This document shows positions 1 through 64,000 of a stretch of DNA of 64,000 bases, in pieces. Position numbers and translations under genes: made by a program. The stretch spans positions 477-64,476 of the forward strand of contig CAYFGQ010000013.1 in the NCBI GenBank assembly GCA_964342525.1, in the 5' to 3' direction. Below the pieces are notes generated by a model. It was given only the letters and a program-made list of their open reading frames with translations, ran no database searches and had not been told where the DNA came from. How positions within the stretch are numbered: the stretch's first letter is position 1; each line of letters begins with the position of its first letter. The stretch comes from an uncultured Arcobacteraceae bacterium. Its GTDB lineage: Bacteria > Campylobacterota > Campylobacteria > Campylobacterales > Arcobacteraceae.

Positions 1-73
1 CAAGAATAACTGTACTTAAAACCTGAAGAAGCAACTTATTCCCAAAACTTGCTTTATTTGATTTATTTAACAT
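1..73 (-). CDS. 5' end (24 codons) of an unidentified gene that runs off the window
   Basis: The ATG (rc of 71-73) is preceded by an AAGGGGGA Shine-Dalgarno-like stretch. It reads MLNKSNKASFGNKLLLQVLSTVIL and stays open to the window edge. The hydrophobic stretch suggests a membrane anchor. Confidence 0.35.
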   Translation of the reverse strand, partial: MLNKSNKASFGNKLLLQVLSTVIL

Positions 74-204
74 AACATCCCCCTTATGTTCACAATTAGA
101 ATGTATATAATCTATTATATAAATAGTAACATAAAAGTGTCAGAAATGAGTCGGAAAAATTACAATTTGATTACAAAGTTTGAAAATTTATTATTATTTA
201 CACA

Positions 205-223
205 GCTGTCAGAGATTGACAGC
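205..223 (-). terminator. Hairpin just downstream of the 230..1069 gene
   Basis: GCTGTCA-GAGAT-TGACAGC forms a 7-bp stem 7 nt after the stop codon. There is no clear U-run. Confidence 0.4.
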
Positions 224-229
224 CATATA

Positions 230-1069
230 TTATTCTACAATTTGATGAAGTTTTGAGCAGTGTTCAAGGTGTACACCCATTCCACACATATCTTGTTCAA
301 TATCCCAAAATGAATGAACATGTGCATTATAGATATAGATAAAAATCTCATCCCCTTTTTCTAAGAAATGTTTTTTACCAAACTCTGCATATGCAGTTGC
401 CCCAGCAGCTATTAAAAGCCCTTTTGATTTTTCTATATCTTTTAAAAATGGAGTTAGCTCTTCTAATGGTCCACAATCCTCTTGATTGTTGAACTTTTCA
501 ACCATCCATGTTCTTAACTGCTCAAAAAAATAAGAGTATGAGTTTACAGCACTTGTAGTACCATAATCATGTACAATACCATCTCTTTTTACAAATGAGC
601 TAATATGATAATTATTAAGTATCCCATCTTTTGTGAAGTTATCTATCTCAATAAACTCATTTGAAATACCCTTAGTACTTTTACCCCAATTTTTTTTCGT
701 ACTAAGTTTTTTACCATTTTGAATTCTGTCTGATGTATCATTAAAAGCTGTAAACATTTTTGGAATAATATCTATCATCTTCCCATCTTCATATACAAAA
801 TCACATACCATACCAAGCTCTGCTTCAACTTGCATATGTTCTAAACCAGCATGGTTAATAGTATCATCACAAATTGGAAACTCAGCCAAAAAGCTATCGT
901 GTCCTGGTATATAAAAAGGGAAAAGCCCCTTAGGTGCATCTTTTGCCGATGATACCTGAGCAAATTCATCACCCTCTCCAGCTTCATCTAAGTGGTTTGC
1001 AAAGTTTCCTGCAACACCAAAACCTAAATAATCCTTTAAAAACTCTGGTGTATATAAATGTTTTTTCAT
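230..1069 (-). CDS. Fumarylacetoacetate hydrolase (FAH) family-like protein
   Basis: 279-aa ORF. The motif ..VEAELGMVCDF.. followed by ..AFNDTSDRIQNGKK.. resembles the FAH-family E-x-E-L...N-D-x-S-x-R-x-x-Q pattern. The assignment is by eye only. Confidence 0.5.
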   Translation of the reverse strand: MKKHLYTPEFLKDYLGFGVAGNFANHLDEAGEGDEFAQVSSAKDAPKGLFPFYIPGHDSFLAEFPICDDTINHAGLEHMQVEAELGMVCDFVYEDGKMIDIIPKMFTAFNDTSDRIQNGKKLSTKKNWGKSTKGISNEFIEIDNFTKDGILNNYHISSFVKRDGIVHDYGTTSAVNSYSYFFEQLRTWMVEKFNNQEDCGPLEELTPFLKDIEKSKGLLIAAGATAYAEFGKKHFLEKGDEIFIYIYNAHVHSFWDIEQDMCGMGVHLEHCSKLHQIVE

Positions 1070-1247
1070 AATTTTTTCCTAATTAAAATATTTTTCTTTT
1101 TTATACAAATAGTATATAAATAATATAAGTGCTTTTTAGCACAACAATTGTTGACAATAAGTTTTTTAAAAGTGATTGTTTATAAGTGATTATCTAAAGA
1201 TGAAAGGATATTATCGGGGGAAAAACAAGGGCTTAAAGCCCTATGTT

Positions 1248-1361
1248 CTATGTATTAATACTTCCTTTTTCATGGATAGATTCACTACAATCATAGACGA
1301 CCACACAGACACTATCAGTGAGTAGTGAGAGGACGAGCTGTTTTGCAAAAACCTTATCCAT
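1248..1361 (-). CDS. Candidate small ORF (37 aa), below the ORF-track cutoff
   Basis: AGGAG lies 7 nt upstream of the ATG. It translates as MDKVFAKQLVLSLLTDSVCVVVYDCSESIHEKGSINT*. The segment is locally GC-richer than its surroundings, and the short hairpin GGGCTTAAAGCCC (1229-1241) follows. Confidence 0.3.
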   Translation of the reverse strand: MDKVFAKQLVLSLLTDSVCVVVYDCSESIHEKGSINT

Positions 1362-1401
1362 AAATTTTCTCCTAGTATTAATTCGCTCTAAATTCTACTT
1401 A

Positions 1402-2385
1402 TTAAGCAAAAAATCTTGTGTTTACTTCGTCCATTAGTTTAGCACCAGAGAAGTGTGCTCTTTGTACTAATTCCCAGAAGTATCTATAAGTAGCTCTATC
1501 GTGTAACTCACCATCGTATTGGATTGGTCCCCACTCAGCATCTTGTGCTAATAATAAAATGTTTTGTGCAGCTTCAAGCTCTGTGAAGTCTGGTTTCATA
1601 GCATCAACGATTGCTTGTACTTGTGTTGGGTAAATTGACCACATTCTCATAAATCCAAACTCGTTTCTTGCTCTCTCAGCATCTTTATATGTTTGGTATG
1701 GGTTTTTAAGATCAAGTGTTACGTTGTGCGCTGGGATAACATGATTTTGGATAGCAGCTTGAGCAACTTTTGCTTTAGCAGCACCAATTAATCTGTGATC
1801 AAATTGACCTGGAGATCTCATATTGATCGCTGGGATAGCACCTTGGTAACCAGATACAAAGTCCATTAGACCAAAATCTAAAACTTGTAGCCATGGTAAT
1901 GTAGCAGTTTTCTCTACATCTTGTAATGCACCATGAGTTTCAATTAAGATGTGAATTGGAATCTCTCTTGTGATACCAGCTTCTTTAGCAACTTTTTGAA
2001 TATACTCAATTTGCATTTTTGCATCTTCGTAACAAGTTGATTTTGGTAATGTGATATAAGCAAGTTTTTCACCAGCACCTGGTACTAGAATATCAACATC
2101 TTGTCTCCAATCTGGGTGCGAAGCATCGTGGATTCTTGTTCCAGCCATTGCATATGGGTTAGCATCAGAGTTAACAACTCTTACGATCATCTCAGCGTGC
2201 TCAACCTCTTTACCAGTCTCAGCTCCATCTTCACAATCACAAGTGATATCAAAAACAGGTCCAAGTTTTTCTTGCATTTGGAAACCTTTAAGGATTAGCT
2301 TTTCGCTACCTGCAAAGTGTTCACAAGTTGGGATAATTGGTAAAGATTTACCAGATTCAAATAGTGCTTCATTTGGATGTGTCAT
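1402..2385 (-). CDS. HpcH/HpaI aldolase / citrate lyase beta (CitE)-like acyl-CoA lyase
   Basis: 327 aa. The N-terminal acidic motif ..FDITCDCEDGAE.. is typical of malyl-CoA/citramalyl-CoA lyase-type TIM barrels. It lies in an operon with the hydratase and ligase genes. Confidence 0.65.
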   Translation of the reverse strand: MTHPNEALFESGKSLPIIPTCEHFAGSEKLILKGFQMQEKLGPVFDITCDCEDGAETGKEVEHAEMIVRVVNSDANPYAMAGTRIHDASHPDWRQDVDILVPGAGEKLAYITLPKSTCYEDAKMQIEYIQKVAKEAGITREIPIHILIETHGALQDVEKTATLPWLQVLDFGLMDFVSGYQGAIPAINMRSPGQFDHRLIGAAKAKVAQAAIQNHVIPAHNVTLDLKNPYQTYKDAERARNEFGFMRMWSIYPTQVQAIVDAMKPDFTELEAAQNILLLAQDAEWGPIQYDGELHDRATYRYFWELVQRAHFSGAKLMDEVNTRFFA

Positions 2386-2447
2386 TATTATTTCCTTTAT
2401 TTAAATTTTGTTTTTTCTTTTATCAGCAGAGCAAAAAATTGCTCTTA

Positions 2448-3500
2448 CTATTTCTTCTTTGGGATTACAACTGTGTAATCTAAATCTAAAACAACGTTTG
2501 GTAAATATTTACCATCTTCACCCTTAGGTGATTCAACGTCTACTGCCTTCATATTTTTAAGACCTACAGTTCTAAGTCTTAATAGTCCAATGTCATCTCT
2601 ATTTGCTACATCTATCTTCTCTACTATTTCAGTATAAGCATAGATTGTATCCCCTGCAAATGTTGGATTAGCATGAGCTCCAGCATTTATAGAATATAAC
2701 CATTGTGCATTTTGTAATCCATTGAATGAATTACTTCTTGCTATTGAGATTACATGTCCCCCATACATTAATCTCTCACCCATTGGTCCAGCTTTCATCA
2801 TAAAGTCATCAAAATGCACTTTTGCATTGTTTTGATAAAGCTTAGTAGCCAATGTGTGGTCACTATCATCAATAGTGATACCTTCTGGATGATTAAGTCT
2901 TTCCCCTACTTCATAATCATCAAAGAAGTAAACACCACCAGTAGCATCTGTATCGATGTTCCCCTGTACTGGAATGTTTATATTTTCGCTTACTTCTAAA
3001 GTTTTAGCGAATGTTGGAACATCATTAGTTCCAAGCTTAGTTGTTTTATCTTTTTTGTGTACCATAACCCATCTTTTTAGGTTAAGTACTTCTTTTTCAT
3101 CTTGGTTATATCCGATAGAGTGAACATATACAACTCCACTCTTACCGTTTGAGTTTTCTTTTAGACCGATTACTTCAGTCTCAAGCCTAACTGTATCCCC
3201 CACAAATACAGGATTAGGGAAAGAAACCTCTGCATAACCAAGGTTTGCAATTGCGTTTAGAGATATATCTTGAACTGATTTACCAAATGTTAGGTGAAAC
3301 ATTAATAGATCATCAAGTGGTTTTTTCTCATAACCCATCTCTTGTGCTAATAGATCAGATGAGTGTAGAGCAAATCTACTTCCAGTCAAGGCGATGTAAA
3401 AAGATACATCACCATCTGTAATTGTTCTTGGAAGTGGATGTTTTATTTTTTGTCCGATTGTGAAATCTTCGAAAAAGTTTCCTAAATTAATTTTAGACAT
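2448..3500 (-). CDS. Double-hotdog MaoC-family enoyl-CoA hydratase (mesaconyl-CoA/itaconyl-CoA hydratase-like)
   Basis: 350 aa, the size expected for a two-MaoC-domain hydratase. The N-terminus FEDFTIGQKIKHPLPRTITDGDVSFYIALTG is typical of this family. Confidence 0.7.
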   Translation of the reverse strand: MSKINLGNFFEDFTIGQKIKHPLPRTITDGDVSFYIALTGSRFALHSSDLLAQEMGYEKKPLDDLLMFHLTFGKSVQDISLNAIANLGYAEVSFPNPVFVGDTVRLETEVIGLKENSNGKSGVVYVHSIGYNQDEKEVLNLKRWVMVHKKDKTTKLGTNDVPTFAKTLEVSENINIPVQGNIDTDATGGVYFFDDYEVGERLNHPEGITIDDSDHTLATKLYQNNAKVHFDDFMMKAGPMGERLMYGGHVISIARSNSFNGLQNAQWLYSINAGAHANPTFAGDTIYAYTEIVEKIDVANRDDIGLLRLRTVGLKNMKAVDVESPKGEDGKYLPNVVLDLDYTVVIPKKK

Positions 3501-3510
3501 TTATCTTTCC

Positions 3511-6024
3511 TTACTTACCAAATAGGTTTTGACCTAATGATTTATATTTTTCATATAACGAAATCATTTTCTTCGCCCAAAGGATTCTATATCTATCGAT
3601 TAGTTTTCCGTTGTATTGAATAACCTCTTTACCATCTTTTTCAGCTTCTTCGTATAGAGAGATCATCTCTTCATACTCTTGAACCTCTTTTTGTTTTGGT
3701 GTAAAGATATCATTGATATACTCTACTTGGATTGGGTGGATAAGTGCCTTACCATCAAATCCGATATTAAATGCATCTTTTGTTGAATCTTCACAAGCAA
3801 ACTCATCATGTACATCATAGTGTGGTCCATCAATTACTGTCTTACCATATGCTTTAGCAGATAAGGCAATTCTTGCTAGGTAGTTAAACATAGCTTTTGA
3901 ACCTTTTTTGATATCAATTTGAAGTCTATTTGCAAGATTGTTTGATCCTACAACGATAACTTCAGTTCTTTTTGATGTTGCACAAATATCTGGTGAATTT
4001 AAGATAGCTAATGGTGTCTCTATCATAACCATCATAGCTACTTCAGGAAATTGCTCCATCGCTTTCTCAGCTTCAAGTACTTGCTCTTTTGTCTCAATCA
4101 TAGAGAAAAGAACCGCATCTACTTCAATCTCTTTTATAAATTCCATATCTTTAGCAAATTCTTCAGTTCCAACTGGATTTACTCTAATAACTCTCTCAGA
4201 TGCTCCAAATGTTGGACTCTCAGCATATACTTCTTTTAAGGTTTCTCTTGCAGTCTCTTTTTGCTCTGCTAAGATAGCTTCAATATCAAATACAACCGAA
4301 TCAGCTAATACAGATCTTGATCTCTCAACATACTTTTTATTGTATCCTGGAACAAATAACATAGATCTTCTTGCTTTATACTCAACAATCTCTTCACCAG
4401 ATTCTCTTGAATGGTATTGATCATGTAAGTTTTTAACAAGTTGTTTTCTAAGAACTTTACCATTTTTAGTTCTTGGGTAATCAGCCATTCCAAAGATAAA
4501 CTTAGGAGCTTTATATTTAGCTAAATTATCTTGAGCAAATTTTAAAATCTCTGCTTCTTTTTCTTCACTTAGAGCTTCATATCCAATTACAGCGATTGCT
4601 ACAAGTGTTTTACCTTTATCTATATCTAGTCCAAAAGCAACACAATCAGCTACATCATTATGAGTTTTTACAACTCTTTCGATCTCATGTGGAGATACTC
4701 TGAATCCCATAGTATTGATGATATCATCTTTTCTACCGATAAACCAGATATAACCATCGCTATCTCTTTTTGCATAGTCACCAGTAAAGAAGTAACCATC
4801 ATGTCTAGCTTTAGCTGTCTCTTCCTCTAGTTGCCAATACTCTAAGAATAGTCCTGGATCATCTTCACCGATACAAATCATACCCTCTTCTTCTAATCCA
4901 ACCTCTTCTAAAGTTTCAGGATTTAAAAGCTTAACAGTGTGTCCTGGTTGAACAAATCCAGCAGACCCTGGTCTAATTGGGTTGTTCTTAGAGTGTGAAA
5001 TATAGTATGAACACTCAGACATTCCAATAGCTTCAAAGATATCTTGTTTAAATCTATCTCTCCATAATCCAATCATCTCATCAGATAAATGTTCACCAGC
5101 AGACATACAATATCTTAATGAAGGACAATCTTCAATTGTAAATTCTGTCTTTTGAACAATCTGTCTGTAGATTGTAGGTACACCAATGAAGATAGTACAG
5201 TTATGCTTCTTAATTAGATCCACCCATGTTCCAGCGTCATTTCCACCCTCATAAGCGATTACTGTGTGACCATTGTATAATGGATCCATAAGTGCTGATC
5301 CAAGTACATATGTCCAGTTAAATTTACCAGAGTGCATGATTCTATCATTCTCTTGGAAATCAAACCAATACTCTGTAGCAGGTGTTCTACCTACAAGTGA
5401 TCTATGTGAGTGAAGTACACCTTTTGGATAACCAGTTGTTCCTGATGTATATACAAGGTATGCTGGCTCACCAGACTTTGACTTATAGTGGTTTGGTGTA
5501 GTATCTGTATCTCTTAAAATATCATTTAAAGCATATACATTGATACCTTTTGGCTTCTCAAATCCCTCTACAGAATCACAAGCTGCTACGATAATTGTTT
5601 TTAAGTTATCTACATTTTCTAAATATGGAACTAGGTTCTCATACATAGTTGCAGACATTACAATTGCAGATGCTTGAGAATCTTCTGCAAGATACTTAAC
5701 TTCTGATCCACTTAAAAGTGTTGAAGTTGGTACTGCAATAATACCCGCTTTGATCGCACCAAAAAATGAAATAGGATAAGCTAATGAGTTTTTTAAACAA
5801 ACTAGTACTCTATCTCTTGCACCAATCCCAATACTTCCTAGAAAGTTTGCAACTTGGTCAGACTTTGTTGCTAAATCTTTATAAGTAATCTCATCAGTCC
5901 CTAGCTTATCATCTTCGATGATCATAGCTGTACTGTTTTCTTTTGCAGTTCCAACATGAGCACTTGTACAAGCAACTCCAATGTTTAAGAATTCTGGGAT
6001 TTCAATTTCAATTGTTGAACTCAT
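3511..6024 (-). CDS. Fusion protein: AMP-forming acyl-CoA ligase (N-terminal ~545 aa) + CitE/HpcH-like lyase domain (C-terminal ~290 aa)
   Basis: The AMP-binding signature YTSGTTGYPKGV, YFFTGDY and the terminal ..PRTKNGKVLRK mark the ligase part. The reading frame then continues without a stop into RRSMLFVPGYNKKY...VVFDIEA...IALIHP, which resembles a CitE/HpcH barrel. Confidence 0.8.
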   Translation of the reverse strand: MSSTIEIEIPEFLNIGVACTSAHVGTAKENSTAMIIEDDKLGTDEITYKDLATKSDQVANFLGSIGIGARDRVLVCLKNSLAYPISFFGAIKAGIIAVPTSTLLSGSEVKYLAEDSQASAIVMSATMYENLVPYLENVDNLKTIIVAACDSVEGFEKPKGINVYALNDILRDTDTTPNHYKSKSGEPAYLVYTSGTTGYPKGVLHSHRSLVGRTPATEYWFDFQENDRIMHSGKFNWTYVLGSALMDPLYNGHTVIAYEGGNDAGTWVDLIKKHNCTIFIGVPTIYRQIVQKTEFTIEDCPSLRYCMSAGEHLSDEMIGLWRDRFKQDIFEAIGMSECSYYISHSKNNPIRPGSAGFVQPGHTVKLLNPETLEEVGLEEEGMICIGEDDPGLFLEYWQLEEETAKARHDGYFFTGDYAKRDSDGYIWFIGRKDDIINTMGFRVSPHEIERVVKTHNDVADCVAFGLDIDKGKTLVAIAVIGYEALSEEKEAEILKFAQDNLAKYKAPKFIFGMADYPRTKNGKVLRKQLVKNLHDQYHSRESGEEIVEYKARRSMLFVPGYNKKYVERSRSVLADSVVFDIEAILAEQKETARETLKEVYAESPTFGASERVIRVNPVGTEEFAKDMEFIKEIEVDAVLFSMIETKEQVLEAEKAMEQFPEVAMMVMIETPLAILNSPDICATSKRTEVIVVGSNNLANRLQIDIKKGSKAMFNYLARIALSAKAYGKTVIDGPHYDVHDEFACEDSTKDAFNIGFDGKALIHPIQVEYINDIFTPKQKEVQEYEEMISLYEEAEKDGKEVIQYNGKLIDRYRILWAKKMISLYEKYKSLGQNLFGK

Positions 6025-6036
6025 CTTTTCTCCTTA

Positions 6037-7170
6037 CTATATACGACCAAATGGCCAGTTCTCTTTAAATGTATGAAGTGGCATTTTGTTTAGTACTTTT
6101 AGTGCAAACGCTTGCTCTTCTTTACCTAAATTCTTAAGTGCATATGCTCTTAAAATATTTTGTAATGATTTACCAAACATTGGTGGATCTAACATCTCAC
6201 CCTCATATCTAATTGCACCAGATAATAATGCATCAGTTTCAATTGCTGCTTTTAAGATATCAATATCTCTTGCAATCTCATTTGGTGATGGTGTAAATGC
6301 AACCTTACATACATTGATGTGATTTGGTGTAATTACCTGCTTACCTGTAAGACCCATTGCTGTTTCTCTCTTAGCATGAGCATATACATGTCTAGAAGCA
6401 TCATCACCATGTAAATCTAACCATCTTCTAATATCTTTTTTCTCTACACATGAATCAGGTAATGAATTTGGTGTAAGTAATACTTCAACCCCACCAATAA
6501 CACCTTTACCATTTACTCTTGCTTCCATAGTAAGAATATTAAAGAATGTCTCTAATTCATCTATCCACCCCTCTGGAGTAATTTTATACGCCATAGCTTT
6601 AGAGAAATCGTGGATACCAAATACTAAGTGATTTACTGTTGAAAACTGCATTAATCTATCAGCAATCTTTAGTGACTTTGGATGCTCTATAATTGGTTGA
6701 ATCTCTAAATCTGCTCCAATTGAAACTAACCATGAAGATAAGTCTCTAATCTCAGCTGATCCATAAACCTCACCTGCTTTTGCTAAAACGATCGCATCAA
6801 CATATTGATGAACTTGTCTTAACATTTTTAAATCTTCTTCATACTCTTCAGTTCTGAATGGATTTATTCTAAGAGCAATTTGAAAGTCTCTCTCTGGAAA
6901 CTTTGGTAACTCTTGGATTAAAAGTTCTCTTGACATAGCTTTTTGTCTACAACCATCTTCTAAGTCAAAAAGTACTGTGTGTGCTTTTGTCTTATAAGCA
7001 TGTTTTTGAAGTCTAAGCTTAGCTTGATCCATACTTTCATATGTTCCATCTAATGGATTGAACTTAATTGGTGGGTAATAAATTTGAATCCCTGGCCAAT
7101 GTCCACCAAGTACTGGTGTCAAATCATCGTTTTCTGTTAACGTTGATAAATCTGTAATTATTGATGACAT
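6037..7170 (-). CDS. HpcH/HpaI aldolase / CitE-like acyl-CoA lyase (first gene of the operon)
   Basis: 377 aa with the motif HTVLFDLEDGC. It sits 12 nt upstream of the fusion gene on the same strand. Confidence 0.65.
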   Translation of the reverse strand: MSSIITDLSTLTENDDLTPVLGGHWPGIQIYYPPIKFNPLDGTYESMDQAKLRLQKHAYKTKAHTVLFDLEDGCRQKAMSRELLIQELPKFPERDFQIALRINPFRTEEYEEDLKMLRQVHQYVDAIVLAKAGEVYGSAEIRDLSSWLVSIGADLEIQPIIEHPKSLKIADRLMQFSTVNHLVFGIHDFSKAMAYKITPEGWIDELETFFNILTMEARVNGKGVIGGVEVLLTPNSLPDSCVEKKDIRRWLDLHGDDASRHVYAHAKRETAMGLTGKQVITPNHINVCKVAFTPSPNEIARDIDILKAAIETDALLSGAIRYEGEMLDPPMFGKSLQNILRAYALKNLGKEEQAFALKVLNKMPLHTFKENWPFGRI

Positions 7171-7400
7171 TTTTTTACCTTTTCTTTTTTAATTTTCTTC
7201 AAAACTAAGGTGGATCCTCACCGAAAATTTCTATAGATTTAAATGGGTATTTTAAATCAGATAGGGAATTTAAACATAGGTTTTTTTAAAGTTTTCCGAG
7301 GTTTTTTGACCTAATTTTTTTTTTAAGTTTAGATTTATAATCTCTGTATGAACGATTTTTTCGGAGTTGAATCAAGTTTTAAAACTTTTTGTTTTATAAT

Positions 7401-7439
7401 ATGAAACTCAAATTTCATTTTATTTCATATAGTGAAATT
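7401..7439. promoter_or_regulatory. Candidate operator: two adjacent TGAAA/TTTCA inverted repeats in the divergent promoter region
   Basis: The two palindromes are ATGAAA-N6-TTTCAT (7401-7418) and ATTTCA-TATAG-TGAAAT (7423-7439). They lie between the lyase operon start (7170) and the IclR gene. Confidence 0.3.
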
Positions 7440-7465
7440 TTATTTTTCAAATTTCTCACAAAATT

Positions 7466-8233
7466 TTGAAAAAAATTTTTTTATTTGGAGTTTTTTTGTC
7501 TGTATCACATAATAAATCTCTTTTAAAAGGTCTTCAAGTTTTAAAAGAAGTGATGAATTCTACTGAACCAATCAATGCAAATACACTATGCGCTAGACTT
7601 GATATAGATAAGAGTACAATGTCTAGATTGATCACTACTTTAATGAGCGAAGAATTTATAAAATATGTGGATAATACTAAAGAGATAGTTTATGCAGATG
7701 TAATGGGAAATCTATCAAAGAAAAATAGACAAGAACTTATAGTAAAACATACTGAGAATATTTTAAATGAAGTATTCAGCCTTACAAATGAGTGTGCATA
7801 TATGACAGTATATGATGAAGAGATGTCTTTAAATCTAAATCAAATAGATAATTCAAATAGAGTTTTAAAAAATAGAAACACTATAGGGTCACATACACCA
7901 CTTCATTTAAGTGCTATGGGAAAAGTTATCCTAGCTTATACAGATATAGATGTAACTACTCTAAACCTTGAAGCATTTACTTCAAAAACAATCACTCAGA
8001 TAAAAAGACTAAGATTTGAGCTAGCAAAAATTCAAGATCAAGGTTTTGCTATTGCTGATGAAGAATTTGAATATGGACTTAGATCTTTAGCTATTCCATA
8101 CTATAGTAAAAATGGAGAATTTATTGGTGCTATAGGGATATCTGGACTTGCAAATAGATTACCAATTGAAAAAATGGAAGAATATGCTGAACAAATGGTA
8201 AAAATAGCTTCTAAAAACCTTATCTCGTTTTAA
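7466..8233 (+). CDS. IclR-family transcriptional regulator
   Basis: It has an N-terminal wHTH (..SLLKGLQVLKEV..ANTLCARLDIDKSTMSRLITTL..) and a C-terminal effector domain (..GLRSLAIPYY..GAIGISG..). The true start may be the TTG at 7496, which has GGAG 5 nt upstream. Confidence 0.8.
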   Translation: MKKIFLFGVFLSVSHNKSLLKGLQVLKEVMNSTEPINANTLCARLDIDKSTMSRLITTLMSEEFIKYVDNTKEIVYADVMGNLSKKNRQELIVKHTENILNEVFSLTNECAYMTVYDEEMSLNLNQIDNSNRVLKNRNTIGSHTPLHLSAMGKVILAYTDIDVTTLNLEAFTSKTITQIKRLRFELAKIQDQGFAIADEEFEYGLRSLAIPYYSKNGEFIGAIGISGLANRLPIEKMEEYAEQMVKIASKNLISF

Positions 8234-8274
8234 TATCAACTCTCTTTTAGATTTACTTTTATAAAATTCGAACT

Positions 8275-8982
8275 ATGAAAGAAAAAATATATATGTTTCC
8301 AGGCTTTATGTGTGATAAAAGGCTTTGGAGTAAAATAATACCACTATTAGAAAATGACTATGAGATTGTTCACATACCTTTGCCACTAAGTAGCTGTTTT
8401 GAAGAGATAAATCAAATACTAGATGAAAAACTGCCAAAAGAGCCTATAAATGTATTAGGATTCTCTTTAGGTGGATATGTATGTTCATACTTTGCTATAA
8501 AACACCCTGAACGTGTTAAAAAAATCTTTATGGTTTCATCAACTGCTGGTAAACCAAATGAAAAAGAAGATAAAAGAAGAGCAGAAAAAATACAGAAAAT
8601 GTTAGACTTTGGTTTTGAAGAGTTATCCTATGAAAAATCAAAATCACTTTTAGAAGAGCAAAATCAAAATGATGAAGAGATGATAAAAGTACTACAAGAT
8701 ATGTTTAACGATCTTGGATATGATCACTTTATAACTCACCTACAATCTACACTACATAGAAAACATTTAATAAATGAGATGAGTGATCTAAAAATACCTA
8801 TCCATTTTTTCTATAGTACAGAAGATAGACTATTAAACCATCCATTTATGAAAGAGATAAGTGAAAGAAAGCTAAATCATGTAACAATCAACTCAAGAGT
8901 AGGAACAAGCCATAATGTCCCTTTAGAAGATCCAATAAATCTAGTAAAACATATAAAAGAGTGGATGGATACAAATCCATAA
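8275..8982 (+). CDS. Alpha/beta-fold hydrolase
   Basis: The nucleophile elbow GFSLGG is present, and the length (235 aa) and C-terminal His region (GTSHNVPLE) fit the fold. Confidence 0.7.
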   Translation: MKEKIYMFPGFMCDKRLWSKIIPLLENDYEIVHIPLPLSSCFEEINQILDEKLPKEPINVLGFSLGGYVCSYFAIKHPERVKKIFMVSSTAGKPNEKEDKRRAEKIQKMLDFGFEELSYEKSKSLLEEQNQNDEEMIKVLQDMFNDLGYDHFITHLQSTLHRKHLINEMSDLKIPIHFFYSTEDRLLNHPFMKEISERKLNHVTINSRVGTSHNVPLEDPINLVKHIKEWMDTNP

Positions 8983-8994
8983 ACTCTTTTATAT

Positions 8995-9017
8995 CTTATT
9001 TCAAAATTTGAAATAAG
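8995..9017. terminator. Bidirectional hairpin between convergent genes
   Basis: CTTATTTCAAA-A-TTTGAAATAAG is a near-perfect 23-nt palindrome lying between the stop codons at 8982 and 9019. Confidence 0.55.
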
Positions 9018-9018
9018 A

Positions 9019-9582
9019 TTAAACGTCAGCCATAGCTTTAAATCTCACCCCAGCTCTACCAACATTTTCAACATGAACATGGAATCTATCATCAAGCCTT
9101 CCCTCTTCAATATACTGCTTTTTAATCTCAAGAATCAAAGGTACAGTTTTACCCGGAATATCCACTTGCTGATAAAACTCACAAAATAAAGCACTTTGAG
9201 TTGATCTAATAATTGGTGGAAAACCATCTACCATATGCTCAGTCTCAATACAAAACTTCTCAATCTCCCCATCCTCTTTGGGTAAAGGTGTAGCACAATT
9301 TTTTACATCTTCAGTATTATCTTTATTTACAAAACAAATAGTCGCTTTTCCTGTCTTTAAAATATTGTGTAAAGAATCCTTTTGGGTACCATCATCCTTA
9401 TGCCCAATAGATACTACAACAGTAGCTGGATTTGATGAGAGTGGTGTAAAGTAAGAAAAAGGAGCAGCATTTAAAACCCCATCATGCTCCGTAACTACCC
9501 ACGCAATAGGTCTTGGAACCACTGTATCTGACATCAATTTATATCTATTTAGATCGTTTACATCTACATAATCTAAAACCAT
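9019..9582 (-). CDS. Flavin reductase-like (FMN-binding split-barrel) protein
   Basis: The stretch ..VVPRPIAWVVTEHDGVLNAAPFSYFTPLSSNPATVVVSIG.. is typical of the flavin reductase domain. Confidence 0.75.
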   Translation of the reverse strand: MVLDYVDVNDLNRYKLMSDTVVPRPIAWVVTEHDGVLNAAPFSYFTPLSSNPATVVVSIGHKDDGTQKDSLHNILKTGKATICFVNKDNTEDVKNCATPLPKEDGEIEKFCIETEHMVDGFPPIIRSTQSALFCEFYQQVDIPGKTVPLILEIKKQYIEEGRLDDRFHVHVENVGRAGVRFKAMADV

Positions 9583-9653
9583 TTTTAACCCCCATTAAAA
9601 ATATTTTTTGAAGATTATAAAAAATTGGATTAAAAGTCGCATAATTAAATGGT

Positions 9654-9875
9654 TTAATTTTTTGTATTTTTATCATCGTATAAATTAAACCATACCTTAG
9701 TACCATCTAAAATCCCCATAGTCATAGCAATAATAAACGAAATTACAAAATCTATAGTAAATGAAGAAAATATAATAAAATTTATCCCTAAAATTATAAA
9801 TAAATATTTTATATATATTAAATTAATCCATTTTGATATAATCATCAAAGCTAAACCTACAATAATTGCTAACAT
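9654..9875 (-). CDS. Small hydrophobic (two-TM) protein
   Basis: 73 aa and strongly hydrophobic. It overlaps the upstream ABC ATPase gene by 7 nt, which suggests translational coupling. Confidence 0.4.
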   Translation of the reverse strand: MLAIIVGLALMIISKWINLIYIKYLFIILGINFIIFSSFTIDFVISFIIAMTMGILDGTKVWFNLYDDKNTKN

Positions 9876-10651
9876 ATAAAATACCTATTATTCTTAGATT
9901 TTACTTTTATATCCACATCAAAAACTTTCGATAAATTTTCACTAGTTAAAATATCCTCTTTTTTGCCAGCTTTATAAATAGTGCGATCATAAACTAAAGC
10001 TATATTTCCTATCTCTTCAAATATCTCATCAAGATGGTGAGTAACCAATATAATGGTCACCTCCTTAGATAACTTCTTCATAATATCAATAAACTGCAAC
10101 TGAGCCTTTATATCAAGCCCCACAGTAGGTTCATCCAATATCAAAGCCTTAGGATTATGAATCAAAGCACGAGCCACAACACAACGCCGAAGCTCTCCAG
10201 TAGACATAGTGGCCACCTTTTTCTCCTTCAAATGCCCTATCTCCAAAAACTCCATCACTTCATCTACCCTTTTACAATCCTCATCTTTAATATTCTGAAA
10301 TCTTAAAACCCCAATAGAATTATAAAGCCCACCAAGAACAAGCTCAAATCCCCTCACAAAGTTAGCATTTGTATAAATAAAATTATGAATATCATTAGTA
10401 ATAATACCAATATGCTTTTTCAAATCATCAATAGAATATCTATCACGACCCAATATCTTCTTAGTAGGATTATATTTTAAAATAGGATGAATTTCAGATT
10501 GAATAACCTTCATCAAAGTAGATTTACCAGAACCATTAGCCCCAAGAATAGCAAAATGCTCACCCTCTTTTATAGTAAGATTTAAATCTTTTAAAGCAAA
10601 GGACTCTCCATCATAGGAGATGTTTATGTTTTTAAATTCTATTATGTTCAT
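9869..10651 (-). CDS. ABC transporter ATP-binding protein (no permease partner nearby)
   Basis: Walker A GANGSGKST, signature MSTGELRR, Walker B LILDEPTVGLD and the H-loop VTHH are all present. Confidence 0.85.
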   Translation of the reverse strand: MNIIEFKNINISYDGESFALKDLNLTIKEGEHFAILGANGSGKSTLMKVIQSEIHPILKYNPTKKILGRDRYSIDDLKKHIGIITNDIHNFIYTNANFVRGFELVLGGLYNSIGVLRFQNIKDEDCKRVDEVMEFLEIGHLKEKKVATMSTGELRRCVVARALIHNPKALILDEPTVGLDIKAQLQFIDIMKKLSKEVTIILVTHHLDEIFEEIGNIALVYDRTIYKAGKKEDILTSENLSKVFDVDIKVKSKNNRYFIC

Positions 10652-10745
10652 AGCTTATACTTCATTTTCTGATATTTTAAACATCTTATTTCCTAGTAAT
10701 ATAAAATAAGATCAACGTATTGACTCTATTTAAAAAATAGTAAAA

Positions 10746-10952
10746 TCACCCTTTAAATAGGCTCTTATCTAAGTTATTTAACATATTTTTTTGATCTTGT
10801 GCTTTTAATTTTTCAATATTATCTTCACCTTGCATCATAAGCCTTAACATATCAAGTGAATCTTTCATATTTTCATATGTCCTAATTTGAATAGTAGTTT
10901 TCTTCTCATCATTTTGATTTATTGTGATAGTTTGATTTTCATTTGAATTCAT
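10746..10952 (-). CDS. Hypothetical small protein
   Basis: 68-aa ORF in the same orientation as its neighbours. I recognised no motif. Confidence 0.3.
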   Translation of the reverse strand: MNSNENQTITINQNDEKKTTIQIRTYENMKDSLDMLRLMMQGEDNIEKLKAQDQKNMLNNLDKSLFKG

Positions 10953-11023
10953 TTTATATCCTTTTTCAAAGATAATAAATTTTACTCTATAAATATTAAT
11001 TAAAAATTATCAAATATTTTTAA

Positions 11024-11392
11024 TCAAAAGAACTTAACTACTATACTCAAAGAAATAAACCAAAATATAAGTGTATAAACAATTTCTATTATCATATCAG
11101 CAAGAAAAAATTTACTCTTTATAATATTATTCGATTCAGTATATTCATCATTAATAATATTGTTCATACTATTATTAATTTTTCTAAATCCTTCAATATA
11201 AAATATAATCCCTGCATTTAAAGCTTTCTCTGCAGAATTCATGGAATTTCCTTTACTTACAGATAAAAGTACAGATGCTACAAAAACAGTTGTAACCCTA
11301 GCTAAAAATGGTACCCAAAAAATCATACCAATAAAAGCCCAACAAGTATGAACAAATACTCTAATAATTTCTAATAAAAATCTTTTGATCAT
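11024..11392 (-). CDS. Hypothetical membrane protein
   Basis: 122 aa with three or more hydrophobic segments. I recognised no family. Confidence 0.45.
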   Translation of the reverse strand: MIKRFLLEIIRVFVHTCWAFIGMIFWVPFLARVTTVFVASVLLSVSKGNSMNSAEKALNAGIIFYIEGFRKINNSMNNIINDEYTESNNIIKSKFFLADMIIEIVYTLIFWFISLSIVVKFF

Positions 11393-11482
11393 ATATTTCC
11401 CTTAATTTAATTAAATAACTATAACAAAATTGAGGTTATATTTAAGTCACAAGTAAAAAAGTTATATTTTAAAATAGATCAA

Positions 11483-11552
11483 GGCGGAGGAGTTTTTTGG
11501 CGATGGAGCTTACAAGAGGTAAGTGACTGAGTCAAAAAACTCCTCCAACGCC
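11483..11552 (-). terminator. Long GC-rich hairpin element downstream of gyrB
   Basis: GGCGGAGGAGTTTTTTG (11483-11499) pairs with CAAAAAACTCCTCCAACGCC (11533-11552), with one bulge. An inner hairpin CTTAC-AAGAG-GTAAG is present. The element lies 26 nt after the gyrB stop. Confidence 0.45.
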
Positions 11553-11577
11553 GATATTTTTTAAAAGATAGCTTTTT

Positions 11578-13893
<2,316 letters not shown>

Positions 13894-13912
13894 TTATTTT
13901 TCCTTTGGTGTC

Positions 13913-14983
13913 TTATCTATCTAAAATTAATGGCATAATGATTGTTGAAAATTTTCCATCTTCTAAATAAAATGGAAGATTTGACTCATTAAAGCCTATT
14001 GATATATTGTTATTGTTTACTAGACTTAAAAAGTCTAATAGATATTTACTATTAGCTGCTAGATAGAATGAACCATCTACAGGAAGATCAATATCTATTT
14101 GTGTTTTAGCTTCACTATTTTCATCTAATGATTCAAATACAATTGAATTTGATGAGAATGTAATTTTTACATTTGCAAATATAGATGTTACAAGTTTAAT
14201 TGATTCTACTAATTGATCTTTTGGTAAAGAAAGATTATATTTTAAAGAATTAGGGATGATTCTTTCATAATCTGGAAATTTACCATTTATAAGTCTTGTA
14301 AAAAATGTAACATTATTTGAATTGATTACTAGGTTTGTATCATCATAAAGAATAGTTGTTTCATCTAAGAAAAGTTTTTGAATCTCAATAATTGCTTTTT
14401 TAGGGATAATTAATTGTTTTGCTTCTGTTGATTGTTTATCTACATATGTTACAGCTAATCTTCTAGTATCTGTTGCTACGAAATTGATTTTATTTTGTTT
14501 AATATCTATTAATGCACCATTTAATTCAAATTTTGGATTATTGTTATCTATTGCTGGTGTAATTTTCTTAATAGAGTTTATTAAAGATATAGTATCAACT
14601 TCTAAATTGTTTAAGTTGTTTAATTCTGGAAATGAAGGAAATTCATCTGGATTATACATAGGAAGTTTAAAGCTTGATCTATTTTGTTTAATAAGTAGAT
14701 TGTCTTCAATCTTTTCTATAATGATATCTTCATTTTTTAATCTTCTAATAATACCAAGTAGATTAGCACCATTTACTGTAGCACTACCAGATAAGGTATC
14801 TTTTATATCTGTAAGTACTGCTTTATATCCCATTTCATAATCTGTAGCTTTTATAGTTAAATTATCGTTTTCAACTACAAGTAGTAAATGAGATGTAATT
14901 GAACTTGCATCTTTCTTATCTAAGAAAGGTTGTATTGAAGTTACTACATTTTCAAAAACACTTTTGTTTATGATAAGTTTCAT
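13913..14983 (-). CDS. dnaN: DNA polymerase III beta sliding clamp
   Basis: 356 aa, positioned between dnaA and gyrB, with a typical three-domain clamp sequence. Confidence 0.93.
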   Translation of the reverse strand: MKLIINKSVFENVVTSIQPFLDKKDASSITSHLLLVVENDNLTIKATDYEMGYKAVLTDIKDTLSGSATVNGANLLGIIRRLKNEDIIIEKIEDNLLIKQNRSSFKLPMYNPDEFPSFPELNNLNNLEVDTISLINSIKKITPAIDNNNPKFELNGALIDIKQNKINFVATDTRRLAVTYVDKQSTEAKQLIIPKKAIIEIQKLFLDETTILYDDTNLVINSNNVTFFTRLINGKFPDYERIIPNSLKYNLSLPKDQLVESIKLVTSIFANVKITFSSNSIVFESLDENSEAKTQIDIDLPVDGSFYLAANSKYLLDFLSLVNNNNISIGFNESNLPFYLEDGKFSTIIMPLILDR

Positions 14984-15141
14984 TTCTTTGTCTCCCTAAT
15001 ATTTATTTCTGTAGTAGAATTAGTAGCTTTACTTGAATAAGTGAAAAACTCTGATAAAGCCCTAAATGATTGTATCTGAAGAGATTGAATAATTTAGAGA
15101 TTTTTTTCACAGTTTTTCACTTGGACCTTTAAAACTTTATT
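14984..15141. other. dnaA-dnaN spacer with DnaA-box-like 9-mers (candidate oriC2-type subregion)
   Basis: The boxes are AGTGAAAAA (15040-15048, rc TTTTTCACT), TTTTTCACA (15103-15111) and TTTTTCACT (15113-15121). All share the TTCAC core of epsilonproteobacterial DnaA boxes. Confidence 0.45.
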
Positions 15142-16452
15142 TTACCACTCCTTATTTACTATCTTATTCTTTAGATTTTCAATACTTAATCTAAAGTTTT
15201 CATCTTTCTCAATTAGCTCATTTGCTTTTGAGATATTTTTTGAAACAGATGAGTAATCTTTCATACCCAGTTCCCCTGCAATAAGTTGCATAGAGTTGTG
15301 TGTAAGCTCTCTTGTTAAGTAGATCACGATTCTTCTAGCATTTGCTACTGTTGCAGTTCTTTTTTTAGATTTGATATCACTTGGTTTGATATTTAGTTCA
15401 TTTGCTACAACTTTGATAATATCTTCAAGCTTGATATTTTCTCTTTGCTCTTTTATTTGCTCACTCAGTAAGCTTTGAACAAACTCTAAGTTGATTTCAG
15501 AGTTTAAAAGTGAAGCGTGGGCATTTATCTTAATAAGTATACCCTCGATCTCTCTAATAGAACTTCCTATAGTTGTAGCTAGGTAGTTTATGATATCTCT
15601 AGTAAGCTCAATACCATTTAATTCACTCTTCTTTTCAATAATAGCGATCTTTGTTTCAAGTCCAGGAAGCTGGATATCACTCATAAGACCCCATTCAAAT
15701 CTACTCTTTAGTCTCTCTTCAAGTCCTGCGATCTTTGAAGGAAGTTTATCTGAAGTAAGGATGATTTGTTTATTTGCTGTGTGAAGTTCATTAAAAGTGT
15801 GGAAGAACTCCTTTTGAGTCTCCTCTTTACCACTTAAAAACTGAACATCATCGATTAGTAATAGATCACATTTTCTATATTTACTTCTAAAGTGTTCCAT
15901 ATTTTTATGTTGAAGTGAAAATGTGAAATCATTCATAAACTGCTCAATGGTTACATAGATCACGCTTTTGCTTTGCTCAATCATATGATTACCAATAGCT
16001 TGAAGTAAGTGAGTTTTCCCTAGACCAGTACCACCATATAAAAATAGTGGATTGTAAAGAATTCCAGGTTTTTTAGATACTGCAAGTGCCGCATTATAAG
16101 CCATTTGATTTGAACTACCCACAACAAAACTATCAAAAGTGTATGAAGGATTTAAGATAGTACTCTCTACCCTTTGAACCTCTTCTACTGTTTCTTTTTT
16201 AGTTTTTTTACGCTCACCAGCTACACGAATCTCTACTTTTCTTTTTTCACCTTCTACAGATTCAATGGCATGTTGAATACTTTTAGTGAATTTTGTGGTA
16301 ACTAGATTGGCAATATATCTATTTGGTGCATCAAAAACTGCTACTTTTTCGTTTGAACTAGCTTTTTTATAGTTTAGTTGCTTGATATATCTTGTATAGT
16401 CATTGCTTGGTAAATCTTCTCTTAGTTGGGCTAAAATATCTTTAGTGGTCAA
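15142..16452 (-). CDS. dnaA: Chromosomal replication initiator protein DnaA
   Basis: The AAA+ Walker A GGTGLGKTHLLQAIGN, LLIDDVQFL and a C-terminal DnaA-box-binding HTH are present. Confidence 0.97.
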   Translation of the reverse strand: MTTKDILAQLREDLPSNDYTRYIKQLNYKKASSNEKVAVFDAPNRYIANLVTTKFTKSIQHAIESVEGEKRKVEIRVAGERKKTKKETVEEVQRVESTILNPSYTFDSFVVGSSNQMAYNAALAVSKKPGILYNPLFLYGGTGLGKTHLLQAIGNHMIEQSKSVIYVTIEQFMNDFTFSLQHKNMEHFRSKYRKCDLLLIDDVQFLSGKEETQKEFFHTFNELHTANKQIILTSDKLPSKIAGLEERLKSRFEWGLMSDIQLPGLETKIAIIEKKSELNGIELTRDIINYLATTIGSSIREIEGILIKINAHASLLNSEINLEFVQSLLSEQIKEQRENIKLEDIIKVVANELNIKPSDIKSKKRTATVANARRIVIYLTRELTHNSMQLIAGELGMKDYSSVSKNISKANELIEKDENFRLSIENLKNKIVNKEW

Positions 16453-16616
16453 TCTCTCATCTTTTCAATTTGATTATTTTTGTTTAAAATTGTAATATAT
16501 TATCTAAAATTTGTATAATAAAATATTAAATATCTCACATATAAACCTAATATGAATAACTATCATGTGAAAATATGTGAAAAAGTGAATAAAATTATGA
16601 AAAAAGAGTTGAAAAT
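16453..16616. other. ruvC-dnaA intergenic region: candidate oriC (oriC1-type) with a DnaA-box cluster and an AT-rich tract
   Basis: Three closely packed boxes are present: TGTGAAAAT (16567-16575), TGTGAAAAA (16577-16585) and AGTGAATAA (16584-16592, rc TTATTCACT). A very AT-rich stretch lies at about 16470-16545. Confidence 0.6.
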
Positions 16617-17096
16617 ATGAAAATATTGGGAATTGATCCAGGAACAATAAATTGCGGATATTCTATTTTAGAAGTGAATAACAACAAACCAAGATTAATC
16701 GAAGCGGGTCTTGTGAAGATAAAATCACGTAGCTTACAAGAGCAAATTGTTGAATTAGTAGAAGGGCTTGATCTTATCTTTTCAAAGCATCAAATTGATG
16801 AAGTTGCTATTGAAGATATCTTCTTTGCTTTTAATCCAAAATCCGTAATAAAACTTGCTCAATTTAGGGGAGCTTTATCTTTAAAAATTTTACAGGATAT
16901 TGGAAATTTTGCTGAATATACACCTCTACAGGTAAAAAAAGCGGTTACTGGAAATGGAAAAGCTGATAAAAAACAAGTTGCTTTTATGGTAAAACGGCTA
17001 CTAAATCTTAAGGGTGAAATAAAACCACTGGATATAACAGATGCTATTGCTGTATCAGTTACCCATGCACAAAGACTTAGATTTAATCCTCAGTAG
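16617..17096 (+). CDS. ruvC: Holliday junction resolvase RuvC
   Basis: It starts MKILGIDPG...GYSIL, has a RuvC-typical length (159 aa) and carries the ..[13 protein letters not shown] motif. Confidence 0.93.
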
Positions 17097-17236
17097 GTAA
17101 TAAACTAAATTATATAAAAAACTTTTTAAATGATAAAATAATTCTTACTATATAATTTGTGAACAAAAAATAATAATTTTTTCAAAAAATAAAAAAAGTT
17201 ACTCAAAATATACCCTTTTTAGTATATAATGTTCGT

Positions 17237-17890
17237 ATGAAAGTATTTTTAGTAGAAGATGATCAAATATTAAATGAAGCTGTAAGTTCGGCTTTAGAGG
17301 GAATTGGTTTTGAGGTTGACTCATTTTTTGATGGTCAAAGTGCCTTTGATAATATAAGTAATAAATATCAAGTTTTTTTAATTGACATAAATCTACCGTA
17401 TATAAATGGATTGGAATTAGTGAAAAGGATAAAAAAATATAATACCGATGCAAAAGTGTTTATATTAAGCGCAGATTTAAATATTGATACAATTATGACA
17501 GCTTATGATATTGGTTGTGATGATTATCTAAAAAAGCCATTTGACATTAGAGAGTTATTAGCAAAAATCGATATTGTTAAAAAAGAGGATGGTCAAAAGA
17601 TAAAACTTTATAAAAATTGTGAATATGATCTTGAAAAACAAGTTTTCTATTACAATACAAAAGATCTTAAATTGACTAAAAAAGAAAATCTATTATTACA
17701 TATCTTAGTATCAAATATTGGTAAAACAGTAGAAAATGAAAAAATTGAAAGATATGTATGGGAAGAAGATATGGGAAGTGGATATGTAAGGCAACTTGTG
17801 GCTAAACTTAGAAAAAAACTACCATATGATATCATTCAAAATCATGCAGGTAATGGTTACCGAATTGAAAAATACAAAGGAAGAAGGTAA
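17237..17890 (+). CDS. OmpR/PhoB-type response regulator (no adjacent kinase)
   Basis: The receiver has the acidic pocket (VEDD), acceptor Asp (FLIDINLP) and KPF. The C-terminal winged helix reads ..LTKKENLLLHIL....GYRI. Confidence 0.85.
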   Translation: MKVFLVEDDQILNEAVSSALEGIGFEVDSFFDGQSAFDNISNKYQVFLIDINLPYINGLELVKRIKKYNTDAKVFILSADLNIDTIMTAYDIGCDDYLKKPFDIRELLAKIDIVKKEDGQKIKLYKNCEYDLEKQVFYYNTKDLKLTKKENLLLHILVSNIGKTVENEKIERYVWEEDMGSGYVRQLVAKLRKKLPYDIIQNHAGNGYRIEKYKGRR

Positions 17891-17915
17891 ACTTCTCCTT
17901 TACTTTTTATTTATC

Positions 17916-19061
17916 CTAAGAAAACATATTTTTATAACTAAAATAGTGTATTTTTTGAAAAAATAAATTATTTATTAAATCATTATATTTATCCAGTATT
18001 TCAATATTTGTAAAATCATTTGTTTTAATATCTGATATTAAATCTTTTACAAGTTCAATTAAATCTGAGATATTAATATTTGTCATAACTATCTGATTTA
18101 TATTTGATAAGGACATTAAATTATAATTATATTCAGGGTTTAAAAAATTATTATTTTCTTGAATATAAATATTATTAGTACTTGTGGTATCTATACAAGG
18201 AATATCAAACTTTTTAAATGGTGAGTTTAATGTTTCATAAAAGAATATAGGCTTACCAATGATTTCATAACTATACAAACTATCTAAAGCAATATTTTTT
18301 GTCAAAACTAAAAGCTCATTTAAAATTGTATTTTCTATAAGAGGTAATTTATCTGTATTACTTATTAAAGAGATAATAGGATTTATTTGTTTTAATAAAT
18401 TTAATTCTTTTTTTGTTCCCGGAAGATGGGGTACTATATCTAAAAATGATTGATATGACGTATGATTTATAGCTTGTTTTTCATATTCAGATTTAAAAGT
18501 CTCATCTCCTGTGCGTGGTGAAGCAAAAACGATAACTTCAATCTTTTCATTTGAATTTAATATATTTATTATTTCTTTATCTTGGGAGAATAGATAAGCT
18601 GCTAAGGTAGCAAGGGCTGCACCTTTACTATGTCCTGTAACATAAAGTTTTTTATTCTCATTTGAGTTAAGTTGTTTTATTACTTCTTTTTTCATAGAAT
18701 CAAAAATAGTTAATAGACCTATTTTAAAGCCTAAGTGAACTTTACCCGGAAATTCATTACTTTGAGTAGGTACAGCAACGAAATCTTGTACCCAATCTAT
18801 CCAACCATTTTTAACATCAGCATCTGTTCCTCTAAAAGCTATAGTTACTCCATTATTATTTGATCCAACAAGTCCAGCATTGATATGTAGATTTTTCATT
18901 TTATTTGTAAATAATTTTGGTTTATTTACAAAAATATTTGTAGCTTCTATAGCAGTTTCTTCTTTTGTAAATATTGCTTTTTGAGTAGATTCATCAAAAT
19001 CTATCCCTAGAGTTAAATCACAAATTGTCCACATATTTTTAGTTTGTTCATTTCTTTCCAT
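17916..19061 (-). CDS. Class-3 (Lipase_3 family) lipase-like serine hydrolase with a ~150-aa C-terminal extension
   Basis: The motifs are IAFRGTDA...WIDWVQDF, the nucleophile elbow VTGHSKGAALA (Ser145), ..FASPRTGD.. and ..DIVPHLP.. (candidate Asp and His). There is no signal peptide. Confidence 0.75.
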   Translation of the reverse strand: MERNEQTKNMWTICDLTLGIDFDESTQKAIFTKEETAIEATNIFVNKPKLFTNKMKNLHINAGLVGSNNNGVTIAFRGTDADVKNGWIDWVQDFVAVPTQSNEFPGKVHLGFKIGLLTIFDSMKKEVIKQLNSNENKKLYVTGHSKGAALATLAAYLFSQDKEIINILNSNEKIEVIVFASPRTGDETFKSEYEKQAINHTSYQSFLDIVPHLPGTKKELNLLKQINPIISLISNTDKLPLIENTILNELLVLTKNIALDSLYSYEIIGKPIFFYETLNSPFKKFDIPCIDTTSTNNIYIQENNNFLNPEYNYNLMSLSNINQIVMTNINISDLIELVKDLISDIKTNDFTNIEILDKYNDLINNLFFQKIHYFSYKNMFS

Positions 19062-19070
19062 TTAACATCC

Positions 19071-19712
19071 TTAATTACTTTCAAATAGTGATATATTTGC
19101 ATCTGCATCAAGAAGGCTTTCATTTTGAATAAAACCAAAAACTTGAAGGGAGCCTTTTTTATTTAATGAATTTTTATCAAGATCAATAATAATTTGATTT
19201 TCATTATTTAATTCTTCTTGAAAATTTTTTAAAACATCTCCGTTAAATAAAATACTTAGCATACATTTAGTTTTTTTAGTATTTTTACCTTGTAATACAA
19301 GCTGAGGATTTTTAAATGAATTTTTTGATATTAAGTATAGATTTTCAACATAACTAATACCAGCAGTTTTATCATGCCAATTTGATACTTGATAATTTGT
19401 ATTATAAATAGCTTCAATTCTTCCAGAATAAGGAGGAAGAGCAAATCCAGCGGAAATCTCTCCGGTGATAGATAAACTACCTTTTTCCACTATATAGTAT
19501 GTAATAGTTCTTGTTTCTCCATCTTTAAGATTAAACTGATTTGATAATTTTGACTCACCATTTATAGTTATATTGATATTAAAGTGAGTATTGTTTTTAT
19601 CTCCGATTACTCTAAGAGAAAGAACTCCTAGAGAATCTATTGAAAAGTTAAGATTATCAAATTTACTAACAAAAGCAGTTTCATCGTGCCATATTTTTGT
19701 TGTTATGGACAT
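19071..19712 (-). CDS. Protein made of two tandem copies of an uncharacterised ~105-aa module
   Basis: Residues 1-105 and 106-213 share W-H-D-x-T-A-x-[VI]-S...N-L...G-x-K-N-T...N-G...G-S-L-x-[IV]-x-G. Module 1 is about half identical to the N-terminus of the upstream PLC-like protein. Confidence 0.6.
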   Translation of the reverse strand: MSITTKIWHDETAFVSKFDNLNFSIDSLGVLSLRVIGDKNNTHFNINITINGESKLSNQFNLKDGETRTITYYIVEKGSLSITGEISAGFALPPYSGRIEAIYNTNYQVSNWHDKTAGISYVENLYLISKNSFKNPQLVLQGKNTKKTKCMLSILFNGDVLKNFQEELNNENQIIIDLDKNSLNKKGSLQVFGFIQNESLLDADANISLFESN

Positions 19713-19713
19713 T

Positions 19714-28698: not shown

Positions 28699-29880
28699 TT
28701 AATTATTTTGGTTTTTTATTTTTTTAAGCCACTCATCTAGAGTCTTTTCAAAGCCAATTTGCTTAGAACTATAGATATCTAGATCTTCTTTTAGATAAGT
28801 TTGTTCTACCCAACCACCAAAATCGTGTGGATACTTATAGCCTATAGCGTTATCTTTTATATTTTGTGGTATCTCTAGTATTGTACCATTTTTTATTTGT
28901 TGTAACACTTTATTGATTGCATTATAAGAACTATTGGATTTTGGGGAGCTTGCTAAGTATATTGCACACTGTGAAAGTATGATTCTACCCTCTGGGTAGC
29001 CTATTTTTGATACGGCTGTCATAGTGCTTACTGCTATGTTTATAGCGTTAGGATTTGCATTACCTATATCTTCACTGGCAAATATCACTAATCGCCTAGC
29101 GATAAACTCTATTTGCTCACCACCATCAATTAATCTTGCTAAATAGTATAGTGCTGCATCCACATCACTACCCCTTAAAGATTTGATCATTGCACTAGCT
29201 AAATCGTAGTGGGTATCAGCTGAGCTTGTCCCATCATTTAGTGATCTATTCCTAAGAGCTTGAAGTGTTTCAAGTTTTAAATTTTCATCTGCTTTATAGG
29301 AGAAATCTATAAGATTTATCATAGCTCTAGCATCACCATTTGAGCTAGAAACTAAGTAATCTTTTACCTCTTCTTTTATGCTGATATTTAGATGTTCTTC
29401 CACATATCCAATTACTTCTCTTAGATCATCATTTGTTAATGATTTAAACTCATATAAAAAACCTCTAGATCTAATTGCAGATGTCATTGTATAAAAAGGA
29501 TTTTCTGTAGAAGCTCCAATAATAATCGCAGAATAATTTTCCATAATAGGTAATAAAACCTCTTGTTGATTCTTTGAAAGCCTATGAACTTCATCTATAA
29601 AAACCAATGGTTTCATTAAAGAGTTTTCATATTGTTTAAATACTTTTCTTAGATCTTCTACTTTAATAGTAGTGGCATTAAAATAGTAATAAGCAAAGCC
29701 AACTTCATTTGCAATAATTTTTGCTAGAGTAGTTTTCCCTGATCCCGGTTTACCGTAAAAAAATAGATGGGGTATATCTTTTTTTTTGATCAATTTATAT
29801 AGTGGTTTATCTTTACCTATAATATCTTTTTGACCAATAAATCTATCTAATGATGTTGGTCTTAGTAAGTTAGCAAGCAT
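28699..29880 (-). CDS. rarA: Replication-associated recombination protein A (AAA+ ATPase)
   Basis: FYGKPGSGKTTLA, VFIDEVHRLSK and a C-terminal MgsA domain (..HYDLASAMIKSLRGSD..ALYYLARL..) are present. Confidence 0.9.
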   Translation of the reverse strand: MLANLLRPTSLDRFIGQKDIIGKDKPLYKLIKKKDIPHLFFYGKPGSGKTTLAKIIANEVGFAYYYFNATTIKVEDLRKVFKQYENSLMKPLVFIDEVHRLSKNQQEVLLPIMENYSAIIIGASTENPFYTMTSAIRSRGFLYEFKSLTNDDLREVIGYVEEHLNISIKEEVKDYLVSSSNGDARAMINLIDFSYKADENLKLETLQALRNRSLNDGTSSADTHYDLASAMIKSLRGSDVDAALYYLARLIDGGEQIEFIARRLVIFASEDIGNANPNAINIAVSTMTAVSKIGYPEGRIILSQCAIYLASSPKSNSSYNAINKVLQQIKNGTILEIPQNIKDNAIGYKYPHDFGGWVEQTYLKEDLDIYSSKQIGFEKTLDEWLKKIKNQNN

Positions 29881-29934
29881 AAATTTTCTATAACCTTTTT
29901 TCGATATAATTTATCACTGTTAGAAGGCGATAAT

Positions 29935-31362
29935 ATGATAAATAGACTTAAATCTTGGTTTGATATAAAAAAGGTATATGTGCTTATTTTTGCCACCTTA
30001 GCTTTTTGGTCTATCTTTGCTTATGGTACTATGTCTCAATTGATTAAGAGTCAAGAGGTATATGCAAAATTAATTAATATTAGTGGTAAACAAAGAATGC
30101 TTTCACAAAAAACCACTCTATTTGCAAAAAGATATTTCGAATCTAAAAATCTAGATATAAAAACACATCTTAAAGATTTAATTGATCTAATGAAAAAGGA
30201 TCATGATTTTATGATCTCTAGTTTATCTTCTAAAAAAACAAAAGATATATATTTTTCTGATAAGTTTTTTTTGGATAAAAAAGTGAAGGCTTATTTTGTA
30301 CTTTTAGATAAATTTTATACAAATCCAAATATTTCTGTTCTTAAAGCTATTGAAGAATATTCTTTTAAATTATTACCACAACTTAATCATGCAGTAAATA
30401 CTTTTGAAAATGAGAGTAATGAGAAAACTGCTGATTTAAAACATAGACAATTTTTAATATTACTTGGTACCCTTATAACTTTACTTTTAGAGGCTTTATT
30501 TATTGTTATTCCATCTATTAGATATGCACAGAATAAAGAAAAAGAACTAGAAGAATTAAATAGATCATTACAAGAAAAGATTGATTATGAGATTGATCTT
30601 GTAAGAAAAAAAGATCAAATGATTTTACATCAAGCAAAAATGGCTTCTTTGGGTGAGATGTTGGAAAATATTGCCCATCAGTGGAGACAGCCCTTATCTG
30701 TTATTACTACATCAGCTACAGGTATAAAGTTAAAACAAGAGTATAATCTACTTGAAAAAGAGGATTTAGAAAAGTTTATTGATAAGATTGTTAGTAGCTC
30801 AAACTTTTTATCTGATACTATCGATGATTTTAGAAGTTTTTTTACAAAAGATAAAGTTATTGAAGAGTTTGATATAAAGAATGTATATAATAAATCTATA
30901 CAATTAGTATCTTCAAAACTTAAAAATAGAAATATAATATTGCTTGACGAGATAGATGATATTAAGCTTTTTGGTTATGAAAATGAACTAGTTCAAGTAC
31001 TATTAAATCTATTTTCAAATGCTAAAGATATCTTAGAAAAAGTGGATCAAGAAGATAGGTATATCTTTACTAAGATTTATGAATATACTGATGATAAAGT
31101 GATTATTGAGATCCAAGATAGTGGTGGTGGAGTTGCTGATGATATTATCGAGAAAATATTTGAGCCATATTTTACTACAAAACATCAATCTCAAGGTACC
31201 GGTATTGGTTTATTTATGTCAAGTGAAATGGTTGTAAAACATATGGATGGATCAATAGCTGTTGAAAATAGAAATTTTACAGTTAAAGATAAAGAATATT
31301 TCGGAGCAGTGTTTTCTATCACTTTACCAAAGAAGATTGATAAAGTGATAAGTAAAGATTAG
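29935..31362 (+). CDS. Sensor histidine kinase with a PilJ/NarX-like periplasmic domain (no adjacent regulator)
   Basis: A P-box-like ISGKQRMLSQK lies between two TM segments. The H-box is NIAHQWRQPL, and the HATPase N/G boxes are NLFSNAKD and GTGIGL. Confidence 0.85.
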   Translation: MINRLKSWFDIKKVYVLIFATLAFWSIFAYGTMSQLIKSQEVYAKLINISGKQRMLSQKTTLFAKRYFESKNLDIKTHLKDLIDLMKKDHDFMISSLSSKKTKDIYFSDKFFLDKKVKAYFVLLDKFYTNPNISVLKAIEEYSFKLLPQLNHAVNTFENESNEKTADLKHRQFLILLGTLITLLLEALFIVIPSIRYAQNKEKELEELNRSLQEKIDYEIDLVRKKDQMILHQAKMASLGEMLENIAHQWRQPLSVITTSATGIKLKQEYNLLEKEDLEKFIDKIVSSSNFLSDTIDDFRSFFTKDKVIEEFDIKNVYNKSIQLVSSKLKNRNIILLDEIDDIKLFGYENELVQVLLNLFSNAKDILEKVDQEDRYIFTKIYEYTDDKVIIEIQDSGGGVADDIIEKIFEPYFTTKHQSQGTGIGLFMSSEMVVKHMDGSIAVENRNFTVKDKEYFGAVFSITLPKKIDKVISKD

Positions 31363-32168
31363 TCTTCTTTTGCTAATTCTTTAATATAAGATCTTAGATT
31401 TCTATACTCATCACGAGATAAGAATCTATTTTTCCCAGTTGGAAGATTATTTAGTGAAATTCCACCAAATTCAATTCTTTTAAGATCAAGTACATCCGCA
31501 CCAAAATGTCCAAAGAATCTTCTTAATTCTCTATTTTGTCCCTCAGAGATTGCCACTTTTAATTTAGAGTAGTTTTTATCATTTTTTTGTATTTGATATC
31601 CTATAAAAGGAGCAAATTTCATACTAGTAATTTTAGAGTTCTTATGTGCCCCTATTTTTGCATTTGATACTTCGATACCTTGTTCCATTGCTTCTATCAT
31701 AACTTTAGTTATAGGGCCATTTATTTTGATTCTATATACCCTTTCTAGATCTGAGTGCATAAGTGCATTTGTGATCTCTACTGAGTCAGATAAAAGTAGT
31801 ACACCCTCACTAGCATAGTCAAGTCTACCTATTGGCATAAAGTGTGCAAATTTTTTACCTAAAGTATCATAGATAGTTCTTCTGCCTTGAGGGTCTTTTT
31901 TAGTTACAAGTTCACCTTTTGGTTTATTGTAAACTATTACTGTTGGTATTTTATTATCTTCAACCCAGATATCTTTTTTACCATCAATTGAAACCTTATC
32001 TGCTTTTGGAGTTACTTTCATACCTGCATCTTCAACAGGATTTCCATTTACAGTAACTCTACCATCTAAGATAAGTTGGTCAGCTTCTCTTCTACTATAT
32101 TTTGTATTGTGAGAGATAAACTTATTTAATCTTACTGGTTCTATCTCTTTTTCTTCATATCTATCCAT
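31359..32168 (-). CDS. rluB: Pseudouridine synthase, RsuA/RluB family
   Basis: An S4 domain (RLNKFISHNTKYSRREADQLI) and the catalytic GRLDYASEGVLLLSD are present. Confidence 0.82.
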   Translation of the reverse strand: MDRYEEKEIEPVRLNKFISHNTKYSRREADQLILDGRVTVNGNPVEDAGMKVTPKADKVSIDGKKDIWVEDNKIPTVIVYNKPKGELVTKKDPQGRRTIYDTLGKKFAHFMPIGRLDYASEGVLLLSDSVEITNALMHSDLERVYRIKINGPITKVMIEAMEQGIEVSNAKIGAHKNSKITSMKFAPFIGYQIQKNDKNYSKLKVAISEGQNRELRRFFGHFGADVLDLKRIEFGGISLNNLPTGKNRFLSRDEYRNLRSYIKELAKED

Positions 32169-32180
32169 AAGGATTCCTTT

Positions 32181-33143
32181 TTATTTTATTCCAGCTTCTA
32201 TTAGATCATGAATATGTATCACACCATTTAGTTTACCATCTTCATCTGTTAATAGTAGTAGTTGTATTTTATAGTTCTCAATAATCTCTAAAGCATCACT
32301 TGCTAAAAGATTAGAGTTATTGATCTGTTTTGGATTTTTTGTAGCAATATCTAGAGCTAAACAATCCATAGAAAAATCATCTTTCATTAAAGCACGTCTA
32401 AGATCTCCATCACTTAATACGGCTAGTACTTTGTTCTCTTCATCGGTAATAATTACATTTCCAAGTCTACCCTCACTCATAACTACAATAGCATCTTTTA
32501 AAGATGTTTCACGGGAAACAATTGGTAGATTATCTTTTTTCATTAGATCAGATACTTTTACAAATAGTTTTTTACCTAAACTCCCACCAGGATGAAAAGA
32601 TGCAAAATCCTCTTTTTTAAACTCCCTTTTATACATCAAACAAACAGCCAAAGCATCACCTAAAGCCATTGTAAGTGTTGTGGATGATGTTGGAGCTACA
32701 TTTAGTGGACAAGCCTCTTTTGTAACTGTTATATTGATAAATATATCACTATAGTTTGCTAGATTAGAATTTTCATTACTTGCCATAGAGATAAGAGGTA
32801 TATCAAATCTTTTTAAGTGTGGAAGTATTTGGATAAGTTCTTCACTTTCACCACTATAACTAATAGCTAAAACAATATCATCTTTTCCAATCATACCAAG
32901 ATCACCATGCATAGCTTCTGTTGGGTGTAGGAAAAATGAACTTGTACCTGTACTTGCCATTGTAGCTGCTATTTTTGATCCCACAAGACCAGATTTACCC
33001 ACACCTGTAATGATAAGTTTACCTTTACAATTTACGATAAGTTCTACAGCTTTTTCCATGGCATCTGATACATTATTTGCTGCAAGTTCTAACTCTTTTG
33101 CTTCAGTTAGTAATACATCTTTTGTGATATCTCTAAAGTTCAT
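32181..33143 (-). CDS. kdsD: Arabinose-5-phosphate isomerase (KdsD/KpsF; SIS + 2 CBS domains)
   Basis: The SIS motif ITGVGKSG and tandem C-terminal CBS domains are present. Confidence 0.88.
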   Translation of the reverse strand: MNFRDITKDVLLTEAKELELAANNVSDAMEKAVELIVNCKGKLIITGVGKSGLVGSKIAATMASTGTSSFFLHPTEAMHGDLGMIGKDDIVLAISYSGESEELIQILPHLKRFDIPLISMASNENSNLANYSDIFINITVTKEACPLNVAPTSSTTLTMALGDALAVCLMYKREFKKEDFASFHPGGSLGKKLFVKVSDLMKKDNLPIVSRETSLKDAIVVMSEGRLGNVIITDEENKVLAVLSDGDLRRALMKDDFSMDCLALDIATKNPKQINNSNLLASDALEIIENYKIQLLLLTDEDGKLNGVIHIHDLIEAGIK

Positions 33144-33230
33144 TTAGATCCTTTTGGTAGTTCTATTTATATATATTTTATTTATTAAATTGAAAGAATA
33201 AGTATAGCGGGTTTTATAGTAGTAAATGAT

Positions 33231-33253
33231 AAAAAGACAAGGAAACCTTGTCT
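33231..33253 (-). terminator. Rho-independent terminator of the RNase J gene
   Basis: AGACAAGG-AAA-CCTTGTCT forms an 8-bp stem flanked by A5/T6 runs, 5 nt after the stop codon. Confidence 0.7.
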
Positions 33254-33258
33254 TTTTT

Positions 33259-35208
33259 CTATTGTACAAATAGTGTTGGTACAATCATTGGATATTTTTT
33301 GTATTTCCTTAGGCAGTGTTTTCTTACTACTTTTCTAATCTCATCTTCTAGAGCTCTATTGTTTTTAAGTACACCTGGTTTTACATTTGCTAAGAAAGTT
33401 GATAATAGATCTTCAATCTCTTTTGAGAATGCTTTATCTTGTTTATCAGGAACTAAACCAAATGCTTTTACTTGTGGTCTACCCTCAATTGTTCTATCAC
33501 TCTCATTTACTTGAGCTACGATCATAACAACACCTTCATTTGCCATTGTTTGTCTATCAAGTACAACATCATCAGAGATTTTGTGATTTAACATATTATC
33601 AACAAATACTTTTCCAGTTTTAACTGATTTTACTTTTTTAAGATATTTAGGAGTAAGTTCAATTTGTTCTCCATCAGTTAATACATGAATATTTCTCTCA
33701 AATACACCACAATCGATAGCTGTTCTTTTATGTCTTTCAACATGATTGTATTCACCGTGAACTGGTAAGAAGAATTTAGGCTTAGCAAGTCTAAGCATAA
33801 GTTTTTGCTCCTCTTGTGCTGCGTGTCCTGATACGTGAATCTCTGAGAAGTTTTGGTATGCAACATCAGCACCAGCTTTTAATAAGTGATTGATGATACC
33901 AGATACACTTCCTTCATTTCCTGGAATTGCTTTTGCAGATAATACAATTTGATCACCTGGCTTGATTTTGATATGTCTATGCTCATGAATTGACATTCTA
34001 TATAGTGCAGACATTGGCTCACCTTGAGAACCAGTTGTTACGATTAAAATCTCTTTATCATTAAATTTATTTACTTCGTGTGGATCGATAAATTTATCTT
34101 TTGGAAATTTGATATATCCAAGATTCATAGCATTATCAAGATTTTTCTCCATTGATCTACCAATAACACAAATCTTTCTTCCATATTTTAATCCATGCTC
34201 AATAGCTTGTGCTACTCTATGAATGTTTGATGAGAAAGTAGACATGATAACTCTACCCTTAGCTTTTGAGAAAATATTATCAAAAGTTGGCCCTACTGTT
34301 TTTTCAGATTTTGTAAATCCTGCTGAGTGAGAGTTTGTAGAATCACTTAAAAGACAAAGTACACCTTTTTCTCCATAGTAAGCAATTCTATGTAAATCTG
34401 TTGGATAATCATCAATAGGAGTATGATCTATTTTAAAGTCACCTGTATGTAAAATTACACCTGCATCTGTTTTAATCGCTAAAGCTGATGCATCAATAAT
34501 AGAGTGAGTGATATGCATCCACTCAACTTCAAAATCACCAATCTTAATAGGAGTTCTTTTTTGAATAGCTCTTAAATATGATCTATGTTCGATCATTTTA
34601 TGCTCATCAAATTTTGATCCAATCATCTCTAAAGGAAGTGCCGATCCATATACTGGAAATTGCATCTCTTTAAATAAATAAGCCATAGCACCAATATGAT
34701 CTTCATGTCCGTGAGTGATAACAATACCAGCGATTTTATTTCTAATCTCTCTAATATATGAAAAATCAGGGATAAGGATATCTACACCATGCATATTATC
34801 ATCTGGGAAACTCATACCAACATCTACAAGGATTGCTGAGTTATCAGTTTCGATAACCATAATGTTTCCACCAATTTCACCTAATCCACCAAGTGGAGTG
34901 ATTTTCACTTTACATGTAGAGTTTAGATTTAATTTATTGTGTGGATTTAATCTATCTTTTTGAATTTTTTCATTTATTTGAAACGATTTTTTTAGATCAG
35001 TAACCCAACCTTTACCTGAAGTTGGACCCTTTCTTTGTTTAGGGTTATTGTTTCTTCTTCTATTGTTATTGTTTCTTGGTCTGTTATTTGGTTTGTTTTG
35101 TTTATTTGAAGTTTCGTTTTCACTTTTAACTTCTTCGTTTTTAATTTCAGTTTTTCTTGTAGATTCTTTTTTAACTACTTCTGCTGTTGCCGCTTGTGTC
35201 TCTTCCAT
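33259..35208 (-). CDS. rnj: Ribonuclease J with a basic low-complexity N-terminal extension
   Basis: The metallo-beta-lactamase motif ITHGHEDHIG and the beta-CASP and C-terminal domains are present. The first ~95 aa are K/N/R-rich (NNRPRNNNNRRRNNNPKQRK). Confidence 0.92.
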   Translation of the reverse strand: MEETQAATAEVVKKESTRKTEIKNEEVKSENETSNKQNKPNNRPRNNNNRRRNNNPKQRKGPTSGKGWVTDLKKSFQINEKIQKDRLNPHNKLNLNSTCKVKITPLGGLGEIGGNIMVIETDNSAILVDVGMSFPDDNMHGVDILIPDFSYIREIRNKIAGIVITHGHEDHIGAMAYLFKEMQFPVYGSALPLEMIGSKFDEHKMIEHRSYLRAIQKRTPIKIGDFEVEWMHITHSIIDASALAIKTDAGVILHTGDFKIDHTPIDDYPTDLHRIAYYGEKGVLCLLSDSTNSHSAGFTKSEKTVGPTFDNIFSKAKGRVIMSTFSSNIHRVAQAIEHGLKYGRKICVIGRSMEKNLDNAMNLGYIKFPKDKFIDPHEVNKFNDKEILIVTTGSQGEPMSALYRMSIHEHRHIKIKPGDQIVLSAKAIPGNEGSVSGIINHLLKAGADVAYQNFSEIHVSGHAAQEEQKLMLRLAKPKFFLPVHGEYNHVERHKRTAIDCGVFERNIHVLTDGEQIELTPKYLKKVKSVKTGKVFVDNMLNHKISDDVVLDRQTMANEGVVMIVAQVNESDRTIEGRPQVKAFGLVPDKQDKAFSKEIEDLLSTFLANVKPGVLKNNRALEDEIRKVVRKHCLRKYKKYPMIVPTLFVQ

Positions 35209-35986
35209 TAATTTTTACCCTTTCGTATAGAAGGTTATACAAAGAGGAATCTAACTCATGAGGTCTAATTGTTTCTTTTATTTCTAGTTGCTCAAATATA
35301 GAAGATAAAACTTTTTTATCATATTTTGATGATAGATTTTTTTTCAGCATTTTTCTAGGTTGTGAAAAACAGGCTTTTAAAAAATTCTTGAAATCATCAT
35401 CTAATGATTTGTTCATATCTTTTTTAATAAAAAGAATTGATGAAGTTACTTTTGGGGGTGGATCAAATGATTCTGGAGGTACATCAAATAAAACTTTTGT
35501 TTCACGTGAAACCAGATCGGCAATAACAGCAAGAGATGAATAGTTTTTATTCATTGGCTCTGCTGCAAACTTCTCTGCAACCTCTTTTTGAATCATTACT
35601 AATATCGATTCACAATTAGTATCTTCAATAGCTCTTAATATTATATTTGTAGCTATATAATATGGTAAGTTTGCAATTAGATCATATTTACCATCATATA
35701 AACTATTTTGATGATCCCATTTCTCTAGCACGTCACCTAGAACTATAGAAAGGTTTTCATCTTTTATTTGATCTGCAAATTGCTCTTGCAATATTTCATA
35801 CAGATCAGTATCTACCTCATAAGCAGTTACCTTATTGTACTTGACTAAATGTTTTGTCAAATCACCTAAGCCAGGCCCAATCTCTACAACATGATTGTCG
35901 TTGTTGGGAATCGCTTCGATGATCCTATGAACTACGTGTTCATCTTTTAAAAAGTTTTGTCCAAATTTCTTTTTTGCTATAACCAT
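35171..35986 (-). CDS. rsmA: 16S rRNA (adenine1518/1519-N6)-dimethyltransferase
   Basis: KKFGQNFL, the SAM motif VEIGPGLGDLT and NLPYYI are present. The 3' end overlaps the rnj start by 38 nt. Confidence 0.92.
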   Translation of the reverse strand: MVIAKKKFGQNFLKDEHVVHRIIEAIPNNDNHVVEIGPGLGDLTKHLVKYNKVTAYEVDTDLYEILQEQFADQIKDENLSIVLGDVLEKWDHQNSLYDGKYDLIANLPYYIATNIILRAIEDTNCESILVMIQKEVAEKFAAEPMNKNYSSLAVIADLVSRETKVLFDVPPESFDPPPKVTSSILFIKKDMNKSLDDDFKNFLKACFSQPRKMLKKNLSSKYDKKVLSSIFEQLEIKETIRPHELDSSLYNLLYERVKINGRDTSGNSRSS

Positions 35987-36042
35987 AAGAACATAGATTA
36001 TATATGATATTAACTTAGTATTTGATAAGATTTCACAAAATA

Positions 36043-36070
36043 GTGAATAATGAATAGTGAATAGTGAATA
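36043..36070. repeat. Four tandem heptamers (GTGAATA/ATGAATA) that create three DnaA-box-like 9-mers
   Basis: The array reads GTGAATA ATGAATA GTGAATA GTGAATA. AGTGAATAA occurs at 36042-36050 and 36063-36071, identical to the box at 16584-16592. The array lies in the rsmA/hisF divergent promoter region. Confidence 0.8.
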
Positions 36071-36133
36071 ATTGGTAATACTTTAACTAATATTTTTTAT
36101 TTTATATATATTATTTTTTAGGAATAAAAATCA

Positions 36134-36898
36134 ATGAGTTATTTTGCAAAAAGAATAATTCCATGTTTAGATGTGGATAATGGTAGAGTTGTTAAGGGTG
36201 TAAATTTTGTTGGATTGCGTGATGCGGGTGATCCTGTAGAAGTTGCAAAAAGATACAATAATGAAGGTGCCGATGAGATCACTTTTTTAGATATTGGTGC
36301 ATCCCATGAAGGTAGAGATACTATTGTTGATGTGGTAAAAAAAGTAGCTGAGCAAGTATTTATTCCACTAACAGTTGGTGGTGGGATTAGAAAGCTTGAA
36401 GATATCTACAATTTACTTAACGTAGGGTGCGATAAGGTTAGTATAAATTCTAGTGCCGTTGTAAATCCAGATTTTATCAATCAAGGTGCTAAAAGATTTG
36501 GATCTCAATGTATCGTTGTAGCGATAGATGTAAAAAAAGTAGCTGATGGATCATATCACGTTTTTGTTAAAGGTGGTAGAGAAGATACAGGACTTGATGC
36601 AGTTGAGTGGGCAAAGGAAGTTTATAGTCGTGGAGCTGGTGAAATACTTCTAACATCTATGGATACAGATGGAGCAAAAACTGGGTTTGAGCTTGATATC
36701 ACTTCACAAATTTCATCTGTAGTTGATATACCTGTTATTGCAAGTGGTGGAGCAGGAACTATGGAGCACATGAAAGATGCATTTACAAAAGGTGGTGCAG
36801 AAGCTGCACTTGCTGCTTCAATTTTCCACTTTAAAGAGATAGATATCATGGATCTAAAAAGATATCTTGATAAGAATGGAATTCCTGTAAGATTATAA
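36134..36898 (+). CDS. hisF: Imidazole glycerol phosphate synthase cyclase subunit
   Basis: [19 protein letters not shown] and SGGAG are present, and the protein is full length at 254 aa. Confidence 0.95.
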
Positions 36899-37313
36899 TT
36901 CATATTTTAATTTAAAAATTTATTTATAGATCTTATTTAGAGTAGTTAAATAAAATATTTTTCTACTCTAGATTTTGAATCTTTCAACTTTAATATGTAG
37001 AAAGATTTTATAATTTTTTCATCAAAATTTATTCAAATATTTGTACTACCCTACTTCTTAATTTAAAGTCCATATTCTCCTCTTTAATAAAGTGTTTTAT
37101 TTTATATTTTCCTATTAAAAGCTTATTAAACTTAGATATCTAGATTTTCATATAAAGTAGATAAAGATAAAAACAACTAGATATAAATTACTTTTTATTT
37201 ATTAAAATCTTTAAAGAAAATTTATATGTAAAGCTACAGAATTTAAGTTAGCCACCTATAATCTAATTTTGATATAATTCAAACATATAAAAATCTAAAT
37301 TTTAGGAGTACAA

Positions 37314-37853
37314 ATGATACTTTGTGCAGGTAGAAATGAAACTTTTTCTTTTGCTCACCCAATTGGTGTAGGACTAATAGAAACAGCAATAAATTTAACT
37401 AGAGTATGTTTATTTGATAAACCAGACTTTTTACTTTTTATAGGTACGGCAGGATCATATACAAAAGATTTAAAACCTTTTGATATAGTTGAGTCAGCTA
37501 CATCATCAAATATTGAACTATCTTTTTTCAATAATGACTCATACACTCCCCTTGATAATGTTTTAAATTCACAGACAAAAATGGTGGAAAATCAGACAAT
37601 TGTAAACTCATCAAATTATATATCTACAAATTTTGATCTTACACAAAACTATTTAAAACATAATATCAAAATAGAAAATATGGAGTTTTATTCTTTACTT
37701 CAAGTGGCTAAAGAGTTTGATATTGAGATTGGTGGTATTTTTATCATTACTAATTATACGGATGAAAATGCACATGATGACTTTATGAAAAATCATAAAG
37801 AAGCAATGAGTAGATTGACTCAGTATTTAGTTGAGAAGAAGATAATTAAGTGA
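37314..37853 (+). CDS. Nucleoside phosphorylase-I family protein (MTAN / futalosine hydrolase-like)
   Basis: The 179-aa protein has ..GVGLIETA.. and ..FIGTAGSY.., which resemble the PNP_UDP_1 fold. The assignment is weak. Confidence 0.4.
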   Translation: MILCAGRNETFSFAHPIGVGLIETAINLTRVCLFDKPDFLLFIGTAGSYTKDLKPFDIVESATSSNIELSFFNNDSYTPLDNVLNSQTKMVENQTIVNSSNYISTNFDLTQNYLKHNIKIENMEFYSLLQVAKEFDIEIGGIFIITNYTDENAHDDFMKNHKEAMSRLTQYLVEKKIIK

Positions 37854-37856
37854 TTT

Positions 37857-38210
37857 GGTTAGTAGGTTAGTAGGTTTTGGGCGAGCTTTTTAGCTTAGGT
37901 CATTAGATAAATACTAATATAGCAATATTAATTACTTATTAACCAAAATGTTTCACATGAAACAGTTACAATAAATACAATTATTATATAGTGGTATGAT
38001 TTCTTCTATTGAAATAATCTGTATATTTTTTTAATGGAAGCTTATTTCAATAAAAGAAATAAATTTTATTGTATTAAACGATAGTTTTATTGTTGTGGCT
38101 TTTGTTCTTTTGCTAGTAGAAATTTTGCAAGAGTAAAATTGCATTAAGCCGTAAGGCAACCTACTAACTTATTAACCTACCAACCAGAATGTTTCACATG
38201 AAACATTCTG
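37857..38210. repeat. Intergenic element rich in inverted and direct repeats
   Basis: GGTTAGTAGGTTAGTAGGTT (37857-37876) is imperfectly inverted at 38158-38185. A 19-bp hairpin with one mismatch spans 37999-38017/38042-38060. TGTTTCACATGAAACA occurs twice (37949-37964 and 38191-38206). No ORF reaches 60 aa. Confidence 0.6.
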
Positions 38211-38212
38211 TC

Positions 38213-39952
38213 TTACGATAAAAACCCTACAGATTTATCAGAATCAAACATAGACTTTTTCTCTTTCTCTATTTGATCTATAAATGTTTTTGTGTTAAAT
38301 ATTGGTTCATCTTTTACAGCCATTTCATAGGCTGTATTTTTTATGATCATCTCAATTTGTCCACCTGTTAGATTATGTTCAGATAATTTATCAAAATTTA
38401 AATCATCTGAGATTGGTAATTTTTCTGGAAGTAAAGTTTTCCATAATGTTACTCTTTGCTCTTTGTTTGGTTTTTCAAATTCTATTTTATAGTTGAATCT
38501 TCTTGAAAATGCTTTATCAATATTTTCAAGTAGATTTGTTGTAGCTATTAAGATTCCATCAAATCTTTCTATTTGCTCTAAGAAGATATTTTGCATTTGA
38601 TTGTGCATTTTATCACTTCCACTCATGGCATCTGTTGATCTTGAGCTTAAAAATTGATCTGCTTCATTTAAAAGTAAGATAGGTTCACTCTTTGACTTTT
38701 CTACAAGTTCTTTATATTTATCAAAAATACCTCTAACATTTTTTTCACTCTCTCCTACATACATGGAAAGGATTTTACTACAATCAAAACTTATGATATC
38801 TTTTTTAAGTGAATTAGCTAAAGCTAATGAGGTGATAGTTTTACCAGTTCCAGCTGCACCGTAAAAAATGATCTTTGAATCGATCCCTTTTCTTTTATCT
38901 TTTATACCCCATTTTTTTAAACGGCTTATTACATTTCTATCCATTTGTGAAATAAGAGTATTTAAAACTTCTCTTGTTTTTGGATTTAAAACTATTTCAT
39001 CTAAAGATCTTTTTGTACTAACTAATTCAAAGGTATTTTGTTCTTCAATTAATTTATCTAGTTTAACTTTTCTTTTTCTAGTTTGTTTTTTTACTGGGTG
39101 GGAGATTTTATAAAGTATCTCATCTGGGATATAAAAGTTTCTAGTGATTCCACCAAAAGGTGTAAGCATTTCATCATAATCTAAAAGATTGTTTGAAAGG
39201 AGTTTCGAGTTTTCTTCAAGTAAAGATCTATGTTTGATCTTCTCATAATCATCATTTGAAATCAAGTTGATTAAAGAGTTCATATCACGAAACTGCTCGT
39301 CTCCACCTGCATATTCTTCTTTTAATAAAGTCAAGAATATCATCTGTTCTTTATCACTTAAATCATGTTCTTTAAAGAAGCTTTCAATCATAATACCTGT
39401 ATCTGTTACTGCTACTCTTTCTTTGATTCTATTATCAAGAAGCATCAATTTTGATTTTAGTCTATTAGCATTTGGTGAACTATCATCAAAATTGTGTTTG
39501 ATCACATTTAGTTTTTGAGCAAGATCTATTTTAAAAAATTGATCTTGCAGATATTCAAGGTGATCATTATATTGTGTGATATCAGGAAGTACAAATTCTA
39601 GATTGCCCTCTTCTAGAAGTTTTAAAAATGAGATACTTAATGAAACAGATGTATTTATCAGTTCTAGATTTGATATTTCATTTAGTTTTATATGGTGAAA
39701 ATTGTTTCCTACAATCCATCCAAGTTCAAGTAGATTTTTAATAAGAAAGATTTTATCTATATGTTCATAGTTTTTAGTATCATAAAACTCTGCTAAGATA
39801 TCCACAACCATAAGATTATCATTTCCAACAATATATTGTTTTGTCATATATTGAAGTAATTTAGCTTCATCAAGATCACATTTTAATTGTAAATATATCT
39901 CTAGTGATTCAAGTTTGTCAGTTTTGATAAACTCTAAGATACTTTTTGACAT
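38213..39952 (-). CDS. AAA+ ATPase (classic-clade single AAA module) with a ~340-aa uncharacterised N-terminal region
   Basis: Walker A GAAGTGKT, Walker B ILLLNEADQF, sensor ATTN and arginine-finger FSRRF are present. The start abuts the nfo stop with a 0-nt gap. Confidence 0.8.
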   Translation of the reverse strand: MSKSILEFIKTDKLESLEIYLQLKCDLDEAKLLQYMTKQYIVGNDNLMVVDILAEFYDTKNYEHIDKIFLIKNLLELGWIVGNNFHHIKLNEISNLELINTSVSLSISFLKLLEEGNLEFVLPDITQYNDHLEYLQDQFFKIDLAQKLNVIKHNFDDSSPNANRLKSKLMLLDNRIKERVAVTDTGIMIESFFKEHDLSDKEQMIFLTLLKEEYAGGDEQFRDMNSLINLISNDDYEKIKHRSLLEENSKLLSNNLLDYDEMLTPFGGITRNFYIPDEILYKISHPVKKQTRKRKVKLDKLIEEQNTFELVSTKRSLDEIVLNPKTREVLNTLISQMDRNVISRLKKWGIKDKRKGIDSKIIFYGAAGTGKTITSLALANSLKKDIISFDCSKILSMYVGESEKNVRGIFDKYKELVEKSKSEPILLLNEADQFLSSRSTDAMSGSDKMHNQMQNIFLEQIERFDGILIATTNLLENIDKAFSRRFNYKIEFEKPNKEQRVTLWKTLLPEKLPISDDLNFDKLSEHNLTGGQIEMIIKNTAYEMAVKDEPIFNTKTFIDQIEKEKKSMFDSDKSVGFLS

Positions 39953-40837
39953 CTATTTACCCACAAGATTATACATATCTTTAATCTCTTGAGACCAGAT
40001 AGTTTCATCTATGGTTTCAAGTACTAAAGGTATATCATCCATTCTAGGATCATTCATAATATATGAAAAAGCATCCCAACCAATTTCACCCTCACCTAAA
40101 GAATGATGTCTATCTACTCTAGAACCTAATGGTGGTTTAGAATCATTTATATGCATCCCTTTTAAAAACTCAGATCCAACGATCTTATCAAAATCACTCC
40201 AAGTTTTATCGTATGCCTCACGTGTTCTAATATCATATCCAGCTGTAAACATATGACAGGTATCAATACAAACACCTACCCTACTTTTATCTTCAACCTT
40301 ATCAATGATATGGGCTAGGTGTTCAAACTTATATCCTAGGTTTGTTCCTTGTCCTGCTGTATTTTCTATAACTGCACAAACTCCATCTGTTTTATCTAAA
40401 GCAATATTGATTGATTCTGCAATTACATCTAGACACTCTAATTCTGCTCCATAAATAAGGTCATCATAATTCTCTGCTCTTTTAGAGAATTTTTGAAGGT
40501 GACTTCCCGGATGAAAATTTAATCTATCTAGACCAAGTATTTCACATCTTTGCATCTCATCAATAAAAGCATTTCTACTTTTTATAAGTTTTTCCTCTTC
40601 TGGGTGTCCTAGGTTAATCAGATAAGAATCGTGAGGTAAGATATGTTTTGGCTCAATTCCACTCTCTTCTAAGTTTTTAAACCAAAGATCTAAGGTTTTA
40701 TTATCAAAAGGTTTTGCTTCCCATCTTTTTTGATTTTTTGTAAATAATGCAAAAGCTTTTGCTCCAATTTCTACTGCGTTTAATGGGGCATTAAAAACAC
40801 CACCTGTAGCACTTACATGTGCACCAACGTATTTCAT
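39953..40837 (-). CDS. nfo: Endonuclease IV (AP endonuclease)
   Basis: It starts [12 protein letters not shown], contains [16 protein letters not shown] and DTCH, and the C-terminus is VLET. Confidence 0.93.
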
Positions 40838-41249
40838 TTCATTTCCTATTTAAAAGTAAATCCAAAAGTTCCATTTTTAGAGATACCTTGATTGATTTTG
40901 AAAAAAATCATACAAAAATACATCTTTAAAGCAAATTACTCTAATTTATTAATAGTGGAACTAAATATGTATAAGAAAAAGAGAATGAAAAGTTTTTCTT
41001 ATATTACAAAAGGTGACAAATTATTTTAAATTAATAAATTTTTTTTGTATTTTTTAAGGTATAAAACTATAAAAAACTTTCTTGAAGTACCATAAAACCG
41101 ACAGTTATTAAAAGTTTTAAAAATATTGATAATATATGTTTTACTTATATTTCAATTAAGATTTTTTCTGCTACAATATTGGCTTTTTAAAACAGACTAA
41201 CATTCATCGAAGAAAAGAGATAGGAAAAAACAGCACAGAGAGGAACCCT

Positions 41250-42449
41250 ATGGATAAAGTTGTAATTATAGGTGGTGGATATGCAGGAATATATGCACTT
41301 AGAGAACTAGTAAAAGAAAAAAATATCAAGATCACATTAATTGATAAACACACTTATCATAATCTTCAACCTGAGGTTTATGATTTAATCGCAAACAAAT
41401 CAAATATGGCAGATGTAACAGTAGATTTAACTACTCTATGTTTAGGTTTTAATCACCCATATTTAGAATTCAAAAATCTAAAAGTAAGACAAATTGATCA
41501 AGAGAAGAAAAAAATCTATACAGAAGAAAAAGAGATAGTAGATTTTGATTATCTTGTAATGGCTGCAGGAACAAGAACATTTTTCCCACCAGTTGTATCT
41601 GGACTTAATAATGCAGATGATATTAAAAAACTTCACAATGCTATTTTCTTTAAACAAAAGTTTGAAACAGAATTATTTAAAAAGATTAGAGATGAAGCTA
41701 GAGCATGTGCACAAACTCATATTGTTGTAGTTGGTGCAGGTCTTTCAGGAGTTGAGATTGCTGCAGAGATGGCATATAACTCAAGAAAATTCTTTGAAAG
41801 AGGAAACTTCTCATGTGATAATATTGATATTTCACTTATTAGTAGTTCTGATACAATTTTACCAGGACTTACACCTGAGCTTATTAGAATCTCACACAAT
41901 AGATTAAAATCTCTAGGGATTAATGTAATCACAAATACAAAACTTCAAAAATGTGAAGATGAATATGCTCACCTTTCAAATGGTACAAAAATTCACTACT
42001 CTTTCTTAATCTTTACAGGTGGTATAGAAGCTTCAACAATTACATCTGAACTTGATGTTGCTAAAAATGGTAGAGGTCAAATTATCGTAAATGAATATAT
42101 GCAAACTGATAAATATCCAAATATTTTTGCTATTGGTGATATGGCTGAGATCAAAAATGATAAGGGTGAGATTATGCCACCAAATGTAACTATTGCTAGA
42201 CTTACAGGTACAAACTGTGGTAAAAATATTTTAAATATCATCAAAAAAAGAAAACTAGTTAAATGTAAACCAAAATTAGAAGGTATCCTAATCGCTCTTG
42301 GTGGAAAATATGCTGCTGGTAACCTATATGATTTAGTTCATGTAAAAGGTAGACTTGCATATGAGATTAAACACCATGTATTTAAATCTTATAGAGCTCC
42401 ACTATTAAAGCTTATCAAAGCTGGATATAATAAACTTAAAAAATCATAG
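41250..42449 (+). CDS. NDH-2-like FAD/NAD(P)-dependent oxidoreductase
   Basis: Two Rossmann GxGxxG motifs (VIIGGGYAG and VVVGAGLSG) and FAIGDMA are present. Confidence 0.78.
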   Translation: MDKVVIIGGGYAGIYALRELVKEKNIKITLIDKHTYHNLQPEVYDLIANKSNMADVTVDLTTLCLGFNHPYLEFKNLKVRQIDQEKKKIYTEEKEIVDFDYLVMAAGTRTFFPPVVSGLNNADDIKKLHNAIFFKQKFETELFKKIRDEARACAQTHIVVVGAGLSGVEIAAEMAYNSRKFFERGNFSCDNIDISLISSSDTILPGLTPELIRISHNRLKSLGINVITNTKLQKCEDEYAHLSNGTKIHYSFLIFTGGIEASTITSELDVAKNGRGQIIVNEYMQTDKYPNIFAIGDMAEIKNDKGEIMPPNVTIARLTGTNCGKNILNIIKKRKLVKCKPKLEGILIALGGKYAAGNLYDLVHVKGRLAYEIKHHVFKSYRAPLLKLIKAGYNKLKKS

Positions 42450-42455
42450 AAGACT

Positions 42456-42731
42456 TTAGTCTTTTATGATCTTAATTAAAATCCTTTTTTCCCTATCCCT
42501 AAAAACAATTTTTTTATCTTCACGATCAAAAAGATCTTTTATAAAACTATCTTCATAAGATTCATCTAAAAACTCTTTATTAAATGATTTTAATGATTGG
42601 CATTGTAAAGTTCCTTTACAAATATTATCTTTGTATATATCTAAACTTAGTATGGTTGTACCAGCGCTTAGTATTTCAACTTTAGTATAATCTTTATATC
42701 TAGTGATAAAACCTTTATCATAATATTTCAT
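42456..42731 (-). CDS. Hypothetical protein, possibly a lipoprotein whose true start lies upstream (up to 42836)
   Basis: The frame stays open 38 codons upstream of the annotated ATG. That stretch encodes IKIIFYLLIPFLFTAC (signal peptide plus lipobox L-F-T-A-C) but contains no ATG, GTG or TTG. Confidence 0.45.
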   Translation of the reverse strand: MKYYDKGFITRYKDYTKVEILSAGTTILSLDIYKDNICKGTLQCQSLKSFNKEFLDESYEDSFIKDLFDREDKKIVFRDREKRILIKIIKD

Positions 42732-42947
42732 AGCAGGACTTTTAATTAGGATAGTTGCCGTTGATTTTATTTGGGGTTGTTCTTTAAGACATGCTGTAAA
42801 TAAAAAAGGGATTAATAAATAAAATATAATCTTGATAGCTAATCCTTTGCTTTAAAAAGTTTTACTATAATACACAAAAATTAATAAAGGGAATCTCTAA
42901 AAAATAAATATGTTTTATTTTTTATAATTTTCCTCAAAAGGTATAGA

Positions 42948-44021
42948 TTGTTAGTTCATATTTGTTGTGCTGTTGATTCACACTACTTTATAGAAAAAAT
43001 CATGGAAGAGTATCCCGATGAAAAAATAGTATGTTTTTTTTACGATCCAAATATTCATCCATATAATGAATATAGATTAAGATATTTAGATGTTGAGTAT
43101 TCATGTAAAAAATTAGGTATAGAATTGATTGAAGGTCCTTATAATCTTGAGCAGTGGCTAAAAAATGTAAAAGGAATGGAGCATGAACCTGAAAAAGGTG
43201 ATAGATGTACTGTATGTTTTGATGATAGACTTGAAGTTAGTGTAAAAAAAGCCTTAGAGCTTGGACATGATAAATTTACAACTACCCTACTCATCTCTCC
43301 TAAAAAATCTCAAGATAAACTTGAAAAGATTGGTGCTGAGTTATCTCAAAAGTATCCTTGTGAATTTATTTTTAAAGATTATAGAAGTGGACAAGGAACA
43401 CAAATACAAGGTCAAGTGGTAAAAGAACACTCCTTATATAGACAAAATTATTGTGGCTGTTTATTTGGACTTACACAACAAAGGGATCAACAAGATAAAC
43501 TTATGGATGAGATGATAAGCCCTATTTCCAATCAAATACTACCTGACTCCATAGAAGAAAGACTTGAATTATATCAAAAAAGAAATGAGCTAGAAGAAAA
43601 TGGAATTCCATATAAGATCATAAAACAAAGATTTTTAAACTACAGATTATTAAGTGGAAAAGTAAAATTAGATAAAAAAACCATCCCTTCTTATATACTT
43701 TTTTACTCTACCCTACGTAATAAAAGGATGAACGGTAGAGTTGAATTTGAAAAAGATGGTGTATCTTATTTGAACCGTGATGAAGTAAAATTAGTAAATT
43801 TAGAAACGATTAATACATATTTAAATACAAATTATAATACAACTAAAGATATGATTTTAAATCCACCAAAGATTGAGAATGAGTTAGCTTTTAGAGAAAA
43901 AATTTCTGGGTCTAAATACGATATATCAACAATTGTAATTGTAGATGATATACAAACTGGAAAATATGAGATAGAGATAAATTCAAAACTATATGAAGAT
44001 GTAAAAGAGGTAATTATATGA
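42948..44021 (+). CDS. queH: Epoxyqueuosine reductase QueH (DUF208) with a ~165-aa C-terminal extension
   Basis: It uses a TTG start. The motifs are HICCAVDS, GDRCTVCF and QNYCGCLFG (Cys ligand pattern of QueH). Residues ~190-357 show no family I recognise. Confidence 0.72.
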   Translation: MLVHICCAVDSHYFIEKIMEEYPDEKIVCFFYDPNIHPYNEYRLRYLDVEYSCKKLGIELIEGPYNLEQWLKNVKGMEHEPEKGDRCTVCFDDRLEVSVKKALELGHDKFTTTLLISPKKSQDKLEKIGAELSQKYPCEFIFKDYRSGQGTQIQGQVVKEHSLYRQNYCGCLFGLTQQRDQQDKLMDEMISPISNQILPDSIEERLELYQKRNELEENGIPYKIIKQRFLNYRLLSGKVKLDKKTIPSYILFYSTLRNKRMNGRVEFEKDGVSYLNRDEVKLVNLETINTYLNTNYNTTKDMILNPPKIENELAFREKISGSKYDISTIVIVDDIQTGKYEIEINSKLYEDVKEVII

Positions 44022-45070
44022 AAAAGAAAATACTTGTAAGTGCTTTAGAGCCATCAGCAAATTTACACTTAGGTGAGCTTTTAAAACATCTTGATGATGT
44101 GGAGTTGTCTGGAATTTTTGATTCAAGATTTGGAAAACCAAATTATGATCTTAGCTCTATGGCTATAATGGGATTTGTTGATGCTATAAAAAAATTACCT
44201 TTTTTATTGAAGTTAAATTCACAAATGGCTGACTTAGCAAAAGATGTGGATGTGATACTTTTGATGGATGGATCAGGATTTAATCTACCTCTAGCAAAAA
44301 AAGTAAAAGAAAGATATCCTGATAAAAAAATTATCTATTATATTTTACCTCAAGCATGGGCTTGGAAAAAAGGAAGGATTCCAAAGATAGAAAAATTTTG
44401 TGATAAACTTTGCTCTATTTTACCTTTTGAAAAAGATTTTTATAATAAAAAAGAGATGATTGAATATGTTGGCCACCCTCTTCTTGATGAGCTTACTTTT
44501 TTCAAAGATGAGATAGAATCCACAGGTAAAATTGTATTTATGCCAGGAAGTAGAAAAAAAGAGATTACCTCAAATATGCCAGTTTTTAGACTAATAGCAA
44601 AAGAGCTAAAAAAAGATAAAAAACTACAAGTTGTAATTCCAGCAAAATTTGATGAAAACTATATCAAAAACAACTATGGCGATCTAAGTGATTTTGAAAT
44701 TGTAAATGATACAAATAAAGCTTTGGTTGAAGCAGAATTTGCATTTATATGTAGTGGAACAGCAACTTTAGAATCTGCACTTATAGGTACACCTTTTGTA
44801 CTTTCATATGTAGCAAATTCTATAGATTATTTTATAGGTTCAAAACTAGTAAAAATAAAATACATAGGTCTAGCAAATATCTTTTTTGACAAAATGGGAG
44901 AAGAACCTTTACATAAAGAGTATGTACAAGAGGCAGTAACTAAAGAGAATTTATTAGCAGAATATCACAATATGGATAGGGAAAAATACTTAGAAAAGAG
45001 TAAAAAACTTAGGGAGTATTTAGTCTCAGGAAGTTCAGCTAATGTAGCAAATATAATAAAAGAAATTTAA
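44018..45070 (+). CDS. lpxB: Lipid-A-disaccharide synthase
   Basis: The N-terminus ILVSALEPSANLHLGELL and a GT19-typical length are present. The gene sits among lipid A genes. Confidence 0.86.
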   Translation: MKKKILVSALEPSANLHLGELLKHLDDVELSGIFDSRFGKPNYDLSSMAIMGFVDAIKKLPFLLKLNSQMADLAKDVDVILLMDGSGFNLPLAKKVKERYPDKKIIYYILPQAWAWKKGRIPKIEKFCDKLCSILPFEKDFYNKKEMIEYVGHPLLDELTFFKDEIESTGKIVFMPGSRKKEITSNMPVFRLIAKELKKDKKLQVVIPAKFDENYIKNNYGDLSDFEIVNDTNKALVEAEFAFICSGTATLESALIGTPFVLSYVANSIDYFIGSKLVKIKYIGLANIFFDKMGEEPLHKEYVQEAVTKENLLAEYHNMDREKYLEKSKKLREYLVSGSSANVANIIKEI

Positions 45071-45119
45071 AGCTATGCAATAAACTTCTTTTGTGTTATT
45101 GCATTCAATAGAAATGCCG

Positions 45120-45154
45120 ATCACTATAGCTATAAGTTGTTATAGTGATTTTTT
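45120..45154 (+). terminator. Rho-independent terminator after lpxB
   Basis: ATCACTATA-N12-TATAGTGAT forms a 9-bp stem followed by T6. A second 9-bp hairpin (ATGCAATAA/TTATTGCAT) precedes it at 45075-45104. Confidence 0.7.
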
Positions 45155-45335
45155 ATAATTTTAAATACTAAGTTCCATTACTAAAATCATTGAAATTTTA
45201 TATTTCTCTATCCCCTATTCCATCAGAAAAGTTTTTACTTTTTAGCTTTTAGATTTTCCTTTAAAAACCCCTAAACACTTTTAAATCATAATTTAGATAA
45301 AATATTTAGAAATTTATTAAATAAGGCAATATATT

Positions 45336-45779
45336 ATGATCGATGTTATGCAAATTCAAGAGATTCTTCCTCACAGATATCCATTTCTTTTAGTTGATAG
45401 GGTAACTGATATGAAAGAGGGTGAGTATATCCATGCATATAAAAATGTTTCAATCAGTGAACCAGTATTTCAAGGGCATTTCCCAGATCATCCAATCTAT
45501 CCAGGTGTAATGATCCTAGAAGGGATGGCTCAAGCGGGTGGAATTATCGCATTTAAAAGTGGTGGTTTAACACTTGAAGAATTACAACAAAAAGTTATGT
45601 ACTTTATGAGTATTGATAAAGCTAAATTTAGAGCACCTGTAAGACCAGGTGATAGATTAGATTATAAAATAGAAGTTTTAAAACTAAGAGGAAATCTAAT
45701 CGTTCTTGGTGGAAAAGCTTATGTTGATGATGCTCTTGTTGCTGAAGCTGAATTAAAAGCTATGATAGTGGATAAATAA
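45336..45779 (+). CDS. fabZ: 3-hydroxyacyl-ACP dehydratase
   Basis: [14 protein letters not shown] and [22 protein letters not shown] are present. Confidence 0.95.
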
Positions 45780-45790
45780 GAAGGTCTATT

Positions 45791-46573
45791 ATGAGTTTAA
45801 TCCACCCTACTGCAATAATTGATGAAAATGCAAAAATTGGTGAGAACGTAAAGATTGGTGCATATAGTGTAATTGGTCCTGAAGTAACTATTGGTGATGG
45901 AACAGTTATTTCAACGCATGTTTTAATTGAAGGTAAAACAACTATAGGTAAAGATAATCAAATCTTTTCCCATGCTGTTTTAGGTTCAATCCCTCAAGAT
46001 TTAAAATTTCACGGTGAAGATGTTGAATTAATCATTGGTGATAGAAATAAAATAAGAGAACATGTCTTATTTAATCCTGGTACAGAAGGTGGAGGGAGTA
46101 TTACCAAAATAGGTAATGATAACCTTTTTATGGGACATGTTCATTTAGGTCATGATTGTATTTTTGCAGATAATATTGTAGTTGCAAACTCTTGTGCAAT
46201 TGCAGGGCATGTTGAAGTTGATTCAAATGTAGTAATTGGTGGAATGAGTGCTATACATCAATTTGTAAAAGTTGGAACAGGTGTAATGATCGGTGGGGGA
46301 GCTATTGTAATTCAAGATATCCCTCCATATTGTTTAGCTGAGGGAAATCGTGCAGTTCTTAGGGGGCTAAATATCAATGGTCTTAGAAGAAAAATGAAAG
46401 ATAGATCTCAAATAGATGCTATAAAAAATGCTTATAAAGAATTATTTACAAGTGGTAGACCTCTTAGTGATGTGGTAAATGAACTTTTAGAGTCATCATC
46501 AAATGAGTTTGTAAAAGCTATGGCGAAATTTGTAAGCGAAACAAAAAGGGGTATCCCTTTTGAGAGAAAGTAA
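45791..46573 (+). CDS. lpxA: UDP-N-acetylglucosamine acyltransferase
   Basis: Hexapeptide repeats begin at IHPTAIID, and the C-terminal helical domain is present. Confidence 0.93.
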   Translation: MSLIHPTAIIDENAKIGENVKIGAYSVIGPEVTIGDGTVISTHVLIEGKTTIGKDNQIFSHAVLGSIPQDLKFHGEDVELIIGDRNKIREHVLFNPGTEGGGSITKIGNDNLFMGHVHLGHDCIFADNIVVANSCAIAGHVEVDSNVVIGGMSAIHQFVKVGTGVMIGGGAIVIQDIPPYCLAEGNRAVLRGLNINGLRRKMKDRSQIDAIKNAYKELFTSGRPLSDVVNELLESSSNEFVKAMAKFVSETKRGIPFERK

Positions 46574-46586
46574 TTAGGAAAAGTAT

Positions 46587-47819
46587 ATGAGTAAAGATTT
46601 GGTTTGTGATTTTTGTGGTGTGGAAGATACTCCCCAAAATCCTATAATATCTGGTGATAATTCAACCATTTGTAAAAGTTGTGCAAAATCAGCTTATGAG
46701 ATAATCTCTCAACATCAAGGTGAAAATACTGCCTTAGCTGTAAGTGAAACAAATACTAATGAAGAACCAAAAGAAGAGATGGTAGAGCTATTAGCTCCAG
46801 CTAAGTTAAAAGAGATTCTTGATAAATATGTAATTGGTCAAAATAGGGCTAAAAAAGTATTATCTGTAGCAGTATATAATCATTATAAAAGAATATTTAA
46901 AGACTTAGAAGATGATGATACAGAGTTAAATAAATCAAATGTATTATTAATAGGTCCTACAGGTAGTGGTAAAACTCTATTAGCACAAACAATTGCTAAG
47001 TATTTAGATGTACCCTTAGCTATCGCAGATGCGACAAGTTTAACAGAAGCAGGATATGTTGGAGATGATGTTGAAAATGTTGTTACTAGACTTATTCAAG
47101 CAGCTGATGGTGATGTGAAAAAAGCAGAGCAGGGGATTATCTTTATTGATGAGATTGATAAAGTAGCTAGAATGAGTGAAAATAGATCAATCACTAGAGA
47201 TGTTTCAGGTGAGGGTGTACAACAAGCCCTACTAAAAATCATTGAAGGTTCTCAAGTAAATGTTCCTCCAAAGGGTGGTAGAAAACATCCTGGTCAAGAT
47301 GCTATTGAAGTTGATACTACAAATATCCTATTTATTTGTGGTGGTGCTTTTGATGGACTTGAAGAGATTATCAAAAAAAGACAAGGTGGAAATACTTTAG
47401 GTTTCAATCAAGATAAAAAGGGTAAAAAAGAAGAAGATGATATCATCACTTTAGTTGAACCAGATGATCTTGTAAAATATGGACTTATTCCAGAGTTAAT
47501 CGGTAGGTTACATATGGTAGCAACTTTAAATGAAATCACTGAAGATGACATGGTTCACATTCTTACTCAGCCTAAAAATGCTTTAATTAAACAATACAAA
47601 AAACTATTCAAAATGGATAACGTAGAGCTTGATTTTGAAGAAGAAGCACTTAAAATGATAGCTAAAAAAGCACTGGAGAGAAAAACAGGTGCTAGGGGTC
47701 TTAGATCTATTTTAGAAGAGATTATGTTAGATTTTATGTACGATTTACCAGAGCTTGATGGTAAAAAGGTAAAGATCACTAAAAAGATGGTTGAAAAAAC
47801 AGAAGAAAAGGTGGCGTAG
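46587..47819 (+). CDS. clpX: ATP-dependent Clp protease ATP-binding subunit ClpX
   Basis: The zinc finger CDFCG...CKSC, Walker [20 protein letters not shown] and GARGLRS are present. Confidence 0.96.
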
Positions 47820-48851
47820 ATGGTTTTAGATAAGTTAATAGGTTTATTTTCAAATGATATGGCGATAGACCTTGGTACAGCAAATACAATTGTATCTGTA
47901 AGGGGACAGGGAATTATTATCAATGAGCCTTCAGTTGTTGCAGTTCAGCATGATAGATATGGAAAAGATAAAATCTTAGCTGTTGGTCAAGAGGCTAAAC
48001 AGATGATTGGTAAGACACCATTAAATATCCAAGCTGTTAGACCAATGAAAGATGGTGTTATTGCAGATTTTGAGATGACTGAGAGAATGATCAGATATTT
48101 CATTGAAAAAGCTCACCAAAGAAAATCTTTTGTTAGACCGAGAATCATTATCTGTATCCCTCATGGTATTACTCAAGTTGAGAGAAAAGCGGTAAAAGAA
48201 TCAGCTCTAAGTGCAGGTGCTAGGGAAGTATTTCTAGTAGAAGAGCCAATGGCAGCAGCTATTGGTGCAGGTATTCCTGTATCTGATCCTGATGGATATG
48301 TGGTAGTTGATATTGGTGGTGGTACTACTGAGATTGGTGTTACATCTCTTGGTGGACTTGTAATCTCTAAGTCTATTAAGGTTGCGGGGGATAGATTTGA
48401 TAAATCTATTGTAGAGTATGTAAGACAAAACTACAACCTTTATATTGGTGAGAGAACTGCTGAGGCAATCAAACTTGAAATTGGTACAGCTATCAAACTT
48501 GATAAAGAGCTTACTATTAAAGTAAAAGGTAGAGAAAACTCTGGACTACTTTCTACTATTGAGCTTGGAAGCGAAGGTGTTAGAGCTGCTATTAAAGAGC
48601 CTTTAAAAGAGATCGCAAGTGCTGTTAGACAAGTATTAGAGAATATGCCACCAGATTTAGCTGGTGATATTGTTGATAATGGTGTTATTTTAACAGGTGG
48701 GGGAGCTTTAATTAGAGGACTTGATGTTTATTTAGCAAGTATTATTAAACTTCCAGTAAAAGTTGCAGAAGAGCCACTTCTAGCAGTTGCATATGGTACT
48801 AGTAGAGTACTAGATGAGGATACTTTACTAAAACTTATCTCAAATGAGTAA
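47820..48851 (+). CDS. mreB: Rod shape-determining protein MreB
   Basis: The actin-fold motifs [17 protein letters not shown] and [12 protein letters not shown] are present. Confidence 0.96.
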
Positions 48852-49635
48852 AAAAACTTACTTTATACTTTTTCTTATAATTATTGGTTTATCTTGGTAT
48901 TTTAACCTTGATAAACTAATACAAAATAAATCTACGGGTGTTTTAAATAACATCAAATTAGCATATGTGGAAAAACTTGACTCTATTAAAGATTCCATAG
49001 ATGTACATTTTAATCAAAGTGAAAAAATAAAAGAGCTTACACTAAAAAATGAAGAGCTTGAGAAATACAAATTATTATATAATGAACTTAGCAATAAATA
49101 TAATAACTTTGAAAACTTCAATGATAGTAATAATAGTTTAAAAAATGTAAATATCGTAAGTGTATTATCCTATAGCAAATATGATGATTTTACTAAGGTT
49201 TATATAGATACACATGATATAAATACTTCAAATATGAAAATAGGTGCTTTAATCTCTGATAATTACGCAGCGGGTATATTGGTAAAGGATGAGGGGAAAT
49301 CCATAGGTTTACTAAATGGAAATCAAAAATCAAACTACGCTGTATATATAGGAAAAGCTAAAGCACCAGGAATTACCCACAGTTTAAAAAACAAAAAAGA
49401 AATTGTGGTAAAGTTTATACCAAATTGGTTAGAGATAGACATAGATGATGAGGTTTATACTAGTGGTATGGATGGTATATTCTTTGAAGGTTTAAAAGTG
49501 GGAAGAGTTGTATCAGTTAAGAAAATAGGGGATACTCAAGAGGCTATTGTGGAGCCTTATGCTGATACTAGTGATGATAGTTTATACTATTTATATTATA
49601 GGGACAACTCTAAAAATAAGAGTACAAAAAATTAA
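48844..49635 (+). CDS. mreC: Rod shape-determining protein MreC
   Basis: It overlaps the mreB stop. It has an N-terminal TM segment, a coiled-coil and a C-terminal beta domain ([18 protein letters not shown]). Confidence 0.75.
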
Positions 49636-49649
49636 TAAAAGGAAATAAC

Positions 49650-50819
49650 ATGGAATTTAGTGCACCTTTAAAATCAGATTCTAAAAAGATTTTACTTCTT
49701 GGTAGTGGGGAATTAGGAAAAGAGGTAATTATAGAAGCTCAGAGGCTTGGAATAGAAACAATCGCAGTTGATAGTTACAATAATGCACCAGCACAGCTTG
49801 TGGCAAATAAAGCATATACAATCAATATGAAAAATGAAGATGAGGTTTTAGATGTGATAAGACGTGAAAAACCTGATTTTATTTTGCCTGAGATTGAAGC
49901 TATTGCTATCTCTGCACTTTTTAAAGCTGAGAGTGAAGGTTTCCATGTGATTCCAAATGCAGAAGCAGTAAATAAAACTATGAATAGAAAAAATATCAGA
50001 GTTTTTGCTTGTGAAGAGTTAAACCTTCCTGCTTCAAAATATAAGTTTGTAACTACATTTGAAGAGTTAGTTGAAGCTGCTGATTATGTAAACTATCCTT
50101 GTGTTATTAAACCTGTAATGAGTAGTAGTGGACATGGGCAAAGTGTTGCTAAAACAAAAGATGATCTTGAAAAGTCATGGGAAATTGCAAAAGAGGCTAG
50201 GGGAGATGCTAGTGAGCTTATCGTAGAAGAGTTTATTACTTTTGATTATGAGATCACACTACTTACTGCTAGAAATGAAAAAGAGACCGTATTTTGTGAG
50301 CCAATAGGGCATATTCAGCAAGATGGGGATTATATCTTTTCATGGCAACCAATGGAGATGAGTGAAGTAGCTATACAAAAAGCACAAGATATTGCAAAAA
50401 CTATCACTGATGGTTTAGGTGGAAGAGGTATCTTTGGTGTTGAATTATTTGTAAAAGGTGATGAGGTATATTTCTCAGAAGTAAGTCCAAGACCACATGA
50501 TACTGGTATGGTTACAATGATCACACAATCACAAAGTGAGTTTGCCTTGCATGTAAGAGCAGTTCTTGGACTTCCTTTAGATTTTATAGACTATGGAGCA
50601 GGGGCAAGTGCAGCTTATAAAGCTAAAGATGATACATTTAATCCTATTGTAGAAGTGGAAGATGATGTATTTACTAAAAACTCATTTGTAAGGGTATTTG
50701 GAAAGCCACAAAGCCATGTAGGAAGAAGAATGGCTGTAGTTCTTACATTTGATAAGGATAGTAGTGAAAAGGCTCTAAATGATTCTAAAGAGCTTATAAA
50801 AAAAGTAACAGATAGATAG
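49650..50819 (+). CDS. purT: Formate-dependent phosphoribosylglycinamide formyltransferase
   Basis: [13 protein letters not shown], an ATP-grasp core and SPRPHDTGM are present. Confidence 0.92.
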
Positions 50820-50823
50820 ATTA

Positions 50824-50866
50824 GTGGGTAGGTTTATAAGTTGTATGTTGTAAGTTGCCTAACGGC
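50824..50866. repeat. Fragment related to the 38148-38185 end of the 37.9-38.2 kb element, in inverted orientation
   Basis: GGGTAGGTTTATAAGTTGTATG...GTTGCCTAACGGC here compares with the rc of 38148-38185, GGTTGGTAGGTTAATAAGTTAGTAGGTTGCCTTACGGC. Confidence 0.4.
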
Positions 50867-50927
50867 GAAGTAGAAATATTTCTAAATTCATTCAACTTTT
50901 AAATCATCCAAAATTTCAAAGAGCAAT

Positions 50928-50964
50928 AAAAAAGGGTAGAAGTTTTTACCTCTACCCTTTTTTT
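50928..50964. terminator. Bidirectional terminator between purT and ahpC
   Basis: A6-GGGTAGA...TCTACCC-T7 forms a 7-9 bp stem flanked by A and T runs. Confidence 0.75.
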
Positions 50965-50982
50965 ATGAGCTAAAACTATATA

Positions 50983-51579
50983 TTATAATTTTTCAGCGTT
51001 TTTCTCTAGGTATTCAGCAACACCAGCAGTGTCTGGTTTCATACCTTCATCACCTTTGTTCCAACCAGCTGGACAAACTTCACCATGCTCGTTTGTAAAT
51101 AACATAGTATCAACCATTCTGATCATCTCATCAATGTTTCTTCCTAGTGGTAAGTCATTGATTGTAGCATGTCTTACTGTACCGTCAGCATCTAATAGGA
51201 ATGAACCTCTTAAAGCTACAGAATCACCAAATAATACGTCGAAATCTTTAGAGATTTGCTTGTTTAAGTCAGCTACTAGTGGATATTTGATTCTTCCGAT
51301 TCCACCTTTTTCAACTGGAGTTTCTCTCCATGCAAAGTGTGAGAATTGAGAGTCAACAGATACACCGATCACTGAAACACCTCTTGATTCAAACTCTTCA
51401 ATTCTGTGAGAGAATGCAATAATCTCTGATGGACATACAAATGTAAAGTCTAGTGGGTAAAAGAATACAACTGCACCTTTTTCACCAATGTTTTCATATA
51501 AATTGAAATCTTCAACAATTTGACCATCTGCAAGTACAGCTGTAGCTGTAAAATCTGGAGCTTTTTTAGTAACTAACAT
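50983..51579 (-). CDS. ahpC: Typical 2-Cys peroxiredoxin (AhpC/TsaA)
   Basis: FFYPLDFTFVCPSEI (peroxidatic Cys) and the C-terminal GEVCPAGW (resolving Cys) are present. Confidence 0.93.
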   Translation of the reverse strand: MLVTKKAPDFTATAVLADGQIVEDFNLYENIGEKGAVVFFYPLDFTFVCPSEIIAFSHRIEEFESRGVSVIGVSVDSQFSHFAWRETPVEKGGIGRIKYPLVADLNKQISKDFDVLFGDSVALRGSFLLDADGTVRHATINDLPLGRNIDEMIRMVDTMLFTNEHGEVCPAGWNKGDEGMKPDTAGVAEYLEKNAEKL

Positions 51580-51714
51580 ATTAATTCCTTTGTTTAATTT
51601 AATTGGTTGTAATTATACAATAAAAATATAAATATTGTTCAATATCAAATAATAAATTTTTTCCTTTAAGCTAAATATAAAATATTAAAAGAAAAATATT
51701 ATCCATATTAAAAC

Positions 51715-52152
51715 TTATTTAATCATATTTCCTATCATCCAAAGTTGTTTTTCAAGTTCGCTAACTTTATCATCTGCAAAAGCTTCTGTTGTTTTATCTC
51801 CAGCTTCACCTGCTACTTCACTTAATGTTTGAAAAGATTTTAATAAATATTTATAATCACTTATAATAGCTTTTACTACATCTTTAGATCTAAATGAATC
51901 ACCTTTTTCCTCTTTTATTTTTGTAGCTTTTATAAGTTCACCCATTGTTAAGTATGGTTTTTCACCAAGTTGTAGTACTCGCTCAGCTGCATCATCATAA
52001 AGTGTAGACATTGAGTTATAAATCTCTTCTGTTTGATTATGAACTGGGAAAAAGTCCATACCTTTTATATTCCAGTGGTAGTTGTGTACCTTTACATATA
52101 AAGCGTGTGCATCGGCTTGGATTTGTTTTAGTTGTTTTACTACATTTTTCAT
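51715..52152 (-). CDS. dps: Dps-family DNA-binding ferritin-like protein
   Basis: The ferroxidase-site pattern HNYHWNIKG...DDAAERV is present in a 145-aa protein. Confidence 0.88.
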   Translation of the reverse strand: MKNVVKQLKQIQADAHALYVKVHNYHWNIKGMDFFPVHNQTEEIYNSMSTLYDDAAERVLQLGEKPYLTMGELIKATKIKEEKGDSFRSKDVVKAIISDYKYLLKSFQTLSEVAGEAGDKTTEAFADDKVSELEKQLWMIGNMIK

Positions 52153-52325
52153 TTAGTGTCCTTTTATTTATTAAATTTTGGAAGCTATTATCTTTTTACA
52201 AAGGATAATTTTTTTCCTTTGAGAATTATATGCTATAAATTATTAAAGGAAAATAAATTTCTTTTAGTAAATTATAAAGCTTTCCTTGGTATAAATATAG
52301 ATTAACTATAGTTTCATAAATAAGA

Positions 52326-52745
52326 ATGGAAGTGAGAAAGATGGATTTTGTAAGTTTATTAAAACAGAGTGATCTAAAGGTCACACCACAAAGACTTACA
52401 CTTCTTGAACAGATATATAAATATGGTCATATCGATATTGATAGTTTATTTGAAAATATCAAAGTGACATTTCCCACAATTTCATTGGCAACTTTATACA
52501 AAAATATAAATGCTATGATTGAAAAAGGACTTTTAAAAGAGGTTAAGATTGTTGGGATGAAAAATAAGTATGAAATTACAAAAAAAGAGCATGCTCATGC
52601 TATTTGTAATTCTTGTGGAAAAGTTGAAGATGTATTTTTAGATACAAATGCTCTAAAAGAAAATCTTGAGACTAATACACAATATTATATCTCTCAAACA
52701 GATATGAACTTTTTTGGTGAATGTCCAGAGTGTAAGGCTTCTTAG
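52326..52745 (+). CDS. perR: Fur-family regulator, probably PerR
   Basis: LKVTPQRLTLLE is the HTH, and two CxxC pairs (CNSCGK and CPECK) are present. The gene is divergent from dps and near ahpC. The start may be Met6. Confidence 0.72.
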   Translation: MEVRKMDFVSLLKQSDLKVTPQRLTLLEQIYKYGHIDIDSLFENIKVTFPTISLATLYKNINAMIEKGLLKEVKIVGMKNKYEITKKEHAHAICNSCGKVEDVFLDTNALKENLETNTQYYISQTDMNFFGECPECKAS

Positions 52746-52780
52746 AGAAGAGTTTTTCTATTAATTATAGATTTATATAA

Positions 52781-52808
52781 GGGTATAACTTTTGTTATGC
52801 CCTTTTTT
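52781..52808 (+). terminator. Rho-independent terminator after perR
   Basis: GGGTATAAC-TTTT-GTTATGCCC forms a 9-bp stem with one G-U pair, followed by T6. Confidence 0.6.
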
Positions 52809-53538
52809 AATTGTAAAGTACGTTTGAGAGATAAAGTCCATTTGATGGAGCTGGTTTTCTAAATTTGTTTTTAGGGGCTTCACTATTAAGATGCTCTTTT
52901 AAATCTTCTATACTTTTTTTTCCTTCAGAGATTGCTAATAAAAATCCAACCATAAGACGAATCTGTGATCTTAAAAATCCATTGGAGCTAAATTTAAATA
53001 TATAATAGCCTTTATATTTATAAAGTTTTGCTTCATATACATCTCTAATAGTAGAGTTTGGATCACTACCTTCTTTAGAAAAATTCTTATAGTCATATCT
53101 TCCTATAAAGCATCCTATAGCTTCATTTATCTTTTTTTCATCGATAAAGTCGATAAAAGTGATATAATCATCATAAAAGGGATTTGAGGGCTTTGTAGAT
53201 ACTATATATCTATATGATCTTTTTTTTGCAGAAAACCTAGCGTGAAAATCTTCACTTACTTGTTTGATTGATCTTATATTTATAGATTTTGGTAAGATAT
53301 CATTTAGTTTATTTTTTAGTTTACTAAAGTCTTTCCAATACTCAGGGATATTTATATTGATCACTTGTCCTGTTGCATGCACACCCTTATCTGTTCTTCC
53401 AGAAAATATGATTTTTGAATCTATATTAAGTAATTTAAGGGCTTTTTGTAAGGTGCTTTCTACTGTAACTTTATCAGGTTGTTTTTGGGAGCCATAATAT
53501 TTGCATCCATCATATTGAATTACAAGTTTACAATTCAT
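52807..53538 (-). CDS. truA: tRNA pseudouridine(38-40) synthase
   Basis: The catalytic-Asp motif SGRTDKGVHATGQV is present in a 243-aa protein. Confidence 0.9.
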   Translation of the reverse strand: MNCKLVIQYDGCKYYGSQKQPDKVTVESTLQKALKLLNIDSKIIFSGRTDKGVHATGQVININIPEYWKDFSKLKNKLNDILPKSINIRSIKQVSEDFHARFSAKKRSYRYIVSTKPSNPFYDDYITFIDFIDEKKINEAIGCFIGRYDYKNFSKEGSDPNSTIRDVYEAKLYKYKGYYIFKFSSNGFLRSQIRLMVGFLLAISEGKKSIEDLKEHLNSEAPKNKFRKPAPSNGLYLSNVLYN

Positions 53539-54554
53539 TAATAAAGTTTTTTTATTTTTATTTGATAAGCAATTATATTAGCAAGAGATACTGCAATCAT
53601 CGTTATCCAAATAGTATCTAAACTATAGTGTCTTGATCCATAGATTATGATTGCAGTATATATTGCTGTAATGATCATTCCATTTCTTGTGGAAGTATTT
53701 TTTTCATATCTTGGGTTATAATATCCAAAGGCTATAATTAGGGGTAAAGTTAAAAGAGGAAATAAAGAAAATAAAATATAAAAGATAAAGTTTTTATCAG
53801 TAATTTTTAATCGTTCTTTCCAAAAACTAATAGGATCAGTGAACTTTGTCACTCTAAAACTTCCTAAGGTATCTGTGATAAACATCTCTTTAAAGTTGAT
53901 TTGATTAACTTCTGAGCTAAATCTAGTCGATATTCCATCCATTAATGTTAAATCAAGTTCCCCGTTGTTATTTTTTGCAAGAGCTTTATTTGAAACAATA
54001 AATTGATATGCTTCTTCACTTTTCATATCTTTAAATAATCTTACCCCTTCATAACTCAGCTGGTCATCCTTATCAATATATATAAGCCAGTCCCCAAACT
54101 TTTGTCCAAACTCTGAAGCTTTTATATTAAAGCTAGCTTCTTTTTTCTTTTGTTCAAGTAGTAGATTATTTAGGTATTCAGCTTTTGGGATAAGGGCTAA
54201 AGATACTATTAACATCATCATTGTAAAAATAATAGTTAGGGGTAATAAGAACCAAATAAATCTAGTAGGTTTTAATCCTAAGCTAGTGATAACTATTAAT
54301 TCATATTCAGAAGATAGTCTTGCAAAAGCCATTAAATAAGATATAAACAGAGATATTGGTAAGGTATAAAATAAGATTTTCGGTAAAGAGTATATATAAA
54401 AAAGAGCTAGCTCAAAAAGATCAATTTTGATGATTGATGTTAAAGTTGCAATTTTTACCATAAAAATTACAGAGGTTATTAAAAATAGGGTACCAAATAT
54501 TGAAAAAAATACTTGTGATATATTTGAAAATAGATATGATTTTAATTTACCCAT
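53538..54554 (-). CDS. LptF/LptG-family LPS export permease
   Basis: 338 aa with six TM segments and a central periplasmic beta-jellyroll region (YjgP/YjgQ architecture). Confidence 0.78.
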   Translation of the reverse strand: MGKLKSYLFSNISQVFFSIFGTLFLITSVIFMVKIATLTSIIKIDLFELALFYIYSLPKILFYTLPISLFISYLMAFARLSSEYELIVITSLGLKPTRFIWFLLPLTIIFTMMMLIVSLALIPKAEYLNNLLLEQKKKEASFNIKASEFGQKFGDWLIYIDKDDQLSYEGVRLFKDMKSEEAYQFIVSNKALAKNNNGELDLTLMDGISTRFSSEVNQINFKEMFITDTLGSFRVTKFTDPISFWKERLKITDKNFIFYILFSLFPLLTLPLIIAFGYYNPRYEKNTSTRNGMIITAIYTAIIIYGSRHYSLDTIWITMIAVSLANIIAYQIKIKKLY

Positions 54555-54556
54555 TG

Positions 54557-55333
54557 TTATCCTAAAATATTTATAAATTGATTTTTAAAGATATACGTAC
54601 AAAATAATCCTAAAGCTAAATAGGGAATAAAAGGTATCTCTATATCTTTTTTTGAATAGTTATTATAAACTGCTGGAATTATAGCAAAAAGGGCACTTAA
54701 AAATATAGCAACTAGTGCTAACTTTAAACCAAGTATTACTCCAATAGCTGAAATCACTGGTATATCCCCCTCTCCTAGAGCTTCTTGTGTTCTTAAAGAT
54801 TCATCTTTATAGATTCTTGATTTGATATTTTGTATATAAAAAGTGATAATAAAATTTAAAAGTACAAAACCTCCTGCTAAAATCATGGCATCTTGTATAG
54901 CAAATAAAAAATCATTTTTTGTAATAAAAAATGAAATAATAAATACAATAAACAGTAGATAATCAGGAACCTCTTTATATTTTAGATCTATAAATGAAAG
55001 TATTATAATTGTATAAAAAAATAAAAGGCTGAGAATAAGCTCTATACCAAAGCCTAATTTATTATAAATAAGTAGAGTTATTAATCCTGTAAGTAGTTCA
55101 ACTATAGGATATATGATAGATATATAGTTTTTACAAGTTGAGCATTTGCCTCTTAGTAAGAGATATGAGATTACTGGTATATTCTCATACCATTTTATTA
55201 TGGTATTACAGTTTGTACATACTGAACGTGAAGGACTAAATAGGCTTATATCAAGAGGTAGTCTATATATTAGCATATTAAAAAATGAGCCAAATATAAG
55301 ACCTAAAATAAAGATAGAGATAGATTCAATCAA
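54557..55333 (-). CDS. Prepilin peptidase (A24 family)
   Basis: The N-terminus FGSFFNMLIYRLP, the Cys cluster CTNC...CSTC and the polytopic aspartyl protease motif GEGD are present. Confidence 0.83.
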   Translation of the reverse strand: MIESISIFILGLIFGSFFNMLIYRLPLDISLFSPSRSVCTNCNTIIKWYENIPVISYLLLRGKCSTCKNYISIIYPIVELLTGLITLLIYNKLGFGIELILSLLFFYTIIILSFIDLKYKEVPDYLLFIVFIISFFITKNDFLFAIQDAMILAGGFVLLNFIITFYIQNIKSRIYKDESLRTQEALGEGDIPVISAIGVILGLKLALVAIFLSALFAIIPAVYNNYSKKDIEIPFIPYLALGLFCTYIFKNQFINILG

Positions 55334-55336
55334 TCT

Positions 55337-56017
55337 TTATACACCACCAAATCTTCTCTCACGATTTCCAAAATCAGATAAGATATCATCTAACTCATCT
55401 GTAGAAAACTCTGGCCAATATGTATTTGTGAAAAACATTTCAGCATAAGCTAACTGCCAAAGTAGATAGTTTGAGATTCTAATCTCTCCACTTGTTCTTA
55501 TCATCAAATCAACATCTGGCATAAAGTGTGTATCAAGGTTTTTAGAGATATTTTCTTCATTTATATCATTATTTGATTCACTTAATTTTTTTACAGCTCT
55601 TACAATTTCATCACGGCTTCCATAGTTTAGTGCTAAAACTTGTGTAAGCCCTGTACATGATGAGGTTTTTTCTTCTACATCTTTTATGGTTTTTTGTAAA
55701 GAATTTGAAAACTTTGAAAGATCTCCTATAGCTCTAAATCTTACATTATTGGCTAGATAAATTTTTAATTCACTTTTAAAATATCGCTCAAGAAGTTTCA
55801 TCAAAAATTGAACTTCTAGTTTTGGTCTATTCCAGTTTTCTGTACTAAAAGCATATAAAGTAAGGAATTTTACCCCTATGTTGCTACAGTGGGTAGTTAT
55901 TTCCCTTACTGTTTTTGCCCCCTCTTCATGTCCAGCTGTTCTATTTAGACCACGTTCAGTTGCCCAACGTCCATTACCATCCATAATGATTGCTAAATGT
56001 TTTGGTATATTAGTCAT
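55337..56017 (-). CDS. uppS: Undecaprenyl diphosphate synthase
   Basis: HLAIIMDGNGRWA, the ..LYAFSTENW.. motif and RTSGE.R.SN are present. Confidence 0.93.
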   Translation of the reverse strand: MTNIPKHLAIIMDGNGRWATERGLNRTAGHEEGAKTVREITTHCSNIGVKFLTLYAFSTENWNRPKLEVQFLMKLLERYFKSELKIYLANNVRFRAIGDLSKFSNSLQKTIKDVEEKTSSCTGLTQVLALNYGSRDEIVRAVKKLSESNNDINEENISKNLDTHFMPDVDLMIRTSGEIRISNYLLWQLAYAEMFFTNTYWPEFSTDELDDILSDFGNRERRFGGV

Positions 56018-57221
56018 GAAATTCTTCTTTTAATGTGTTTAATAGATTTAGTGATAGATTTACTTTATCACTTTTATCTAATACTATTTGTTTATTTTTA
56101 GTTAATAGTTCAATTTGATTTGAATCACTACCAAATTTATTACCTTCATCTAAAATATTTAAACAAACACCATCTAATGACTTTTTATTTAACATTTTTA
56201 AAGCATTTGATTTGGCATTATCTTTATCCATTTCTGCTTTAAAACCAATTGTGTAGATACTCTCTTTTGTTAAAGAATTTAAAATATCAATGTTTTGTTT
56301 TAACTCTAAATTCCAAGTTTGTCCAATATCCTCTTTTTTTAATTTACCATTTTCACTAATACTTGGGGTATAATCACTTACAGCAGCAACTCCAAAGAAA
56401 TAAGGCTTTTTAGTTATATTAGCACTTTTAATAAGAGTTTCACAAGTATTAAACATCTGTTTAGTACTTTCAACTCTTATATTTTCTATGGCATTTATAG
56501 CTGGTTTTTCTGAACTTACAGAGCTTACTAAAGTAATATCTGCTCCCTTATAAAAAAGTGCTGTGGCTAAAGATACAGCCATTTTTCCACTAGAAAAGTT
56601 AGAGATATATCTAATATCATCTATTCTCTCAATTGTTCCACCACCATTTAGTACAACTTTTCTATTTTCCCAATATTCATCTTTAAGAAGTTCTCTAATG
56701 GCAAAGTGGTATAAATCTTCAGGTTCTACCATAGCTCCATCACCCACATCTTTACATGCTAACTCTTTTGTTTGAGTATTTAGTATTTTAAAATTGCACT
56801 CTTTTAATATTTCAAGGGATTTTTTAGTAATAGGATTTTGGATCATATTTGTATTTGCTGCAGGGGCAAGAAGTTTAACATCTGGATATGCTATTGCACT
56901 TTGAAGTAATAGATTGTCTGCTATTCCATTGCTTAGTTTATTTATAGTATTTGCCGTGGCTGGTGCTATTATAAATAAATCCGCCCATTTCCCTATAGCT
57001 ATATGATTATTATCATCTGCCCAAGATTCAGTAGATTCGATCAATACTTTATTTTGTGAGATAGTTTCAAATGTAAGGGGTGTTATAAATTTTGTAGCCG
57101 ATGGGCTCATTATAACTCTTACATTTGCATGTGCTTTTATAAAAAGTCTAATAAGTTCTAAGGTTTTATAAATAGCTATGGAGCTACTTACTCCAACTAG
57201 AATATTTTTGTTTTCTATCAT
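56010..57221 (-). CDS. coaBC: Bifunctional phosphopantothenoylcysteine decarboxylase/synthetase
   Basis: An N-terminal flavoprotein domain (VGVSSSIAIYK...PATANTINK) and a C-terminal CoaB (ISNFSSGKM) are present. Confidence 0.9.
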   Translation of the reverse strand: MIENKNILVGVSSSIAIYKTLELIRLFIKAHANVRVIMSPSATKFITPLTFETISQNKVLIESTESWADDNNHIAIGKWADLFIIAPATANTINKLSNGIADNLLLQSAIAYPDVKLLAPAANTNMIQNPITKKSLEILKECNFKILNTQTKELACKDVGDGAMVEPEDLYHFAIRELLKDEYWENRKVVLNGGGTIERIDDIRYISNFSSGKMAVSLATALFYKGADITLVSSVSSEKPAINAIENIRVESTKQMFNTCETLIKSANITKKPYFFGVAAVSDYTPSISENGKLKKEDIGQTWNLELKQNIDILNSLTKESIYTIGFKAEMDKDNAKSNALKMLNKKSLDGVCLNILDEGNKFGSDSNQIELLTKNKQIVLDKSDKVNLSLNLLNTLKEEFHD

Positions 57222-57237
57222 TTTAGTTCTTTTAAAA

Positions 57238-58533
57238 TTACTTCTTATTAAAAAACTTGTAGAAGAAACCTTTTATATTTTTTTGTTTTGTTCTACTAAG
57301 TGCTAAATCTCCAGAGTTTACTTTAGCTGTGATTGTACTTCCTGCAGCTACCATTGCATCATCTTCAATTTCAACTGGTGCTACTAGTTGTGTGTCACTA
57401 CCAATAAATACATTTTTACCTATGATTGTTTTATGTTTATTGATACCATCGTAGTTACAAGTGATTGTTCCACATCCTATATTTGTACCCTCATCAATTT
57501 CACAGTCTCCAAGATATGTAAGGTGACCAGCTTTTACACCTATTAGTTTAGCTTTTTTAGTTTCAACATAGTTTCCAATGTGTGTATCTTTTAAAACTGA
57601 ACCGGGTCTAATTCTTGCCATTGGCCCCGCATCACTATTTTCTAGTACCCCATCTTCTATATGAGTATTTGTTTTAATATGTGAGTTTATGATTTTTGAG
57701 TTACCTAAAATAGTAACTCCATTTTCTATAATTGATTCACCTTCAATCTCTACACCATATTCAATATATATAGTAGAAGGCAGTCTCATAATCACACCAG
57801 TTTTTAAGAACTTTTCTTTGATTCTATTTTGATGGATCTCTTCAGCTTCTGCTAAATCAAGTTTAGAGTTTACCCCTTTAAAGTTTTCCTCTTTTACATA
57901 AATAGGATCAATTGTCAAACCTTGATTAAGAGCCATTTCTACAAGATCAGTTATATAATATTCTTTTTGAGCATTATTATTATTTAATTTAGGTAAGGAC
58001 TCAGCTAAAAATGCACTATCAAAACAATAGATACCAGCATTTGCTGTTGTGATTTTTAATTCTTCTTCATTACAATCTTTTTGTTCAACTATTTTTTTTA
58101 CATTTTCATTTTCAATTACAACTCTACCATAACCATTTGCATCATCTAAAGCAAGTACCGACATGGAAAGTTTTGAATCTGTATCTATAAGTGATTTTAA
58201 CTCTTCAGCTTCAATAAGTGGCATATCTCCATTTAATACTAAAGTTTTTTCATGTTTTGGATTTATACCCATTACTGCACCACCAGTACCAGGATAATTC
58301 TCATGATCTTGAATATGGTATGTTACATCATTAAAGTGTTTTTCCATAGATGATCTTACTAGATCTGCTTGATGGTAAAGTACTACATGGATATCATCAC
58401 TTAGTTTTTTAGCTTCATTGATTGAATAAAAAAGCATTTCATGACCAGAAATTTTATGCAATACCTTAGGCTTAGTTGATTTCATTCTAGTACCAGCACC
58501 TGCTGCTAGAATAATAATTGATAGCTTGTTCAA
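57238..58533 (-). CDS. glmU: Bifunctional GlcNAc-1-P uridyltransferase / GlcN-1-P acetyltransferase
   Basis: LAAGAGTRMKS and a C-terminal left-handed beta-helix are present. Confidence 0.93.
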   Translation of the reverse strand: MNKLSIIILAAGAGTRMKSTKPKVLHKISGHEMLFYSINEAKKLSDDIHVVLYHQADLVRSSMEKHFNDVTYHIQDHENYPGTGGAVMGINPKHEKTLVLNGDMPLIEAEELKSLIDTDSKLSMSVLALDDANGYGRVVIENENVKKIVEQKDCNEEELKITTANAGIYCFDSAFLAESLPKLNNNNAQKEYYITDLVEMALNQGLTIDPIYVKEENFKGVNSKLDLAEAEEIHQNRIKEKFLKTGVIMRLPSTIYIEYGVEIEGESIIENGVTILGNSKIINSHIKTNTHIEDGVLENSDAGPMARIRPGSVLKDTHIGNYVETKKAKLIGVKAGHLTYLGDCEIDEGTNIGCGTITCNYDGINKHKTIIGKNVFIGSDTQLVAPVEIEDDAMVAAGSTITAKVNSGDLALSRTKQKNIKGFFYKFFNKK

Positions 58534-58534
58534 A

Positions 58535-60487
58535 TTAGTTTCCTTTTAAAGATTGGGCAGCTTCTCTTAGTTCTTTTTTTAGATTACCGATTACATCTTT
58601 GATTGAGTTTCTTAGTTTTGGATCGGTAATATTACCTTTTAAAAGTTTATCCAGATTTGGAAGTTTATCTATGAAGAACTTTAACATAGCTTTAGATTTT
58701 CTGTGGGGATTGTACATTAAGACACCACTTGCAATAAGAGCTACTACAAGATTTGTATGTCCTAGGATTGCTGCATAATTTAGTACAGTAAATCCACCAT
58801 AATCAGGTTCATTCATATCTGCACCTGCAGCTATTAATAATCTTGCTATTTTAAAATTTCCCTTCCATGAAGTATGGTGTAGGGCTGTTCTTCCTTGATT
58901 ATCTTTGATATTAAGATTTGATCTTTTTGAGAGTAGTTTTTCAACTATTTCAGAATCATCAGCAATTACAGCTTTATGGAAAATAGTTCTTCCATTTTTA
59001 TCTATGGTATCCACATCTATTCTAAATTTAAGCATAAATACAAGACGCTCTAAAAGTTGAAGTCTTTCTTTCGGAACAGTGATCTTTACACTCTCATCAA
59101 TAAGTACTGATAATGGAGTATTTCCCTCACTATCTACAATATTTGCATCAGCTCCATTATTCATAAATAGTTTAATAAGATCAAGATTATTATAACTAAC
59201 AACATCAAATAGTGTTGTTCTTCCATCTCTTTTTATAACATTTATTTTTGGTTTATGGGCAAGCATCTTTTTAAGAAGAGTCATAAAGTCTTCTGTTTCA
59301 TCTAGCTTTAAAAATTTTGGATTATATGGTTTTTTACCATTTCTTTGAACAAGAATGATTTCTACTAGATCATCTACTATAGTTCTTTCTTCAAAATCTT
59401 TATGATCAATATTTGCACCCTTTAATAAAAGGTAATCAATCATATTGATATTACTTAGTCCATCTAAAATTGCATCAAATAGTACTGTTTTTCCATCATT
59501 ATCTATAGCATCTACATTAGCACCACTTGCAAGTAAAAAGTCTATTGCTTCATAGTTTTTCTTTTTTACTTCTTTAAAAAGGATTGTTTTACCCTCTTTA
59601 TCTACTCTATCTAAGGCTAATCCAAACTCCATTAAAAAGTGTGTAAGTTTTACATAATTATTCTCAGGTGCAATATGAACAAATCTACCAGATAGTTTTG
59701 CATTTGGGATACTTAAAAGACGAAGGATTTCTAAAAGTTCATCTAAAATTCCATTTCCATCTTTATTTTTTATATTTAGTTTTATTCCTTGTTTTAATAG
59801 GGCATCTACAATATCAAGATTTTTTGCTCCTAGAACAATGGCATTGAAAAGTACATTTTCATTATTCTCATCAAGATGATTTACATCCATCCCACAAGCT
59901 ATCATATACTTTGCAATATCATGGTTCGGGTTTAAAACTGCATCAAATAGTGGTGTTTGCCCATGATTATCAGGCATATCAGGATTTTCCATCACATTTA
60001 GTATCTCTTTTATGATCTCTAGGTTTCTACCTTTTACTGCATCAAAAAGTACAGTTTTTCCATAAGTATCTCGGATTGAAAAATCTGGTTTGAAAGGAAG
60101 TAGGGCTCTAAATATTTTATTATTACCCTCAATTGCTACATCATGAAAGATTGTTCTACCTGAGCTGTTTACATTGTTTATATTTATTCCATTGGATAAT
60201 AAAAATCTAACAATAACTGTATCACCTCTATCAACAGCTTCATTTAGAATAGTTTTCCCATATTGATCTTCTGTGGTGATATCTGCACCATTTTTCATCA
60301 ATAGTTTCATAGATTCTACTTTTTTCTTTTTAGCTAATTCAAAAAGCAGAGTTCTCCCATTGTCATCTGTTTGGTTAATATCTGCGCCCTTATCGATGAG
60401 TTTTTGGACTTTCTCATCATCTATCTGCGCCTTGAAAAGTTCTTTATGAAGTGTTTCATTAACATCAGTTTTTAAAAAACCTAACAT
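58535..60487 (-). CDS. Ankyrin-repeat protein (~15 repeats)
   Basis: The 33-aa unit xGxTxLxxAxxxxxxxxxxxLLxxGAxxN recurs about 15 times (for example NGRTLLFELAKKKKVESMKLLMKNGADI). There is no signal peptide. The stop lies 1 nt before the glmU start. Confidence 0.85.
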   Translation of the reverse strand: MLGFLKTDVNETLHKELFKAQIDDEKVQKLIDKGADINQTDDNGRTLLFELAKKKKVESMKLLMKNGADITTEDQYGKTILNEAVDRGDTVIVRFLLSNGININNVNSSGRTIFHDVAIEGNNKIFRALLPFKPDFSIRDTYGKTVLFDAVKGRNLEIIKEILNVMENPDMPDNHGQTPLFDAVLNPNHDIAKYMIACGMDVNHLDENNENVLFNAIVLGAKNLDIVDALLKQGIKLNIKNKDGNGILDELLEILRLLSIPNAKLSGRFVHIAPENNYVKLTHFLMEFGLALDRVDKEGKTILFKEVKKKNYEAIDFLLASGANVDAIDNDGKTVLFDAILDGLSNINMIDYLLLKGANIDHKDFEERTIVDDLVEIILVQRNGKKPYNPKFLKLDETEDFMTLLKKMLAHKPKINVIKRDGRTTLFDVVSYNNLDLIKLFMNNGADANIVDSEGNTPLSVLIDESVKITVPKERLQLLERLVFMLKFRIDVDTIDKNGRTIFHKAVIADDSEIVEKLLSKRSNLNIKDNQGRTALHHTSWKGNFKIARLLIAAGADMNEPDYGGFTVLNYAAILGHTNLVVALIASGVLMYNPHRKSKAMLKFFIDKLPNLDKLLKGNITDPKLRNSIKDVIGNLKKELREAAQSLKGN

Positions 60488-60705
60488 CTAAATCCTAAAT
60501 AATAATCTTTTAAATCCACGACAATGGATATATAGTATATCTAAAAAACTATTAAAATAATACTTATTACTATTAAGTGACAATAATTAATTTAAAATTT
60601 ATAACATAATTACCATTTTACAGATTATTTTAATACTTCACAAGTAGTTTAAATAATTATTTTAAATATAAATGTAATAAAAAGTAAATAAAGGCAAATT
60701 AACCT

Positions 60706-62274
60706 TTATCTAAATCTTCTTCGATTTCTTCCTTCTGATCTGTTTGATCTATTGGATGGCTTAGATGACCTTCTAGGTCTTCTAAAACTTTCATCTTCTT
60801 TTTTACGAATGAATTTAATACCTTTTTTTAAACTATTTTCAATATATTGATTTAGTTGTATCTGAAAGTTTCTTGCTTTTTTTTCATCAAAAAAGATATT
60901 TGGGAATTTAAAAGACAACCAAAGGTATAAAGATATCTTTTTTATCTCATCTTCTGCTTTTAATAATTCCATAGGATCTTTTGTAACATTTCTTACAGGT
61001 GTAGTTAATCTATATGATAAGGGTTTATTTTTTACTATGGCATCTATATATGAAAAGAACGCACTTTGAATAAGGGGAGATTTTACAGTTACAGGGGCAT
61101 TTGCAAAGATAAACTTTTCTTCAAGGTTAAGCTCCCTTTTTTTATCAAGGATTTTTGCTATGGAAAGCATACTAGATATATTGATAGCTTCAAAAGGACC
61201 ATCAAAATTCATATGTTTTACATAAAACCTTAATATATCAAATAGTTTTTTACTTTGAAGATGTTCAGAGATAGATAAGATCTGATCTAAAGTTGCCTTT
61301 ACATTAAATGGAGGCTTGATAGTTTTTACAGGAATCGTAAATATATGTGCAATCGATTGATGAACTTTATTATTTATCCCTCCAATATATCCAATTTCAT
61401 GGTGACCATATCTTCCTGCACGACCTGCAATTTGTATCACTTCAGATGGTAAAAGTTTTCTTTTTGATTCCCCATCAAATTTTGTATCAGTTGTAAAAAG
61501 TAAAGTCTTAATAGGTAGATTAAGCCCCATAGCTATAGCATCTGTAGCGATTAGGATCTCTGCTTCACCTTCTCTGAAACGTCTTGCTTCTTCACGTCTT
61601 ACTTCAGGAGAAAGGTTACCATATAAGACGGCTACCTTGTGGTACTTTTGAAGCTTTTGTTTTAGCTTTAAAACATCAGCTCTAGAGAATGCTATAAGTG
61701 CTGTATTTGGGCTAATATCTCTAAGATTTATCGCTTTATCTAAGACTTGAAGTTCTGTTTTTCTTTTTACTTTTATGATTTCAAGTTCTTCACCTAAATA
61801 TTCAGCTAGTTTTTTAACTGCATCTAGTGCATTTACTGATCCTGTCATTATAACTGTTTTTGCAGGTGCGCCTATTATGGCATTTACCCATGCCCAGCCC
61901 CTATCTATATCATCTAACATTTGAACTTCATCTATTACACATGTATCTACGTCTAGATTAAAATCTATCATTTCTATAGTAGAGCAGATATGTGCAGCAT
62001 CTTCATCAAATTTTTCTTCTTCACCTGTTATAAGAGATACGGGAATATTTTGTTCTTTAAAAGTTTCATACCCTTCAAGTGCTAAAAGTCTAAGGGGCGC
62101 TAGATATAGTCCGCTATCACTATTTTTAAGTTTTTCCATAGCATGATAAGTTTTTCCACTATTCGTGGGACCCACATAAAATATAAGTTTTCTATTTAAT
62201 TCTCTTGCTAGGGGAAATAGGGATTTTATATCACAGTTGAGTAAATTATTTAGTTTTTCTTTCCAATTTTCCAT
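60706..62274 (-). CDS. SUV3-like superfamily-2 RNA helicase with an Arg-rich C-terminal tail
   Basis: Walker A GPTNSGKTYHA, the DEVQ box and motif VI QIAGRAGR are present. The C-terminal tail reads RRPRRSSKPSNRSNRSEGRNRRRFR. Confidence 0.8.
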   Translation of the reverse strand: MENWKEKLNNLLNCDIKSLFPLARELNRKLIFYVGPTNSGKTYHAMEKLKNSDSGLYLAPLRLLALEGYETFKEQNIPVSLITGEEEKFDEDAAHICSTIEMIDFNLDVDTCVIDEVQMLDDIDRGWAWVNAIIGAPAKTVIMTGSVNALDAVKKLAEYLGEELEIIKVKRKTELQVLDKAINLRDISPNTALIAFSRADVLKLKQKLQKYHKVAVLYGNLSPEVRREEARRFREGEAEILIATDAIAMGLNLPIKTLLFTTDTKFDGESKRKLLPSEVIQIAGRAGRYGHHEIGYIGGINNKVHQSIAHIFTIPVKTIKPPFNVKATLDQILSISEHLQSKKLFDILRFYVKHMNFDGPFEAINISSMLSIAKILDKKRELNLEEKFIFANAPVTVKSPLIQSAFFSYIDAIVKNKPLSYRLTTPVRNVTKDPMELLKAEDEIKKISLYLWLSFKFPNIFFDEKKARNFQIQLNQYIENSLKKGIKFIRKKEDESFRRPRRSSKPSNRSNRSEGRNRRRFR

Positions 62275-62316
62275 TATGGTATAATACCATAAAAAAATTC
62301 AGGGAAAATAACATAT

Positions 62317-63438
62317 ATGAATTGTGAATATTTTGGTAAGTGTGGATCTTGTGTTCTACACCATTTAAACTATGAAGAACAATTAGATTTAAAAGTAAAA
62401 AATGAAAAAGACAGATTTAGTGATCTCTATATGGGTGAATTTGATATATTAAAAAGTGAAACTGAGAGATTTAGAGATAGGGCAGAGTTTAGAATTTTCC
62501 ACTTAGATGGCAAGGTTTTTTATGCAATGAATGATTTTGATAAAAGACCTTTATGTATTGAAGCCTGTAGTATTGTAAGTGAAAAAATTGCTAAAGTGAT
62601 GGATGAGCTTATTGCTGAGGTTCAAAATAATGAAGTTTTAAAAAAGAGATTCTTTTCTGTGGAATTTTTGTCTTCATCGCTAAATGATATTTTAGTAACC
62701 ATGATCTACCATAGAAAACTTGAAGAGGATTGGGTATCTGAAGCTAAAGCTTTACAAGAAAAACTTAATATAAGAATAATTGGTAGAAGTAGAAAACAAA
62801 AACTTGTTTTAGAAAATGATTTTGTAAATGAAAAGATAAAGATAAATGATAGGGAGTTTAAACTTCTATATAAAGAGGGTGGATTTACTCAGCCAAACTC
62901 AGGGGTAAATAAAAAAATGATGACTTGGGTTTTAGACAATTTAAAATCAAAAGGTAATCTTTGTGAGCTTTATTGTGGAGGTGGAAATTTTACTATACCA
63001 CTTAGTACAAAGTTTGATAAGGTTCTTGCCACAGAGATTTCAAAAACATCAATTAGATCAGCATTGCAAAATTGTGAACTGAACTCCATAGAAAATATAA
63101 ACTTTATAAGAATGAGTTCTGAAGAGTTTACCGAAGCACTTAATAAAGTCAGACCTTTTAGAAGATTAAAAGATATTGATCTTGATTCATATAAGTTTTT
63201 AGATAAAGATGAGTTTTCTACAATTTTTGTAGATCCACCACGTGCAGGAATGGATCCTTTAACTACAGATCTTGTTAAAAAGTTTGATCAAATTATATAT
63301 ATTTCATGTAATCCAGAAACTTTACATAGGGATTTAAAAGAGATAGTAAAGACTCATAAAATTATAAAATTTGCTTTTTTTGATCAATTTGCCTATACAA
63401 ATCACATAGAATCGGGAGTAATTTTAGAAAAGATTTAG
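62317..63438 (+). CDS. trmA: tRNA (uracil54-C5)-methyltransferase
   Basis: The Fe-S/Cys motif CEYFGKCGSC, the SAM fold LYCGGGNF, DPPRAG and the catalytic Cys in YISCNP are present. Confidence 0.87.
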   Translation: MNCEYFGKCGSCVLHHLNYEEQLDLKVKNEKDRFSDLYMGEFDILKSETERFRDRAEFRIFHLDGKVFYAMNDFDKRPLCIEACSIVSEKIAKVMDELIAEVQNNEVLKKRFFSVEFLSSSLNDILVTMIYHRKLEEDWVSEAKALQEKLNIRIIGRSRKQKLVLENDFVNEKIKINDREFKLLYKEGGFTQPNSGVNKKMMTWVLDNLKSKGNLCELYCGGGNFTIPLSTKFDKVLATEISKTSIRSALQNCELNSIENINFIRMSSEEFTEALNKVRPFRRLKDIDLDSYKFLDKDEFSTIFVDPPRAGMDPLTTDLVKKFDQIIYISCNPETLHRDLKEIVKTHKIIKFAFFDQFAYTNHIESGVILEKI

Positions 63439-63536
63439 GTTATTTCTTTCAACTTATATAATGATAAGCTTTTTTCAAGAAAATTTTAGTTATCCTTATT
63501 AAAGAAATTAATTAAAAAAAAGAGTAGGTTTGTGAT

Positions 63537-64000
63537 ATGAGAATTAATACTAACGTTGCAGCGTTAAATGCAAATGAAGCCGCTAAGAATACTGGGAGTA
63601 GATTGAACCAGTCCTTAGAAAAGTTAAGTACAGGTTTAAAAATCAATAAAGCAAGTGATGATGCTTCTGGTCTAGCGATTGCTGATAAATTAAGAACACA
63701 ATCAAGTTCATTAGGTCAAGCAATTGCAAATGGTAACTCAGCAGTATCTTTAACACAAATTGCTGATAAAGCAATGGCAGAACAATCAAACATCCTAGAT
63801 GTTGTAAAACAAAAATTAATCCAAGCAGCAACTGCTACAACAAGTGCTGAGGGTAGAGAAGCTATTAGAAAAGATGTATCTAAACTTCTTGATCAGATGA
63901 ATAACATCTCTGCTCAAACAAACTATAATGGTATTTATCTACTTCAAGCAGATAGTACAATAAATGGTGAAGCATCAACTGAGCTTACATTCCAAATGGG
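63537..64000 (+). CDS. Flagellin, N-terminal part (continues beyond the window)
   Basis: It starts MRINTNVAALNA and continues SLEKLSTGLKINKASDDASGLAIADKLR, a conserved flagellin D0/D1 N-terminus. It is not in the ORF track because no stop is reached. Confidence 0.9.
   Translation, partial: MRINTNVAALNANEAAKNTGSRLNQSLEKLSTGLKINKASDDASGLAIADKLRTQSSSLGQAIANGNSAVSLTQIADKAMAEQSNILDVVKQKLIQAATATTSAEGREAIRKDVSKLLDQMNNISAQTNYNGIYLLQADSTINGEASTELTFQM

What the first reader, a model, noticed from the sequence alone, without database searches (positions are those of the whole stretch)
1402..8233. IclR-flanked acyl-CoA cluster with three CitE/HpcH lyase domains, a double-hotdog hydratase and a CoA ligase: candidate C5-dicarboxylate (itaconate/mesaconate/citramalate) or glyoxylate-shuttling pathway
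The gene order on the minus strand is lyase-like (6037-7170), ligase::lyase-like fusion (3511-6024), MaoC double-hotdog hydratase (2448-3500) and lyase-like (1402-2385). A divergent IclR regulator follows (7466-8233). The enzyme families match known chemistry. One example is itaconate to itaconyl-CoA to citramalyl-CoA to acetyl-CoA plus pyruvate. Another is mesaconyl-CoA to beta-methylmalyl-CoA to glyoxylate plus propionyl-CoA, then malyl-CoA, as in the 3-hydroxypropionate bi-cycle, ethylmalonyl-CoA and methylaspartate pathways. Here an ATP-dependent ligase replaces the usual CoA transferase. Three paralogous lyase-type domains in one operon is more than the simple itaconate pathway needs. Such a module is unexpected in a campylobacterotal genome, where central carbon metabolism is usually streamlined.
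Basis: partly seen in the sequence, partly recalled or inferred. Interest (0 to 1): 0.62.

Follow-up and report, generated by a model that had tools for sequence, protein, structure and literature searches.

The report
Known, uncharacterised mesaconyl-CoA/methylmalyl-CoA operon
The genes are real and expressed, but this four-gene operon was already described in Arcobacter in 2007 and in methanol-using bacteria; it most likely passes a five-carbon acid through CoA esters to yield glyoxylate and propionyl-CoA, and no enzyme in it has been tested.

Summary
All ORFs lie at the stated coordinates. There are three CitE/HpcH-like domains, a double-hotdog hydratase, an AMP-forming ligase fused to one CitE-like domain, and a divergent IclR gene. 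Marine metatranscriptome contigs cover the operon.

- **Hydratase:** it is a close relative of true mesaconyl-C1-CoA hydratases (50% identity to M. extorquens MeaC, 8 of 8 active-site residues kept). This favours the mesaconyl-CoA/beta-methylmalyl-CoA reading over the itaconate reading.
- **CitE-like proteins:** they form three deep, uncharacterised clades. Two keep all seven superfamily catalytic residues. The fused one lacks two.
- **Not unexpected, not new:** the cluster is conserved across Arcobacteraceae and was described as ab1917-ab1921 of A. butzleri in 2007. The same five-domain set occurs in Methylophilaceae, Methylophaga, Kangiellaceae, Gallionellales and Thiobacillus. There it often sits beside prpBCD, sdh and malic enzyme, and is listed in the literature as part of a 'methylcitric acid cycle' cluster of unknown role.

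Best model (inferred): a CitE-type thioesterase, a class I fumarase acting as mesaconase, and the ligase move CoA from citramalyl-CoA to mesaconyl-C1-CoA via free acids. The hydratase and the third lyase then release propionyl-CoA and glyoxylate. No enzyme has been assayed.

The parts
6037..7170 (-). L1 (= 'cyl3' of Methylophilaceae, ab1917-type): 377-aa divergent CitE-like protein and first gene of the operon. Always sits directly upstream of the ligase. Proposed (S)-citramalyl-CoA lyase working in the condensing direction (inferred).
   Evidence: Pfam HpcH_HpaI 29.6 bits. NCBIfam RipC_Ccl and CitE about 54 bits, far below their cut-offs. Best PDB hit is CLYBL 5vxc, 43.5 bits. All seven superfamily residues are present: D69, E71, D72, R101, E162, D188, D328. 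59-67% identical to orthologues in Beta- and Gammaproteobacteria. Forms its own deep clade.
4411..6024 (-). Ligase domain of the 837-aa fusion (residues 1 to about 538): an AMP-forming acyl-CoA ligase (called 'prpE' in Methylophilaceae lists). Proposed mesaconate-CoA ligase forming the C1 ester (inferred).
   Evidence: AMP-binding 245 bits and AMP-binding_C. Core motifs TSGTTGYPK (193), FFTGD (412), GRKD (430) and KAPK (505) are present. The best NCBIfam hits are generic subfamilies, all far below cut-off, and AcsA scores 214 against a cut-off of 725. The motif AIGMSE at residue 332 places Gly where acetyl-CoA synthetase has its pocket Trp (combined with my own knowledge of Acs). 88% mean identity within Arcobacteraceae. 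54-60% identity to stand-alone orthologues.
3511..4410 (-). CitE-like domain of the fusion (residues about 539-837; = 'cyl2'). Proposed hydroxyacyl-CoA (citramalyl-/malyl-CoA) thioesterase, or a remodelled derivative of one.
   Evidence: HpcH_HpaI 117.5 bits. CitE model 154 bits against a cut-off of 443. It keeps D580, E582, R614, E669 and D810. It has A583 where the DxED motif ends and N695-N696 where the Mg-ligand Asp should be. This pattern is conserved in 120 homologues. Stand-alone orthologues keep the Mg Asp (50/54) and have Glu at the lid position (50/54). Only 31-38% identical to them. A fusion of this type appears in a single 50%-identity cluster.
2448..3500 (-). Double-hotdog (MaoC) hydratase, an orthologue of mesaconyl-C1-CoA hydratase / beta-methylmalyl-CoA dehydratase (Mch/MeaC).
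   Evidence: PDB hits 4e3e (373 bits) and 8hgn (357 bits). 51.2% and 49.7% identity. All eight MeaC site residues are kept as F72, S80, N86, R143, N224, H229, Y246 and G247 (PMC10164722). Pfam MC_hydratase scores above its cut-off.
1402..2385 (-). L3 (= 'cyl1'; the family of PDB 3QQW/3R4I): 327-aa CitE-like protein and last gene of the operon. Proposed beta-methylmalyl-CoA (and perhaps malyl-CoA) lyase (inferred).
   Evidence: 458 bits to 3qqw and 335 bits to 3r4i. The best characterised hit is the R. sphaeroides malyl-CoA lyase 4l9y, 52 bits. All seven catalytic residues are kept: D50, E52, D53, R84, E149, D175, D296. The hydratase gene lies immediately upstream in 60 of 80 loci. prpB follows it in 41.
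1228..1242 (-). Terminator-like hairpin followed by a T-run, 160 nt downstream of the L3 stop codon. Probable end of the operon.
   Evidence: One search found 3 terminator-like sites against 0.2 expected. RNA contigs stop at about 1167, and none covers DUF5718.
7171..7465 (.). AT-rich divergent intergenic region between L1 and the IclR gene. Presumed promoter and operator region.
   Evidence: GC about 0.27-0.30. Promoter-like hexamers occur no more often than in shuffled sequence. There are several low-complexity inverted repeats, for example 7443-7454/7462-7473. No operator could be assigned.
7466..8233 (+). IclR-family transcriptional regulator, divergent from the operon. Effector unknown.
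   Evidence: IclR_C 100.9 bits and HTH_IclR 30.2 bits. Also present upstream of the cluster in A. nitrofigilis, but absent in Aliarcobacter lanthieri. Transcribed at low depth. Outside Arcobacteraceae a GntR/UTRA regulator takes its place.
230..1069 (-). DUF5718 protein, a lineage-specific member of the FAH superfamily. A conserved neighbour of the operon in Arcobacteraceae, probably in a separate transcription unit. Role unknown; an oxaloacetate or acylpyruvate decarboxylase/hydrolase type of reaction is possible.
   Evidence: PF18985 293 bits. 335 homologues, and all named ones are Arcobacteraceae. Adjacent to the cluster in all three genomes inspected. AF2 model pLDDT 79.9, pTM 0.83. The top 50 Foldseek PDB hits are all FAH-fold. 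E82, E84 and D111 are invariant. No RNA contig covers it.

Best explanation
The four genes form one IclR-controlled operon: L1, the ligase::CitE-like fusion, an Mch-type hydratase, and L3. [quoted passage not shown]

Proposed steps:
1. L1 condenses acetyl-CoA with pyruvate to (S)-citramalyl-CoA.
2. The CitE-type domain fused to the ligase (a stand-alone protein in other phyla) hydrolyses that thioester to free (S)-citramalate, which pulls the condensation forward.
3. The neighbouring class I fumarase, acting as a mesaconase, dehydrates citramalate to mesaconate. Imported citramalate or mesaconate could enter here.
4. The ligase domain re-activates mesaconate with ATP and CoA at C1.
5. The hydratase converts mesaconyl-C1-CoA to beta-methylmalyl-CoA.
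6. L3 cleaves it to propionyl-CoA and glyoxylate.

Together, the thioesterase, mesaconase and ligase do with ATP what the intramolecular CoA transferase Mct and the hydratase Meh do in Chloroflexus. That would explain why the thioesterase-type domain and the ligase are adjacent or fused.

Propionyl-CoA then enters the methylcitrate cycle. Glyoxylate is condensed with acetyl-CoA to malate, either by L3 with the thioesterase or by a malate synthase.

Shown here: gene structure, expression, orthology of the hydratase, the catalytic-residue patterns, and the gene neighbourhoods. Inferred: every substrate assignment for L1, L3, the fused domain and the ligase, and the direction of flux.
For: 1. The hydratase is orthologous to characterised mesaconyl-C1-CoA hydratases, with 8 of 8 site residues kept.
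2. L3 is paired with this hydratase: immediately downstream in 60 of 80 loci, and the two occur alone together in Cupriavidus, Paraburkholderia and Sphingobium. Its nearest characterised relative is a malyl-/beta-methylmalyl-CoA lyase. It keeps all catalytic residues.
3. prpB and prpC directly follow L3 in 41 of 80 loci and prpD in 34. sdhCDAB and a malic enzyme are interleaved. A module that produces propionyl-CoA and consumes pyruvate closes a cycle with these genes, because 2-methylcitrate synthesis is effectively irreversible (established biochemistry).
4. L1, the ligase and the cyl2-type domain are present or absent together (41, 40 and 57 of 80; full set in 40). This fits an upstream sub-module feeding the hydratase-L3 sub-module.
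5. Stand-alone cyl2 proteins have Glu at the lid position in 50 of 54. This is the only described exception in the superfamily and marks the malyl-CoA thioesterase clade (PMC3832036).
6. CitE-type enzymes bind a 2-hydroxy-acid CoA ester through Mg. That fits citramalyl-/malyl-CoA as the thioesterase substrate better than mesaconyl-CoA.
7. A class I fumarase lies beside or near the module in the window's organism, Al. lanthieri, A. butzleri, Thiobacillus and Tepidiphilus. Class I fumarases are mesaconases (Kronen et al. 2015, cited in PMC12290011 and PMC5592240).
8. No CoA transferase was seen in the window, in the Pfam-annotated Arcobacteraceae neighbourhoods or among the flanking genes scanned elsewhere. 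Most of the 80 loci were screened only for the window's own proteins and a few others, so this is not a full survey.
9. The ligase is not an Acs/PrpE orthologue and has Gly at the Acs pocket-Trp position.
10. The operon is transcribed in situ.
Against: - No enzyme of the cluster has been assayed in any organism.
- The three CitE-like clades are at most 30% identical to any characterised enzyme. Which one does which aldol or hydrolysis reaction is a guess.
- In the Arcobacter-type fusion itself, the lid residue is Asp, not Glu, and the Mg-ligand Asp is replaced by N/K/S. The thioesterase signature seen in stand-alone orthologues is therefore absent from the protein in this window, and that domain may have changed or lost its activity.
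- I could not obtain an Mcl2 sequence, so clade membership of cyl2 was not tested.
[quoted passage not shown] This argues against an acetate-assimilating role there.
- The window holds no prp genes.
- The IclR regulator and a nearby chemoreceptor would also fit a simple inducible catabolic operon for an external acid.
- The ligase's substrate and regiochemistry are unknown.
Confidence: 0.45

Rival explanations
1. Reverse direction, as proposed by Miller et al. in 2007 and resembling the second cycle of the 3-hydroxypropionate bi-cycle. L3 condenses propionyl-CoA with glyoxylate to beta-methylmalyl-CoA. The hydratase dehydrates it to mesaconyl-C1-CoA. A thioesterase frees mesaconate. The class I fumarase hydrates it to (S)-citramalate. 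The ligase makes citramalyl-CoA. L1 cleaves that to acetyl-CoA and pyruvate.
For: It uses every gene. The pathway order is exactly the reverse of the gene order L1-ligase-cyl2-hydratase-L3. The universal L1-ligase adjacency would then link consecutive steps. It fits the same co-inheritance pattern. It was proposed in PMC2147049. Mch enzymes dehydrate beta-methylmalyl-CoA about ten times faster than they run the reverse reaction (PMC5592240).
Against: It needs a CitE-type enzyme to hydrolyse mesaconyl-CoA. That substrate lacks the 2-hydroxyl group through which this superfamily binds substrate to Mg. With prpBCD adjacent, two sinks for propionyl-CoA would sit in one cluster and nothing would supply propionyl-CoA or glyoxylate in C1-grown methylotrophs. 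Those organisms lack a glyoxylate shunt (PMC6794327). Miller's companion idea that the methylcitrate cycle runs backwards is thermodynamically implausible.
Confidence: 0.2
2. A purely catabolic, substrate-induced operon for an external C5-dicarboxylate (mesaconate, or citramalate via the fumarase), like the lower half of the methylaspartate cycle or the end of the ethylmalonyl-CoA pathway. The ligase activates mesaconate. The hydratase and one lyase yield propionyl-CoA plus glyoxylate. The second lyase and the thioesterase-type domain turn glyoxylate plus acetyl-CoA into malate (Mcl1/Mcl2-like). Citramalate is not synthesised internally.
For: A divergent IclR regulator, and dCache- or NIT-type chemoreceptor genes close to the cluster, in Arcobacteraceae. 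All five domains get a role that mirrors the R. sphaeroides Mch-Mcl1-Mcl2 set (PMC3832036). [quoted passage not shown] Strong induction under in-situ conditions in Methylotenera (PMC3728764).
Against: One would expect some genomes to carry ligase, hydratase and L3 without L1 and cyl2. None was seen: the ligase never occurs without L1 in the 80 loci. Retention in a 1.3-Mb streamlined methylotroph genome, embedded among prp, sdh and malic enzyme genes, suggests a central role rather than a peripheral one. No dicarboxylate transporter gene is in the operon.
Confidence: 0.2
3. An itaconate degradation pathway (Ict/Ich/Ccl-like, RipABC-like) in which a ligase replaces the CoA transferase.
For: The N-terminal hotdog half of the hydratase gives its best NCBIfam hit to RipB/Ich (118 bits). 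The CitE-like domains hit RipC/Ccl weakly.
Against: All those scores are far below the equivalog cut-offs of 340 and 375. Over its full length the hydratase is 50% identical to mesaconyl-C1-CoA hydratases. The characterised haloarchaeal Mch has no activity with itaconyl-CoA (PMC5592240). The linkage to prpBCD makes no sense for a pathway that yields acetyl-CoA and pyruvate. Three lyase-type proteins are more than this pathway needs.
Confidence: 0.04
4. A malate-splitting module. The ligase makes (S)-malyl-CoA from malate and the fused CitE-like domain cleaves it to acetyl-CoA plus glyoxylate, as malate thiokinase and malyl-CoA lyase do in the serine cycle. The other genes then process the glyoxylate.
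For: A fusion of two domains often joins consecutive steps. The best PDB hit of the fused domain is the M. extorquens malyl-CoA lyase 5ugr (95 bits). Arcobacter grows on malate.
Against: The fused domain lacks the Mg-ligand Asp and the last Asp of the DxED motif. Its stand-alone orthologues carry the thioesterase-type Glu. Glyoxylate plus propionyl-CoA would then lead to mesaconyl-C1-CoA with no onward route, which gives the same problems as the reverse-direction rival.
Confidence: 0.06

Closest known systems
A. butzleri RM4018 cluster ab1917-ab1921 (Miller et al. 2007, PLoS One, PMC2147049)
   Same: The same genes in the same order: CitE-like, Acs-like::CitE fusion, enoyl-CoA hydratase, CitE-like, then a class I ('anaerobic') fumarase. 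The fusion proteins of Arcobacteraceae are 78-95% identical to the one in the window. That paper already related the cluster to the 3-hydroxypropionate and citramalate cycles and to glyoxylate, propionyl-CoA, pyruvate and acetyl-CoA.
   Different: That proposal was based on annotation only. It ran the pathway towards pyruvate plus acetyl-CoA and assumed a reversed methylcitrate cycle. In the window's organism, DUF5718 and a chemoreceptor gene lie between the operon and the fumarases, and an IclR gene is present.
[quoted passage not shown]
   Same: cyl1 = L3, maoC = the hydratase, cyl2 = the fused CitE-like domain, cyl3 = L1, and 'prpE' = the ligase. Identities to the window's proteins are 59-69% for L1, L3 and the ligase, and 47-56% for the hydratase. 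The role is described as unknown, and the cluster is highly expressed in situ.
   Different: In Methylophilaceae the ligase and cyl2 are separate genes in two divergent sub-clusters, interleaved with sdh, malic enzyme and prpBCD, under a GntR regulator. cyl2 keeps the Mg-ligand Asp and has Glu at the lid position. In the window the two are fused, the active site is remodelled, the regulator is IclR, and the prp genes are not nearby.
End of the ethylmalonyl-CoA pathway in R. sphaeroides and M. extorquens (Mch/MeaC, Mcl1, Mcl2) and the lower half of the haloarchaeal methylaspartate cycle (Mct, Mch, Mcl, AceB)
   Same: An Mch-type hydratase (50% identical). CitE-superfamily lyase(s) for beta-methylmalyl-CoA and malyl-CoA. 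A CitE-superfamily thioesterase or synthase step. The products are propionyl-CoA and glyoxylate.
   Different: Mesaconyl-C1-CoA there comes from methylsuccinyl-CoA, or from mesaconate via a class III CoA transferase. Here an AMP-forming ligase is present. The three CitE-like proteins fall outside the Mcl1 clade. Propionyl-CoA is linked here to the methylcitrate cycle rather than to the methylmalonyl-CoA route.
Citramalate cycle proposed for Rhodospirillum rubrum (Ivanovsky/Berg; reviewed in PMC8307300)
   Same: The same sequence of intermediates as the best model: acetyl-CoA plus pyruvate, citramalate, mesaconate, mesaconyl-CoA, beta-methylmalyl-CoA, then glyoxylate plus propionyl-CoA. The published scheme even includes an oxaloacetate decarboxylase step.
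   Different: The cycle has never been established genetically, and the genes for several of its steps are unknown. It uses a mesaconate CoA transferase and propionyl-CoA carboxylation. Here a ligase and the methylcitrate cycle would take those places.
Second cycle of the Chloroflexus 3-hydroxypropionate bi-cycle (Mcl, Mch, Mct, Meh)
   Same: An Mch orthologue (51% identical to 4E3E). Interconversion of the C1 and C4 CoA esters of C5 acids, and of beta-methylmalyl-CoA and citramalyl-CoA.
   Different: No intramolecular CoA transferase (Mct) and no separate Meh are encoded. One trifunctional Mcl there is replaced here by three distinct CitE-like proteins. The CoA shift would go through free acids at the cost of ATP.
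PDB 3QQW (Reut_B4148) and 3R4I (Bxe_B2899), structural-genomics 'putative citrate lyases'
   Same: L3 belongs to this family (458 and 335 bits; 62% and 54% identity) and has the same catalytic residues.
   Different: The function of these structures is unknown (PMC3832036). In Cupriavidus the gene is paired only with the hydratase and a GntR regulator.

Membership tests
CitE-like / HpcH-HpaI superfamily (L1, 6037-7170) | HpcH_HpaI profile match, plus the seven conserved residues: D42, E44, D45, R76, E141, D168, D299 in MCL_R numbering | tested here: met
   Pfam 29.6 bits against a cut-off of 25. D69, E71, D72, R101, E162, D188 and D328 are all present.
CitE-like / HpcH-HpaI superfamily (L3, 1402-2385) | The same profile and the same seven residues | tested here: met
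   Pfam 27.5 bits. 458 bits to 3qqw. D50, E52, D53, R84, E149, D175 and D296 are all present.
CitE-like / HpcH-HpaI superfamily (fused domain, 3511-4410) | The same profile and the same seven residues, which PMC3832036 describes as absolutely conserved | tested here: inconclusive
   The profile match is strong (117.5 bits). Only five of the seven residues are kept: A583 replaces D45 and N695-N696 replace the Mg ligand D168. This is conserved in 120 homologues. It belongs by fold but has an atypical active site.
Malyl-CoA/beta-methylmalyl-CoA lyase (Mcl1/MCL_R, MCL_C and haloarchaeal clades) | Membership of one of the characterised MCL clades, or a score above the equivalog cut-off | tested here: not met
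   NF041626 scores 25-35 bits against a cut-off of 500. Identity to MCL_R and the M. extorquens Mcl is 22-30%, and the proteins form separate deep clades. This lowers the claim 'it is an Mcl1', not the claim 'it works like one'.
Malyl-CoA/beta-methylmalyl-CoA lyase | Reversible cleavage of beta-methylmalyl-CoA or malyl-CoA | not testable with these tools
   Needs an enzyme assay.
(3S)-malyl-CoA thioesterase (Mcl2) clade | Glu in place of the lid catalytic Asp (PMC3832036) | tested here: not met
   The window's fused domain has D810, and 118 of 120 Arcobacteraceae homologues have D. Stand-alone orthologues in other phyla have E in 50 of 54, so the feature is met in the wider family but not in this protein.
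(3S)-malyl-CoA thioesterase (Mcl2) clade | Phylogenetic grouping with R. sphaeroides Mcl2 | not tested
   No Mcl2 sequence or model was available: none in the PDB and none in NCBIfam.
Mesaconyl-C1-CoA hydratase (Mch/MeaC) | Fused double hotdog of about 350 aa matching the MC_hydratase family | tested here: met
   PF19315 68 bits against a cut-off of 26.5, covering residues 6-314. Two MaoC stretches.
Mesaconyl-C1-CoA hydratase (Mch/MeaC) | Close similarity to characterised enzymes, and the malate-site residues F71, S79, N85, R142, N226, H231, Y248 and G249 of MeaC | tested here: met
   49.7% identity to 8HGN and 51.2% to 4E3E. All 8 residues are conserved. The haloarchaeal equivalog NF041625 is not reached (67.6 against 560), as expected for a bacterial sequence.
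Itaconate degradation (Ict/Ich/Ccl, RipABC) | Ich and Ccl equivalogs plus an itaconate CoA transferase | tested here: not met
   RipB_Ich 118 bits against 340. RipC_Ccl 32-97 bits against 375. No CoA transferase in the window or its flanks.
Citrate lyase (CitDEF) | CitE equivalog score, with citD and citF neighbours | tested here: not met
   TIGR01588 scores 17-154 bits against 443. No citD or citF in the neighbourhood.
ANL superfamily acyl-CoA ligase | AMP-binding and AMP-binding_C domains with the core motifs | tested here: met
   245 and 45 bits. Motifs TSGTTGYPK, FFTGD, GRKD and KAPK are present.
Acetyl-/propionyl-CoA synthetase (Acs/PrpE), as annotated in A. butzleri and Methylophilaceae | Equivalog score, and a Trp flooring the acyl pocket | tested here: not met
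   AcsA TIGR02188 scores 214 against 725. No PrpE model is among the 25 best hits. The AIGMSE motif has Gly at the Trp position (combined with my own knowledge of Acs W414).
IclR family regulator | N-terminal HTH_IclR and C-terminal IclR_C effector domain | tested here: met
   30.2 and 100.9 bits. No equivalog is reached, so the effector is unknown.
FAH superfamily (DUF5718, 230-1069) | FAH fold and the Glu-Glu-Asp metal triad | tested here: met
   The top 50 Foldseek PDB hits are all FAH-fold, with E down to 5e-7, though TM-scores are only 0.39-0.53. E82, E84 and D111 are invariant in 30 sequences. Assigning these as the triad rests on motif resemblance, not on a structural superposition.

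The most novel reading that the evidence does not exclude
Together with the methylcitrate cycle, succinate dehydrogenase, fumarase and a C4-decarboxylating enzyme, the module forms a closed cycle that has never been demonstrated. The decarboxylating enzyme would be malic enzyme in Methylophilaceae and perhaps the FAH-type DUF5718 in Arcobacter. The cycle would convert acetyl-CoA to glyoxylate without isocitrate lyase. It would be an ATP-driven version of the long-disputed citramalate cycle, with a CitE-type thioesterase, a mesaconase and an AMP-forming ligase replacing a CoA transferase. This would explain the 'unknown role' of the highly expressed methylcitric acid cycle cluster in Methylophilaceae. 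It would also be widespread among methylotrophs and lithoautotrophs that lack a glyoxylate shunt.
Probability: 0.3. Interest if true: 0.8.

Novelty: already known. Interest (0 to 1): 0.45.

Why it matters
The cluster in this window is an orthologue of one described in 2007, so the finding itself is not new. What remains open is the biochemistry.

- **Uncharacterised families:** three widely conserved CitE-like families and an acyl-CoA ligase have never been assayed. One of the families has had two crystal structures of unknown function (3QQW, 3R4I) since 2011.
- **Breadth:** the same module sits in the 'methylcitric acid cycle' cluster of Methylophilaceae. Its role and substrate have been called unknown since about 2008, even though in lake-sediment conditions it is transcribed more strongly than the main carbon-assimilation pathway.
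- **What this analysis adds:** it connects the Arcobacter and methylotroph literatures. It shows that the module spans several bacterial classes, including streamlined 1.3-Mb genomes. It gives a concrete model with one enzyme per step that can be tested with a handful of purified enzymes.
- **If the model holds:** it would supply the genetic basis for a citramalate-type route to glyoxylate and propionyl-CoA. It would also add enzymes (a mesaconate-CoA ligase and new lyase/thioesterase specificities) useful for engineered C5-dicarboxylate and CO2-fixation pathways.

Tried and rejected
- **Itaconate pathway.** Rejected. The equivalog scores are far below their cut-offs, the hydratase is Mch-type, and there is no CoA transferase.
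- **True citrate lyase.** Rejected. The CitE score is below its cut-off and there is no citD or citF.
- **Ligase as Acs/PrpE** (the published annotations). Not supported.
- **Mcl2 membership of the fused domain.** Could not be tested, because no Mcl2 sequence, structure or curated model was available.
- **DUF5718 against PDB sequences.** Nothing found. Only the predicted fold identified it.
- **Cupriavidus, Sphingobium and Leptospira flanks.** Pfam scans of my own ORF calls were mostly empty, because simple ORF calling fails at 65% GC. Only a GntR/UTRA regulator after L3 was recovered.
- **IclR operator.** The intergenic region is so AT-rich that its inverted repeats and promoter-like hexamers are no more frequent than chance.
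- **First read-laying attempt.** It failed on a filter at 9789-9824 and was repeated on 1-9700.
- **Rest of the window.** Surveyed for prp, glyoxylate or transporter genes. Only housekeeping genes were found.
- **Literature.** Searches for Reut_B4148, Bxe_B2899, ab1917/ab1918 and 'mesaconyl-CoA synthetase' found nothing beyond the 2007 paper.
- **Acyl-pocket analysis of the ligase.** Not possible, because model coordinates cannot be inspected with these tools.

Full report
**Observation.**
- On the minus strand: 6037-7170 (377 aa, here L1), 3511-6024 (837 aa), 2448-3500 (350 aa) and 1402-2385 (327 aa, here L3).
- On the plus strand: 7466-8233, the regulator.

Pfam and NCBIfam confirm the families.
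- L1 and L3 match HpcH_HpaI weakly, at 29.6 and 27.5 bits against a cut-off of 25.
- The 837-aa protein holds AMP-binding, AMP-binding_C and HpcH_HpaI (117.5 bits, residues 553-764).
- The 350-aa protein has two MaoC halves and matches MC_hydratase.
- The regulator has HTH_IclR and IclR_C.

The fusion is genuine. All 120 listed homologues carry both the AMP-binding and the HpcH domain, and 119 of them are near full length at 811-842 aa.

The locus lies about 4 kb from gyrB-dnaN, and dnaA follows on the source contig, so it is close to the replication origin. The source is a marine (Tara Oceans) Arcobacteraceae contig.

**Expression.** Two metatranscriptome runs from the same sample as the source contig hold 84% and 56% of the region's sampled words.
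- Their contigs cover 1167-6811. One 3.6-kb contig (2183-5829) joins the 5' end of L3, the hydratase and most of the fusion.
- DUF5718 (230-1069) has no RNA contig, although the DNA run covers it.
- A terminator-like hairpin at 1242-1228 on the minus strand lies between L3 and DUF5718.

The four genes therefore behave as one expressed operon. These are assembled contigs, so this shows presence, not quantity.

**Hydratase.** Its best solved relatives are 4E3E (373 bits), a Chloroflexus MaoC dehydratase that served as the search model for MeaC, and 8HGN (357 bits), the mesaconyl-CoA hydratase MeaC of M. extorquens.
- Identity is 51.2% and 49.7%.
- All eight residues that line the malate-occupied active site of MeaC (F71, S79, N85, R142, N226, H231, Y248, G249; PMC10164722) are conserved as F72, S80, N86, R143, N224, H229, Y246 and G247.

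This is the firmest functional anchor in the cluster. [quoted passage not shown] The characterised haloarchaeal Mch has no activity with itaconyl-CoA (PMC5592240).

**The three CitE-like proteins.** I took the catalytic residues defined for the R. sphaeroides malyl-CoA lyase (D42, E44, D45, R76, E141, D168, D299; PMC3832036) and aligned against reference sequences rebuilt from the printed HMMER alignments.
- L1 and L3 keep all seven residues.
- The fused domain keeps five. It reads D-I-E-A where the superfamily has DxED. It has N695-N696 where the second Mg ligand should be.
- Across 120 Arcobacteraceae homologues, A583 is present in 119, N695 is invariant, and position 696 is K, N or S.

The three proteins are not recent paralogues. 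They share 18-21% identity with one another and at most 30% with MCL_R, the M. extorquens Mcl, CLYBL or Rv2498c. They form three deep clades.

L3 belongs to the family of two structural-genomics entries of unknown function, 3QQW and 3R4I (458 and 335 bits; PMC3832036).

No equivalog model (CitE, RipC/Ccl, haloarchaeal Mcl) comes near its cut-off for any of the three.

**This cluster is already in the literature.** Miller et al. [quoted passage not shown] I found no later experimental work.

The fusion is conserved at 78-95% identity across Arcobacter, Halarcobacter, Malaciobacter, Poseidonibacter and Aliarcobacter. So it is not an oddity of this genome.

**It reaches far beyond Campylobacterota.** A scan of reference genomes with an alignment of the L3 family found at least 588 relatives. 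I searched the best 80 loci with the window's proteins.
- The hydratase is present in 72 loci and lies immediately upstream of L3 in 60.
- The cyl2-type domain is present in 57, L1 in 41 and the ligase in 40. All five occur together in 40.
- The full set occurs in Methylophilaceae, Methylophaga, Kangiellaceae, Colwelliaceae, Gallionellales, Thiobacillus, Tepidiphilus and others.
- Cupriavidus, Paraburkholderia and Sphingobium keep only the hydratase and L3. Leptospira and Dechloromonas have L3 alone.
- The ligase never appears without L1.

The ligase and the CitE-like domain are separate genes everywhere except one MAG, L078 (840 aa), which is also the closest relative at 72-80% identity. They are adjacent in 15 loci and in different sub-clusters in 25.

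An exhaustive search of 1.84 billion representatives found only one 50%-identity cluster with this C-terminal fusion.

**Context in methylotrophs.** In a 1.3-Mb Methylophilaceae genome (L026) the order is: ligase, L1, sdhB, sdhA, sdhD, sdhC, NADP malic enzyme and GntR on one strand, then cyl2, hydratase, L3, prpB, prpC and prpD on the other.
- Across the 80 loci, prpB and prpC accompany the module in 41, prpD in 34, the GntR regulator in 37, sdhA in 28 and malic enzyme in 27.
- That group reports the cluster is transcribed more strongly than the RuMP genes under in-situ conditions. [quoted passage not shown]
- Methylophilaceae have no glyoxylate shunt and no ethylmalonyl-CoA pathway (PMC6794327).

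**A clue to the fused domain.** Stand-alone cyl2 proteins keep the Mg-ligand Asp in 50 of 54. They also carry Glu at the lid catalytic position in 50 of 54. Zarzycki and Kerfeld describe that substitution as the only exception in the superfamily and as typical of the clade of the malyl-CoA thioesterase Mcl2. This suggests that cyl2 is a hydroxyacyl-CoA thioesterase rather than a lyase.

The fused lineage (Arcobacteraceae and L078) differs. It has Asp at the lid position and has lost the Mg-ligand Asp. This domain also evolves much faster than its partners:
- 31-38% identity to stand-alone orthologues, against 47-69% for the other four proteins.
- 72% mean identity within Arcobacteraceae, against 88% for the ligase part.

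Whether the fused domain is still a thioesterase is therefore open. I could not test Mcl2 membership directly, because no Mcl2 sequence was available.

**Fumarase linkage.** A class I Fe-S fumarase lies beside or near the module in several lineages:
- The window's organism, just beyond the left edge of the window, next to a class II fumarase.
- Aliarcobacter lanthieri.
- A. butzleri.
- Thiobacillus and Tepidiphilus.

'fum' is also in the Methylophilaceae list. Class I fumarases hydrate mesaconate to (S)-citramalate (Kronen et al. 2015, cited in PMC12290011 and PMC5592240). A step involving free acids is therefore likely, and it gives the ligase something to activate.

**Most likely mechanism (inferred).**
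1. L1 condenses acetyl-CoA with pyruvate to (S)-citramalyl-CoA.
2. The cyl2-type domain hydrolyses it to citramalate.
3. The class I fumarase dehydrates citramalate to mesaconate.
4. The ligase re-activates mesaconate at C1.
5. The hydratase gives beta-methylmalyl-CoA.
6. L3 cleaves it to propionyl-CoA and glyoxylate.

The thioesterase, mesaconase and ligase together achieve, at the cost of ATP, the shift of CoA from C4 to C1 that Mct and Meh achieve in Chloroflexus. This would explain why the thioesterase-type domain and the ligase are neighbours or fused: one releases the acid and CoA, and the other takes them up again.

The model also explains three other observations:
- The co-inheritance of {L1, ligase, cyl2} as an upstream sub-module and {hydratase, L3} as a downstream one.
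- The linkage to prpBCD, sdh, fumarase and malic enzyme. With these genes every intermediate is regenerated, and the net result is acetyl-CoA converted to glyoxylate.
- The lack of any CoA-transferase gene in the neighbourhoods I annotated.

The intermediates are those of the 'citramalate cycle' proposed for R. rubrum, whose genes have never been established (PMC8307300).

**Rivals.**
- **The reverse direction (Miller's)** uses the same genes and is even colinear with the gene order. It requires a CitE-type enzyme to hydrolyse mesaconyl-CoA, which lacks the 2-hydroxyl that this superfamily uses to bind substrate at Mg. It would also place two propionyl-CoA sinks in one cluster.
- **A purely catabolic route for external mesaconate or citramalate** fits the IclR regulator, the nearby chemoreceptors, and the failure of A. 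butzleri to grow on acetate. It does not explain why the ligase never occurs without L1.
- **The itaconate and malate-splitting readings** are weak.

[quoted passage not shown] My confidence in the full stepwise model and its direction is about 0.45.

**Neighbour DUF5718.** It follows the operon in all three Arcobacteraceae genomes inspected.
- The family has only 335 members, and every named one is from Arcobacteraceae.
- Sequence search against the PDB found nothing.
- An AlphaFold model (pLDDT 79.9, pTM 0.83) matches only FAH-superfamily structures. Among them are the oxaloacetate decarboxylases YisK, Cg1458 and FAHD1. TM-scores are modest, 0.39-0.53.
- E82, E84 and D111 are invariant and resemble the FAH metal triad.

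An oxaloacetate decarboxylase is a step in the published citramalate-cycle scheme, and malic enzyme holds a comparable place in the Methylophilaceae cluster. This is only a lead.

**Verdict.** The cluster has been known since 2007 but remains biochemically uncharacterised. Its main value is as an entry point to a widespread and unexplained pathway.

Noticed in passing
window 230-1069 (-): DUF5718 is an FAH-superfamily protein. The AF2 model (pLDDT 80) matches only FAH-fold structures in the PDB, and E82, E84 and D111 are invariant. The family is small (335 proteins) and appears restricted to Arcobacteraceae. It follows the operon in all three genomes checked but had no transcript contig in the metatranscriptomes.
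   Followed up: yes
L081 15952-21591 (source contig, just left of window position 1): Beyond DUF5718 lie a dCache_1 chemoreceptor (801 aa), a class I Fe-S fumarase (497 aa) and a class II fumarase FumC (465 aa), side by side. The class I enzyme may act as the mesaconase of the pathway. A. nitrofigilis has only FumC at this position, and Al. lanthieri only the class I enzyme.
   Followed up: partly
L026 1-14503 (Methylophilaceae LSUCC0665); also L009-L068: In Methylophilaceae and Methylophaga the module is embedded among prpB, prpC, prpD, sdhCDAB, an NADP malic enzyme and a GntR regulator. It is retained even in 1.3-Mb streamlined genomes. The gene listed as 'mdh' in the literature scores as a malic enzyme in my scan.
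   Followed up: partly
L001-L005, L037, L065 (Cupriavidus, Paraburkholderia, Sphingobium): These genomes keep only the hydratase-L3 pair, followed in Cupriavidus by a GntR/UTRA regulator. This is the context of the PDB entries 3QQW and 3R4I, whose function is unknown. It suggests they are beta-methylmalyl-CoA lyases paired with an Mch.
   Followed up: partly
L078 5193-10978 (MAG labelled Gammaproteobacteria BB34, GC 38%): This is the only non-Arcobacteraceae locus with the same ligase::lyase fusion (840 aa) and gene order. It is 72-80% identical to the window's proteins and shares the remodelled active site. It may reflect horizontal transfer or a mis-binned contig.
   Followed up: no
L036 10981-11481 (+) (Kangiella): A hotdog-fold thioesterase (166 aa) directly follows L3 in Kangiella. 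In that genome L3 is divergent from the genes for L1, the ligase, cyl2 and the hydratase.
   Followed up: no
window 8275-8982 (+) and 9019-9582 (-): An alpha/beta hydrolase (weak MenH and thioesterase-type hits) lies just downstream of the IclR gene, followed by a flavin reductase-like protein. The hydrolase is not next to the cluster in A. nitrofigilis or Al. lanthieri, but a flavin reductase gene is again nearby in A. nitrofigilis.
   Followed up: partly
window 58535-60487 (-): A 650-aa protein made almost entirely of ankyrin repeats (Ank_2 232 bits, five stretches). This is unusual for a free-living marine bacterium.
   Followed up: no
window 60706-62274 (-): A Suv3-type DEXQ-box RNA helicase (DEXQc_Suv3 180 bits plus SUV3_C). 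This family is best known from mitochondria.
   Followed up: no
window 19714-21231 (-): A 505-aa ORF with no Pfam match at E <= 1e-6, next to a class 3 lipase-like protein (17916-19061).
   Followed up: no
window 7466-8233 (+): The IclR ORF as listed starts at a TTG and gives 255 aa. Gene callers on the identical source contig give 245 aa, so the true start is probably about 30 nt further in.
   Followed up: no
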